Source of the DNA: Leucoraja ocellata
Lineage: Eukaryota
Assembly (NCBI GenBank): GCA_036785375.1
Contig: JAWMAR010000421.1
Span: 806,001 to 870,000, forward strand
Length of the DNA: 64,000 nt
Direction of reading: 5' to 3'
This document shows, in pieces, positions 1-64,000 of the stretch. The translations under genes were made by a program, and so were the position numbers. The notes beneath the pieces were generated by a model, which made no database searches, had not been told where the DNA came from, and worked only from the letters and a program-made list of their open reading frames with translations. How positions within the stretch are numbered: the first letter of the stretch is position 1; every line of letters starts with the position of its first letter.

Positions 1-604
1 TAAGCAGGATAATGGGAAGGGTTAGAATCTACAAATCTAGGATTGCAGTTTCAAATAGAGTTCGGTGAAACTGACAGACTGTTTTGAAGAGATGGTGTCT
101 GATTACCACGGGGAATTACATAGGACTCATTTTATTGGTATGTTAAAATACAAGATCATGCAGATACTGCAATCTAAGCAAGTAGTGATAAGTGGAAGCA
201 AGATGATGGGTAGTCAGTTGACCAAGATCACACGAGGAATGTTTGTAGGCAACAACTCAGCAAAGTTAGGACATTTTAAATAATTGAAACAAGTAAAGTG
301 TTCTGCAACAATTTAGTGTAGTGTTGGCATTTCTAGAAAGTAGAACTTGCAGTGAAGGGTTCCAGTTGCCTGTCTTGTTGTAAATTACAAAGTTAAGGAC
401 CAAGTTTCCGTCCCACCGCGACAGGTTCTACTTATAGTATCAAACGGCACATGGTTTCGAACATCTCCCAGAGCTTTGCTCAGCTGTAAGGAAGCCCATC
501 CCCCAACCCATGCAATCCCCCCCCCCCACAGTCCTTCAGGATTACACACTGTTAGTGAGCAGAATCACATGTAGCAGGACAATGCAGATGTAAAATGTGA
601 GCCA

Positions 605-610
605 TTTATT
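605..610 (-). terminator. Candidate CILP polyadenylation signal (AATAAA on minus strand)
   Basis: TTTATT on + strand, ~450 nt downstream of the CILP stop codon. Confidence 0.45.
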
Positions 611-664
611 TTTACAAACATCATATATTCCATAATACTAACTACAAGCAGAGTATGCAATAAT

Positions 665-812
665 TATATAACCATATAACAATTACAGCACGGAAACAGG
701 CCATCACAGCCCTTCTAGTCCGTGCCAAACACTTATCCTCACCTAGTCCCATCTACCTGCACTCAGACCATAACCCTCCATTCCTTTCCCGTCCATATAC
801 CTATCCAATTTA
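665..812 (-). mobile_element. CR1-type LINE 3'-end fragment in the CILP 3' UTR
   Basis: Reverse complement of a CR1-like 3' end with a short repeated tail (ataaccatataac); same pattern as other CR1 ends in the window. Confidence 0.5.
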
Positions 813-1058
813 TCAAAGGTTGTAGCAAGATCAAGCTGGCACTTGGAGAAAGCTGCTAAATGCCAGTTCCAACACAGAATTGCTTGAATGCATGGTACCT
901 GGGGCAAACTGGAAACCACTGTTATGAAACAGTATCAGAAATAAATAGAATAGAGAATTGATATCAGTTCATAGAATATTTGGAACTAATTTCCTTAAGG
1001 AAGGCTTGACCCTGTAAAACGATGCAGTTTGGAGCAAAGTGCTGCTTTGACCATGTCA

Positions 1059-2573
1059 CTAAACAACAGGGTGTAATGCCTTCCTCCTGGGTACCTCCCT
1101 CTGTCTCCTCAGTTTTTTGTTCAGGCGAAGTCCTCGCAGTTTAACGCCCTTTCCCCGGCCTCGCTTACCTCTCCCCATCCTCTGATTATATACAGGCTGC
1201 TGTCCTGGGAAGTTCTGCAGGGTCTGGAAGACATTCTGGTGACCCACCGGCTTGTCCTCACAATTGAAGGTCAATGCCACGCCTACATTAGACTTCATGA
1301 CTCTCGAGACACTGTCTGAACTTCCATCGAAACATCTCCCCAGTGCCATCTCTTTGGCTATGACTGGATCCTGGTCAGTCACCGTGTAGATGCCATAATT
1401 GTGGCCAAGAGGGTCAAGTGGAGCCAACATGGTAAACTCACTGGTGTCATTGTTGACAGCGAGAGGCAGGTGGTTGACCAGGTATTCCCGTAACATGCTG
1501 TTTATATTTTCCATGCGGCAGTGACCTTGAGGGATGATCTTCACCAGTGTGCGGTCGACCCTCTCTTGGTCGTAGAGCATGCCACTGCATTTGAACTCCA
1601 GACAAACAGCAGAAACGCCAGGCTGGGTCATATCACGTGTACTCCGCACATCCCGGAGCCCGTACATCTGACCCACTGTCCGAGGGTGAGTTCCTCCCAT
1701 GTTTCGAGATCTCACTGTAATTTCATGCCTTCCACTCAGCTTCAACTTTACATAACAAGCCCGGAATTCCATTGGCCGTGGCCACCACGCGAGGTAGTCT
1801 TCCGTCCAACTCGTTGGGTCATTTTCATTGAAAGCCACGGTGTTGTAGTCGTATCTGTCCCCCTCTACTCTGTAAAATCGGAAATGGCCGGCACTAAAGG
1901 GAGCCGTTTCACACTCTCTTAATTTCTCATATGGATAAATGGGACCATTTATTTCCGCTGGTAAGTTGGCATTGGGTTTGGCCACATTTATCCTGAAAGC
2001 TGTCTTTTTATCTCTGGGATCCTCATGATCTGACCTCCTATACTGGAGCTTGTGCAGAAAGGGTTCTTGAACACCCACTGTGTTGGAATTTACAGTGGGG
2101 AAGGAAGCCACAGCCTCCAGCTCCTCTCCTCCAAGAGTCGCCGTCACATAAGCAGAGTAAGCGTGCGGTTGTTGGTCGTCACAGAAAGCGGGCACACAAG
2201 CCCCATGGGCACCTGTAACCGCGCTATCAAAGCGACCCCACGCCCGGGGGTTGGAGGCAAATCCTGGCGTGGGCTCCAGGTTAATGAGAGATACAACCAC
2301 TCCCTCCAACTGATCTCCCGACGTAAATCGATCACCACGAAAGGATCGAACTTTCACATAGCACCTTCTGCTTTCTGGGACATCCAGGTTAAAAAGCCTT
2401 CTCTCCCGAATCTCCATGTTGCCCACCAGGAAGGTTCGCTCTTCACGTTTCCCTCGACGACTTCGAACAAAAGTGAAGGAACCTTCTTCTTCCCAGAAGC
2501 CAGTTTCAGGATTGAGTGACCACAGCTTCATTTGCTCCAAGTGTTCTGGTATATTGACTTGGGCAGTGTCCAA
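1059..2573 (-). CDS. CILP: CILP last exon, 3' part after the frameshift: furin site and C-terminal (C2) chain
   Basis: Translation DTAQVNIPEHLEQMKLWSLNPETGFWEEEG...RRGKR/EERTFLVGNMEIRERRLFNLDVPESRRC...SWTEDYLAWWPRPMEFRACY...LDPLGHNYGIYTVTDQDP. The PESRRC and TEDYLAWWP..MEFRACY motifs match CILP1 better than CILP2. Stop TAG at 1061-1059. Confidence 0.95.
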   Translation of the reverse strand: MDTAQVNIPEHLEQMKLWSLNPETGFWEEEGSFTFVRSRRGKREERTFLVGNMEIRERRLFNLDVPESRRCYVKVRSFRGDRFTSGDQLEGVVVSLINLEPTPGFASNPRAWGRFDSAVTGAHGACVPAFCDDQQPHAYSAYVTATLGGEELEAVASFPTVNSNTVGVQEPFLHKLQYRRSDHEDPRDKKTAFRINVAKPNANLPAEINGPIYPYEKLRECETAPFSAGHFRFYRVEGDRYDYNTVAFNENDPTSWTEDYLAWWPRPMEFRACYVKLKLSGRHEITVRSRNMGGTHPRTVGQMYGLRDVRSTRDMTQPGVSAVCLEFKCSGMLYDQERVDRTLVKIIPQGHCRMENINSMLREYLVNHLPLAVNNDTSEFTMLAPLDPLGHNYGIYTVTDQDPVIAKEMALGRCFDGSSDSVSRVMKSNVGVALTFNCEDKPVGHQNVFQTLQNFPGQQPVYNQRMGRGKRGRGKGVKLRGLRLNKKLRRQREVPRRKALHPVV

Positions 2574-3429
2574 AATAGCTTCACCTGTCCTGCATTGAGT
2601 CTCTCGTTTGCGACGTCATCTCTAAAATCCAGAGAAAACATGCCGTATGTCCTCAAAGGTAGAACATCACCTTCTTCGTTAATGAAGTTGAGGTCACTTT
2701 GTGCTGCTGAGGCCAGTGAGATATCCCTTGGATCCAGGAAGGTGACACTGGCTTTCACCAACCCTCTGTATATTTCCCCATTCTCCCTGTAGAAAGAGTT
2801 GGGTGGGATCTCCAGTTCAGCTACTGGGTCTTGGTTTTCCTTTGACCCGAGGCTGATGGTGTTGCTGATGGAACAATCCAACATTATCTCTGGCTTTTTC
2901 CTGAGAAGTTTAACCTCGTGGAACACAGAACCTCCTTTTCTGTTAAAGGGAAGTACCTTTGTGGTATTAACAAACTTCTGATGGCGATCCACAAAAGTGA
3001 GGACTAACCTGTCAATGTCTGCAGGAACCATAATTGAGAAGGTGCCTTTGTACCCAGTCATGCTGATTTTTTTTCCACCCATAAAAATCTGTCCAAAACG
3101 CATGGGTTCCCCATCGTCAGAAGCCACTGCACGGCCACGGACAATTGCTTTGCTATCGATGCACCTCTGACATCCACATTTATTCACCACTCGAATGGGA
3201 AGTGTGTACATGGAGCAGGAAATCACCCTGTCTTCTAGTTTCACAGCTCCACAGCAATAGGTTGTTGCATCTCTGCACTGCCCCTCTGGTTCTTGAGCGC
3301 CGGCGCATGCAGTTACTGGACATTTACCCACATCGTAGTAAAAAGACTGGCTCAGGTTTTGATAACAGTCGGAAGGAAGTCGTATCAAGTAGCTCTGAGG
3401 AGTCGGGTTACACGAAGGAGCGGCCCGCA
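2574..3429 (-). CDS. CILP: CILP last exon, 5' part before the frameshift
   Basis: Acceptor ttgtttccacag at 3430. Translation (V)RAAPSCNPTPQSYLIRLPSDCYQ...YYDVGKCP...LPLRTYGMFSLDFRD...LNAGQVKLF. Frame changes at the A4 run 2572-2575. Confidence 0.93.
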
Positions 3430-4756
3430 CTGTGGAAACAAGAACAGATCTTCATATACACACACACACACAGGCACGCACACATGGCATCTCAAAGAAC
3501 AAAACAATTGGGAGTTCTGTTGGAAGCAAAATGCAAGTACAATCCGGTGGCAAAAGCAGAAAATGTCAGAACCACTCATCAGGCCAGACCTGCCCAGCGA
3601 GGGAGAGCCAGGGGTATCTGTAGCTGCGTGACCGAGAGTATCTTCACAAAGAGACCCGTGCTGGTTTTAAATAGAATCCAGCCACATTGTATGAGAAGGT
3701 GCAGAATTGTTGAAATGCATGAACCTTTTACATCAGAACATAGCAAGCCTGAGAAAGGAGATGGCACTGACTTTATTGACGGAGCACTTTGTAAGCAGTG
3801 AACATGACAAGGTGAGGAATGGTTTCACAGAAGTGGACTGGAACCAGATACTCAAAGGAAAATACCATCCAAGACTTGAAGGATAGGATCTGCAGTTTTT
3901 AGACTGCAAGGAAACAGCACCTTCACAGGTTGCCCCAAAGTCACACCCTGACTGTATATATTATCGTTCCGTCACTGGGTCTAAGTACTGGAACCCTCCC
4001 AAGCAGCCCAGTGGGAGCGCATTCAAGCGGATGCAGAAGTTCAGGAAAGCCACTCATGACCACCATCTCAAAGGTGTTAAGTCATATTGTCAAAGATGTC
4101 ATAGTGTTTTCTGAGTCATTCGTAACTCACTGTATATCATGTTGTTACTTGTGGGCAGAGCACCAAGGCAAATTCCTTGTATGTGAATACTTGGCCAATA
4201 AACTTACTTACTTAAGTGATGAGATTCAATGCGGCCTTGCCAACAATCCTCACACCTTGAGAAATAAAGTATATTCCTGCAAAGATATTTCTGGCTCCTG
4301 ATGGATGTTGAGTAACGCAGATATGTTAGAGCTTTGCATTTCAAAATTGCACGAGGAGTTTAGAAGGTGCAGGATTGAATTAGGAAAACAAAGTGAGTGT
4401 ATGGGTATGAAATAACAGCGACAAGTAAAACCAAGGAAAGTCCTAGGATGCTCTGGAAATGTTTATTTAAAAGGAAAAGACAAGTCCTATTAAAGAGTGT
4501 GGAGAAAATGCACAAAAATGTAGTCGGTTAAAGCCTCAAATGCTGCAGGATGTCTTTATCTCAAGACTGGTTTATACAAAGACTAAATGTCACTCAATGG
4601 AACCTTTGTTCAATCCAGGAAAACCCCATTCCAATCCCCTGGAAGGAATGTACGCTCAAGGAAATTTCAGGGAGTAATCCCACTGGAACATATACAGGAA
4701 AGGCACCGGGACATACTCTGTATGTGGTCACCCAATCCAAGACAAACGGCAAAGAT

Positions 4757-4942
4757 AGACACAAAATGATGGTGTAACTCAGCGGGCCAGGCAGCATCTC
4801 TGGAGAGAAGGAATGGGTGATGTTTCTGGTCAAGAGGGTTTCAGGTCGGGTCTGATGAAGGGTCTCAATCCGAAATGTCACCCATTCCTTTCCCCCCCAG
4901 AGATGCTGCCTGTGCCACTGAGTTACTCCAGCATTTTGTGTC
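4757..4942. mobile_element. Foldback pair of short Penelope-type terminal elements
   Basis: Left arm gacacaaaatgatgg...gcagcatctctggagagaaggaatgggtga is the reverse complement of right arm tcacccattcc...agagatgctgcc...ccagcattttgtgtc. Confidence 0.65.
4848..4883 (+). ncRNA. Minimal hammerhead ribozyme motif (Penelope-type)
   Basis: GGGT-CTGATGA-A-GGGT(CTCA)ATCC-GAAA-TGTC-ACCC: CUGANGA and GAAA cores, stem II, GUC cleavage triplet, stem I GGGU/ACCC. Confidence 0.6.
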
Positions 4943-5263
4943 GATCTCCACTGAGGAGGTGCTGTGTCAGCACTAGGTGGAGCTAAGTTGTCATATGGAT
5001 GGAGAATATTTCTTGGGACTAGTTCAGAGTTCCTCCATCCACTCTGGGCCAACATCTATGCCTCAATAAATGCGTCTGAACTGTTTCCGATCATAAATCA
5101 TGCTACAACATTGACCACTGATCACTGTAGGAGACCTGCAGTGGCGAAATGCGCTGGAGAAGGAGTCCGACTTAAACGTACCCAACCTGCACACGAGTTT
5201 GAACTTCCTCAGTCTGATTATTTCCTTGAATGTTAGCCCTGGTGTAGTGAAGAGAGGACTGAC

Positions 5264-5421
5264 CTGTTACAGTGAGTGTGGCGGGCTTGGATTTGATGGA
5301 GCCCAGCGTGTTGCTGGCATGACACATGTATTGCCCAGCCTGCTGTGGCTGCAACTGGTGTAACACCAGCACGCTGCCAGATCCTGCTGTCCTTGCATCC
5401 AACAAAGAACCGTTGTGGTAC
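5264..5421 (-). CDS. CILP: CILP exon, 158 nt (Ig-like domain, second half)
   Basis: gatacag|G TAC CAC AAC GGT...ACA G|gtcagt; WYHNGSLLD...AGQYMCHASNTLGSIKSKPATLTV; phases 2 to 1 fit neighbours. Confidence 0.93.
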
Positions 5422-6445
5422 CTGTATCAACGGAAGAAAATAGTACAAAACCATGAGACTAGATAGCATACATAGGCCTTTTGGCTCAACTATGATCTTG
5501 ACAGAGGTTGGAGCAGACTCAATGACCCATGCAGCCTTGTCAGGACACAGCAAGGATGGAGGTGCCTATAAATGTCCATTGGGGGAGAACATTAGATTCG
5601 GTGGGCATTGGAATCAGTTGGGATGAGTTGCAATTCACCAGGGCTGAACCACAGTGACTGAACATTTTGTTGCTGCCCTCGGAGAGGTTTTGGACTGGTT
5701 TGACAACGGGATGAAGGAGGAAAGAATTTACTAAACATCTAGGAAGAGGAGGAACAAAACAACAGCCGAGGAAGCGCAAACTGGGGAAAAGTACTGTGTT
5801 GGGGAATAAAGATGAGGAACCCAGGGCGCATTTAGATGTATGGGTGTACGGCATGGTTGGTTGGGTGGGTGGGGTACAGCAAGTTTAGTTAAGGAAACAA
5901 TGATAGTTGTACTATTCCACTGTCTCCGATAGTCTCTAGTCTCTGACTACCAACCCCAACCTCTTGACAACTGAACAACCTCCAAATACCAGTCCTACTG
6001 CCCCAATCAGTGACTCCAGCCCAGTTACTGAAGCCACCCTTAGTACCTGCCCAGTGTAGATCCAACATTCCAACTAATTATTCCATCCCAATATGCAAAC
6101 AGCCATCCCATCCCAATACAGATCCCAACATTTAAACCAATGATCCCATCCCAATACCGACTGCAATATTTCAACCAGTTAGTCCCTGCCCCAACACCTC
6201 ATGGCTCCAGATCGCAGCCCCAATGTTAACCCCATCATCGGGCACCAACTCCAACCCTCAACAACAGATTCTATCCTCTCCGACCAGCAGTGCCGGCCCC
6301 GAACATTGAGCCCAATTGCTGGTGACCAATCCAACTTTGGACCATTGATTGAATCACCATTGGCGCTGACCCCACAGAGGTAACATGGGCTGCAAGGGAC
6401 AAAGGTAAAGATAAAGGAGCACAAACAAAACTGAGAGGTTCTTAC

Positions 6446-6554
6446 CAAAGGTACTTGTTAGCGGGAGGATTGCACACAACCTGGCAGCAGAAGGTGACGT
6501 CTTGCCCCTCGCGCCTGACCTTGCTCTGGGGTTGTTTCGTGATGAAAGGCTTCT
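6446..6554 (-). CDS. CILP: CILP exon, 109 nt (Ig-like domain, first half)
   Basis: tttctgcag|AG AAG CCT TTC...TAC CTT TG|gtaaga; EKPFITKQPQSKVRREGQDVTFCCQVVCNPPANKYLW. Confidence 0.93.
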
Positions 6555-7196
6555 CTGCAGAAAGGAGAAGATTTAACAAAAACAGTGAGTGCTTTTTTAA
6601 ATCATGCCACTAGTTGTATTGGTTGTTACAGCAGTTTTTTTGTTTATATGGGTTGGTTACTGGTTGCGGAGCTGTGATGAGTTGCATCATTGCAACTATC
6701 AGGTGTCTCAGGTGGTCTGTGTGTTTTGATGATTTATTTATCACAGAAGTGATAATGAAGTGTGTACAAAGGTGGTCTCATATTGAAGGGTGTGGAATAG
6801 GGAAATGCATAGTAACTAATAATAGTTATGTTAAAATGAAGCATGCGTGCTGTAAATGAGGTGCAATAGTGAGGACTGTACAATTGTGAAGGTTGTATGA
6901 TCACACGTGCCATATAATAGGGGCAACTGTATTAGTAAACACCCAAAATGTTGGCCATCCCTTTCTCCCAACAGGTGCTGCTCAATCCACCGAGTACCTC
7001 CAGCAGATTGTTAGCCAGTCCAGATTCCAGTCTCTTTGTGTCTCTGTATTTGTAATATTTGTGCGTTGGTGAAAGGCGTGTAACACAACAGGGAAATGTG
7101 AAACAGTGGACTGTGTAACAATGACAGGTGTGTTGTGTGATTACGTGCCTCCTGTTAGATGCTGTGTACATGCGGAGGTGTAGTGTATTTCCTTAC

Positions 7197-7511
7197 CGGA
7201 TCTCTTGAGCTTTATATCGATGGTGGAGACTCTGCTGGTGCTTTGGCGCAGTGTGACAACAGCAATTCCATAATAAGGCTTTCTGATCTCCAAGGCAGTT
7301 TTTCCATCAGGACAGAGGCCAGGTATCCTGAACTTGCCGTTATTGTCACAGACGGTCAAGGCTTTGTTGGAGCTTCCCCTCAGGTGAACAGTTGCCTCGG
7401 AGGCAGGAGCCCCATCCTGGAGTCGCACTGAACCATAGAGGGAATGGTCCTCACACATGCACTGGGTGCACGCTGCATTCACACGGCCCATGGCACACCT
7501 TAGCTCACAAC
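7197..7511 (-). CDS. CILP: CILP exon, 315 nt (carboxypeptidase-regulatory-like domain)
   Basis: gttgcag|GT TGT GAG CTA...TCC G|gtaagg; CELRCAMGRVNAACTQCMCEDH...GKFRIPGLCPDGKT. Confidence 0.93.
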
Positions 7512-9035
7512 CTGCAACACACCACAGTCAAGCTCAGTCAGAATTAATTCAAGGACCAAAGCATTCCCTTACGCAATCCAGATCTATTCTTTCTGCTCCC
7601 AGGCTGAGTGGAATTCTTTTTGTTCTCAACTTTCATGCAAGGGATCATCCTGCAGAATTCCCATACACCGCCAGGTACAATTCCCAATCCTTCCCCTTTC
7701 AGCATCCCCAAGAGAGTGTTCTTGTTGCATAATTCAGTTTCTCCCCATGTCTCAGCAACTTGCTGTGCACCCTCAACACCAGCCAATACGCCTCCTTTCT
7801 TCCCATTGTCCAGGAACCCAAACAATAATTACCATGAAGCAGTGATTTACTTCATTCGGTTAAATTTACTGCTCTGTTGACAGCAGGGTTTCCTCTGCAT
7901 GCAGATGACAGGAGATTGTCGATTGTTCACCCATTACTGCGATCCTCAGCTCCTACTCGCCCATCGCTTGTATTCTTCACCCTTCTACTCTCGCTGCTCC
8001 TCTAATTAAGTAACACTATATTCGCTGATTATAGTCTTTCAGACACAACATCAAGTTCAATAATCCTGTACAATCGTATTCCAGGATTTTTATTTTGGAT
8101 TTCCAGTATTCACGCCACACATTATCAGCCTTGTATTCAATCAATCAACCTTTATTGTCATCTTGCAAGCAACAAGTACAGTGCAAAATGAAAAGACGTT
8201 TCCCAGTGAATAGCGGATTCCTGCATTTCATGGATCTTCTCTATTTCTTCCCTTCCACTTTCTCTGCATCTTAAAACCTGCGTACCTCTGACATTTCCCT
8301 ACATCTAATGAAATCTGAAACTTGAACTTGGTTTCTTGTTCCACAGAATCTGTAAAATTTTCCAAGTGACCCAGTATTTTCTGTTCTTATTTTACAATCA
8401 TAGTGAATTAGGAACGTAATGTTCTGTCTGTATCGAGGGTGAGAGGGAAACATTGCATTGAAGACCGAAGAGATTTTCAACCTCTGGTTGAACTCTGGCT
8501 GAGGCCAAAGGGAAATGGCGACTGTATTGTTACAGCTCAGGAAAGTCCCTCCGGGGTAACCACAGGATGCAGGACTGGAAGTTGTGCAAGGAATGAGGAG
8601 AGGATCACTTTACTAGAGTGCCTCTGGGTAACTCCACAGCTCAAGGGCATCCACGGAGGAGATGGAGGAAGAGCAATTTGCAATCAGTTGACACTAAATC
8701 TTAACAAGAATATTTTTCACACTTAGTGACTTAGCATTTGATCAGAATAGTTGTTTTTTTAAGTTTAAAAAAAACTAAAACTAAACTAATAAGTTGTCCC
8801 TTTAAAAAATTAACCCCAACCTAGCTACTGATCAACAACCTTCCATCGGAAGTGTGAAAAGTCAGATGTCATTGAACCCAGGCACAAGTGACAATAAGGA
8901 ACCATTGAGGTATCTCTGCCAATAATTTTGAATTGTTCACAGATGATAAACGTATTTCCTTTGAAGATGATGTCATGGGATGGGATTTATTTTACAACCA
9001 CTTTACAATGAAGAGCAGATCAGATCAGATATTAC

Positions 9036-9104
9036 CGGCAGTCTGCTGTTGCCCACCGCTCTTTGCTGGAAGACTATGCAGTCTCAAGTCTGTTGAGGGA
9101 GTCA
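9036..9104 (-). CDS. CILP: Candidate additional in-frame 69-nt CILP exon
   Basis: Strong acceptor gttttgtttttgtgctctactcacag, donor G|gtaata, phase 1-1, stop-free: VTPSTDLRLHSLPAKSGGQQQTA. Confidence 0.5.
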
Positions 9105-9167
9105 CTGTGAGTAGAGCACAAAAACAAAACCACCATTACTCATAAATGGAATGATCAATAATGATGC

Positions 9168-9570
9168 AGTTTAGAAGAATGAGGGGGGGACCTCAATGAA
9201 ACGTACAGAATAGTGAAAGGCTTGGATAGAGTGGATATGTTTCCACTAATGGGAGAGTCTAGGACAAGAGGTTGTAGCCTCAGAATTAAAGGATGCTCTT
9301 TTTGAAAGGAGACAAGGGGAAATTTCTTCAGTCAGAGGGTGGTGAATCTGTGAAATTCTTGGCCTCCACAGAAGACCGTAGAGGTCATGTCAGTGGATAT
9401 TTTTAAGGCAGAGATAGATAGATTCTTGATTACTACAGGTGTCAGAGGTTTTGGGGAGAAGGCAGGAGAATGGGGTTCGGAGGGAGAGATAGATCAGCCA
9501 TGATTGAATGGTGGAGTGGACAATGGACTGGATGGCCTAATCCTACTCCTATCCCATATGACCTTATGAC
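9168..9570 (+). mobile_element. CR1 LINE 3' fragment
   Basis: tttagaagaatgaggggggacctc...gggagagtctaggacaagagg...cagagggtggtgaatctgtg...gatcagccatgattgaatgg. Confidence 0.75.
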
Positions 9571-9603
9571 CCCTAGGAGGGTCAGTGCTGAGTGAACACC
9601 GCA

Positions 9604-10966
9604 CCGTGGGAGGGGGAGTGTGGTACTGTGGGGGGGGCAGTGTGGTACTGTGGGGGGGGGGGGGCAGTGTAGTACTGTGGGGGAGGGGCAGTGTGGGACT
9701 GTGGGGGAGGGGCAGTGTGGGACTGTGGGGGGGGGGGGGCAGTGTGGGACTGTGGGGGGGGGGGGCAGTGTGGGACTGTGGGGGGGGGCAGTGTGGTACT
9801 GTGGGGGGGGCAGTGTGGTACTGTGGGGGGGGGGCAGTGTGGTACTGTGGGGGGGGGGGCAGTGTAGTACTGTGGGGGAGGGGCAGTGTGGGACTGTGGG
9901 GGAGGGGCAGTGTGGTACTGTGGGGGGGGAGTAGTGTGGTACTGTGGGGGGGGGCAGTGTGGGACTGTGGGGGAGGGGCAGTGTGGTACTGTGGGGGGGG
10001 GGTAGTGTGGTACTGTGGGGGGGGGCAGTGTGGTACTGTGGGGGGGGGCAGTGTGGTACTGTGGGGGGGGGCAGTGTGGTACTGTGGGGGGGGGGGCAGT
10101 GTGGTACTGTGGGGGGGGGCAGTGTGGTACTGTGGGGGGGGGTAGTGTGGTACTGTGGGGGGGGGGGCAGTGTGGTACTGTGGGGGGGGGGCAGTGTGGT
10201 ACTGTGGGGGGGGGCAGTGTGGTACTGTGGGGGGGGGGCAGTGTGGTACTGTGGGGGAGGGGAGTGTGGTACTGTGGGGGGGGCAGTGTGGTACTGTGGG
10301 GGAGGGGAGTGTGGTACTGTGGGGGGGGGCAGTGTGGTACTGTGGGGGAGGGGAGTGTGGTACTGTGGGGGGGGGGGCAGTGTGGTACTATGGGGGGGGG
10401 GGGCAGTGTGGTACTGTGGGGGAGGGGAGTGTGGTACTGTGGGGGGGGCAGTGTGGTACTGTGGGGGGGGGGGAGGGGCAGTGTGGGACTGTGGGGGGGG
10501 GGCAGTGTGGTACTGTGGGGGAGGGGAGTGTGGTACTGTGGGGGGGGGGGCAGTGTGGTACTGTGGGGGGGGGGCAGTGTGGTACTGTGGGGGGGGGCAG
10601 TGTGGTACTGTGGGGGGGGCAGTGTGGTACTATGGGGGGGGGGCAGTGTGGGACTGTGGGGGGGGGCAGTGTGGTACTGTGGGGGGGGGAGGGGCAGTGT
10701 GGTACTGTGGGGGGGGGGGCAGTGTGGTACAGTGGGTGGGGGAAGTGTAGTACTGTGGGGGGGCAGTGTGGTACTGTGGGGGGGGAGGGGCAGTGTGGTA
10801 CTGTGGGGGGGGGGCAGTGTGGTACTGTGGGGGGGGGCAGTGTGGTACTGTGGGGGGGGGCAGTGTGGTACTGTGGGGGGGGGCAGTGTGGTACTGTGGG
10901 GGGGGGCAGTGTAGTACTGTGGGGGGGGGGGCAGTGTGGTACTGTGAGGGGGGGGGGCAGTGCTGT
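9604..10966. repeat. G-rich minisatellite, unit ~ACTGT(G)7-13CAGTGTGGT (~21-27 bp)
   Basis: Directly visible tandem array; it explains all the Gly/Pro-rich ORFs in this interval. Confidence 0.97.
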
Positions 10967-11400
10967 ATTGCCTATGGTGTAGTTTGTTTGCTGACCCACT
11001 CTTTAGTTGATCCTGCATTGTGTAAATGCACTGTAGAAAATCCTGTAGTATCTTTAAAGCATCGAACATCAAGATTAGAGGATGTGGTGAGCAGATGACA
11101 CCTTGACTCATTGTTGCATGGAAGCCTGCCCACTGACCAGTATCGTTCCTTCCTTCTTAATGCAGTAAATATTGTTGCGTGTCACATAGTGGTGTAACTA
11201 CATGAGGGGGGAGTGATGCTTGGGAGAAGATTCATCTCTGATTCCACTCTTCATGAAGGAAGGGATCATTAGAATCGAGTGATCATGTGAAGTCAGGATT
11301 GCTGCACCAACCTTTGCTTTCACATGAGCTTTGAGGAAACTTGCTGATTATTGTCACTCCGGCAGTCGAGCCTGGAACATGAGCAGTGTGATGCACGTAC

Positions 11401-11592
11401 CTGTGCAAGGTTGGCCTTGGCACATCCGCCCCTCCTGCAGGGGGCCGGGGCAGTGCTGGCGCCAGTCTGGCAGCTGTGCTGTGGGGCAAGCGCGGCTCCG
11501 TGTCTGCACTCCAGTCTGCTCACAGCCTGCGCTGCAGGACGCCCACTCTGACCACGAGGACCACGAGCTCAAAGCCACCCTAGCAGCAGATC
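11401..11592 (-). CDS. CILP: CILP exon, 192 nt (thrombospondin type-1 repeat)
   Basis: ttcttcag|GA TCT...ACA G|gtacgt; WSSWSEWASCSAGCEQTGVQTRSRAC...CPGPLQEGRMCQGQPC. Confidence 0.93.
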
Positions 11593-12596
11593 CTGAAGAA
11601 AGAAACTCTGGTTTGTTTTGTGTTAAATTGTTCCAAAATATAACGTTATATTTCACTCTGTTTATCACTTATCTATTTTCTTCACCTTGAGGAATATTCT
11701 GATTTTGAATTCTGCGCCTCGACGCCTTTTACACTATTTCTGCGTGAGTTAAAGTTGATACAACTACAAATACCCAGTGACCATTGGCCGGCCAGTTATG
11801 CTGCAGCTCAGAAATCTGCCTCCGTGTTTGCTGCTCTGTGCTCTCGGGGAATTGTCCATTATCACCATTCTCATAGCTTTTTGATCGCAGTACAACCCAA
11901 ACAGCCTCATCTTTCTAATACATCATCTCTCCTGAGAGGAGTAATCATTTCTTTAACTCTCATTCTGACACACACCACCCTCACCCCTTCTTTGGCCATC
12001 TGAAAGCCCTGGTGTAAAGATGGTGAATTCTCATTCCAGCCTTGGTTCAACAATATTTGAAACAGGGTGGCTGGTGGAATCAGTGCTTTAAATTAGAGAC
12101 TATTGAATGCCACTGTGGTATCTGTTTCCACCACCACAACTGGCCACATGTTTCCTGCACCCATCTAAGTAACGAAATTGTGCCGGACATCTCCTTTAAA
12201 TCTTCCCCCTGAGCTTAAAGCTATGCCCGCCAATCTTGAAAGTTTAAACTAAAACAAATCAAATCTCACTTATTTCTCCCTCTCATTTTATAAACTTCTA
12301 CCAGTTCACCGCTAAACCTTCAATGCAGAGAAAACATTCAAAGTTTGTCCAACTCTCCTCGTATCCAATTCCCTCTAATCCAGGCAGCATTCTGGTGAAC
12401 CTGCGCCCTCTCCAAAGCCTCCACATTCCTCCTGTAATGGGGCTAACTGCACACAATATTCCAAATGCATTTATCCTCTAACTGTACGCGGTGGACAGCT
12501 TGATTGTAAACATGTAGAGTCTTTTCTTTCACTGATAGCATGCAAACAAAAGCTTTTCACTGAACCTCGTAACATGTGACAACAATAATAAACTGA

Positions 12597-13026
12597 ACTT
12601 GTACTCGGCTTGTACTCGCTAGAATTTAGAAGATCGAGGGTGGATCTTATAGAAACGTACAACATTCTTAAGGGGTTGGACAGGCTAAATTCAGGAAGAT
12701 TATTCCCGATGTTGGGGAAGTCCAGAACAAGGGGTCACAGTTTAAGGATAAGGGGGAAGTCTTTTTGGACCGAGATGAGAAAATCATTTTCTACACAGAG
12801 TGGTGAATTTGTGGAATTCTCTGCCATAGAAGGTAGTTGAAGCCAGTTCATTGGCTATATTTAAGAGGGAGTTAGCTGTGGCCCTTGTTGCTAAAAGGAT
12901 CAGGGGGTATGGAGAGAAGGCAGGTACAGGATACTGAGTTGGATGATCAGCCATGATCATATTGAATGGCGGTGCAGGTTCGAAGGGCCGAATGGCCTAC
13001 TCCTGCACCTATTTCCATGTTTCTAT
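12597..13026 (+). mobile_element. CR1 LINE 3' fragment (young family)
   Basis: Encodes YSLEFRRSRVDLIETYNILKGLDRL; ends in a ccatgtttctatg tail; close to the copy at 35376-36080. Confidence 0.85.
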
Positions 13027-13089
13027 GAAATAAATGCAGCTTCACCAAAGGTTTATAAAGCTGCATCATGACCTCCTGACTCTTACAGT

Positions 13090-13205
13090 GGGTGGGGGAG
13101 GGGTAGTGGGGGATGGGAGTCGGGGGATGGATCGGTGGGGGAGGGGCAGTGGGGGATGGGAGTCTGGGGATGGATCGGTGGGGGAGGGGCAGTGGGGATG
13201 GGTTG
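13090..13205. repeat. G-rich ~45-bp tandem repeat (~2.5 copies)
   Basis: ggggaggggcagtgggggatgggagtc..gggatggatcggtg repeated. Confidence 0.7.
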
Positions 13206-13461
13206 GTGGGAGAGAGTTGGAAGGACCCTGATGGAAATATTTGAGTGCTCTGGTGGACTGAGAAAAATAAAGCAGAACATAGCAGGAAGATAAGTAGACC
13301 AATGGACAGTGATAAAATTGGTTCCTCTCTTCTGAGTTAATGACAACTTAAAAAAAAATAAAAATTAAAAAGCACATGAACAGAATGTATTGCATCTATG
13401 TTAATGCTGGAAGCTCCTCAAATCTAGTAATGATACCCCAGCAGTGCTTGTGGATCAGTGT

Positions 13462-13590
13462 TTAAGAAGTAACTGCAGATGCTGGAAAATCGAAGGTAGA
13501 CAAAAGTGCTGGAGAAACTCAGTGGGTGCAGCAGCATCTATGGAGCGAAGGAAATAGGCAACGTTTCGGGCCCGAAACCCTTCTTCAGAG
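13462..13590 (-). mobile_element. Short Penelope-type element with hammerhead core CTGAAGA...GAAACGTT (13588-13560)
   Basis: Near-identical to the copies at 23142-23272 and 39915-40095; minus strand reads ctgaagaagggtttcgggcccgaaacgttgcc. Confidence 0.6.
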
Positions 13591-13938
13591 ACTTGTTCAA
13601 AGTGTCTACCAGCACTTTGTGTCCTATTTTCTCCTCTGCAGATGCTACCTGCATTTCAGATTTTCGGTATTTTTTCCCCCCCATCCGATCTTAGTGACAA
13701 CTCCTGCTTTATTTTACATCGGAATCAGCCTCACAGATTTTCCTTTCCACGTCTCACAGCTTTATCCTGAATGTCCTCCCAAAATTACTCAGAAAACGCG
13801 TTGTCACACTTGTCAGCGGTAAATTGCACCGGCCAAACTTTCCAGCTCATCTTCCTCCCTGTGGGATAGAGTACAAGAACAAGTGCAGACTGGGAGAATG
13901 GCGAGTCAGTTTCAGTCTCACCCAAAGGCGGCACTTAC

Positions 13939-14208
13939 CCGTGGGACATCGGAACCTCACCGCGTAGTTGGAGCAGTGTTTCCCCGAGGGCTGCTCTTCA
14001 TTGACGCACCAGAACCCATGCTGGTGATTGAGGTGCACTGCCTCTCCCGTCAGCGCGGCAGGGACACCATGCACGGTGCGAGCTTCAACTCCCAGTGGCG
14101 TTTGGCAGAGTTGGTCCGGGTAGTGTCGCTGGATGGCGTCAAGTTGCTCGTGGTCGCCACTCCCCCCAGGGTGGTCGATATTAAACCAGGGCGTCCACTG
14201 CCAATGCC
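13939..14208 (-). CDS. CILP: CILP exon, 270 nt (WxxW / Mucin2-type domain)
   Basis: gtttcag|GG CAT TGG CAG TGG ACG CCC TGG TTT AAT ATC GAC...ACG G|gtaagt; WTPWFNIDHPGGSGDHEQLDAI...GFWCVNEEQPSGKHCSNYAVRFRCP. Confidence 0.95.
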
Positions 14209-14374
14209 CTGAAACAAGGAGGTGTTATTTATTGCATCCCTTTCCTTGGCAAAGATTGATGGAAGGGAACTGTACAATTGTTCACGTACTCCATTCCTGG
14301 CTCCAATTTCTTCCACAGACCAGTCGGACACTGATCTCAACTGCAGTGAATGTGTCCTAGGAAACCAACTTCAG

Positions 14375-14762
14375 ACAGATCTTATAGAAACGTATGCAAT
14401 TATAAAAAGACTGGACAAGCTAGATGCAGGAAAAATGTTCCCAATGTTGGGGGAGTCCAGAACCAGGAGTCGCAGTCTAAGAAAAAGGGGAGGCCATTTA
14501 AAACTGGGATGAGTAAAAACATTTCACCTGGAGAGTTGTGAATTTGTGGAATTCTCTGCCACAATAGGCAATGGAGGGCAATTCACTGGATGATTTTAAA
14601 AGAGAATTAAATAGAGCTCTAGGGGTTAGAGGAATCAAGGGATATGGGGAGAAGGCAGGCAAGGGTTACTGATTGTGGATGACCAGCCATGATCATATTG
14701 AACGGTGGTGCAGGCCCGAAGGGCTAAATGGCCTCCTCCTGCACCTATTTTCTATGTTTCTA
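14375..14762 (+). mobile_element. CR1 LINE 3' fragment
   Basis: Encodes DLIETYAIIKRLDKLDAGKMFPMLGESRTR; ends ttctatgtttcta. Confidence 0.85.
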
Positions 14763-17700
14763 ACCACAAAACCTCAATAGCAACCTTAACATTTCTTCCT
14801 TGTAGCAGTATAATTCAGTCTCATATCATGTTTTGCTTTCTCAAGGAACTGTAGAATTCAACGACCAGAGGAGGGTGTGTGCCACCTCAGAGAAAGCTTA
14901 GAGTGCAACACTGGAATGCATGTTGAAATCTGCGTGTCTGGAGATCAAAGCTGAATAATTTTAAGTGGTGGGTGAGAGATTATCGTATCGTATGGCAGAC
15001 GTTATCCCTAAGAATGCAGGGCAGTTAAAACTGAGTTATACAGGGAAGAGGGAAATGTTAGGTTGTGCTGCTGATGTCTTGTGTTGTCTGGGGATAGTTT
15101 CATTGGCACACACGTTATTCTTGCTTAAATGTCTTCTTAGCTTTAAGTGCTTACAAAGCTCAAAAAATTAAATATACCGTTTCATTCCTGAGATTTAAAC
15201 AAGGCACCATCAATTTGAAGAATACAATCACACTTTGCATTTGTCCTCATACCAAGTCAGTCGCAAACCTCAAAACTAGGCCCTTCAGCCCAACTCATCC
15301 ATGTCATCAAGATGCCCCATCTAAGCTAGACCCATTTACCTGCATTTGACCCACATCTCTCAATGCCTTTCCTATCTATGTGCCTGTCCAAATATCTTTC
15401 AATACATTCTTGTACCTACCTCAAATACTTCTACAGTGGCAGCCTGCTCCATGCACATGTCATCCCCATTGAATGAAGTCACCCCTTGGGTTCCTATAAA
15501 TCTTTCTCCTCTCACTTCAAACCTAAGCCCTCGAATAGTTCAATGGTTCTTTATTATCACATGTACCAAGGTAAAGTGAAATCCGTTTTTTTGCATATAG
15601 TTCAGTAAATTATTACTGTTGATAAATAAAATCCCAGATTTTATAAGTGTATCAATATATTAAAGTGTATAAAAATAGCCTACTGAGACCATATACAAGA
15701 GTTCCAGGTTTGGCACCATTTTCAAACTCCATGCTGCAGCCAGCTATAAAGGCTGCAGCCATCGCCTCCATCCGAAGTTCTTAATTCTCCAACCCTGGCA
15801 AAAGGACAAAGTGCTGGAGGAACTCAGCAGGTCAAGCAGCATCAGACTGAAGAAATGTCCTGACCTCAAACATCAACTGTCCATTTCCCTCCAAACATGC
15901 GGCCTGACCCATTGAGTTCCCCCGGCACTTTGTTTTTTTGCCCAGGCCTCCAGCTGCTGCAGTCTCTCGTGTCTTCACTGTTTAGACTGAAAACCAACAC
16001 ATTTTTATCAAGTCAAGTTTTTCTGTCGCTGTCTTTCTTTTTATGGGCCATAGATGATAGAAAGAACTGAACACATAGAACCAGGGAAAATATTCCACTC
16101 AACAATCTAAATTCTAAAAGTGACATTTGTTTTCCTTGCCTCTTTTTGTGAAGATTTTAGTTGCTGAGTGGTTGTTCACATGCCATTTACAATGTTACTT
16201 TTACATTCAGAACTTCTAGTCAAGAAAAGCAAATTATCTTTCACAAGCAACTCTAAAAGACTCAACTCAGCAGAATGAAACCTGCAGTTAATAAATGTCC
16301 CAGTGCTTTAAGAAATAAATGTTTTGTATCATGTAAAGGGACATCTGTGAAATAAATTCATTACAACTCTGTCACAGACAGACAAATAACCCACCATCCC
16401 AAAATATAAATCCACTGAAAGTTCACTGAGGAAGCATTCACAATCTACCTGGAATAGTATTTAAAAGCACGATTTGTTTGAACATTGTTTCTCAAGGGTT
16501 TGCATGAGCTTCCCAAAACCTGTCATTGTTGCTGACAAATTACATGCCGTTTTCCTAATTGATAAAACAGATTTTCTCGTTCAGCTTCACTGAAGATTTC
16601 TGCTGTTGGGAGATAAAATTTCCAAAGCTTTTGTCCGTCAAATTTCTCAAGGGGGAATTGTAATCTTTTCAGTAAATACAGGAAGAATGTATGTTATTCT
16701 CTGGAAATATCATACCAGACAAACAAGCAAAAAGAAAAAAGGGGCTTGAAATGACATCTGGAAAGATTTTGCCTTCTGATGCTTCACTGCTTCTGACTAG
16801 GTCTCCCTCATCCAATCACCAGTTTATTCCTTTGCAGTTTCCCCAACCTCACCCAAAACTTGGCATATCCCACTTGATCCCCTTTTCCAAGTTCAAGATA
16901 TAGATTAAGAATAAATGAGGTAATCACCAATCCCGTTAGACTCAGTTTCCAAAATTCTGTTTCCTCAATCCACACCAGAATAAACAACAAATAACCAGTG
17001 CGCTAATTTTATCTAATAATATCGCAATCACACATCAAAGGCCTCTAAAGAATCCACACGTACCATAGCAATTAATTATCGACCTTGCTATTTACAACCT
17101 CAAACTTTTTCAACAGAACTGTCATGTTTTCATCAAACAAGGCTATGTCTGCCCATCCCTATTCTCACTCTTTTAGAGTCCACTTACTCTACCTTAATAA
17201 TACTCCCACTATTTCCTCTGATGCTGATGTCACGCTGTCTGGTCTAAAGTTCCCAATTTTTTGCTCTCCCTCCTGTCAAAAGTAGCCAAGTTACATTTAA
17301 TGTGGCATTTTATGGAATCTATGGAGTTTGGGAAGATGACAACTTTTGCATTCACCATCTCCAGGTTCTTAATCTGGGCTTTTCTGGCCTGCTGCTGCCA
17401 GGATCAAAGACATCTCCTCAAAGCTCAGGGTGAAAGGTTGACTCTATTATCATGACCCACACTGGCTGGTCAGATCAGCAAAGAGATTCTACAGAAGAAG
17501 GAAGAGTCATGATCTAGGTTCATACGCAAAACCATGATGGTAATAATCTCGAGGTTACTAGAATAGATAGAATAGAATAGAACGCCTTTTATTGTCATTC
17601 AAACAGCTTGGTTTGAACGAAATTGCATTTCTACAATCTTAATATTACAAAAAAAAAACAAGACCCACACTTAACACAATTTACACAAACATGCTGCTTA

Positions 17701-17774
17701 AACCATTATCAACCAGAGTTGAATGCATTGTTCGAAGAGTGGTACGGGGAAATTATTTTAGTTTTAATTTACTT

Positions 17775-18075
17775 TAGAGATACAGCATGGAAACAGGCCC
17801 TTCAGCCCACCACATCCAAGCTGACCACCAATCAGCCATTCACACTAGTTCTATATGATCTCACTTTCTCATCCATTGCCTACACAATAGGGGCAGTTTT
17901 ATAGAAGCCAATTAACCTACAAACCCGCACATTTTTGTGATGTAGGAGGAAACCAAAATACCCAGAGTTACAGGCAGAACGTGCAATTTCCACAACAAAC
18001 AGCACCTGAGGTCAAGATCGGACCCGGTTTCTGGCATTGTGAGAACACTAGTTTCACTTTCTCATCCACTCTCTT
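17775..18075 (-). mobile_element. tRNA-derived V-SINE (HE1-like), degraded
   Basis: gccaattaacctacaaacc...ggaggaaacc...agaacgtgcaa..ccac, same family as 30720-30900. Confidence 0.6.
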
Positions 18076-19059
18076 ACACGCTAGGGGGAACTTACTGCAT
18101 CTAATTAACCTACAAACCTTCGATGTCAGTGAGACCAAGCGCAGACCAAGAGTCCAATTTGCCAAGTACCTGCACTCTGTACACAGTGGCTATCCCGAGC
18201 TCCCAGTTGCATATCGTTTCAATTCCACTTCCCATCCCCACTCCAACATGTTCATCCTTCACTTCTCCACTGTCGGATTGCAGGTGGACAGGTAGGTGTG
18301 GGAATGATACAGATCACTCGTTTAATACTCTGAGCAGTTTTGCCCTCTTTATTTAAGGTCGGCAATTCTTGACTGGGAAGCCAGTTATCTTATGCTTACC
18401 TTTGTGCAATAATCTAGGACTAGGGGTCATAGTTTCAGATTGAGAATTGCCTATTTGGGACTGAAAGGAAGAAGAGTTCACTTACTCAGAATGTAGTGGA
18501 TCATCAGAAACTTTATCCCAGAGAGCTACAGAGTCAGTGAGTACAGTCAAGCTTGAGATAGAGCATAGAGCAGTATGGCATAGGCCCACAACGTCCAAGA
18601 CAACATGATACCAAATAAACTAATCTCATCTCTTTGCACATGATCCATACCCCTCCATTCCCTGCACATTCATCTGCCTAACTAAATGCCCCTTTAAATG
18701 TCATAAATCGTGTCTGCTTCCATCACCTATCCTGGCAGCTGGTTCTATGTACCTTTCATTCTTTGTATAAAAAACCTGCAACACACATTCCCTTTAAACT
18801 TTTCCCATCTTACCATTAGAGCTTTGCACAAGTATTTGACATTTCGACCCTGTGTAAAAGACTGACTATGCACCATATCTATGCCCCTCACCATTTTATA
18901 TGCATTTACAGGTCGCCCTTCTTAAACGGGGGAACAATATTGGCTACATTGGGGAAAGAGAATGCTTTGGAAATGGAGGTGGGGGGGGGGGGGGGGGGGG
19001 TGGGGGGGGGGAGGTAGATCGTTCATAGATTTGGATAGGAAAGTGTTCGTCAATAGATA

Positions 19060-19435
19060 AACTAAAAGGGTCTCGACCCAAAGCGTCGCCTATTCCTTCT
19101 CTCTATAGATGCTGCCTCGCCCGCTGAGTTGGTCTGCCTTTGATTTTTCCTGCATCTGCAGTTCTTTCTTAAACATTTCGTCTACTCCACAGCAAATTTC
19201 CTCAAGGTTTGTCTACTTTGAAGAAGTTCTCCTCTTCTCTCGAAGGTAGTTTAGCATCATCCTCTCTCACTGCCCCCCCCCTCCCTTCTGTCATTCCCCC
19301 TTTCCTCCGACTCTACGACCCCCCCACCCCCCCGGCATCAGTCTGAAGAAGGGTCTCGACCCGAAAGGTCACCTATTCCTTCTCTCATAGATGCTGCCTC
19401 ACCTACTGAGTTCCTCCAGCATTTTTTGTCTACCA
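19060..19435 (+). mobile_element. Penelope-type terminal fragments, including a hammerhead-like motif at 19340-19374
   Basis: gtctgaagaagggtctcgacccgaaaggtcacc followed by attccttctct..agatgctgcc; a degenerate second copy lies at ~19065. Confidence 0.55.
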
Positions 19436-19686
19436 GTAAATAAACTGTAATCGATTTGGTGCCAAGAGACCATGTGTCCAACCTCCTCCTGAATTATGTT
19501 CTTTAAATCATGAAGATTCTACGAATTCGAAGGATAGTCCGGATTAAATGCGAGGTAGATATTCACAGATCAGGTGATTGTCCAATTAAATCCAAAGGCT
19601 CACAACTGCATACAATATAAGAACATTTCCTGCAAACAACAAGTTTTGAAGAAGTCAGGAAATTCCTGAGAGAGCCCAACACCCAC

Positions 19687-19750
19687 CTCGTGCTGCGTCA
19701 CAGACCATCGCGGTGAGGAGCAGGGTGGTGGCAGCCCAGTTCAATTCCAT
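19687..19750 (-). CDS. CILP: CILP first coding exon, signal peptide (exon spans 19687-19849 including 5' UTR)
   Basis: ATG at 19750 gives the hydrophobic leader MELNWAATTLLLTAMVCDAAR; donor G|gtgggt; acceptor tttgtttttctag at 19850; phase 1. Confidence 0.8.
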
Positions 19751-21550
19751 CTCTTTAATTCTGCTCCCACAGCTGTGTTGAGTTTTTGTAGACCACTGAT
19801 CTTCAGATGTCAACACCTAATCTCATTTAATACCATCAAGAGCAGATCCCTAGAAAAACAAAGTTAAAACAGAATACTGTACTGGCTGTACATGCCCTCA
19901 CTGACATAGAGGGAGAGAGGGGGAAATATCTTGGGGCAAAGTACCTGTTCCTATCCTGTGCTGTTTATATGCTATGCTCTAAAATTGTAGTAAATGGGAG
20001 GAAAATTAGTTGGTGCAAGAAATTAAATAGTATTCAGGGGGGACTGGGCGATGATCATTCCAAACTAGAGGGGGTTTATAGCTTAGTTTAAGTGCAGCCC
20101 TTAAAGTTTCCCAACTTTACTGCATATAAAGGACAATTATCCCTCAGTGTTCATATCTGCTGAAAGAAGGATCTGTTGAGGATGTGGGAATGGGTCCGTG
20201 AATGAGGCAAGTTTTATTTTGTTAAGACATGGAAGGAGGCTACTCAGCCCATTGAGTCTATACTAGCTTCCAGAGCATTCCCATCAGTTCCATAATCCCA
20301 TGTATCCCAGCAATCCAGTCTCTCTCACACATACACACCAGTGCCTCAATTCTCCAGTCATTCACTCCACTGAGGACAACTAATCCACCCGCACAACTTT
20401 GGGAAGTGGGAGGAAACTGGAATATCTGGGAAATCCACACAGTCTCAGGCAGCACCCAGGGTTATGATTGAACCTGGTTCACGAGTGCAGTGAGGCAGTG
20501 GGTGTAGTTATTGTGGCAGTGTAAGAGGGGTGCTGATGGAGTTTAATGATGGCTTACTGCTTCACACTAACCAATCCTCAGTGTGGACTGGCTTATTGGC
20601 TGCTGTATTATAGTGAGCGGAGTTCTGGTTTCACAATTTTAACTTCTAACCCACCAACAACCACAAGGGTCAGTACAAACTTACATAAAAGCTGTTATTA
20701 CTGTGACATTTTTCCATGGTTTACATGAAAGCTACGTAGAGTGCAGTTTTGTGGTTGATTTTAAGGCCATGCTGTTGCCCTCATTAGTTTTAATTTCTCA
20801 CTGGGTGGCTGTGAGTGATGTTTTGGTGCACAACCCAGGGAGTATTGAGGCATTAATAAGTGCAATGTGGTTTCTATCTTAGATTAACCCTTCATGTTAC
20901 ACCATTTACTGCACTGTTACTTGTTCTATGTTCTAAACCCCAGCTCCTTACTTTTGGAATCTAACATTATGCCTCTGAGTTTGGGCTGGAAAAATGTTAG
21001 TGATTTAAAGAACCAGGGACTTTAAAGAAAGTTGGAGCTGTGATTAAAGAAAGGTCTGTGGTCGGTGGGAGGTTGAATGACGCAGAGAGGAAAGAACTGG
21101 CTGTGGGCAGTGGGACATGGGATGGCCACAGGGACATCCCCTGATCCTTCCCCTGATCATCCTCACACACTGTGAATGTTCTCCTTTCTTTGCAATGAAA
21201 TGTCATCAATCATTTAACCACTCGCTCTATTCCTGTCCTCCTGGGTCTCCTCAATGTGACCTTAGTTCTCTATTTGGATCTGCTGTAGGTTTTGATCAGG
21301 CCCGACCGACAGAAGGTTAGCGACATTACTGCGTCTGCAGACCAAGTGTAACATCCCCTTTGACCTCTCCCCTCCCCCCCCCCCCACACATTCCATGTGA
21401 AATCATGACCAGCAGCATGGCTCACAAAGTGTGGAAACCAGTCACCCACTTTGTTTACAAGTCAAGTGTTTTATTGTCCCAGACAGAACAGTGAAATTCT
21501 TACTTGCAGCAACACAAATACATAAAAATAGTACACAGTAAATAATATAA

Positions 21551-21895
21551 NNNNNNNNNNNNNNNNNNNNNNNNNNNNNNNNNNNNNNNNNNNNNNNNNN
21601 NNNNNNNNNNNNNNNNNNNNNNNNNNNNNNNNNNNNNNNNNNNNNNNNNNNNNNNNNNNNNNNNNNNNNNNNNNNNNNNNNNNNNNNNNNNNNNNNNNNN
21701 NNNNNNNNNNNNNNNNNNNNNNNNNNNNNNNNNNNNNNNNNNNNNNNNNNNNNNNNNNNNNNNNNNNNNNNNNNNNNNNNNNNNNNNNNNNNNNNNNNNN
21801 NNNNNNNNNNNNNNNNNNNNNNNNNNNNNNNNNNNNNNNNNNNNNNNNNNNNNNNNNNNNNNNNNNNNNNNNNNNNNNNNNNNNNNNNNNNNNNN
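21551..21895. other. Assembly gap (345 N) in CILP intron 1
   Basis: Run of N. Confidence 1.
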
Positions 21896-22214
21896 CAAAA
21901 AGACAAAACCAATGTTGTTCAGAGCTTATTTGGAGGTTGTAGTGTTTAATAGCCTGATGGTTGTTGGGAAGGCTGACTTGAGCCAGCCATCCATCTCTGT
22001 CCCATGTCCCAAGCTCAGCTCAGAGGAAAGGTTAATCCCCAGAGTGTGCACCCTCCTATCAGGTGCCATTTCCACCCTTAATCTCTCAAGCCTCACACCT
22101 AAACAAGGAGGACATTTGGCCCATCTATTCTAGGCCAACTCTCAGAGCAATTCTCTCCTTACTTATTCTCTCATGGGACCAGGGACTCGCAGACACCGCC
22201 GACCTGCTTCCAAG

Positions 22215-22470
22215 GGACAGGCCCTTCGGGCCATCGAGTTCATGCCGACCAACACTAATGCAACACGAATCCCAATTTACATTCGCCCACCTTCTCATTA
22301 CCCCCCCCCCCCCCCCAGATTCTACCCCTCGCTCACATTGTAGGGCGAATTACCCCATAGACCCGCATGTCTTTGAAACATGGGCGGACGTGCAAACTCC
22401 ACACAGGCAGCGCCGGAGGTGGGGATCGAACCCGTGTCGTTGAATCTGCGAGTTCAATGGCTTTACCGCG
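22215..22470 (-). mobile_element. tRNA-derived V-SINE, degraded
   Basis: gtgcaaactccacacaggcagcgccggaggtggggatcgaacccg is the reverse complement of a B box (GGTTCGATCC) plus V-domain. Confidence 0.65.
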
Positions 22471-22569
22471 GGACATCAGTCTGCAGCATTGAAGCTTGGA
22501 TTGGCTGCGGCTGTGTTGCACTCGCCAATACCCAAGCGCTTGTTACCCGGTGTCCCCGGCTCCACTCAC

Positions 22570-22660
22570 CCCGTCCCGCACCGGCTCCGCTCCGCTCCAG
22601 CCTGGAGTCAGACGCTGCAGAAAGGCCGGCGACGTCTCGCTGATCGGCGAGGACATCTGC
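22570..22660 (-). other. CILP: Probable non-coding exon 1 of CILP
   Basis: CpG-rich segment ending in a consensus donor G|GTGAGT (22569-22564), ~30 nt downstream of a TATA box. The 5' end is approximate. Confidence 0.6.
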
Positions 22661-22687
22661 TAGACTGCTCCGGAACTCTCAGTGTGG

Positions 22688-22733
22688 CTTTATATAAGGT
22701 CTGGGAGCTGTAAACCTGGTCCTTTGATCAAAA
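22688..22733 (-). promoter_or_regulatory. CILP core promoter: TATA box (TATATAAAG) with adjacent CAGAC and TCF/LEF-type CCTTTGATC motifs
   Basis: + strand reads ctttatataaggtctgg...cctttgatcaaaag; position fits the exon-1 donor. Confidence 0.55.
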
Positions 22734-22982
22734 GCTGAGCCGAGCCAACAGCTGTGGGAGCTCGGCATCATAAAGGCAGCAAAGCCCGACGGACAGAGAG
22801 CAGAAATAGGGAGAGGAGACCGTTCGCCCCATCAGTCCGCTGCTGCCCCACTTCATGAGATGGTGACTCTTCTGTTTTTGGCCTCACCTTCACTTCCACT
22901 TCCTTGCCCGAGCCCCACATGACCACATCTTATCAGTTATGTTGCCTATAATCCGTGACCCTTAAACTAATTCAATAATTCT

Positions 22983-23272
22983 AGTCTGAAGAAGGATCTC
23001 GACCCGAAACGTCAACCATTCCTTCTCTCCAGAGATGAGCCAGCGGTGTTGGTTTGGTGTAGAAACGAGGAACCGCAGAAGCTGATTTACAAAATAAGTG
23101 CTGGAGTAGCTCAAAAGATCAGGCAGCATCTCAAGAGATGTGTTTAAGAAGGAAGTGCAGATGCTGGAAAATCGAAGGTACACAAAAAAGCTGGAGAAAC
23201 TCAGCGGGTGCAGCAGCATCTATGGAGCGAAGGAAATAGGCAATGCTTTGGGCCGAAACCCTTCTTCAGACT
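22983..23272. mobile_element. Cluster of oppositely oriented short Penelope-type elements; hammerhead core at 22986-23013 (+)
   Basis: ctgaagaaggatctcgacccgaaacgtc on +; reverse copy 23142-23272 has a mutated GAAA. Confidence 0.55.
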
Positions 23273-23399
23273 GGTCTCAAGAGAACTGTAACGACTTATT
23301 GTAAGAGTTGTCTTTGTGGGATTATTGTGGAGGAGGTGTTGTCACCTATCCTCACTCACTGATTTCGGTCTCTGTGTCAGAAAACACAAACATGTGTTC

Positions 23400-24350
23400 T
23401 CAGTCCCCTAATATACTGCTCAGATACTCGTGACTGCATAGCCAAATTCAGCTCTGACTCCCACCGACACATTTGCAGGTGAAACCACTGTGGTGGCCTG
23501 ATCACAAACAATGATGAGACGGAGCACGGCAAAGAGATAGAGAATTTAGTATCATGGTGTCAGGGCAATAACTTCCCCCTCAATGTCAGCAAGACAAAGG
23601 AGCTAGTTATCAACTTCAGGAAGCATGGTGGGGTACATTGACCCAATCGGCATCCATGGTGCAGTAGTGGAAATGGTTCAAAGTTCAAGTTCTTTAATTA
23701 TACCAACCATCAGTTGTAGACCAACCACATTGATGCGACAGCCAAGACACCAATGCCTCTAGAAGACTGAGGAAATGTAATATATTTTCAATGCCTCATA
23801 CAAAGCTCTACAGATGCACCATAGAAACCATATTGTTGGGTTGGTCACAGCTTGGTTAGAGAACAGCTCTGCTCAGACCGCAAGAATTTGCAGAGAGTAG
23901 TAGATGCAGCCTAGAACATCGCACTGACCAGATTTCCTATCACTGACTCCATCTACAATCTGCACTGCCTTGAAAAAGCAGCCTACATAATGAAAGACGG
24001 CCCATCCCGGTCATTCCATTTTCTCCCTGCTCCCGTCTGCCAAAAGCTTAAAATCGCGCACCACCAGACTCAGAACGGCTTCTTCCCCTCTGTTATCAGA
24101 GCTTCTAAATGGCTAGAATCCTGCCCAGTGCACCTCTACTCCATAGTGATTGGACCTTTGTTTCAGGAACTGGAATGCTAAAATGCTGAGAACTATATTG
24201 TGCACTAGTATTTTCTCTTTTTCTCTATCTATATCTTGACTTGAGTTTGACGATTGTATTTATGTATAGTACTACTTGATCTGATTGGATAGCATGCAAA
24301 ACAAAGCTGTTCACTGTTTTCTGATACACATGACAATAATAATCCTAAAC
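23400..24350 (+). mobile_element. Rex1/Babar-like LINE 3' fragment, degraded
   Basis: RT C-terminal motifs TTVVA.I, WCQGNNFPLNVSKTKELVINFRK and ...FFPSVIR. Confidence 0.7.
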
Positions 24351-24364
24351 CTAATGTTCAATGT

Positions 24365-24915
24365 AGTGTAATTTTTGCTGGTTAATATAACCTGGAGGAA
24401 AATTTGCCACGGTAAAGATGAATTCCAAGATCATGTTAATTCCAGGATAATTTTTTTCCTAGGGTGAAGCATTTTATGGTAAATTACTCAAGAGTGTTTT
24501 ATCTTCAGAATATTTTATTGCAGGTTTATGAATGCAGAGGAATTGCAACCTGGGGGGGGGGGGGGAATTAATTACAGGATCATGAAATCCAGAATCATTT
24601 GAGTTAATTTTTCCCAGGGCAATTTATACAAAGGTAAATGAATAAATCTTGGGATAATTTAAACAAGGATTATGGATCCCAAGGATATTGACTCCCAGTT
24701 TGTGGTGTCTCAGTGCCAGCAATCCCAGGATAGCTACCTCAGCGTAATAGATCCCAAGGCAGTTAATCCCACAGTTATTAAGCCCAAAGTAGTTGACCCC
24801 AGGGTAACTTATTGCTGACAATGAATCTTTGGATTATTTATCGCACCGTATTTGATCCTGGTATAATTATATAAGGGCAACATCCAGGGGTCATTTTGAT
24901 CAGGTCATTTTTTCC
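24365..24915. repeat. Degenerate 15-bp tandem array (consensus ~TAATCCCAGGGTAGT)
   Basis: gatcccaaggcagtt aatcccacagttatt aagcccaaagtagtt gaccccagggtaact shows the 15-nt period; the minus-strand ORF reads as GxN-type pentapeptides. Confidence 0.6.
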
Positions 24916-26199
24916 TAAAACACACAAACACAAACTGTTGGAGGAACTCAGCAGGTGATAACTCACCCACTTACTTTGCCACTTTGCTAATGGACAACAC
25001 AACCACTATTTCCACAAGGAAAATATTGCAGATGTTACAAACCCAAAACTAAATCAGAACATATTTCAAATACTCAGCTGGTCAGCCAACTTCTGTGAAT
25101 GAAGAAACAAAATAAATGTTTTAGGTCAATTTGTTTTAAATTGGAACTTTGTGGAAAGGTGGTGCTTTAAATTAAAATTTAAAATATATATATTTTTTGA
25201 TTTAGTAATCTGATAAAAGGTTGTTTTTAAATTAGGTTTGATTTAAATTGAAGTAATTCATAAAAATATATAAATCTGATGAAAGGTCATTGAACAGAAT
25301 TATTAGCTTTGCTTTTGTCTTTGCAGGACTTGCCTGTCAATGTTCACAACTTTCATGGATTCTGGAGCTTGTATATATTCCAGGCACTCATTTTGTAAGC
25401 CAATACAATGAAGGCCACTGCATATCCAAAACTCCAGACAGTACCATAAATTTTCCATGGTCTGCACAAGTGTGGGGGCGTGCCGGTGTATGCTCCAAAA
25501 TCATCCAGAAACTTAGTCATCGAGAACTAAATCTTTACAATATTTTATTGAGTGAGTTAGCAGCCAGGATTTCCAAGCACCAAGCTCAGATGAAAGGTGA
25601 TATAAAATAGGCACAACGACCCTATAACAGTAGTTCTGCAGCAGCTGTTACAGTGGAACTCTTTAATCTATGGAGCTACAGTTTCCAAAGGATAAAAGTT
25701 ACAACAGTGAAGGGTTGCTAACCACTCCCATCAATACACCAGTACAATCAGCTGTGAAAGCCCACTTGTGGGAATCGGGCTGAGCACTTAGGAGCTATGA
25801 TCACATGGCTCTCATTATAAAGGAGTAATAAGATCTTCTTAGAGTAACCTCTCACATTGAAGTGTATAAATTGGAACCGACTGATGTGTTTCCAATTCCA
25901 GCCTCATTAATGATTCCTCTCAACAAATCTAATGGATCGCCAGGCTGAGAAGGATTTCTGGGAAGTTGATCCCTCTGGACAATTCCATTCCAATTACTGC
26001 CTTCGACACAGCACAAATAAAGCTGTTCCATTCTGTTCATCGCAAGAAAGTAAGAGTAATGATGCTCATGAAACCCTTTTTAAAATTGTGCTTAATCTCC
26101 ACATTTCCGTAGCTAGGACTCAGAACTATCTCTGCAATAGGATCCTCAACTTTCTGATCCACGGACCACAATCAACAAGGTTAGGTGACAAACATCCTC

Positions 26200-27035
26200 C
26201 ATGATCCTTCCCAACACTGGCATCTCAGTCGCTTACACTCAGACTGTGCAGCCAAATTCTGCACCGACTCCATTTACAAGTTTGCTGATGATACCGCTGC
26301 AGTGGGCCGACCTCAAACACTGACGGGGCAGAGTACAGAAAGGAGACAGAGAACTTAGTAACATAGTGTCAAGACAACAATCTCTCCTTCAATATGAACA
26401 AAATGATCGAACTGGTGAGGTGGTGTACCTGCCTCAGTCTGCATCAATAGTCCTTAAGTGGAGATAGCCAAGAGCTTCAAGTTACTTGGCGTAAATATCA
26501 CCAACACTTTGTCCTGGACCAACCACGATGACCAAGAAAACACACCAGCTTCTACTTCCTCAGAGGAGAAAAGCAATTGGACCTGTCTGAAATGACATCA
26601 TTTCTACAGATGCATCATACAAGTCAAGTCAAGAGAGTTTATTGTCATGTGTCCCAGATAGGACAATGACATTCTTGCATTTCCAAGCATACAAAGCATT
26701 CCAAGATGATAAGAAATTCCAGAGAGTTGTGGATGCAGCTCAGGCAATCACACAGGGCACCTGTGCCCGCATCGACTCCATCTACACGTTACACTGCCTC
26801 GGGAAAGCAGCCAACATATTCAAGGACCACTTTCTCTTCTTCCCTCTCCCATCAGGCAGAAGATAAAAAATCCGGAGAGCACAAACAACCGGATTTAAGG
26901 ACAGCTTCTTCCCCATTATCCGACTACTGAACGGACATCTCTTGGGCTAAGGATGAACTCTCTATTTTCCAATCTACCTCGTTGTGGCCCTTGCACATAT
27001 TTTTATCTGCATTTTCTCTGCAGCTGTAACACTAT
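26200..27035 (+). mobile_element. Rex1/Babar-like LINE 3' fragment, degraded
   Basis: KFADDT (aagtttgctgatgatacc), CQDNNLSFN, FQRVVDAAQAIT...SIYTLHCLGKAANIFKD...LPSGRR. Confidence 0.75.
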
Positions 27036-27239
27036 AGTAAATCCTTGTTATTATGAACCTCTATAATGGATTTCAGTTATAGTGGACAGAGGGTCTCCAC
27101 AGAAATCAGACATCAGTGTCTCTTTAAGAACATGGGCTGCTAGTTACACTACCAACTGTTCTTTTGTGTATTAACCAGCATCTGCAGTTCTTTATTTCTA
27201 CTATTTATACAATGATACCCGATTACTCAGTAATCCCTT

Positions 27240-28220
27240 ACAGAAGACACCAAACAGTGAAGACAATTGTCTAAGGTTGCAACAGAATCTGTATCAACTG
27301 GGGAAGTTATAAAAGAAATTGCAGGTTGCAATTGCAGAGAAGTGCAGTTTGGCATTTTGGTAAATTAAACCAGGGCAGGATTTACACAGTAAATGGTAAC
27401 GCTATGGGGAGTGCTGTAGAACAGAGGGTGCAAGTGCATAGTTCTCTGAAAGTAGCAACATAGGTGGACAAGGTGGAGAAGAAGGTATAACATTCTTGTC
27501 TTCATCATTGAGTACAAGTGTTTGGCCATTTTGTAACAATTGCATAAGAAGTTGATGAGACGGTACCTGGAGCTTTGGTGCAGTTCTGGTTGCCCTTGTG
27601 TAAGAATTTTGTAATTAAGATAGAGGGGTGTAGAAAATATACAGATATTGCCAGGGATGAGCAGTTTGAGCTACAGAAGAGACTGGATGGGCTCTGACTG
27701 TTTTGACTCTGGAGCAAAAGATCTTGAGGGGTGACCTTATAAAACCATGTGGGACAGCAATAAGATGGGTGGTCACAGACCTTTCCTCGTGGGATTCTGA
27801 AATTAGGTGAGAGGGTAAAAAGAGAAGCCCGTTTTTTGCTCAGAGGATGGTGCTGGAGGAAGCTGTGGAGGTGGGTACAAATACAACACTTAAATGGCAT
27901 TTGGACAGTTTCATGGATACAAAAGATTTAGATGGATATGGGCCAAATGAAGGCAAGTGAGACTGGCTCAGGTTGAAGGTGTATGGAACAAGCTGCCAGA
28001 AGAGATAGCTGAGGCTGGGACTATCCCAACATTTAAGAGACAGTTAAACAGGTACATGGATAGGTACATGGATAGGGATATAGACCAAACGCAGGCAGGT
28101 GGGACTACTGTAGCCGGGACACATTGGCTGGTGTGAGCAAGTTGGGCTGACAGACCAGTTTCCATGCTGTATCACTCTATGACTGGGCTGAATGGCCCAT
28201 TTCCACGCTGTGTAACTGTA
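27240..28220 (+). mobile_element. CR1 LINE fragments (older; two 3' ends)
   Basis: tgcagttctggttgccc, ttgaggggtgaccttataaaa and CR1 3'-UTR-like ends. Confidence 0.65.
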
Positions 28221-29689
28221 TGAGTGAACTGGAAACAGTATAATTTAATTGTTAAACATTGAAACTGTAAATGTGTATGAGAAATATAAAAAACATGTGG
28301 GGGAAATGATTAAACTTTTCCAACAAACTGACGTGACTGGACTGTCGAACTAACCATATGTAATTAAACACAGGCTTTTGTCAAAAATGAGCAAAATAAG
28401 CACAATACAACTCAGAAAAGCCACAACAACTTTGTATAAAATCATAAACTACTGTGTTTTTTGGACGTAAAAACATCTGACTCATTGAATCCATTAGATA
28501 ATCACAATATGCGATTAGTTGTCCGGCCTCACCAAGGTTGTGGTGACATCTTTGTACATCATTGGAGCAAGGCTGCCCATTAATGTTCATGTGGGCAAAG
28601 CAGCCTATACTAGACATTAGCTTGTTCAGCTTATTTCTTGGATTCTCTGCAAAAAAATTGTTTTTCTTCTTACAGAGTGATCTGAATGCCAGTACAGAAT
28701 CCTTCTGGGAACTGTAGTACCAGCTTTGCCACCTCAGAATTACTCATATCAAAATCATACTTACCAAGTTGCAATTGATGCAGAAGGTGTGTGGGGCAAG
28801 TTCTTTTTAACACAGAGTGCCTGGAGCACTCTAGCAAGATTGGTGGTTGAGGCAGGTATGATTGTGGCATTGAATAGACTTTAGGCTAGGCATTATGGAT
28901 ATGGATTATGTGCAGATAGGCAAGGGATGACCTTGGTATCATATTTGGTACAGACTTTGTTGTCCGAAGGCCCTGTTCATGTTCTATTCTACATATATTG
29001 CTACTATTCGACGTGTATTCTTACTGTTCTATGTTCTTTCTTGTGGTGCTTTTACAATGGTTCAATATGAGTCAATCTCTCATATTCAACAATTATTTCT
29101 GCTAAAATACTTTTCCCGACAATTCTCCTGAACTAAATTTACAAACAAGACCTAACCAAAGAAGACGGAAGCTGTATTGGCTCCACTCTTGAAGCAGCTG
29201 TGAGTACGGGGAATGTTTAATTAGGATGTGGGAGGAAAATCCCAGGACGCAGACTCGTCCAACACCCACGCTGTACATTGCGTATAGCTCAGCATTTCCC
29301 AATGTCTGCATCATATGGTTATGGTCTGCAAATGATTAGCAGAGGAACAGTCCAGGTTTGGTCCAATGCCTGCATTCCGTGGCTGTGCAGATCAGATGGG
29401 TCTACAACAATGAGTCTCATTCATAATGACGGCTCCACTTTGGTTCAGAGGCCCCTTCAGCCAAATCACAACAACTGCAAACATTAATAAGGGCTACAGA
29501 AACAGGGCTGGAGAATACCAGATACCAGATATTTAAATGGAAATGGGAAGAGATGAGACAGGAGTGTGGAGACAAGATAGTGGAGATCGGAGGGGAGATG
29601 GGACAGGAGATGGGGGTTTGGAGACTGGACTGTGAGGACCATGGATCAGAATTTTCTGGCTCAGGGCTGTTTCCCATTGTACTATTCTC

Positions 29690-30290
29690 ATTGTGCCTCA
29701 CTAAATATGGATGGGGGTGCCAGGGAAGGGATTCTCTAACATTTCCACCACCTTCAACATGATTCCACCACCAGTCACATCTTCCCATTCCCATCCGTTT
29801 CTGCCTTCCACAGAGACAGCTCCCTCCGCAACTCCTGGGTTCACTCATCTCCAGACACCCAAGTCATCCCTGCCCAGATACTTTCCCCTGCAACTGCAGG
29901 AGATGTAAACCTGCCCCTATATCTCCTCCTTCACATCCATCCAGAGACCCCAGCATTCCTTCCAGGTGAGACAGAAGTTCACGTGAATCTCCTCTAACCA
30001 CATCTATTGCATTCTGTGTTCTGGGTGTGGCCCCCTATACATCAACAAGACCAAGCGTGAACTTGGCAACTCTTGCACTTGGTCTGCCAAAGCCTGCTGG
30101 ATCTCCTGGTTGCTAACTATTTTAACTCCTCTTCCCATCCCCATACTGACCTTTCTGTCCTGGGCCTCCTCTATCACCAGAGAAGGAGGCCACATGCAAA
30201 CTGGAGGAACAGCACCTCATAGTCCACTTGGATAGCTTACAGCCCAACCATATGAACATTGAATTCTCCGTTTCTATGTGTATAACTATA
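29690..30290 (+). mobile_element. Penelope-like element fragment (GIY-YIG endonuclease region)
   Basis: FPCNCRRCK, SFQVRQKFT..SSNHIYCILCSGCG.LYI..TKR and KLEEQHLI. Confidence 0.75.
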
Positions 30291-30719
30291 CCCCGGCCCA
30301 CCTGACTTGCACCTATTTATCTCCTCCCATTTACTTCCATCCTCTAGCTTTACAATTCACAACTGCTTAATCCTTATCACATCTTTTCCCTTTTCCTCAC
30401 TGGCCTTCAATCACCCCCCCCCCCCCCCACCCGTATCTACCTATTACTCCACAAGCTTTATCCTGCTCCAATCTCTCTTCCACCTCTCCAGGTGAACTAC
30501 CTGTTTGCATTTTGCCTGTGACATTGAAACCAAACTGCTTTAAGAATCAACACTATCTCTGAGAATTGTCAAAAATGTTCATTGTCATGATTCACTCACG
30601 GATAAAAAATGAATAAAGATAAACAGCATTAAACCATTTAACTTGAGTAATGTACTTGGAGTTACGCCATAACTTGGAGTAATATACACTTCACACTGCG
30701 AATAACCCACATTTTATTA

Positions 30720-30900
30720 CTGAAGCCAATTAACCTATAAACCTGTACGTATTTGGAGTGTGGGAGGAAACCGGAGCACCCGGAGAAAGCCCACGCGGTC
30801 ACGGCGAGAACGTACAAACTCCATGCTGACAGCACTCGTAGTCGGGATCGAACTCGGGTCTACGGCGTTGTAAGACTGCAATTCTACAGCTGTGCCGCCC
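30720..30900 (-). mobile_element. tRNA-derived V-SINE (HE1-like)
   Basis: Minus strand starts gggcggcacag...ccgagttcgatcccga (B box), then V-domain tggagtttgtacgttctc...gcgtggg...ctccggtttcctcccaca. Confidence 0.75.
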
Positions 30901-31007
30901 TAATTGAAGATTAAATGGGGGCAAGGCTGATGTCTAGGTGTCTGGCATTTCTTTCCCGTGTTTACGTTTTAAATGGACTGTACTTGGCTTTATCCACGGT
31001 CTGTAAT

Positions 31008-31185
31008 AGGAAGGAACTGCAGATGCTGAGTTACAGCTAAGTGTTGGAGTGACTCAGTGGGTCAGGTTGGTCTCTGGAGAACATGGATAGGTGCTGTTTC
31101 AGGTCTGAAGAAGGGTCCCGACCTGAAACTTCACCCATCCTTTTTTCTCCAGAGATGTTACCCGACCCGCTGTTACTCCAGTCTG
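31008..31185. mobile_element. Foldback short Penelope-type element with hammerhead-like motif at 31102-31135 (+)
   Basis: ggtctgaagaagggtcccgacctgaaacttcacc, flanked by inverted tctctggaga / tctccagaga arms. Confidence 0.5.
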
Positions 31186-31503
31186 TCTTTGCCACATTCT
31201 GCTTGGGTCAGCCGGGATTTCGGAGCCCGCTGTACTCCCCGCGCAACAACACCGCCCTCTCCCGGCCTTCCTGCTCCCTGCAGCCGAACCTGGGCTCCAT
31301 GAAGCCGAGGGGTGAACCTCCCGTCAGCTAAACTCTCCCGCGTCTGTGTCCGATGTTCCTTCTAACCACAAAATGAGTTATTCTTCTGTGCAACGTTTAA
31401 AGAAAGAATAGTGAATTCAATATGTAATGGAGTACTAATTCAAAACACACGTTTGTCCGGCAAAACTAATGCTGGGAATTAAAGGAGTCTTACCTGTTCA
31501 CTC

Positions 31504-31943
31504 TTCAGATTCAGATTCAGATTCAACTTTAATTGCCATTGTCAGTGTACAGTACAGAGACAAATAGCATCTCCCTGGAAGAGCGACATAGAATATGATT
31601 TCAATAAATAAATCTATTTACATGCATACAGTAATAGTCTTTTCCCTGTGGTAGGAGTGTGGGGAGGGGGGGTGTGGATTGGCAGTCACCGAGGTACAGT
31701 GTTGAGTAGTGTAACAGCCGCAGGGAAGAAGCTGTTCCTGGACCTGCTGGTCCGGCAACGGAGAGACCTGTAGCGCCTCCCGGATGGGAGGAAGGTAAAC
31801 AGTCCATGGTTGGGGTGAGAGCAGTCCTTGGCGATGCTGAGCGCCTGTCGCAGATAACGTTTGCTTTGGACAGACTCAATGGAGGGGAGCGAGGAACCGG
31901 TGATGCGTTGGGCAATTTTCATCACCCTCTGCAGTGCTTTCCC
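31504..31943 (-). mobile_element. Rex1/Babar-like LINE 3' end with (TCTGAA)n tail
   Basis: ORF KALQRVMKIAQRITGSSLPSIE...SHPNHGLFTFLPSGRRYRSLRCRTSRSRNSFFPAAVTLLN; (ttcaga)3 at ~31504. Confidence 0.85.
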
Positions 31944-32559
31944 TCTTGCTTCCACGCTGCTGATTTACAATAAAACTCCTTTAATTTTCGACACTCGTAA
32001 CACCTGGTACCGGACTAGCTATCGCGTGTGAACGTTACACGGTAGAATGATAATTACTATCAGCCCTAAGTTTCAAGAAAGCGCGGGGAACTAGAGGGAT
32101 TACCTGACCCTGATTCTCAAATACTAGAGGGCACAGGATTGAGATGCGAGATCGGGGAGGACGAGTGTTTTCCACACGTTGGAGTGGGCGTCTGGATTCT
32201 ACTGCCAGCAAATGTGATGCAAGCAGACGCAATATCAACTGTTAAGAGGCATTTAGACCAACACATGGATGAACGGGCAGGGAGTAGAGGCTCATGTCAG
32301 GCAGGTGGGGTACAATTAGATTGGCATCATAATGGTACAGACATTATGGGCTGAAGGGTCTCTCTCTGTGCTGTGCTATTCTTTATAACAATGCCCCGGT
32401 AAATGTAAAAAGAGTGCGGGACACGGAACCAGGTGAATTTCTAAAGCAGGAGCGGGTGCCCCAGCGAGTGGGGACGTGGGGACGAGGCCCCGGCGTGTGG
32501 TCAGGGTGGTCTTCCGCTGTGAGCCACAGGTGCTGCCTTCCAAATGGCGTTAGTTTGCA

Positions 32560-33620
32560 TAGCACGTGCATCCCGTTGCCTCTTCCCTTTCAACAGAGTC
32601 CGATGGAGAACTATCAAGATATCCAGATAGTGGATTACCAAAATTTGACAAATCCCTAAAGTCTATCATCCATCCAGATATCTGTAATAGAACATTAGAA
32701 GGCGGCGGCATCTGCGGCAGATCACGTCCCCGAAGTCTGCATTCCAGAGACCAGTGCAAGCTTTCAAGTTGGACTTTAAAAAAAACGAGTTCCACCGCTT
32801 AATTCACCAGTTGGTGTTGAGACTATCCTTATAATAAGCAAAACTTGCACTGGAAAGATAGTTGACTGAATGGGCACTTCCTCCCATTCACTGACATTAA
32901 CCCCTGCCATGTTATTACCAATGGTATCAAGACGTCTATTACGTGTCCTACCATTATGGTCCTTGACATACTTCAGTTCCCTAACCTTAGAAATATTACT
33001 CTCCATATCTAAGGGACATAAGGTCGATTTTATTAAACACAAACTTTCTAATAATAGTAATGATGAACAATTTAGGGATCTCAAGGCCCTGCAGGACAAA
33101 AGACCATCACCAACACTAATTGGAAGATGTAATATATCTTTGACAAACTTTCTGGAAACGTCATCCAAACTTGACGAAACCTCGTCCAAGATTAAAGGAT
33201 AAAATAGATATATCACGAACTCTTTAGCAAGCTTAGCTTTCTCATTAGGTTTAAGCCTGGTCTTGTCGAACCAGATGGCTAATTGCACTGGGCTCTCGCT
33301 AAATCTTCCGATCCCGGCAATCCCCGCACCCAGATATTCTTCAAAACATCCCGCTCTATGAACGCTAAATCTAATTTATGGATTTCCCAATGACTAATCC
33401 TATTATAGGTAAAGGATTTATGTTTGGTAGACATATACAATTCGGCAGACCGACTCACATTTATTTGGAGAGTCTTACTCCACCACCGTGTCTCCCAGGG
33501 GCTGCCTGGAATGTGGATAACAACAATCCTGTCTCTTTTATTTAAGAAAAGTTCTTTACCAGCAATTAATCATTGCGAGAACTGCAGGGTCTAGTTCTGG
33601 CCGGACACAGCCACCAGCCA
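32560..33620 (-). mobile_element. Degenerate R2-type (RLE) non-LTR retrotransposon fragment
   Basis: Frameshifted motifs appear in R2 order: LQINVSRS...KSFTYN...WEI, EEYLG, LKPNEKAKL...VKDILHLPISVGDGLL, EWEEVPIQ, FAYYKDSLNTNW, CRRCRR...LLQISGW (CCHC knuckle remnant). Confidence 0.7.
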
Positions 33621-35149
33621 GACATCAATCAACTAGGGAGAAGGATGGGGCCTCCGCCTTTCATTCGCCGGACCCAGCGCGGTACCAACCCACATTCCTG
33701 GACCCATGCTCTGGGCCGCTGTCTCTCGGTCTCTGTCCGAGGTGCTGAAACTCGGTTCCGGAGAGACAGACCTCCAATAAAATGCAGTGGAAAGAAGCGA
33801 GGCGTCTAAACAACCCACGGCGCGTTCTCCAGCTGTCTTCCGGGGGAAAGATCCCACCGGGACTGTAATGAGTGTAACTACCGGGACTACACTGCGTCGC
33901 ACCCGGCCTGCAATGCTCCACACCCCTCTGGCTCAGCACCGTCTTATCCCGAGTCTGTAAAATAAGTAATAATGTTGATCACAATAAGAACAAAGGAAAT
34001 CTGTGAACAGGAGGCCATGTACTTCCCGGGGATCCACAAGATCATGGCTGACCCCGGCACCATTTTCCCGCCCTGTCCCCAAATCTCTTGATTTATTTAA
34101 TGGCAGTATCGATAGAAGATCTATCAATTTCAACGTTGAGTGAATCCAAGGACCAAGGATCCACAGCCCTTCTGGTTGGGAATTTCAAAATATATCCAGT
34201 CTCCGATGGTTCTAAACTGTTTACCCCTTAGGTTAAGTTTATTATTATCGCACATAGCGGGGCACGGTGAAAAGCCTTAGCTTGCAAGCTATCTAAACAG
34301 ATCCAACATACCATATATAGTTGTAATCAGTTCAAAGTCGTACAAAAGAGAGAGCAACGGGCGTGATACAGAGTGCAGAATATAGTTTTCAGCATTGCAG
34401 TGCGCCAGTTCCTTACACAAAATCCAATGTCCTCAATGGGGTAGAGGTGAATCGAACGATATCTTGGCTTTATAGAAGGACCGTTCAGAAGCGGTCTGAT
34501 AACGAAGGGAAGAAGCTGTTTCTGTGCCTGGCGTTGCGCGCTTCTATACCTTCTGCAGGACGGGTGCAGGGAGAGGGAATGACCAGGGTGGGACGATTAT
34601 GAGCCCTTATTCTGATTCAAGACTCTTCAGCCAAGTGAAAGCCCCCCCCCCCCCCATCATCAACTCTGTCCAGGCCTCGAAGGATTGAGTTAAATTTACA
34701 TAGAATCACCTCTAATTCTCCCAAACTCTGGAAAGTGCAGTCTGAGTCCATGAAATCTCTCCCCATGCGCAAACCTAACATTCCTGGCCAACCCTGGTGA
34801 ATCTTCACTGCATTACACCGATTGCTAGTACATCCTTTTGTTTAGATGAGCAGCCTTCGTGCCAGGCTGATCCGACGTATAAGACACATGGGGTCCCCCT
34901 CCCCCCACAACCACGGTGACATGATGGACTGGATTCAAAATTCTTCTTTCATAGAAGACATGGGATAATGGTAGGGGTGGGGGGGGGGGGGGGGGGGGTA
35001 GTGGAGGGGGGGGGGGGGGGGTTATTCTGCCCCGAGGTCTATGATGTGGGGGTCAATGCTGGGATCTCTGTTGTTTGTGATATATAAATAAATAATTTGG
35101 AAGTAAGTATAAATGTGTTGGTAGGAAAGTTTTGCAGATAACGTGAAAA

Positions 35150-36475
35150 ATAGCAGCGTCATGGATAGTGAGTAACGTTGTCAAAGAATACAACAGGATA
35201 CACACCAGTTGGAAATATGGGTGGAGGATTGGCAGATGGAGTTTACATCGAAAAAGTGAAAAGTGTTACGTGAGTACACTTGTAAGTGTAAGTGAGTACA
35301 GTGAAGGGCACGACACTGAAGGACATTGAACAGGGGGGTCGTGAAAATGGCTGAACAGGTAGATAGGGCGGTCATGAAACATAGAAACATAGAAAATATG
35401 TGCAGGAGTAGGCCATTCGGCCCTTCGAGCCTGCACCGCCATTCGATATGATCATGGCTGATCATCCAACTCAGTATCCCATCCCTGCCTTCTCTCCATA
35501 CCACCTGATCCCTTTAGCCACAAGGGCCACATCTAACTCCCCCTTAAATATAGCCAATGAACTGGCCTCAACTGCCTTCTGTGGCAGAGAATTCCACAGA
35601 TTCACCACTTTCTGTGTAAAAAATGATTTTCTCATCTCGGTCCTAAAAGTGTGACCCCTAGTTCTGGACTTCCCCAACATCGGGAATAATCTTCCTGCAT
35701 CTAGCCTGTCCAACCCCTTAAGAATTTTGTAAGTTTCTATAAGACCCCCCCTCAATCCTGTAAATTCTAGCGTGTACAAGCCAAGTCCATCCAGTCTTTC
35801 TTCATATGAAAGTCCTGCCATCCCAGGAATCAGTCTGGTGAACCTTCTCTGTACTCCCTCTATGGCAAGAATGTCTTTCCTCAGATTGGGAGACCAAAAC
35901 TGTACACAAAACTCCAGGTGTGGTCTCACCAAGACCCTGTACAACTGCAGTAGAACCTCCCTGCTCGTATACTCAAATCCTTTTGCTATGAATGCTAACA
36001 TACCATTTGCTTTCTTCACTGCCTGCTGCACCTGCATTCCTACTTTCAATGACTGGTGTACCATGACACCCAGATCTCGTCACATTCTTGCCTTCAGCAG
36101 TGGGGACATTGTGAAACAGACGGAGGCTGTATAAAACGTTTGTAGGGCCACATGTGGAGTATTGCGGGCAGTTCTGGTTTCACATCACAGGAAGATTGTG
36201 GAGATTCTGGAGAGGGAACGGAAGAGGTTCGCCAGGACGATGCCTGCATTAGAGATTATTTGCGATCAGGAAAAGTTTGACAGACTCATTGTTTTCCCTA
36301 AGGTTTATATAAAGATGAGAGGCATAGTCAAAGTCACTAACTTTAGGGTGGAAGTGGCAAATACTAGAGGACGTAGCCTTAAGGCAAGAGCGGGGAAGAA
36401 TTAAGGAGTTTTGATGGCAAGTTTTTTCAACAGGTGCCTGGAATATGCTGCCGGGGAAGTGGTGGGAATACTGGC
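35150..36475 (+). mobile_element. Older CR1 LINE fragment interrupted by a younger antisense CR1
   Basis: tggcagatggagttt...aggtagatagggcggtcatgaa | insertion | cattcttgccttc...ataaaacgtttgtagggccacatgtggagtattg continues the same RT region. Confidence 0.65.
35376..36080 (-). mobile_element. Young CR1 LINE 3' fragment (RT C-terminus, 197-aa ORF)
   Basis: KKANGMLAFIAKGFEY...LVRPHLEFCVQFWSP...IEGVQRRFTRLIPG; (gaaacata)n tail at 35376. Confidence 0.92.
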
Positions 36476-37202
36476 GGTCCACGCTAGTGCATTAATATTC
36501 CCACCCCCTTGTTGATCAATTTCCCGCTTGGGACCCTACCGAAGACCCTCTAAAAATCAAAATACCCCACATCCACTGGATCCCCTTATCCGTTCCACAA
36601 GTCACTCCATCAGAACACCATTAGGCGTTCTTCCCCCTTCATAGATCCTCGCCCAACTCTCTCCAATATTGCCCATGTTTTTTTGTATTTAATGCGCGCG
36701 GCGCTGCGGGACCCTTACGGACTGAAAACAATATTTAATATTTAATCACCGAATATTTAATGACATCTGACTAGAGTTGCTTGAATATTCAGAGAGTAAA
36801 TTATTTCAGTTTCCATAGATACCGGTCCCCGAGTCATTCTTTCTTCTGCAGAAATGGGTCAAGATTGTGCAGGTCGGTCGGGAGGCTGATTAACATCGGC
36901 TTGGCGCCCTGGTTAGTCGGTGCTCGGGTCTGGCCCCCTCCAGCCGGCCCGCCGGAGGATCAGGTTCAGGTTCAGGTTCAGGGCGGGTGAGCGAGCTGCG
37001 CAGAGATTACAGATCCCGGCTTAAAACTGCCGCGTTCACCTTCTCCCAAATCTCTTTAGAACGAGAAGCCCAGTGTTGGGCGACGCTGGGAATGAGCCCG
37101 TGATCCAGGAGCGGAGACACAGGCTCGCCGCTCGGGCACCGCTGGTGGGCCTGGTGTAAATATCCAACATTGGACATTGGAGCGTTGAGGAACGGAGACG
37201 GG

Positions 37203-38543
37203 ATGTTTCCGGGGCGCAGGAGGAGACTGAGCTGGAGTCGGGTAGTCTTCTTGCTCGCCGCGCTGACCATTTGCTCTCTCTCGCGGTTCCCCACCGGGTC
37301 GTGGCCGGGATCGACGCTGTGGGGAGCGGGAGCCGGAGGCGCCTCCTTCCCTTACAGCAGAAGACTGCTGCAGGTCACAACATCTGGCAACGCGCACACC
37401 CAGCTCCCCGGGACCCGGAATCCACACCCTCGCCTCCCCGGGGCTAGAAGCCCCGACCCAGGACTCCCCACGACCAGCAGCCCCGACCCAGGACTCTCCA
37501 CGACCAGCAGCCCCGACCCAGGACTCCCCACGACCAGCAGCCCCGACCCAGGACTTCCCACGACCAGCAGCCCCGACCCAGGACTCCCCACGACCAGCAG
37601 CCCAGACCCCGGGCTTGCGCGGACCAGAAGCGCTCACTCTGAGACCCCGAGTCCCCACCCCGGCCCCCACGGGTCTAGCACCCCCAACCCCGGTCTCACC
37701 GGCACCAAGAGCCCCCGGCCAGGGTTCCTCGGCCCCAACAACCCGTTAACCAGAGACTCCAACAACTGGCCCCCTCCCAACCAGACCAGCGCCGCCGCCA
37801 TCAGCAGCGAGCCGGCCCCGTCGGAGAAGCCTAGACTAAGGGGATGTATCCTGGTGGGCAACGAGATCGTGCCGGTGCCGGCGCCCACAATGGCAGCTTC
37901 CACGCCGGGCAGCAGCGAGGCACCGGCCGGCAGCGTGGAGCCTCCCCCCGGCCACATCAGGAGCGCGTACCCGGTGGATGTATTCAGCCTGGAGGAGCGG
38001 CGCCAGGGCTGGGTGCTGCTCCATGTGACGGGCATGGTCTACATGTTCATCGCGCTGGCGCTGGTGTGTGATGAGTTCTTCGTGCCGTCTCTGGGCGCCA
38101 TCACTGAGAGGCTGAAGATCTCGGACGATGTGGCGGGCGCGACCTTCATGGCGGCCGGGGGCTCGGCGCCAGAACTCTTCACCGCCCTGATCGGGGTCTT
38201 CATCTCGCACAGCAACGTGGGCATCGGCACCATCGTGGGCTCAGCCGTCTTCAACATCCTCTTCGTCATCGGCATGTGCGCCATCTTCTCCCGGGAGATC
38301 CTTTACCTCAGCTGGTGGCCGCTCTTCCGCGACGTCTCCTTCTACATCGTCGACCTGCTGATGCTCATCGTCTTCTTCCTGGACAACATGATCTGTTGGT
38401 GGGAGAGCCTGTGCCTCCTGCTCGCCTACCTGGCTTACGTGGGCTTCATGAAGTACAACAGCGAGATCGAGCAGTGGTTCAAGCGCCAGATCACCAACAA
38501 CAGCAACGTGGTCAAAGTGATGTCCCTGCTCCACGGCGTCAAG
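37203..38543 (+). CDS. SLC24A1: SLC24A1 (NCKX1) first coding exon: N-terminus, extracellular loop, TM1-5 with alpha-1 repeat
   Basis: ATG at 37203 gives [18 protein letters not shown] (NCKX1-type start); [19 protein letters not shown]; CDEFFVP; [16 protein letters not shown]; [19 protein letters not shown]; donor AAG|gtgagt. Confidence 0.95.
37405..37740 (+). repeat. In-frame 30-bp coding minisatellite ([10 protein letters not shown])n in the NCKX1 extracellular loop
   Basis: ccccacgaccagcagccccgacccaggact ~5 near-perfect copies (37465-37615) with degenerate flanking units. Confidence 0.9.
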
Positions 38544-39914
38544 GTGAGTGCAAAAATCGCTGTCTTATCTAAAAGACAGATAGGGTCCCTGGATGTTAGG
38601 AAGGGAACATATGAAATTATGGGAGGTGCAACAGCAATTACAATGATAAGTAGCATACGACAGAGAGAGGTAGATGGGGATGGAAGAACACATCCGAGAG
38701 TCATAAGGAGAGGGCTGAAAGGAGAGGAGTGGGGAATATGTATGGTAATGGAATCTTGTTGGAACTGACAGAAGTTGCAAAGTAAGCCACACCAGTGCAT
38801 TAGAATAAGAGTGGAGACCAAAATAGGCCTGAAATAAGGACTGCTCCATGTCTCCCAGATAAAGACACAGGTAGCTCAGGCACTACAAGTTCACTTCACC
38901 TTTAATTTGGAGAAAGTGAGTGGAGTTGAAGGAGAAGTAGTTCATTGTGGGGACTGATTCAGAGGGCGCTCAGACCCTTCAGGTCTGAGGTGGAGATAAA
39001 GAGTGATTGGACATCCATGGCAAAGATGAGCCAGTTGGCAAAGTGGTGGAGGACATTAGAAGTCGCACATATGCCAAGTACAGAGCATCATTGGGGTGAC
39101 TCTGAGCTTCTAGTTCCCTGTCACCAGCTTTCTCCATCCTGATTGTTCAATCTCTGGCTTCATGCACTGCTGCAAGGCCCAAGCTTGAGGAGCAACACCT
39201 CATCTTCCCCATGGACATGTTGCAGCTTAGGACTCAACGATGCATTTAATCATCTCGAAAAACGTGCTTTTCTTCTGTATCAGTTCTGCTGTAAGGTTTC
39301 AGCTGTAACATCATTCTTCTATCTGTCGTTGTTCATTGTTCAAGTAGCTGAGCAGTTCCAGCATTCTTCCGTAAAAGGAAATTTAAACATTCAGAAAATG
39401 CTGGAAACACACAGCAGCTCAGGCAGAATCTGTGGAAGAGGTAAGCGAGTTTATGCTTCAGGTCAAAGAACTTGATCAGAGCTGGGAAAGTGAGGAATTG
39501 GTTTGTTGACTTGGTCTGCCTCTTTCCCAGTTGTAACAAAGAGCTTCAACCTGAAACACGACTTTGTTTCTTTTTCCACAGTTACTACTTGTCCTGCTGA
39601 GTATGCCCAGCACTTATTCCATACAGCTAATATGTTGCTTCACCAGTCACCAAATCTGCTCAAGGACCCTTTTCCGGCCACATGCATTCTTCATTTCCTG
39701 CAAAGATATGGGGTACTTTTGCTATGCAGGCATACATCTCATGCCCAGGAGTCAGTCATTCTTCCACTACCCTTTGTTCTTTCAAATTACTTTATGTCTA
39801 AATGTTGGAATTAAACATTATGTTGGAGAGAAGTTGAGCTGGACCACTGGCTGTTCCAACTGAAGGCTTTGGCAACCTCGCTTCCAACTCCACCTCCACG
39901 ACAATGTGAGTGTG

Positions 39915-40095
39915 TCAGGAACTGCAGATGCTGGAAAATCGAAGGTACACAAAAATGCTGGAGAAACTCAGCGGGTGCAGCAGCATCTATGGAGCGAAGG
40001 AGATAGGCAACGTTTCGGGCCGAAACATTGCCTATCTCCTTTGCTCCATAGATGCTGCTGCACCCGCTGAGTTTCTCCAGCATTTTTGTGTACCT
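39915..40095. mobile_element. Young foldback Penelope-type insertion with target-site duplication
   Basis: ~76-bp inverted arms (39943-40018 / 40020-40095) with 2 differences; direct repeat acctccacgacaatgtg at 39892-39908 and 40092-40108. Confidence 0.75.
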
Positions 40096-40989
40096 CCACG
40101 ACAATGTGTTTGATAGACTCCAACAATGAACTTCTGTTCTGAGTGCACTTGCAAGTTGTTTCTCAACAGCATGCACACTTTAGAGCAATCAGCAAATTTG
40201 TATGCCATTGAAATTATTTTACAACCTCCATGCACACTGCTCAATCAATTCTGTCAGTAACCACACAGTCTGCTGACAGTCTCAGTTATTACCTTTTCTT
40301 TAAAATGGTTCCCTTGTCACGGTAATGACAGGAGGTGCAGACAGGAAATGTCCCAGCAGCGTGTGTCTGCTCTCCTTCCTTGAGTAACCTCCAGCGGGAG
40401 CTCATCTCACAGGGACTGTTCATAATTCATTCTGATTAATCCCGTGTTACCTTGACCCATTTTAAACTAATTGCTGTGGAGCTTTGCACATGAGCCTGTG
40501 AAAAGAGAGAGATTAAGTATTGTGGATACATGCGGCCTTAATTTTAAGTATTTAGTTCACCATGCCAGTTGTGCATAGTTTGTGTAAAATATCAACCCTC
40601 CATTTACCTAAAAGAGAAAGCATGACCATTGTGACCACTCAACCACCTGGAAATTGTCCACCTATTTAACATCTTGTAGTGACGTATAGAAAACATCCCC
40701 AATGAAAGTTTGCAAAGAAAGAACCCTCTGCATCCAGGAAACTGCCTGGAATCTGGAGGAAGTACACGGCAGACCGTTTGGGTCATGACATTGCATTAAG
40801 ACTGACAGTGTTGAGGGGGAGATAGACATAATGAGGTCGGAGAGATGAGAGGTGGAACCAGTTAAGGGATGATGATGGCCAAATGGAACCAGGAGGGGGA
40901 GAGAGATGAATCTTGGTAATGAGAGAGGATGAAAAAGGTGAACAAAGGGAGAGAGACCCTGTGTGGATTGGAAAGAGTGGGAAAAGAAC

Positions 40990-41400
40990 AAAATAGGATC
41001 AGGGATCCTTAAATTGAAAAATCAACATTCATACCATGGCTTCCCAAGTGGAATATCAGGTGTTGTTCTTCTCGTTTGCATTTGTCCTCATCCTGGCTGC
41101 GAAGAAATGTGGGTATGGAAAACGGAGGAAAGATGGGTGTGGAAATGGGAAAGGAAGTTGAAATGAGATGTAACTGGAAGCTCAAGATGTCCGCCCTCAG
41201 GTCAGGTCCACTGTATCTAGTATGCGCTTGGTCTCACCATTGTAGATGAGGTCACCAAATGCATTCGGCCAGGTTAGAGGAAGTACACTTGAATCTCTGC
41301 CTCACCTGGAAAGACTTAATTTTACTTGGATGGAGGTTGGAGAGGAGATATTTGGAGCAGGCGTCGGACCTTTTAGCAGGTGAATTTGAGGGCAGGGTTG
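40990..41400 (-). mobile_element. Penelope-like element fragment (GIY-YIG region)
   Basis: Minus ORF ...KSFQVRQRFKCTSSNLAECIW; then atctacaatggtgagaccaagcg. Confidence 0.65.
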
Positions 41401-42641
41401 GTGGAAAAGATGGTAAAATCCTAACGAGTGCAGGAAGCAACTGTCAGTGAAGCAGAGAACAAGTTGGGGATAGGTACCAGAGTAAGTTTGGAACAAGTAC
41501 TATTCCCTGTAGCCAATATAAAGATTGGCGTAGCTGTGCTCATGACTATTCCTTTGATTTGTAGATGGAGGGATTAATCGAAAGATAAGTTTTTGAGGGT
41601 GAGAGCAAGTTCTGCCAGATGAATTAGAGCGTTGGCAGTGTTGGTGTTGCCTCATGCGTCTCCTTGACCTGGAATCATTGCTTGCCATCCCATCCCAACA
41701 TTTATTGGGCCAGCGGGAGAGGGCTGGGCTCACTAACTGCCTGCCACTCCATTCACTCAGCCAGGTCTGAATATCTGAATGGGTGGAGTCATAGAGAGGC
41801 CCCATCCCCTAAACACAGATGGAGTTTGACAGGCAGCAAAGATGGGGGTGGAGCTTTGTTTGTGAGTAATTTCAACTTCTTTGAAAATGTAATTAAATAC
41901 TGAAAAAGATTAAGAATTACTTTATTTTCTGATAAAAATCTAAAATTAATTAAAACAAGTAAAACACCTGGAAGTAACTAAAAACATGAAACTAAAGCGA
42001 CATGGTAAAAAATAACTGACCTTCCTCTCTCCATTTAACCAGCAGGCTTGACTCAAACCCATCAGCTTGAGGTGGTTTCTGATTTTCTGCGTGAGAGTTC
42101 TGTGCGGGTTGGAAAGGGAGATAGTTACGTGGATAGACTGAAAATAAACACAAAAGAAGGTCCCAAAGAGAAATGTCGTCTGTACATTTCACTACACACA
42201 TCAAACACTTGTTCCTCCAGCACTTCAATTTTGTTTTGGCTCCAGATTCCGACAATGCCAGTTTTTTTGTGTCTCCTGAAAACTATCTTATTTTCAAATG
42301 TAACTGGAACGCTTCCCAAACGGCCCTAGCTTGGTCTCCGACTTTAAGAGCGTCCTCGGAAGCTTCCTCATTGACCAAATCTGTGAGCACCAGTCCTGAT
42401 ATCCTTGTGTTTAGCCCTGTATTGTTTCTTAAAACTCCACTGCCTATGGGTGCGATCATACAAGTGAAATAATGAAAGAATGGTCACTTGCTTATGAAGA
42501 TTTAGAAAGTCATAATTGGGGTGGGATTGTATCTAAAGATCTAATCTGTCACAATTTGCCATCCAAATCTTTATGGAAGTCAGTATTATGAAACATTTGC
42601 ATGGTGAATAATTTTCAATTTCTCTTTCTTGCATGAAGAAG

Positions 42642-42695
42642 AACACTGATATTGATCTCAAAGATGAAGAACCAAGTGATAATACCAGGCTCAAG
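42642..42695 (+). CDS. SLC24A1: SLC24A1 exon, 54 nt (57 nt if the upstream NAG is used)
   Basis: tctttcttgcatgaagaag|AAC ACT GAT...CTC AAG|gtaaaa; NTDIDLKDEEPSDNTRLK resembles the short NCKX1 loop exon ending DNKKLK; phase 0-0. Confidence 0.75.
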
Positions 42696-44170
42696 GTAAA
42701 AGTGCAACTAGGCAGAATCCAGTAATTAATACGCTGAACCACCATGCAAAGCAGATATTGCTTTTGGTTTGTGTCATAAATGGCTTTAGAAAATTTACAA
42801 AAAGAATTGTGGTTTCATGGACTAAAGTTAATCTCTACAATCCATCATGGTCACATTTCCCTTTTGATAAGATGGAAAAGGAAATAGATTCTCAGTTTGA
42901 ATCAACCAGGTTCTTATTCCAATCTAACATTCTTGAAAATCTTCTCTGAACTGATTACAAAGCATGAAGTCCTTTTTAGATAAGGAAACCAAAAATGTGC
43001 CCTGGACTGGTCTTGTCAATGCCCTACACAAGTGAACTTGACTTGCCTACATTGTATTCAATTTCTCTTCTCATGGAAAGTACTTTTACACTTTCTTTCC
43101 ATCAGAAAATGTCACACGATAATTCCACCTGTTATTTATCTAAATTGTGAAATGTTGTGGGCTCTGCACTTGTCCCTATCGCACACCATTCCTTACACCT
43201 GGACAACCAGGAACAAACTCATTTATTCTACCCTATGGTTCTCTTCACCAACCGATCTTCATGCGATTATGTTATCTCCTACATCGTGAGCTTTTAATTT
43301 GCGATCATAACCTGTAATACAGCCTGCTGGATAGTACATGGCCTGTTTCTCATTAATCCACAACACCAGTTATTTTTTGTCAAACAATTCTAATAACTCA
43401 ATGTCCCGTCTTCAAATCATTGCCCGATAACCCTGAATTAATTTAAATGCCCAGCTTTAACAACAGGGTCCACATTTTCCAAATGATAGACATTGAACTA
43501 ACCAGGCTGTAATTTTCTATGTCCTGTCTTCCTCCATTTTTGAATAAAATAGTTATATTTTCCATTTCCAATCCAATGGAGCCTTCCCAGTTACTTTGGA
43601 ACATTTAAAAAATAGCGCATCAACTATTCCAACAATCACTTATTTAAGATCCTAGAATGAGGTCTGTCACGACCAAGAAGATGTTCAGTTTATTGCTCCA
43701 ACAGTTTGTTCAGTCCCACAGGCCTGATGATTGTACTTTTCCTCAGCTCCTTGCCTTTTATTTCCCAATATAGAGCTACTTTGGTATTATTTCTTGTATT
43801 TTCTATCATAAAGACTGATCCTATACACTTGTTTCATTCATCCTCCAATTCATTTCAATTACTTATTCCCCAGACTCACTTTTTTTATGGCAGCAATTTG
43901 TTAACACTTTATTTATTCTCTTCCACCTCCATGCTCATTAGCGCCGACTCTGGAAATCTCTTCCTGACCCTTTATCTCTACTTCCTCCTTAAATGGACCT
44001 ACCTCTTTAGCCAAGCTTTTGGACTCAAATTCTGCTGGATACTACTCATGTGAAGCAGATTGTGGCATGTTGACATGTGACTGTTCTGTAGTAGGCCATC
44101 ACTTGGTTACAGTAGGAGCTCTCACACTTTAATCAGATACATCCTGTAAACTTAATAAGAAACAATTAGG

Positions 44171-44283
44171 GGAGAGAGAGAGGGCGAGATGGAGAGAGGG
44201 AGAGGGAGAGGGCGAGGGAGAGGGAGAGGGAGAGGGAGAGGGAGAGGGAGAGGGAGAGGGAGAGGGAGAGGGAGAGGGAGAGA
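44171..44283. repeat. (GGGAGA)n microsatellite
   Basis: Directly visible purine tract. Confidence 0.95.
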
Positions 44284-44593
44284 ACTTGAAATATATGTTG
44301 CTTGTCAGATGTGGAGAGGGTGTTTCCTCCTATGGGAGAATCTGGAATTTGGAGGTTACTTTAACTTAAGAGTTCATCCATTTAAGTCCACAACAAGGTG
44401 AACATTGTTCATTCAGACCCTCTGGAACGCTCTTCCATGGATGAGAGAAAACCAGGGATAGATGTAAATGTGATTTGAGGGTAGAGTCAGTTGAGTGGTT
44501 TAATTCCTACTCCTAATTTCCATTTTTGTATATATTTGGTGTAAATATTTTGAAATATTTTAGTGTGATTTCTTATTTAATGTTTATCCAAAG

Positions 44594-44696
44594 GAGACTC
44601 TAGCGCCAGGATGCAGCACACCCTCTCTACACAACAGCACCCTGCGAAGCACCATATTCCAGCTCATGATCAACACACTGGACCCCTTAACTGAAG
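44594..44696 (+). CDS. SLC24A1: SLC24A1 exon, 103 nt
   Basis: tccaaag|GAG...GAA G|gtgagc; SLHNSTLRSTIFQLMINTLDPL. Confidence 0.92.
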
Positions 44697-47600
44697 GTGA
44701 GCCGTGAGTAACCAGTCACTCACACTGAACGGGCTGGGTCAGGTCAGTTCAGGTCCCCGTAATCAGATGCAATCTTGAGCTGTTTGCCATTACTTACAAC
44801 CAGAGAGTTATGATTACAATTTCATAGCGGCTAAACTTCCCATCAGAAGATTAAGTCAAAAAAAATCTTTGGTGTAATAGCAAAGTTAGTTCAATGTTAA
44901 CCATGTATTGTTTTTTCCACAAAGTTCACTGTGTCATGTGGTCAGCTAGGCTGACTTTGTGAAGGACACTCACCGCACTGGACAGAGGTTTAACTGGAAT
45001 TTCAGTGGAGGCTTAACACACCATTAATAAATAGCAATAAATTGTAAAATATTTTAAGATCATTCCTCATTTCTGCCAGCCTTGTTCTTTCCCATTCCTT
45101 AGATCTTCACGGGCTTTGCCAGGGAGGAGAGACTGTCTCCTCGTGGAGAATCTGGAACCTGGGGTCAGTTTTTAAACGCAAGGGGTTTCCTATTTAAAAC
45201 AGAGAAAAGGTGCAATTTTTATTTTCTCGCAGAATTGAGTCTTTGGAAGCCTCTTCCTCAAAGGGAGATGTAAGCTGGGTCATTGAATATTATCAAGGCA
45301 GAAGTAGACAGATCTAGATAAGCAAGAGCAGAAACATTGTTGAGGGGACATCGGCCGTGAATTATTGAATTCATATATTTCCATGTTCAAGAGGATGGTC
45401 AAGGAATATGGTCTCTGGTCCTGTTGGCGTGTTTCCGTCCAGCCAGGAGCGATTACATGGAGGGTCAACTCTCCATCCATCTGACCCCTTCCATGTCACA
45501 GAATAACCTAATAAACAGCTTTATATTATCAATAAAGGGCCTTTTAACTCAGCAAAGTGAGAGTCTCCTTTCTCAATCACCCTCTGACACCTGCAGGATT
45601 ACCAACTCTGCTTTACAAAGATAGATAAGCAGAGATTGGAGGCTAATCAGATAAAGTGGGAGCTGCAGCTGCTGCCCTGCTCTTTCCCTTTCCTCTGGTA
45701 CACTGGGCTCAAGAGGAGGCGCCCATGTTATCAAATCCCTAATTATAGAGGGAGGCTACTTCAGAAGTTCCCTAATACAGAAATTACAAACAATATGCTG
45801 TAGGGACTCAGCGGGTTGAGCAGCATCTATAGAGGGAAAGAAATATCACCGTTTCAACTTGAGACTCTGCATCAGTTTTAAGAGTGGAAAGGGATGATAA
45901 CCAATACAAAATGAAGAGGGATTTCTTCCTTAGCAAAGAACTTTCTCTCTTCCCCGGAGTTCGATTAATGCTCAGAGTTGTCAATACCAGCTGGACACAT
46001 CACTGATAGTTTCACCAAAAGTCACAAGCCCTGTGCATTGGTTGTTCATCAACTCTCTCATAGCCAGTTGGATGAATAAATGATTCTTGCCCTGCAGTCA
46101 AACACTGCTAAGGACCCTGGCACTACTGCTTAGACTGTGTGCCGTTCAGAGTCTCAGGGGCTCCTCATATGGAAGCTGGAGCTTTGTCTTCCAGTGTTCT
46201 GCTTCATCAAGGAAGCACAAGACACGATATTAAAGAGGGACCCGTTTCCTCATTTCATTGCCAATGTTTGATGCGGTGATGATCGGTGTGGTGTTACAGG
46301 TGCAATATGAAAGCAGTTGTCAGCACTGAGGAGAGAGAAATGTAAATTAACAAATTGCTGATTAATGAAGTGCAAGACTGCAGTTAGTATTTCAACACTG
46401 CATCCTCACCCACCCACCCACCAACACACTGGCCAGACTGTAGCTCTGGAAATCTAATACATTGGTATGTTTCCTGCCATTTCGCTCTGTCCTTTCTCTG
46501 GAACACCTTCCATTGCTCCTGAGCTGAGGAACTTAGTCAGGTCCTTGCACAAATAACTTGCCTTGACCTTCTTTCCAAATCCACCTCTCAATGTTTGAGC
46601 TGGGGTTTGAACATGTCTTGGAACTAAACTTTTGGCCCAGATTAAAATTTCCTTTCATATTTCTGGAAAAACTCAAATGCACCTCCCCAATGATGTAGCA
46701 GACTTGTTTATTTGCTTAACATAAAATGTCATTAGTTTCAGTGTCAGGAAATCCCCGCTAGTCACAGACCTGAATCTTTTTCAAATCTCAACTCGCAAAG
46801 ATATAGTTCAATAGACAGCTGACAGGAATTGATTTTGTTGATTGGAGTTTGCTAATTACTGGGAGTTTTTCCTCCCTGTGCAAATTCCAAGTTTGACCTT
46901 CTCAGCACCCTGGCTTTGCTCCGGCAGCCAGGCCCTGCTACTGGATGCGTGTGAGATGAAGGAAAGTTCTTGGGTTGTAATCAGATTTGTTGAGAGCTGA
47001 AGGAAAGCTGGATCAAAGCGGGAGCCAATCAGCTTAACACCAAGCGATGAGTTAGCGCTCAGCGAGCCGTGTCGGATCCATCGCAGCGGCTGCTGCCCGC
47101 AGAGTGACTCCATCTCACTGTCACTCACTGACCAAGGGCAGCATCTGCACAGATACAGGATGGTTACTGCAGGAATACGCTATCCGACTCTCCAGCCCCT
47201 ACTGTGTTTGTCCAAGAGCCGTCTTGCTGGTCCTAGACCCCAACGTCTCCCCACGGTTCTGCAAATCATACTCAACTACTTATTCAGCTTTTTTCTGAAA
47301 GCAAGTTTGAATTTGCCCTCACCACTTCTCCAGCTTCACATTTCTGGCCGTTATTACTTGCTATGTCAGTAATTATTCCCTCATGTCATTTTTGGCTATT
47401 TTGCCAACTACTTTAACTTTCTCCTTTCGGCCCTTCCATCAATGGGAACTCTCTCTCTCGCTCTCTCTTCACTATGTTTACATCCTTCGTGAATTTAAAT
47501 TCCCCCCCACCCCCATCTGATCGTCTTGCATACACCCCTGTACCAAGGAGGGAAACCCAGCTCCTCTAATCTATCCACAGAACGAAACACTTTCAATCCT

Positions 47601-50114
47601 GAGATAATTTCAGCGAGTCTCTTCAGCACCCATCTCTAAACCCGATAGACCTTGAGTCCATCAGTTGAAAGTTTTCTCAAAACTTCCTTCCTGTGCTCAT
47701 TTTTAACAAAGCCCCAAATCCTGTGTTTTTAACCACTTACTTGATGTGCCCAAACATTTGCAGTGAGCTCTGCACATATACTCTAGATCACAATTCTTAG
47801 ATCCCTATTAGAATTGTGCTCTCTAGATCATATTCACCTGTTCATTCTTTATTTTCCGTCAATTTACTAATTTCCATGTTGCTACAGACTCTTTAACCAA
47901 TCTCTGCAAGAATGCTTTTTAGGAATCAATACCTACATCAACAACATTTCCTTCATCAATCCCGCTTTATTCCTTATCAAAGAGTCAGTCCAGTAATTTA
48001 AACAAAATTAATCTTTTACAGATCCATACTGCCTTTCTTTAATCAATTATAGTTTCCCAGTTAGTGGTAATTCTGTCCAAGACTTGATCCAAGGACTTGC
48101 TCCATCACTGTGGATAAACTGTCTGGAGTGTAGTTTTGGGGTTGATCCCTATACTTTGGTCAAGGGAAAATAAAATGTTGTAGGATTCTTAACTTTTAGA
48201 AGATGACAGTGAAGAGGGGAGAGGTGGTCCAGATTTTAAACAAAAGGCTAAAGTTACAGAGAGGAATCTGCAGAGCTCAGGAGATCAAGATGTCAGATCC
48301 ATGGGTTTTGAAGGAGTGGTCCACAGATCTCAATTTGTTGTCAACTTCCAAAAAGATCCTCAGGTTGTTGAATAGATCACACAGATTAGACTGTGGCTAA
48401 TGTAATCTCACCATTTAGGAGGAGATGGAATTGAAAACATGAAGAACTGCAGACCAGTTTACTTTATCACAGTACAGGGAAGATGTTTGTTTAAAGTAGG
48501 AGTGCCAGTAATAAGATTGGAACAGGATCAGTATGGATTGATGAAAGGGAAATCTTGTTCAATAAATCTTTTGATGTTGAACCTTTGACAATTAACCACA
48601 CACGGGATTACTAACATAACTAGAATGCACAGCAGTGGGGATTAGTTGGTGTGGACGGAGGATTGGTATTGGATTGAAAACAAGGAGTAGGAATATCTAG
48701 ACTGCTTGTAGACTGGGGATCTGTGACCAGTTGTGTACGGATAAGAGAACCCCAGCCATTCACAATCTGTATCCACAGCTGATGCTCACACAATACAAAG
48801 AACCACAAAGCTTTACATGTGTGGACTGCACGTTAGTGAACCAACAAATCCTGAAACATGGCACCTGGCTAGCCATGGAATTGGCATAGCCAGGAAGTCA
48901 GAGCTGCTGAAGTTTGTCATGTCAGCACACCAAGATCCGTATGGTCTTGGGCCAGGTTTGAATACTCAGTCCGGCACCATCCTGAGCTCAAGTTCAATGA
49001 AGTTTGGGAATTGTTGGGGCCAGCTGTACAGACCAATGTCCAGCACAACGTCCCAGTGTAGAGACACTGTCCAGTCCACATGACCACTTTCCTGACAGAT
49101 GCCTGCACAATGTTCATAGGTCTGGAGGTAATGATCTCAGGGTGGAGGGCCCAGTCTAGGTTGGATGCAGAGGGTGGTATCTGAGCTCCAGCAGGCTCAC
49201 AGATGGAGGTCGAATGAAATCCCATCCCCATGTCTGATCTCCAACTCCTGCAGATGTTCACAAGGAAGTTGCGTGTTTGTGCTTTCACTGCCCATTCTCT
49301 CAAAGAAACAGATCCTTTCCTTTGCTGCTCTAAATGAGAGATTGATAAAGAACATGCGTAAAGTCCGAGTTTATCACAGAATGAGCGTTAAGTATTCTGT
49401 ATCCTTGAAGGAGAAAGATAAGTCCGGAAACTTCAGAAGCACAGAGCAATGATGAACACTACCCCTCCCGTATCAACCACCCATCATCCCTCTACCATCG
49501 ACCACTCATTATGTCTCCCCCCATCCAAGCCCGTCGTCCCTCAAACACCCACCCATCAAACCTCTATCTGCATCTATCACCCCCTCTACCAATAACCATA
49601 CTTCACCCTTCCCATCAACCAGTCATCACCCCTCCACCAGCAGAAGCACATCACCCTCTCCCCATCAACCATACTTCATTCTTCCCCATCAAAGCCTCAT
49701 CACAGCAACCCACCTATCATCCTCCCCATCACCCCATTCCCATCAAAGCTCCCTTCCCCCAGCCTCAGTGTTTCATCACATGCCCCCACATACACCCCAT
49801 TTCCACACAAAGCTCTTCACCAGCTAAACACCCTGCTCATATTCCCACATTTCCCTTAAAAACCCAACTGCTGTCTTATCACCTCTCCCTCTCCTTTCAC
49901 CTAGGGGCCCAAACTGCCTCCCAAGGTAAGCAGTGATTTATTTGCACTTCTTCCAGTAGTGAACTGTATGCACATGGGCATTTTAGCAGATGATTGAAAA
50001 ATCGGAAGCTTGAAGGCTCCAGCTTCCACAGGGGTTCAGGGTGGAACTTGTGTTAAGTGTTAGCCGAGTCACTCATGGTGATTTCAGAATCTTCTCCCTC
50101 TCTTTTGTTTGCAG

Positions 50115-50201
50115 TGAAGTTTATACAGAAGGCTGAAGTAATGAACAATATGGCCAATGGAAATGGAAGCCCGAAAGAAGAACGACAAACAAAAATGAAA
50201 G
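50115..50201 (+). CDS. SLC24A1: SLC24A1 exon, 87 nt
   Basis: ttttgtttgcag|TG AAG TTT...AAA G|gtgaga; VKFIQKAEVMNNMANGNGSPKEERQTKMK; phase 1-1. Confidence 0.85.
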
Positions 50202-50686
50202 GTGAGACCCAGAAATGCCAGTGAGTGGATAACAAGGCAGTAGAGGAAGGAATGGCGTCACCATCGGTGGGTCCAAGCACTGTCTTCTTGCTTGGCCAAA
50301 ACTGAGTTTCAGTTGAGGAATAAAAGGAAGGGTTACATCGCAGATATCCCAGGACAGGCGGCAGTTTATTATTGACCACTAGAGTCATTATCTTCCCCAG
50401 TCTGCCACCTGCCCCTAGTACAACCAGTCTGCTTCCATTTGGTCCACTAATCTGGCTCGGGGAAAGCTGAGTTCAGCTATCTAGTGATGTTATGTCCTGT
50501 TCTAAACTTGCCGACCGCTTTACCCAACACGTGTTCTGCCTGATAGGGCCAGATGGAGAACCCAGTCGCTGTCCACTTGAATTTGGCGCAGATGCTGGAA
50601 CAGGTAGCAAAAAAAGGAGAGTAGCTGGAGGTCAGGCAACATTTGTGAAGGGACTGGACCGTCTTTTCATTTTTAGTATTTATTTA

Positions 50687-51910
50687 TCTATATTACTAAA
50701 AGTCTGATCTTGACCACTTCCTGTTGTTCTGTATATCGATTTTAGAAAAAACGCTGCTGCTTACGGCTGTGATTTTTGGCCATCTTACTCAGAGTCCCCC
50801 TCCGTTGCGCAGGACAAGAGGATTTTTCCCATCTATGAAAAATAAAAGTGTTATTAGTGTTTAAAAAATGTTGAGATTCTCTCTCCTGAAGGCCATGCCC
50901 CTTCTGGAAGGACTATAAAACCCGGATGTGAGTGCCTCAGTCAGTCTCTGCAAGATGGGGGAGCGAGAGGGTCACATCTCTCAGTCTATGCTGTGAATAA
51001 CACTAAACACATGTCTACTAAACTGTGAGTGGTTTTACTGACCCATCAGTGCCCTTAATGTGGTTTGAAAATATCGCTAAAGCTGTGTTGCCTTTGGTTT
51101 GGAAATGCTAAAGCTGTGTTGCCTAAGATTTGGAAATGCTAATTAAAGTTGCCTTGCCTAATTAAAGTTGCCTTGCCTAATTAAAGTTGCCTTGCCTTCG
51201 ATATAATTAAAAGTCTAATCTTGACCATTTCCTGTTTGCGCTTTATATTGATTTTAGAAAAAACGCTGCCACTTACAGCTGTGATTTTTGGCCATCTTAC
51301 TCAGAAGTCCTCCTCCGCTGTGCAGGACAAGAGTATTTTTCCCATCGATGAAAAATAAAAGAGTTATTAGTGTTTAAAAAACGTTGAGATTCTCTCTCCT
51401 GTCAATCACGCCATGAAGGGCACGCCCCTTCTGGTGGGAGGGGAAGGGACTATAAAACCCAGAAATGTGGGCGTGGCTCAGTCTCTGCTAGATGGAGGAG
51501 GGAGAGGTCACGACTCGCTGTCTTTAGTGGCCTTGCACCCTGCTTGAAGTGGTAAGAAACTGCACTTGAATTTGGTGGCCTTGCACCCTGCTTGAAATGG
51601 AATTTCAAGGAATAGCAGTGAGTCAACTGCCAGCCCACCAGTCGTGAGTGAGTTGCCAGCACAACAGGCTTGAGTGACTGAGCCGCCAGCCCAAGAATCC
51701 ATTCGGCCATACTAGAATACAATGTCCATACTAGCCCTCTGGAAACCAGTCCCTTCAGTCCACAACACCCATACTTGCGTTCCAGAAAGCTCCCCCCCCC
51801 TCCACCCTCACTTGCCATCAATATTGGAATTGGTGGAGAGGTGGTATATTGCGTTGGGGGACCAGCCCTCCCGTGTGATGCTGGGACCCAACGGGTCCCA
51901 CTTAGTCTAG
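50687..51910 (+). mobile_element. Non-autonomous composite Helitron
   Basis: 5' A|TCTATATTACTAAAAG; 3' hairpin TGGGACCC-AAC-GGGTCCCA (51882-51900) then CTTAGTCTAG|T; second copy of the 5' segment from ~51198; internal 19-bp repeats. Confidence 0.85.
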
Positions 51911-52026
51911 TTGTATTTAAATGTTGCAAGTATTGAACCAGAATAGAACTTTCCACCTGAAATAAGGTTCCATTTCCTAACATGCAGAGGGCTGCAGGCT
52001 TGAAGCTCCCACACTTTATGTTTCAG

Positions 52027-52139
52027 ATGGAGAGACAGAGGAGAGGACAGATCTCCCGAACACGGTGAATGTCCCAACTGACCCGCCAGCCACATCACCA
52101 CCCGAAACTAATGATGATGCCAATACTAACCAGGACCCA
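52027..52139 (+). CDS. SLC24A1: SLC24A1 exon, 113 nt (cytosolic loop)
   Basis: tgtttcag|AT GGA GAG...GAC CCA|gtacgt; open, and phase 1 to 0 is exactly what is needed to join the flanking exons. Confidence 0.78.
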
Positions 52140-53211
52140 GTACGTGATCCCAAAGGTTCCACAAAGATGCTTGTTCCTTTTCTCTGTTGGGTTCAATGGC
52201 TAGCAGGCAGGAGGGTGAGGGTGGTGCTACTGGGTCAGGTTCAGTGTTAATTGGCTACTGTATCCTCTGAGATACAGGCTCTGGGGCTTCAGTCCAGCAC
52301 CAAAACTCTTTCAGTGTAGGCTTTGCTTGAGCGAACGCTGATACTCTGGGTGAAGTTTTACAATTTTTTAAGGGAATTGTGTAAAGCTGGTTGAGGATAT
52401 TACAAGGAAAAATCAGATGGAAAACAACATTGGGATGATTTGATTGAGAGACAAGCAGCATTCTATGGATGCTGCTAAGTTGAGTTCAGGGACATATTGA
52501 CAATTCATCTCGACTTCCACTTGTCTAGCATGGATTCCATCTTATGGATGAGTTTGTTGAAGAAATGACAGACTCACATGGGTTGATGTTGGCGATTTGT
52601 CTCTGAGCACTTTCAGACATGTTTTGATAAAATGCCACATCATAACCCAAAAGAATCATGAGAGTTTGAAGGAGCATTGGCTGTGTGGAACTACATAATG
52701 TCATTGGGACAGAAAACAAAGAGCAATGGTGAAATGTTATTTCTCAGGATGGAGGGAAGATTGTGGGGGTAATTTCCCAGGATGGGGATACTGAACCATT
52801 GTTCTCTGCGACACGTTAGCAACCCAGAGTTTGGTACATCAGTCTTCATTTCAAACTGTGCAGAGAAGCTATAAACAGTGAAGCTATTGGAACTTCAAGA
52901 GAATGATGATTGGTTGAAGTAGATGCACTATAATGCATAGAATTGTAAGAGTCACTCAGATATCCCATATGGATGTGGTGTTTTACCTTGTTTCTGAATA
53001 ACATGGGTTTGACCTTATTAAGAACATTGTTATAGCTTTGAACAGTGAATTCAGTTCCTGGCATTGGAGGACCATACTCTTTCAGAACATTTTTGCACTG
53101 CGCTTTGTATTACTGATGTTTATCCCTGGCATATTTCACAGCAGTTTCAATGTGCAGTGAATGCCTTGAATTAATTTCTGTAAGTCTGATGCTCAGTCAT
53201 TTCCCCATTAG

Positions 53212-53466
53212 AAAGAATCAGACAGCAAGGGTGAAGATGATGGAGGTCGAGGTGGTGATGGAGGTTCTGATGGTAACGATGACGATGAGAGCGATGACAG
53301 CGATGAAGATTCTGATGACGAAGATGAGGAGGATGAGGAGGAATCCGATGCTGAAGAACCTTTAAGTCTCGAATGGCCAGAAACACGACGGAAACAGGTC
53401 ACGTACCTGTGTCTTCTCCCCATTGTGTTTCCACTCTGGCTCACAGTGCCTGACGTCAGAAACCCA
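53212..53466 (+). CDS. SLC24A1: SLC24A1 exon, 255 nt (acidic tract and EPLSLEWP)
   Basis: ccccattag|AAA GAA...CCA|gtaagt; D/E-rich run then EEPLSLEWPETRRKQVTYLCLLPIVFPLWLTVPDVRNP. Confidence 0.95.
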
Positions 53467-53699
53467 GTAAGTGAGGCAGTATTGCAAAAAGATTAGTTAT
53501 TAGCAATGAGCATGTGTCACGCCCGAAGACTGATCATTTCTTAACCAAGAATCTATGAACATGAATAACATGATCACTCTGTGCTTTCTATGCAGACAAA
53601 TTCCTTTGCTTTGTTTGCCTGCCCCAAAGGTTTATGTTATATTTCCTAAAAAATGTAAAAGGGATACTGGTAAGGTGTCTTTATCTTTTTTTTTTACAG

Positions 53700-53789
53700 G
53701 CTTCAAAGAAATACTTTTTTGGTACTTTCATTGGATCTATTCTGTGGATCGGTGCATTTTCATACTTGATGGTGTACCTGGCTCACCAG
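53700..53789 (+). CDS. SLC24A1: SLC24A1 exon, 90 nt
   Basis: ttttacag|GCT...CAC CAG|gtaggt; SKKYFFGTFIGSILWIGAFSYLMVYLAHQ. Confidence 0.95.
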
Positions 53790-54908
53790 GTAGGTACGTG
53801 TACCTGATCCCACGTGGGCTCAATCCATGTCTGTGTCAACTGCAGAAAGAATATTAAACCCAGGATGCGCAGCTTTAAGTCATGAAACTCTTAAATAAAT
53901 CAAAGAAGCACAAATCTGGCATTGCAGATGTTATTCTTCAGATAGAATACCAATAAACAGCTCAGGACAGTCACCTTAGTGGATTACTAAGCATTTAAAG
54001 TGATAAAACTGACACCACTTCATACATAGAAAACAGTTTATACAAATTCAAATAAATTTTCAAACCACTGATCTCATTGTGAGATGTAACACTGCTGCAA
54101 TTAAGCTTGAAGTAGCATCAAAACTAGATGTGTGTGTGACTAAATCTTCTCATTAGATCATAAATCTTACCCGGGCCAACATCTGAGAAAGTGTACATTT
54201 CAAAAAAAAAACCTGAATGGGAAAAATGATTTGATTCTAGCCTGGATGAAGGGGAGATGGTTGCCACAGAATTTGCCTTAAATGGTTGAGTTGGATAAAT
54301 GAGAAAGACTTCAGCACCTTCCAGGTACTTCATAAAGTTTTCTCCTTTTAATGAAAACGCAGACTGTCTGGGTCAGAGTTTGCATGGTGCAATGCTCTTT
54401 GGGATACAATCCAGGAAGGTGCTGACTGGCCGTGGGGTAAAAAAGCTGGACATGGTCAATGTGGATCTGCAGCAGGCTAGCACCATGTTCAAGTGACTAT
54501 TTCTGTGATGACTCCCAGACATATTGAATGTTGAAGGCATGCTTTCTGACCCACTTCCTGCTGTTGATATATCTTCCAAAGACAAACAAAGGAACAGTTA
54601 ATGGCCATTTTCTAGCATCACCAGTGGCAGAAAGATCATGTTTTAATGTAAACCTCTGTTCACCTGCAAGTAGCTAATTCAAACCCAGGGTCCAGCAGGC
54701 AGCCTCTTTCTATAGCTAGCTAGGCTATAGTTGTCCTCAATGTTGACCTGATCAGTGATCTAAGAGCAAACATTCAGCAGTTCAGGCAGCATCTAACTAG
54801 AAACAGTTAACTTTTCAGATCAATAATATTTAATGAGTTCTGGGATCCTGTTATTTTAAAACAGACTTTTGGAGCATTGGTATCACAACTATTTCCTTTC
54901 TCACTCAG

Positions 54909-55075
54909 GTTGGTGAAACAATTGGCATTTCCGAAGAGATAATGGGTTTGACTATCCTTGCCGCAGGCACCTCCATCCCTGACCTCATTACTAGTGTTAT
55001 AGTCGCTCGAAAAGGTCTTGGGGACATGGCAGTGTCCAGCTCAGTGGGAAGCAACATCTTTGACATCACAGTTGG
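54909..55075 (+). CDS. SLC24A1: SLC24A1 exon, 167 nt (alpha-2 repeat)
   Basis: [56 protein letters not shown]; canonical splice sites. Confidence 0.97.
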
Positions 55076-55478
55076 GTAAGAATCACTCTCAAGCCTTGGC
55101 GAAGGTGAATTTCAGCTGAAGGATGATGTCTCACATTTCTTGATTTCTGCAGACCATCTGTAAAAATTCAGGCCCACACCTCCAAAGCATAACATTCAAA
55201 ATTTCCTTCTAACTTCAGAATAACTTGCCTTACTGACAGATTGTGGGCTCTAATGAATGAAGACAATTAGGCAGATCCTTTCGTGGTGTACCGAGGGAGA
55301 GCTTCACATTTGATGGCTGTTTTCTGATGAGATGTTTTCATTTAAGAACTCACCTTTGTCCTCAACCCGATTAGTTTCAAACAGATTTAAATTTTCACTG
55401 GTTATCCTCTTGCCTTAAGATGATAAAAATTGTTTGGGGATTTTCCCAAAGCTTTATCCAACTATTGATATCTCTTGG

Positions 55479-55571
55479 GTAGACACAAAATGCTGGAGTA
55501 ACTCAGCGGGACAGGCAGCATCTCTGGAGAGAAGGAATGGGTGACATTTCAGGTCAAGACCCTTCTTCAGA
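55479..55571 (-). mobile_element. Short Penelope-type element with hammerhead-like motif (55570-55539)
   Basis: Minus strand reads ctgaagaagggtcttgacctgaaatgtcaccc. Confidence 0.55.
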
Positions 55572-56578
55572 TATCTTTCAATATCTCTTGACATCCATGA
55601 TTCGATGGGAATGACGTTCTGGCCTTTCATCCTTATGGAAACATATTAGCCTTGTTATCTTGCTATTACACATTTAAATGACTCGCACATTGGAAGTAGA
55701 CTAAGCTGCAAGGAGCTGCTCCTAGTCTACTTTGCCCAGGTCCTGCATTATGTTATTGAAATTTCCCACTACTGTAATCTTATTCCTGTTACACCTTTTT
55801 ACGATTTGTCTTGTTATCTGTTCCTCTCTGTCCTGGTGACTATTAGACCTGTTGTATACCCCATCAAAGTGATCACATCCTTTTTGTTGTTATAAGCTCT
55901 ACCCATATGGCCTCATTTGAAGAGCCTTTTAAGACATCCTCCCTCATCACAACAGTAATAGATTATTTAATCAATCTTGCAAAACCACCTCTATTCCATC
56001 CTCCTTTGTCATGCCTGAAGATTCTATACCCTGGAACATTGAGCTACCATTCCTAGCTTTCTACCATAACCCATTCAAGGGTGTAGGCCTTACCTTCCCC
56101 CAGAAATGGTCCCAGTAATCCAGAAATCTAGAATTGTCCTTTGTATCGCTTTTAGCTACTCGTGCATCTGACCCATCCTCACAATTATGAGGCACCAATG
56201 GTAGGTTAAAAAGATTGGTGTTGATCAAGTGGATAGATATGCAGAATAGGGTATTCTCAGAGAAATGACAGTGCTGAGGCAATTGAACGCAGGATGAGAA
56301 TACTAAATTCCAACCATTTTGCCTCATCTGTCATAGTCCCCTTTCTCCAACACTCCAAGGACCGGTAAATGTTATTTTGTCTGTGCACTTATATCAGTGA
56401 GTAACCAGTCTGGGGAAGCAGGTATACGTCAAACTCAGCCAAATGACTGCCTGTCCTTGCCTCCAGTTATCTTCACTCCGTGTGTACAACCATGTCCACT
56501 GGGCACCCGCCAATCAATGCTGGTGGGTAGAAGTCACCAGATGCACCTTTTAACTTACTTTGATTTTCTCTGTTGCAG

Positions 56579-56828
56579 GCTTCCAGTGCCCTGGTTATTA
56601 TATGCGATGTTTAACGATTTCCAACCAGTTGCAGTCAGCAGTAACGGCCTGTTCTGTGCCATCGTACTTCTCTTTCTGATGCTGCTGTTTGTGATCATTT
56701 CCATTGGCGTCTCCAAGTGGAAGATGAACAAAGCGTTGGGCTTCACCATGTTTTGCCTCTACTTCTCATTCTTAATTATCAGTGTAATGTTAGAGGACAG
56801 GATCATTGCGTGCCCAGTGTCCATATAA
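56579..56828 (+). CDS. SLC24A1: SLC24A1 last coding exon
   Basis: tgttgcag|G CTT CCA GTG CCC TGG; VSSNGLFCAIVLLFLMLLF...KWKMNKALG...LEDRIIACPVSI*. Confidence 0.97.
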
Positions 56829-57731
56829 ACTCTGACTTTCTACCCAGACGTGACAGAGGGAACTACTGAGGAGAGGGTCCGCTGCAACGTAACTGGTTGT
56901 CAACATGAAGGTGGCAAGTTACGGAGATATTCAAAAGCACCAACCTCAACCGTACCCAGATTTACATTTTACTATTGTTGCTTTGACATTGACAAATTTA
57001 GTCCACTACTGAGGGAGTTTGCTGAACATGGAGGCAGTTGGCAACAATTGTAAACAGGAGGAGAAAGATAACAAGTTATCAATCCCTGTTGTCTTGTACT
57101 AGGAGATACAGAGCAGTTTTGTCACTTTCCAAACTAGATGTGATTAATGGTTATGAAATGTTCATTATGACATAACCTCAATGTACATTGTCACGTTATG
57201 ATTTTATATATACCAGTAATAAGGCACAGAATCAGCATCAAACTCAGACCAATCGGGCAACACTTTGGTAACAATTGTTGCCTAATTGTTAGGCAACAAT
57301 TGCCTAATTGTTAAGTATTACAATTAAGTAACAATTTGAAAAAAATGTTGTCAAAACATCATCGAAAAGATTGAAAGAACTTCAGCTTTGACTGTGTCAT
57401 GAAGCAAACCAGTCCCCCCCCCCCCCCCTCCCAAGTGGGACAACATATTCTACATTTTTCCAAGGCTTTTTAGTTAATGCAATATCTTTTAAACAAATCA
57501 GTATTGTTTTAGAAAGAGGAGGCTCAAAGACATCACAAGAGGTGAGAGACACGCAGTAACCATTGAGTGTGTACTCCAATAACCTCAGCTATGAATAGTT
57601 ATAAAGGCAGAACTCATAGGTTCTAGGATCTCCGATCCAATACTGGCCGCCTGCAAGCAAAGCACCTCTTACACAGCCATCTCAATATTTCATGCCACTA
57701 TCTGCATCATACAAAATTGTCAATGTGTAGC

Positions 57732-57737
57732 AATAAA
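57732..57737 (+). terminator. Candidate SLC24A1 polyadenylation signal
   Basis: AATAAA ~900 nt after the stop; other candidates exist further downstream. Confidence 0.3.
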
Positions 57738-57891
57738 CACAGCATAGAAGCAAATATTTTTGCCAACCAACTAAGTTGGTTATTGATGCAAAAGTGACAA
57801 CAAACTTTTTTTTCCTATTAGGATTTTGTCACTTGAGATAGGTGTCCTTGAGTCTAATTTCGTATTTTAAACCAGAATGGAGGGTGTCAAA

Positions 57892-57951
57892 GATGAAAAT
57901 ACAGTGTAGAAATGGAGGTGATGAAAATACAGTGTAGAAATGGAGGTGATG
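57892..57951. repeat. 28-bp tandem duplication
   Basis: gatgaaaatacagtgtagaaatggaggt x2. Confidence 0.85.
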
Positions 57952-60900
57952 ACAACAGACTGGTGCTCCTCCATTCTCACAAATCTGATTAAAGATAAAT
58001 ATTTTCTTATACCAGGTGCCAAAGGCCGATTCCCTGATGGGAATCACTTTTGCTAAATGCCCTCCAAATTGGATCTCAAATTATACAATTTCTTCTAAAA
58101 AGTTCCATCAAGCAAATAAATAATTAATTGAACAGAGATTATCTCATTATACAAGGACTCACAAGTTATTTTGAAATTTAAACACAAACTATTTTCATAT
58201 AGAAAATTAAAGATTGTTTAAAATTATTTTATCCTGACTTTTCGTTTGGATAAATTAAACACTAATCTGTATTACTGTAGAATGCTTCAGATATCATATT
58301 GCTCTGTTTCACAGTATGCCTCACATAAACTAGAACAGAGGAACAGAATCCATTCAGCCCCTCGAGAGCATTCTGCCATTTAGTAGTCAATGACGAACTA
58401 TACCTCAAATCCTTTGACACCATAAGCAACAACCCGTATTTGGGGAATTCCATACTTTCCCTTCATCATCCCACTGCTATATGGCCCTGTTCTCATTTTT
58501 GTTTGATTTATGCACTTGAAACAGCTTGTTTTGAATTCTTTATACTAATATAATTGCAATGGAGATGTGGCCATTGATAATGCTTTTTGCTGCAGAGGAT
58601 GAGTTTACTCTGGCATTCTGAGCAATAATCAGCGAAACTAATTAGGTGGTTGTACACTGAGAAATATTGAGCTTTCCATGGATTCTAGGAGGGGAGAAAA
58701 CTTCCTCAAATTTGCTCCATGCTTTTAACAGCATAAAGGTAACAGAAAAAAAAGTCAATGCTCTCTGTAGATACAGATATTGTAGAAATATTCTGAAATG
58801 TAACATGTTTATTGACATTCTAAACTAAAGGTCGTGGTAGTCGGTCGATTTGATGAGGGGACGGTGGTAGTCAGGGCTATACAGTTCTTCCAGACTGTAT
58901 TATGTTGGGAGAGCCAAGAGAGAATATAAATAAAAAAGTAAGTATACTGGTCGGCACTTTGGAGTTACTGAGCTAAAGAAAATCTCAGAACTATCAGATG
59001 TTGGAATCTTGAGCAAAATAAAGTGCTAGAGGAACTCAGCGGATCAGGCAGCATCTGTGGAGGGAATGGATAGATGACACTTTGGGTTGGGACGAAAAAG
59101 CAAAAAAATGCAGTGCCCCAACCACTTGATCTGTTTCACGAAACGGAAGGAGAAGCTGGATTTTAAAATTTATATGTGTGTAATAATTAAGCTCAATGTA
59201 CAGCTTTTTCCTAAGATTTCACACGCATTCAAAACGCTACACATACTGTATTGTGTAGAAGATGGTTAGGTGGTCTGAAGAAGATTGCCAGAATGACTGG
59301 GATATATTCTTGGAATAAAACATTTGATATATGAAAAAGATTGATTATACCATTGATAACATCTATGGCAATATCAGATAATAAACCTATTTTTAAATAA
59401 GTGGTGATGATTGCCTCAAGATACCATTTTGTGATTACTCAGTGAACACATGACAGTTGTCATAAAATTATATACGGTATATATTAAAAAATAATGTTTT
59501 ATAGAAACACGTGTTAAAGACAATTGTGTCAATGGAGGGAGGGGTGAGGGGCTAGCCTATTGTCAGGGTCACAATAACAAAGTTATTTTTTTTGCAGGAT
59601 TTTCACCAATCATCTCTTCAATAGCAATAAGGGTTTATTTTTGTAATTGCCAGCTAGAAATACTAAAGACTGTATGCAACATTTTTTAACAGAGAGTGTC
59701 AATAGAAGTGATTGCCTGTCAATTTCAATGGCCTCCCACAGTTAACGTAGCAGTTATGTTCTTGAGAGAATGGCGTCTGATTACTGTGGGGAGATTACAT
59801 GGAAACAGGTTATTTATCCCAATACTTTTTAAATCCAAGGCAACATTTTCAAGCTTGTTGATTTCCAAAGTAGCTTTTAAATGGCTCTCGAATTCCCAAT
59901 TGAAATTATGTTCTAACCAATTCAGCCCCCTGTAATGCAAATATTTTCCCTAATTCATCACTCGTTATATCTAATTTGTGTTATGGAAACGTGCTTTACA
60001 ACAGACCTACCTGTACTCAGCAGTCAGGCATCATCTGTGGAAAAAGAGGTAGAGTTAATGTTTCAGGTTTGATGATTTACATCAGTACCAGAAGTACCAC
60101 CTAGCTAGTGCCATTTCTGACTGATGGGATGGAGTGCACTTGCGCACTCTTCATGGAAGTTGCCCTGACCTGACGATCATCTCTAGCAATCTGTTTTTAT
60201 TTCAGTTTTCCCATATTTGCAGGTTTCAACTTTCAAACACGCATGGATCTCCAATAATGTTCCATATTGGGGTGATGCATTTGAGGAGAACTAACTTAAA
60301 CAAATTTGACTTTAAAATGGAAACTGAATTATATTCACACTTATACCAGAACTATTCCACAAGAACATGTCATACCATTCAGTTCTTTAGATTTGAAACT
60401 ATAACAACTTAACTTTGGGTGAAGTTCAATTCATCTTGTTTGTTTTCAACATAAATTGACATAGAAATTTAAAACAGGAACGCTAGTGCCATGTGCGTAC
60501 AAACAAAGGGTATTTAATGCAAAGATAAACGCAAAGTGAACTCAACATTCTCAAAAAATGTTGATTTTTTTCATTACACCACAGTTAAATAGGTAGTAAG
60601 TACTTACAATCCCTAAAAGATTCTCTGGAGCACACTTAGCCCCGAGCAATCTTTGGAAAGAGAAACAGAGTTAAAGTTGTAGGTTGATTTGAAATGTTAG
60701 CTTTGTTTTTTCTTCCCACATCTAACTGGCTGAGTATTTCCAGAATTGTCTTTATTTTAGAGTTCCAGCATTTGAGTTTTATTTAATTTTATGAACAATC
60801 TTTACTTGTACCTTTGACTAATTCTGTTATTTCTTGTTTGGACCCCTTCCAGTCCATTAGTGCCATATCCATATTATCAGTCAGCACCTCGAGTACATTT

Positions 60901-61299
60901 GTCAGCTTCATACACTGCGACTGCAATGCTTTTTAAGCAGGGCTTGCGGCCTCAGCGGGCACAAGTAGAACTGAAGACATCAGTGCAATTAAACAGTTTC
61001 AAGTCTAATGCATCTTGGAATCGTTGTCCTGTGGTCTTTATCTTTGCAGGCATTACATCAGAATAATTTTTATTTCCAGCTGCAGAAAGGATTACTTATT
61101 CCTTTACAATTATTTTATCAAAGCATCAGCATAGCAAGGATGGGTAAAATAATTTAAATAATGAAGGCCCTTCATGGATTGAATGGCATTAAAATAAGTC
61201 AACTTAAAACTAAGTGAGTAGCCTATGTGTTAAAAAAGGGTGATTTAACAATACAGAAATGAAGCAATGCTTAGAAACTTGAGTCACTGAGATTTTATA

Positions 61300-62819
61300 C
61301 AGTGCATTCAGAAAGTATTCGGACCCCTTCACTTTTTCCACATTTTGCTACGTTACAGCCATATTTTAAAATGGTTTAAATTATCATTTTTTTTAAAGCA
61401 TCAATCTACACACAACACCCCATAATTAAAAAAAGCAAAAACAAGTGTCTGGAAATGTTTGCAAAGTAATTAAAAATAAATTACTGAAATATCACATGTA
61501 CATAAGTATTCAGACCCTTTACTCAGTACTTTGTGGAGGCACCTTTGGCAGCAATTAAAGCTTCAAGTCTTCTTGGGTATGATGCTACAAGCTTGGCACA
61601 CCTGTATTTGGGTAATTTCTCCCGTTCTTCTCTGCAGATCCTCTCAAGCTCGGTCAGGTTGGTTGGGGAGTGTTGATGCACAGCTATTTTCAGGTCCCTC
61701 CAGAGATGTTCGATCGGGTTCAAGTCCGAGCTCTGGCTGAGCCACTCTAGGACATTCACAGACTTGTCACGAAGCCACTCCTGCGTTGTCTTGGCTGTGT
61801 GCTTTGGGTCGTTGTCCTGTTGGAAGACGAACCTCTGCCCCAGCCTGAGGTCCTGAAAGTTCTGGAGCAGGTTTTCATCAAGGATCCCTCTGTACTTTGC
61901 TCCGTTCATCTTTCCCTCAATCCTAACTAGTCTCCCAGTTCCTGCCACTGAAAAACATCCCCATAGCATGATGCTGCCACCACCATGCTTCACCGAAGGT
62001 ATTGTATTGGCCAGGTGATGAACGGTGCCTGGTTTCCTCCAGACGTGACGCTTGGTATTCAGGCCAAAGAGTTTAATCTTGGTTTCATCAGACCAGAGAA
62101 TCTTGTTTCTCATGCCTTTGCTGAGGAGTGGCTTCCGTCTGGCCATAAAGACGTGATTGGTGGAGTGCTGCAGATATAGTTGTCTTTCTGGACGGTTCTC
62201 CCATCTCTACAGAGGAACTCTGGAGTTCTGTCTGAGTGACCATCTTCATAGAGCTGGGCAGCCAGCTCTATGAAGAGTCCTGGTTGTTCCAAAGTTCTTC
62301 TATTTAAGAATGACGGAGGCCACTGTGCTCTTTGGGACCTGCAATTCTGCCGAAATTGTTTTATACCCTTCCCCAGATCTGTGTCTCGACACAATCCTGT
62401 CTCGGAGGTCTACGGACAATTCCTTCTTCTTCATGGCTTGGTTTTTGCTCTGACATGCACTGTCAACTGTGGGACCTTATATAGACAGGTGTGTGCCTTT
62501 CCAAATCATGTCCCGTCAATTTAATTTACCATTGGTGGACTCCAATCAAGTTATAGAAACATCTCAAGGATAATGAATGGAAACAGGATGAAACGAAGCT
62601 CAATTTTGAGTGTCATGGCAAACTTATGTAAATATGATATTTATGATATTTATTTTTAATTACTTTTCAAAAATTTCTAAACACCAGTTTTCGCTTCATT
62701 CTGGGGTATTGTGTGTAGATTGATGATAAAAAAATGAATTTAATCCATTTTAAAATAAGGCTGAAACGTAACAAAATGTGAAAAACGTGAAGGGGTCTGA
62801 ATACTTTCGGAATGCACTG
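61300..62819 (-). mobile_element. Tc1-family DNA transposon (DD34E), defective
   Basis: TA|CAGTGCATTCAGAAAGTATTC...GAATACTTTCGGAATGCACTG|TA with long TIRs and TA target duplication. Transposase WSDE...QQDND...DLNPIE has 34 residues between D and E. The N-terminal part is frameshifted and internally deleted. Confidence 0.95.
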
Positions 62820-64000
62820 TAAGTCACTGAAACGTGCAAAGTATTAATCAGATTCTTCAATTGCCAACAATGAGATTCTCATTAATATCTAACATTTTGG
62901 CTACTGTGGTAATATTTGCTTTCATGAGAGGCCCGTTGAGCCTGCCCGGCCATACAAGATGATCATGATTGGTGCTACTATCCAACAACTCCATTCGTGC
63001 TGCATTGATCAGGATAATGGTGCTGGACTGGACGGACTTTCTTTATATTAGAGTTAAACAAGCAAGCACCAATCAAATATTTAATGCATTTAAACGTTTC
63101 AGCACTCAATTTGTACAAGTGGTGCACTGGCCTTGTATCTATTAAGGTTGATTTTACCAAATGTTCTGACTCCAGTTGCTTCAGCCATTGCCTGGGATTT
63201 ATGCTCAATCAAAATTCAAGATTCAAGATTCAAGAGAGTTTATTGTTATGTGTCCCAGATAGGACAATGCAATTCTTGCTTTGCTTCAGCACAACAGAAT
63301 ATAGTAGGCATAAATAAATACAGAACAGATCAGTGTGTCCATATACCTCTGGGGTGGGCCGTGGTCACTGCTAACTTTGAGCCAAAATTAATATTAAATG
63401 AAGTAGATGATAGAAAATCAGCAAAATGTATCCATCGTTTGGAGCTGAGCTGCACACAAATCCTGATTCCCATGCATAGATTACAGCTGCTGATTGGTGC
63501 GAGATGAAGTTTGGACAAACTTGACTGTTTGTAGTAACAATAAGACTCATCTAAGGAAGCTTGGCTGTATTTTGTCAATTTATTTTTCAAAGGGACAGGT
63601 TTAGAAAACCTTTTATACAGAAGTTTTCTTCTTAAAGAAACTACAGGGTTGAACTGCCTTTAGCCTCCAGGACCGATCTAGAACATATAAAACTGTATTG
63701 TTTAACAAAGCGTTGCTGTTAGACAAGAACATTGCAGCATAAAAATATTCTATTAGACATCACTTTTGGTGGATTTTCATATTCACAAATCCGATAGTAA
63801 TATCATTGAAGTGTTATTTAATAAGCTAATAAATACAGTAACTTTTCCCATAGGAAATTGACTTTAAACATAAAAAGAGAGATTGCATATTAGCTCTGAT
63901 ATCAAAGTCCTTTGAACTTAGCCCTGACAAATATAGTTTATACAGGCAGCATACCGCTCTGACCCTTCAGTAATACAGCTGCACGTCCTTCTCATGCCGT

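Follow-up and report, generated by a model that had tools for sequence, protein, structure and literature searches.

A decayed R2 fragment in Leucoraja ocellata and its probable spread as cargo of a PIF/Harbinger-like transposon

Results

Genes and CpG-rich DNA around the relic

The window, by which we mean the whole 64,000-nucleotide stretch of Leucoraja ocellata DNA analyzed here, contains a CILP-type gene on its minus strand (1062-14370; Pfam CILP_C and CILP_8th) that points away from a K-dependent Na/Ca exchanger gene. A long G-rich tandem array (9400-11100) lies inside the CILP-type gene. The R2 relic described below may lie in a 5' intron of the CILP-type gene or between the CILP-type and exchanger genes (Table 1). 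It had originally been placed about 3.6 kb upstream of the start codon of SLC24A1. The distance stands, as the ATG at 37203 is 3.58 kb from 33620, but Pfam gives just Na_Ca_ex for this gene, which we presume to be SLC24A1.

The CpG-rich block that had been singled out on the 5' side of the relic is real (CpG observed/expected, 0.58 to 0.91), but the whole interval 30750-38500 is mostly CpG-rich. Two identities suggested for the block find no backing: it has no similarity to an R2 5' end, and an HDV-like ribozyme descriptor gave no match on either strand of 33451-34150, with four matches in the 5' end of the resident R2 of this genome as the control. Its stability is not unusual (folding energy, -124.6 versus a shuffle mean of -125.3), and an Rfam search over 28000-39000 gave four sub-threshold matches, none of them for the block. 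The simplest guess is that the block serves one of the divergently oriented genes as a promoter or noncoding exon.

TABLE 1 Features of the relic, the captured segment, and their surroundings (window coordinates)
Feature	Position	Strand	Evidence or remark
First large coding exon of K-dependent Na/Ca exchanger gene	37203..38600	+	Pfam Na_Ca_ex
CpG-rich block	33620..33960	.	Single copy, outside cargo
R2 RT C-terminal remnant (LQINV...WEIH frame)	33360..33470	-	Part above 33368 only at the window locus; single copy
Last RT motif and thumb (YLG, LKP, VKDILHLP, GDGLL)	33070..33357	-	Joined to RT C-terminal remnant across a frameshift; Pack copies have the same frameshift
Decayed R2 linker and CCHC remnant	32670..32900	-	Weak, collinear; homology ends here
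Putative donor segment, equal to the Pack cargo (R2 relic, spacer, presumed CR1-like scrap, unique DNA)	31180..33368	-	Junctions and copies
Old LINE fragment, common to window and copies	32184..32382	.	tblastx matches to a common LINE
High-copy LINE-tail insert of ~437 bp, with hexamer-repeat tail and 5-bp flanking repeat	31505..31941	-	Read depth; joint 31500-31943
Very common fold-back repeat, 3' capture junction	31009..31180	.	End 31023-31009 shares 15 nt with the carrier right arm

A truncated R2 fossil outside ribosomal DNA

The RT C-terminal, thumb, linker, and CCHC motifs quoted in the original prediction are all present in the minus-strand translation. The relic is thus real, but the limits proposed for it (32560..33620) are about 150 nt too wide on the 5' side and about 110 nt too wide on the 3' side, because detectable R2 homology spans ~33470-32670 (minus strand). 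Long open frames at ~41% identity were recovered when this genome was searched with the window frame, and one of them is an intact 1,355-amino-acid resident R2 (P0001) at the canonical 28S site in rDNA. Among solved structures, this protein is most similar to vertebrate R2 proteins (E about 1e-211). In a tblastn search against the whole window, P0001 gave two linked matches, 33470-33378 (35% identity) and 33351-33097 (39%), at an E value of 5e-12. The RT end and thumb are far above chance: the frameshift-aware score of the relic is 166, versus at most 46 in 36 codon shuffles, and the segment HMM scores are 27 bits for the thumb (best decoy, -3.5) and 4.8 for the LQINV segment (best decoy, -0.2). 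Contigs of two DNA runs bridge the RT C-terminal remnant and the thumb part. The linker and CCHC remnants follow the RT end and thumb collinearly, as expected of R2, but they are weak alone, with segment HMM scores not above decoys; in a separate test, four of six references scored above all 15 shuffles (56 versus 36, 51 versus 42, 37 versus 32, and 33 versus 28) and two did not.

An endonuclease motif had been reported missing, and we agree, as HMMs for the restriction-like endonuclease gave no signal in the window or in eight of the dispersed copies described below. The absence is best read as a deletion because R2 homology stops at ~32670. There is no R2 homology 5' of 33470 that would represent the N-terminal zinc fingers or Myb domain, and the relic is best described as 5'-truncated. 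R2 3' UTR or 3' end sequence was not detected above shuffles in the flanks of the relic, and neither 28S nor target site sequence was found in the whole 64-kb window; within 3 kb downstream of the relic, the best 28S trace scored 23 versus a null maximum of 44. The relic therefore does not occupy the canonical 28S site, and the description of it as ectopic is borne out by flanks that hold no decayed 28S sequence. As a query, its 199-codon frame returned five chance hits from PDB and nothing useful from Pfam, a 5.8-billion protein set, or a representative set, and a 9-row profile search gave a single match (E 0.6) to an RT protein 28% identical to P0001.

R2 has already been described in Chondrichthyes, as reported in part in PMC13188248. 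Three PDB chains, all of them R2 proteins (9nl2, E 1.8e-5), were matched at an E value of 1 or less by one better-preserved Pack copy. The relic itself scores 74 bits against the resident R2, 67 against a catshark protein, and 71 against a turtle protein, versus 18.5 bits against an open reading frame (ORF) of the same genome that we take to be HERO-like (L236) and 13.5 against L1. In a 50-row tree (170 columns; four relic rows that were short or duplicate are omitted), it falls in a clade supported at 99/94 that also holds the resident R2, the catshark and turtle proteins, and other decayed relics, and a 22-row tree has a 9-row R2 clade at 84/91 (unstarred); relic readings were taken by alignment to P0001, which biases them toward P0001 as a neighbor. 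Grouping of the relic with the HERO-like row was rejected (p-AU 0.004) in a test with ~150 usable residues, the named outgroups of which were one HERO-like ORF and one L1. The best matches are thus R2, as originally proposed, and not members of a dispersed non-R2 clade. The alignments and trees place the relic with the intact 28S-inserted resident R2 and shark R2s rather than with the HERO-like LINE. The relic is R2-derived by descent and is a fossil, not a working R2.

The relic is ~40% identical to the resident R2 protein and does not join the branch of the resident and catshark R2s. Support for this placement is weak (87/70 and 92/88), but such a position could mean a separate extinct family. 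In the 50-row tree, the window relic and loci L228, L230, and L237 form a weak, unstarred branch apart from the resident family. Old relics are 20 to 37% identical to the window relic.

The dispersed copies are cargo of a TIR transposon

A DNA search with 32500-34000 returned 37 non-self matches (81 to 97% identity), none extending above 33372. The same head replaces the window sequence beyond 33368 in all 22 non-window loci that were aligned at the junction. This head is ~333 bp long and starts with a terminal inverted repeat (TIR) that recurs at the far end. R2-coding bases are held by 29 of the 37 cargo loci examined (19 sites) and only the 3' part by the other 8 (5 sites); the 24 insertion sites were grouped by flank, by eye, and paired loci are haplotypes or duplicates. 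All 37 near-copies are TIR cargo or fragments of it, and genome searches found no free-standing close sister copy of the relic. The junction pattern occurs 24 times (at most 2 mismatches; control, 0) and the TIR pattern 838 times, counting both ends and related subfamilies. The R2 junction is present in just 5 of the 30 best head matches; others have different cargoes between the same TIR arms.

The carrier TIRs are ~45 bp long. At 20 sites with both flanks read, the right flank begins with TNA in every case and the left flank ends with TNA in 18; the 3-bp flanks match exactly at 11 sites and are not exact at nine, seven of which differ in the middle base alone. Of 10 loci checked, two (L243 and L248) have a DDE_Tnp_4 transposase with related terminal motifs on either side of it; the ends of L243 are 87% identical to those of the carrier over 45 bp, and those of L248 are more distant. 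From the TIRs, TNA flanks, and DDE_Tnp_4-associated ends, we infer that the carrier is PIF/Harbinger-like. A search of 30 short loci and 17 long ones yielded no autonomous partner with identical ends, and no cargo-free carrier was found. The amplified form is a multicopy Pack-TIR, non-autonomous and PIF/Harbinger-like. The flank mismatches in the middle base (e.g., TTA/TAA) could, by analogy with mPing, reflect overhangs carried from the previous site; for mPing, a cut with 3-nt overhangs at its duplications has been proposed (PMC4561436).

Two other candidates were set aside. A SINE head at the 33368 boundary is ruled out by the TIRs and TNA flanks, and a TIR located 4 kb from a transposase match (L256) belongs to a separate 1.4-kb element. 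Several other cargoes occur between the same TIR arms in L152, L145, L146, L156, and other carriers, and in one carrier subfamily the cargo resembles what we presume, from its motif, to be a decayed retroviral gag/protease piece. Cargo switches often lie in or beside the common fold-back repeat, a position that hints at homology-guided exchange.

The window as the likely donor

The window keeps the R2 frame for 100 nt beyond the junction shared by the copies. This part is single copy, and 33372-34250 did not turn up a second time in a genome search. Two DNA runs from one study yielded contigs that cross the 33368 junction without differences; read depth in these runs, 8 and 30 over 33664-34218, mostly rises several-fold within the cargo. 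Nothing is left of a TIR, head, or tail in the 64-kb window. At the 3' junction, the 15 shared nucleotides match the start of the carrier's right arm; the overlap at the 5' junction is one base. Together, these features indicate that 33368-31180 is likely the donor of the captured cargo.

The order of events can be read in part from what the window and copies share. The relic's frameshift and in-frame gaps are common to the copies, so the relic was already dead at capture. A LINE fragment, presumably CR1-like, lies inside the cargo, which is thus a mosaic of host DNA and not one R2 transcript; the younger LINE-tail insert (31505-31941) is absent at that position from all copies and was therefore likely inserted after capture. 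Window-copy and copy-copy distances are similar (0.056 versus 0.058 in one block with 11 copies; 0.072 versus 0.057 in a second block with 4 copies), which places capture and burst close in time. The copies retain YLGARID and QNT, both of which are gone from the window. Within the R2 frame, the ratio of silent to replacement changes is 1 to 6 for those specific to the window and 24 to 55 for the copies, as expected for neutral decay. We see no indication of function for the relic, which appears functionless; two small runs that may be RNA cover repeats alone and so bear on expression in neither direction.

Resident R2, its strays, and older relics

In a survey of resident R2 3' ends (25 loci examined, of 40 matches listed and 105 candidates), 19 of the 25 loci run on into 28S and 6 lie outside rDNA. 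Five of these six strays stop at the exact R2 3' end with 1 to 8 nt of target-like sequence; the sixth (L196) has 208 nt of 28S attached although it is outside rDNA. A 28S-specific resident R2 thus itself leaves sporadic strays. They resemble the off-target insertions made by avian R2 proteins in human cells, which account for ~1% and 0.1% of junctions and whose sites share little with the target beyond primer-pairing bases, according to the relevant sections of PMC11371274.

A protein search revealed further R2 relics at 87% down to 33% identity, and 20 places were inspected. One of 12 old relics tested (the window relic included), L228, has ~180 nt of 28S directly downstream of the R2 site at 87% identity, and a 28S flank is therefore still visible at that relic age. 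L228 falls in the window relic's weakly supported sub-branch. Both the strays and the relics are explained if 28S-specific families have let copies escape sporadically over a long period.

The strays with readable 3' junctions (L196, L207, L208, L212, L213, and L214, together with L220 at 2002-4413) are recent to middle-aged. L208, which is the same place as L057, is a 2.8-kb 5'-truncated R2 copy in GC-rich non-rDNA sequence, and L220 is 81% identical to the resident R2. Tandem R2 fragments ~82% like the resident and without 28S adjoin a recombinase-like ORF at L221 (G000:C230:718000-727999). At L224, L225, L226, L238, and L239, an old R2 relic (45 to 52% identity) is embedded in a 4.3-kb unit that is 97 to 98% identical between loci, and it is a second R2 fossil multiplied as a passenger. 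A 1,374-bp insertion in 28S (L197 to L199), 41 nt downstream of the R2 site, has short inverted ends, a 7-bp flanking repeat, and no ORF of 80 codons; it is partly common to dispersed repeats and is presumably hAT-like. Finally, a ~0.95-kb non-autonomous R2 derivative (5' end ~76% and 3' UTR 83 to 88% like the resident R2, with no ORF between) occupies the canonical 28S site in seven loci (L200 to L206) and is astray in three (L212 to L214). It resembles the SIDEs of Drosophila R2, as described in part in PMC3414825, and a vertebrate case of such a derivative may merit attention.

Discussion

We conclude that the window contains a dead, truncated elasmobranch R2 that probably escaped a single time, long ago, from a 28S-targeting family and was probably captured later, together with flanking DNA, by a non-autonomous PIF/Harbinger-like transposon, which spread it to at least 19 other sites. 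Off-target reverse transcription would have put a 5'-truncated R2 between the CILP-type and exchanger genes; off-target target-primed reverse transcription (TPRT) is offered for its arrival by inference, because the relic's own 3' junction is gone. The neutral decay that followed, with loss of the endonuclease and 3' end and the landing of a LINE scrap adjacent to the relic, can be read at the locus itself. Both capture junctions are likewise visible, and they may reflect break repair inside a TIR element, with a template switch to the window, copying of 33368-31180, and a return switch via the 15-nt match between the common repeat (31023-31009) and the element's right arm. The loaded element then transposed in a burst that gave rise to deletion subfamilies, as the distinct flanks and TNA duplications show, and the window copy continued to decay independently, as its private changes show.

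The original prediction was of an ectopic or relaxed-specificity R2 lineage, and its relaxed-specificity part is not supported: the near-copies examined are all in a TIR transposon, no free-standing close sister was found, and the 28S-specific resident R2 leaves strays of its own. In a more modest form, an elasmobranch R2 sub-lineage could have lost 28S specificity and spread at low copy, leaving the window relic and some of the old relics as its remains. We consider this quite unlikely. Further decayed R2-like matches do exist (33 to 56% identity), 11 of the 12 old relics tested are without a downstream 28S piece, and the window relic groups weakly with L228, L230, and L237, away from the resident family; non-specific R2 families are also known in flatworms, as set out in part of PMC5035012. 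However, the old relics are few and match the window relic at only 20 to 37% identity, the unstarred branch could result from long-branch attraction, and its member L228 carries a 28S tail. Moreover, a 28S-specific resident family produces the same kind of strays, and the near-identical dispersed copies are transposon cargo. Were such a lineage real, early sharks and rays would have hosted an R2 sub-lineage without 28S targeting, the first in vertebrates, of which the window relic would be one of a few survivors and Harbinger preserved a better snapshot in dozens of copies, an outcome that seems to us just as doubtful. It is also unlikely that the relic, though derived from a 28S-specific family, arrived without off-target R2 priming, either as an rDNA fragment or through a read-through transcript of R2 and 28S that another LINE copied, with the 28S flank later deleted. 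L196 and L228 show that R2 with a short 28S tail can sit outside rDNA, and everything 3' of the CCHC remnant has been lost, so that such a tail could have gone too, but five of six recent strays end at the R2 3' end without 28S, and neither the 3 kb downstream (23 versus a null maximum of 44) nor the whole window retains a trace of it.

Other objections concern the role of the window and the identity of the relic. It is very unlikely that the window is not the donor, having itself decayed from a larger Pack element, or that the donor was a now lost duplicate of the region. The copies differ from the window about as much as from one another, and they keep residues that it lacks; equal distances are nevertheless predicted if the burst came immediately after the capture, TIR, head, and tail remnants are absent from the 64 kb, and the R2 frame continues past the shared junction in the window alone. 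We find it highly improbable that the 199-codon frame (33375-32779) or the relic DNA was exapted as a coding exon or control element of the neighboring genes. The frame is open over its 199 codons, two window-specific deletions are 12 nt, and the relic lies in CpG-rich DNA on the upstream side of two divergent genes, but the 1 silent and 6 replacement changes do not suggest constraint, the window changes no more slowly than the copies, and the frame, which has no ATG near its start, ceases to follow R2 after GDGLL. Hardly credible, finally, is an origin from a dispersed non-R2 LINE clade with a restriction-like endonuclease (HERO, NeSL, Utopia, or R4). That reading gains what room it has from the ~150 usable residues and from a single named outgroup of these clades, an ORF that we presume to be HERO-like; it is largely refuted by the PDB matches of the Pack copy, the bit scores, and the trees, all of which favor R2. 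The 28S-flanked catshark R2-1_SCa, as given in Table S2 of PMC13188248, also has the same YLGARID and QNT as the Pack copies.

An R2 fossil spread by a Pack-TIR joins two known kinds of element; it is the pairing and the copy number that are unusual. In a limited literature search of titles and abstracts, we found no report of an R2 fragment spread by a TIR element. The case sets a trap for R2 surveys: a query with the relic returns dozens of dispersed R2-like copies that mimic a non-specific family and yet were spread by a DNA transposon. Multicopy capture by TIR elements is rare in animals, and here the donor, both junctions, the order of insertions, and at least 19 sites are readable. With these features, and with several cargoes between the same arms, the mechanism of capture becomes testable from sequence alone. 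In addition, the R2 strays in this genome span a series of ages and have 3' junctions that can be read, and they form a natural record of off-target insertion by a class of proteins used for gene insertion.

The relic shares the wording and order of its RT end and thumb with elasmobranch 28S R2s (P0001/L051, catshark P0003, and R2-1_SCa, the last as given in Table S2 of PMC13188248) and with the solved vertebrate R2 proteins (9nl2, 9nl3, and 9dou). It differs from them in being ~40% identical, broken, ~800 nt long, and without endonuclease, UTRs, or a 28S location. R2-derived sequence outside rDNA is also found in flatworms (R2NS-1_SMed and R2NS-1_CSi); the passages of PMC5035012 on non-specific R2 families place them in flatworms alone and describe copies >98% identical to the consensus with junctions of their own, whereas the dispersed copies here share a transposon junction. 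R2NS families are recognized by independent similar copies with R2-made junctions at unrelated sites, which is not what the dispersed copies show.

The carrier agrees with the PIF/Harbinger definition outlined in PMC9179366 and PMC4561436, which comprises a 3-bp TNA target duplication and TIRs of 25 to 50 bp. Like the non-autonomous elements of that group, mPing included, it has ~45-bp TIRs, 3-bp flanks with a free middle base, and ends of the kind found around DDE_Tnp_4; it differs from the reference elements in that the flank pairs at 7 of 20 sites differ in the middle base alone. Among animals, its closest parallels are multicopy Pack-TIRs such as Pack-hAT-N8_XT of Xenopus tropicalis, which likewise hold host DNA between non-autonomous TIR arms. 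The survey that described them (PMC8277862) covers 100 animals and counts 370 Pack-TIRs, of which four (1.4%) are multicopy, and its tabulated data include 21 PIF-Harbinger rows and list 0 Pack-TIRs for elephant shark. In its examples, as here, the parental locus is without TIRs and repeated transposition is evident from distinct flanks. In contrast to the frog examples in that survey, which have 3 to 5 copies, the skate element has a PIF/Harbinger-like carrier at no fewer than 19 sites, and in contrast to the frog Pack-hAT, it bears a mosaic cargo of 2.2 kb that includes a retrotransposon fossil, between arms that also bear other cargoes.
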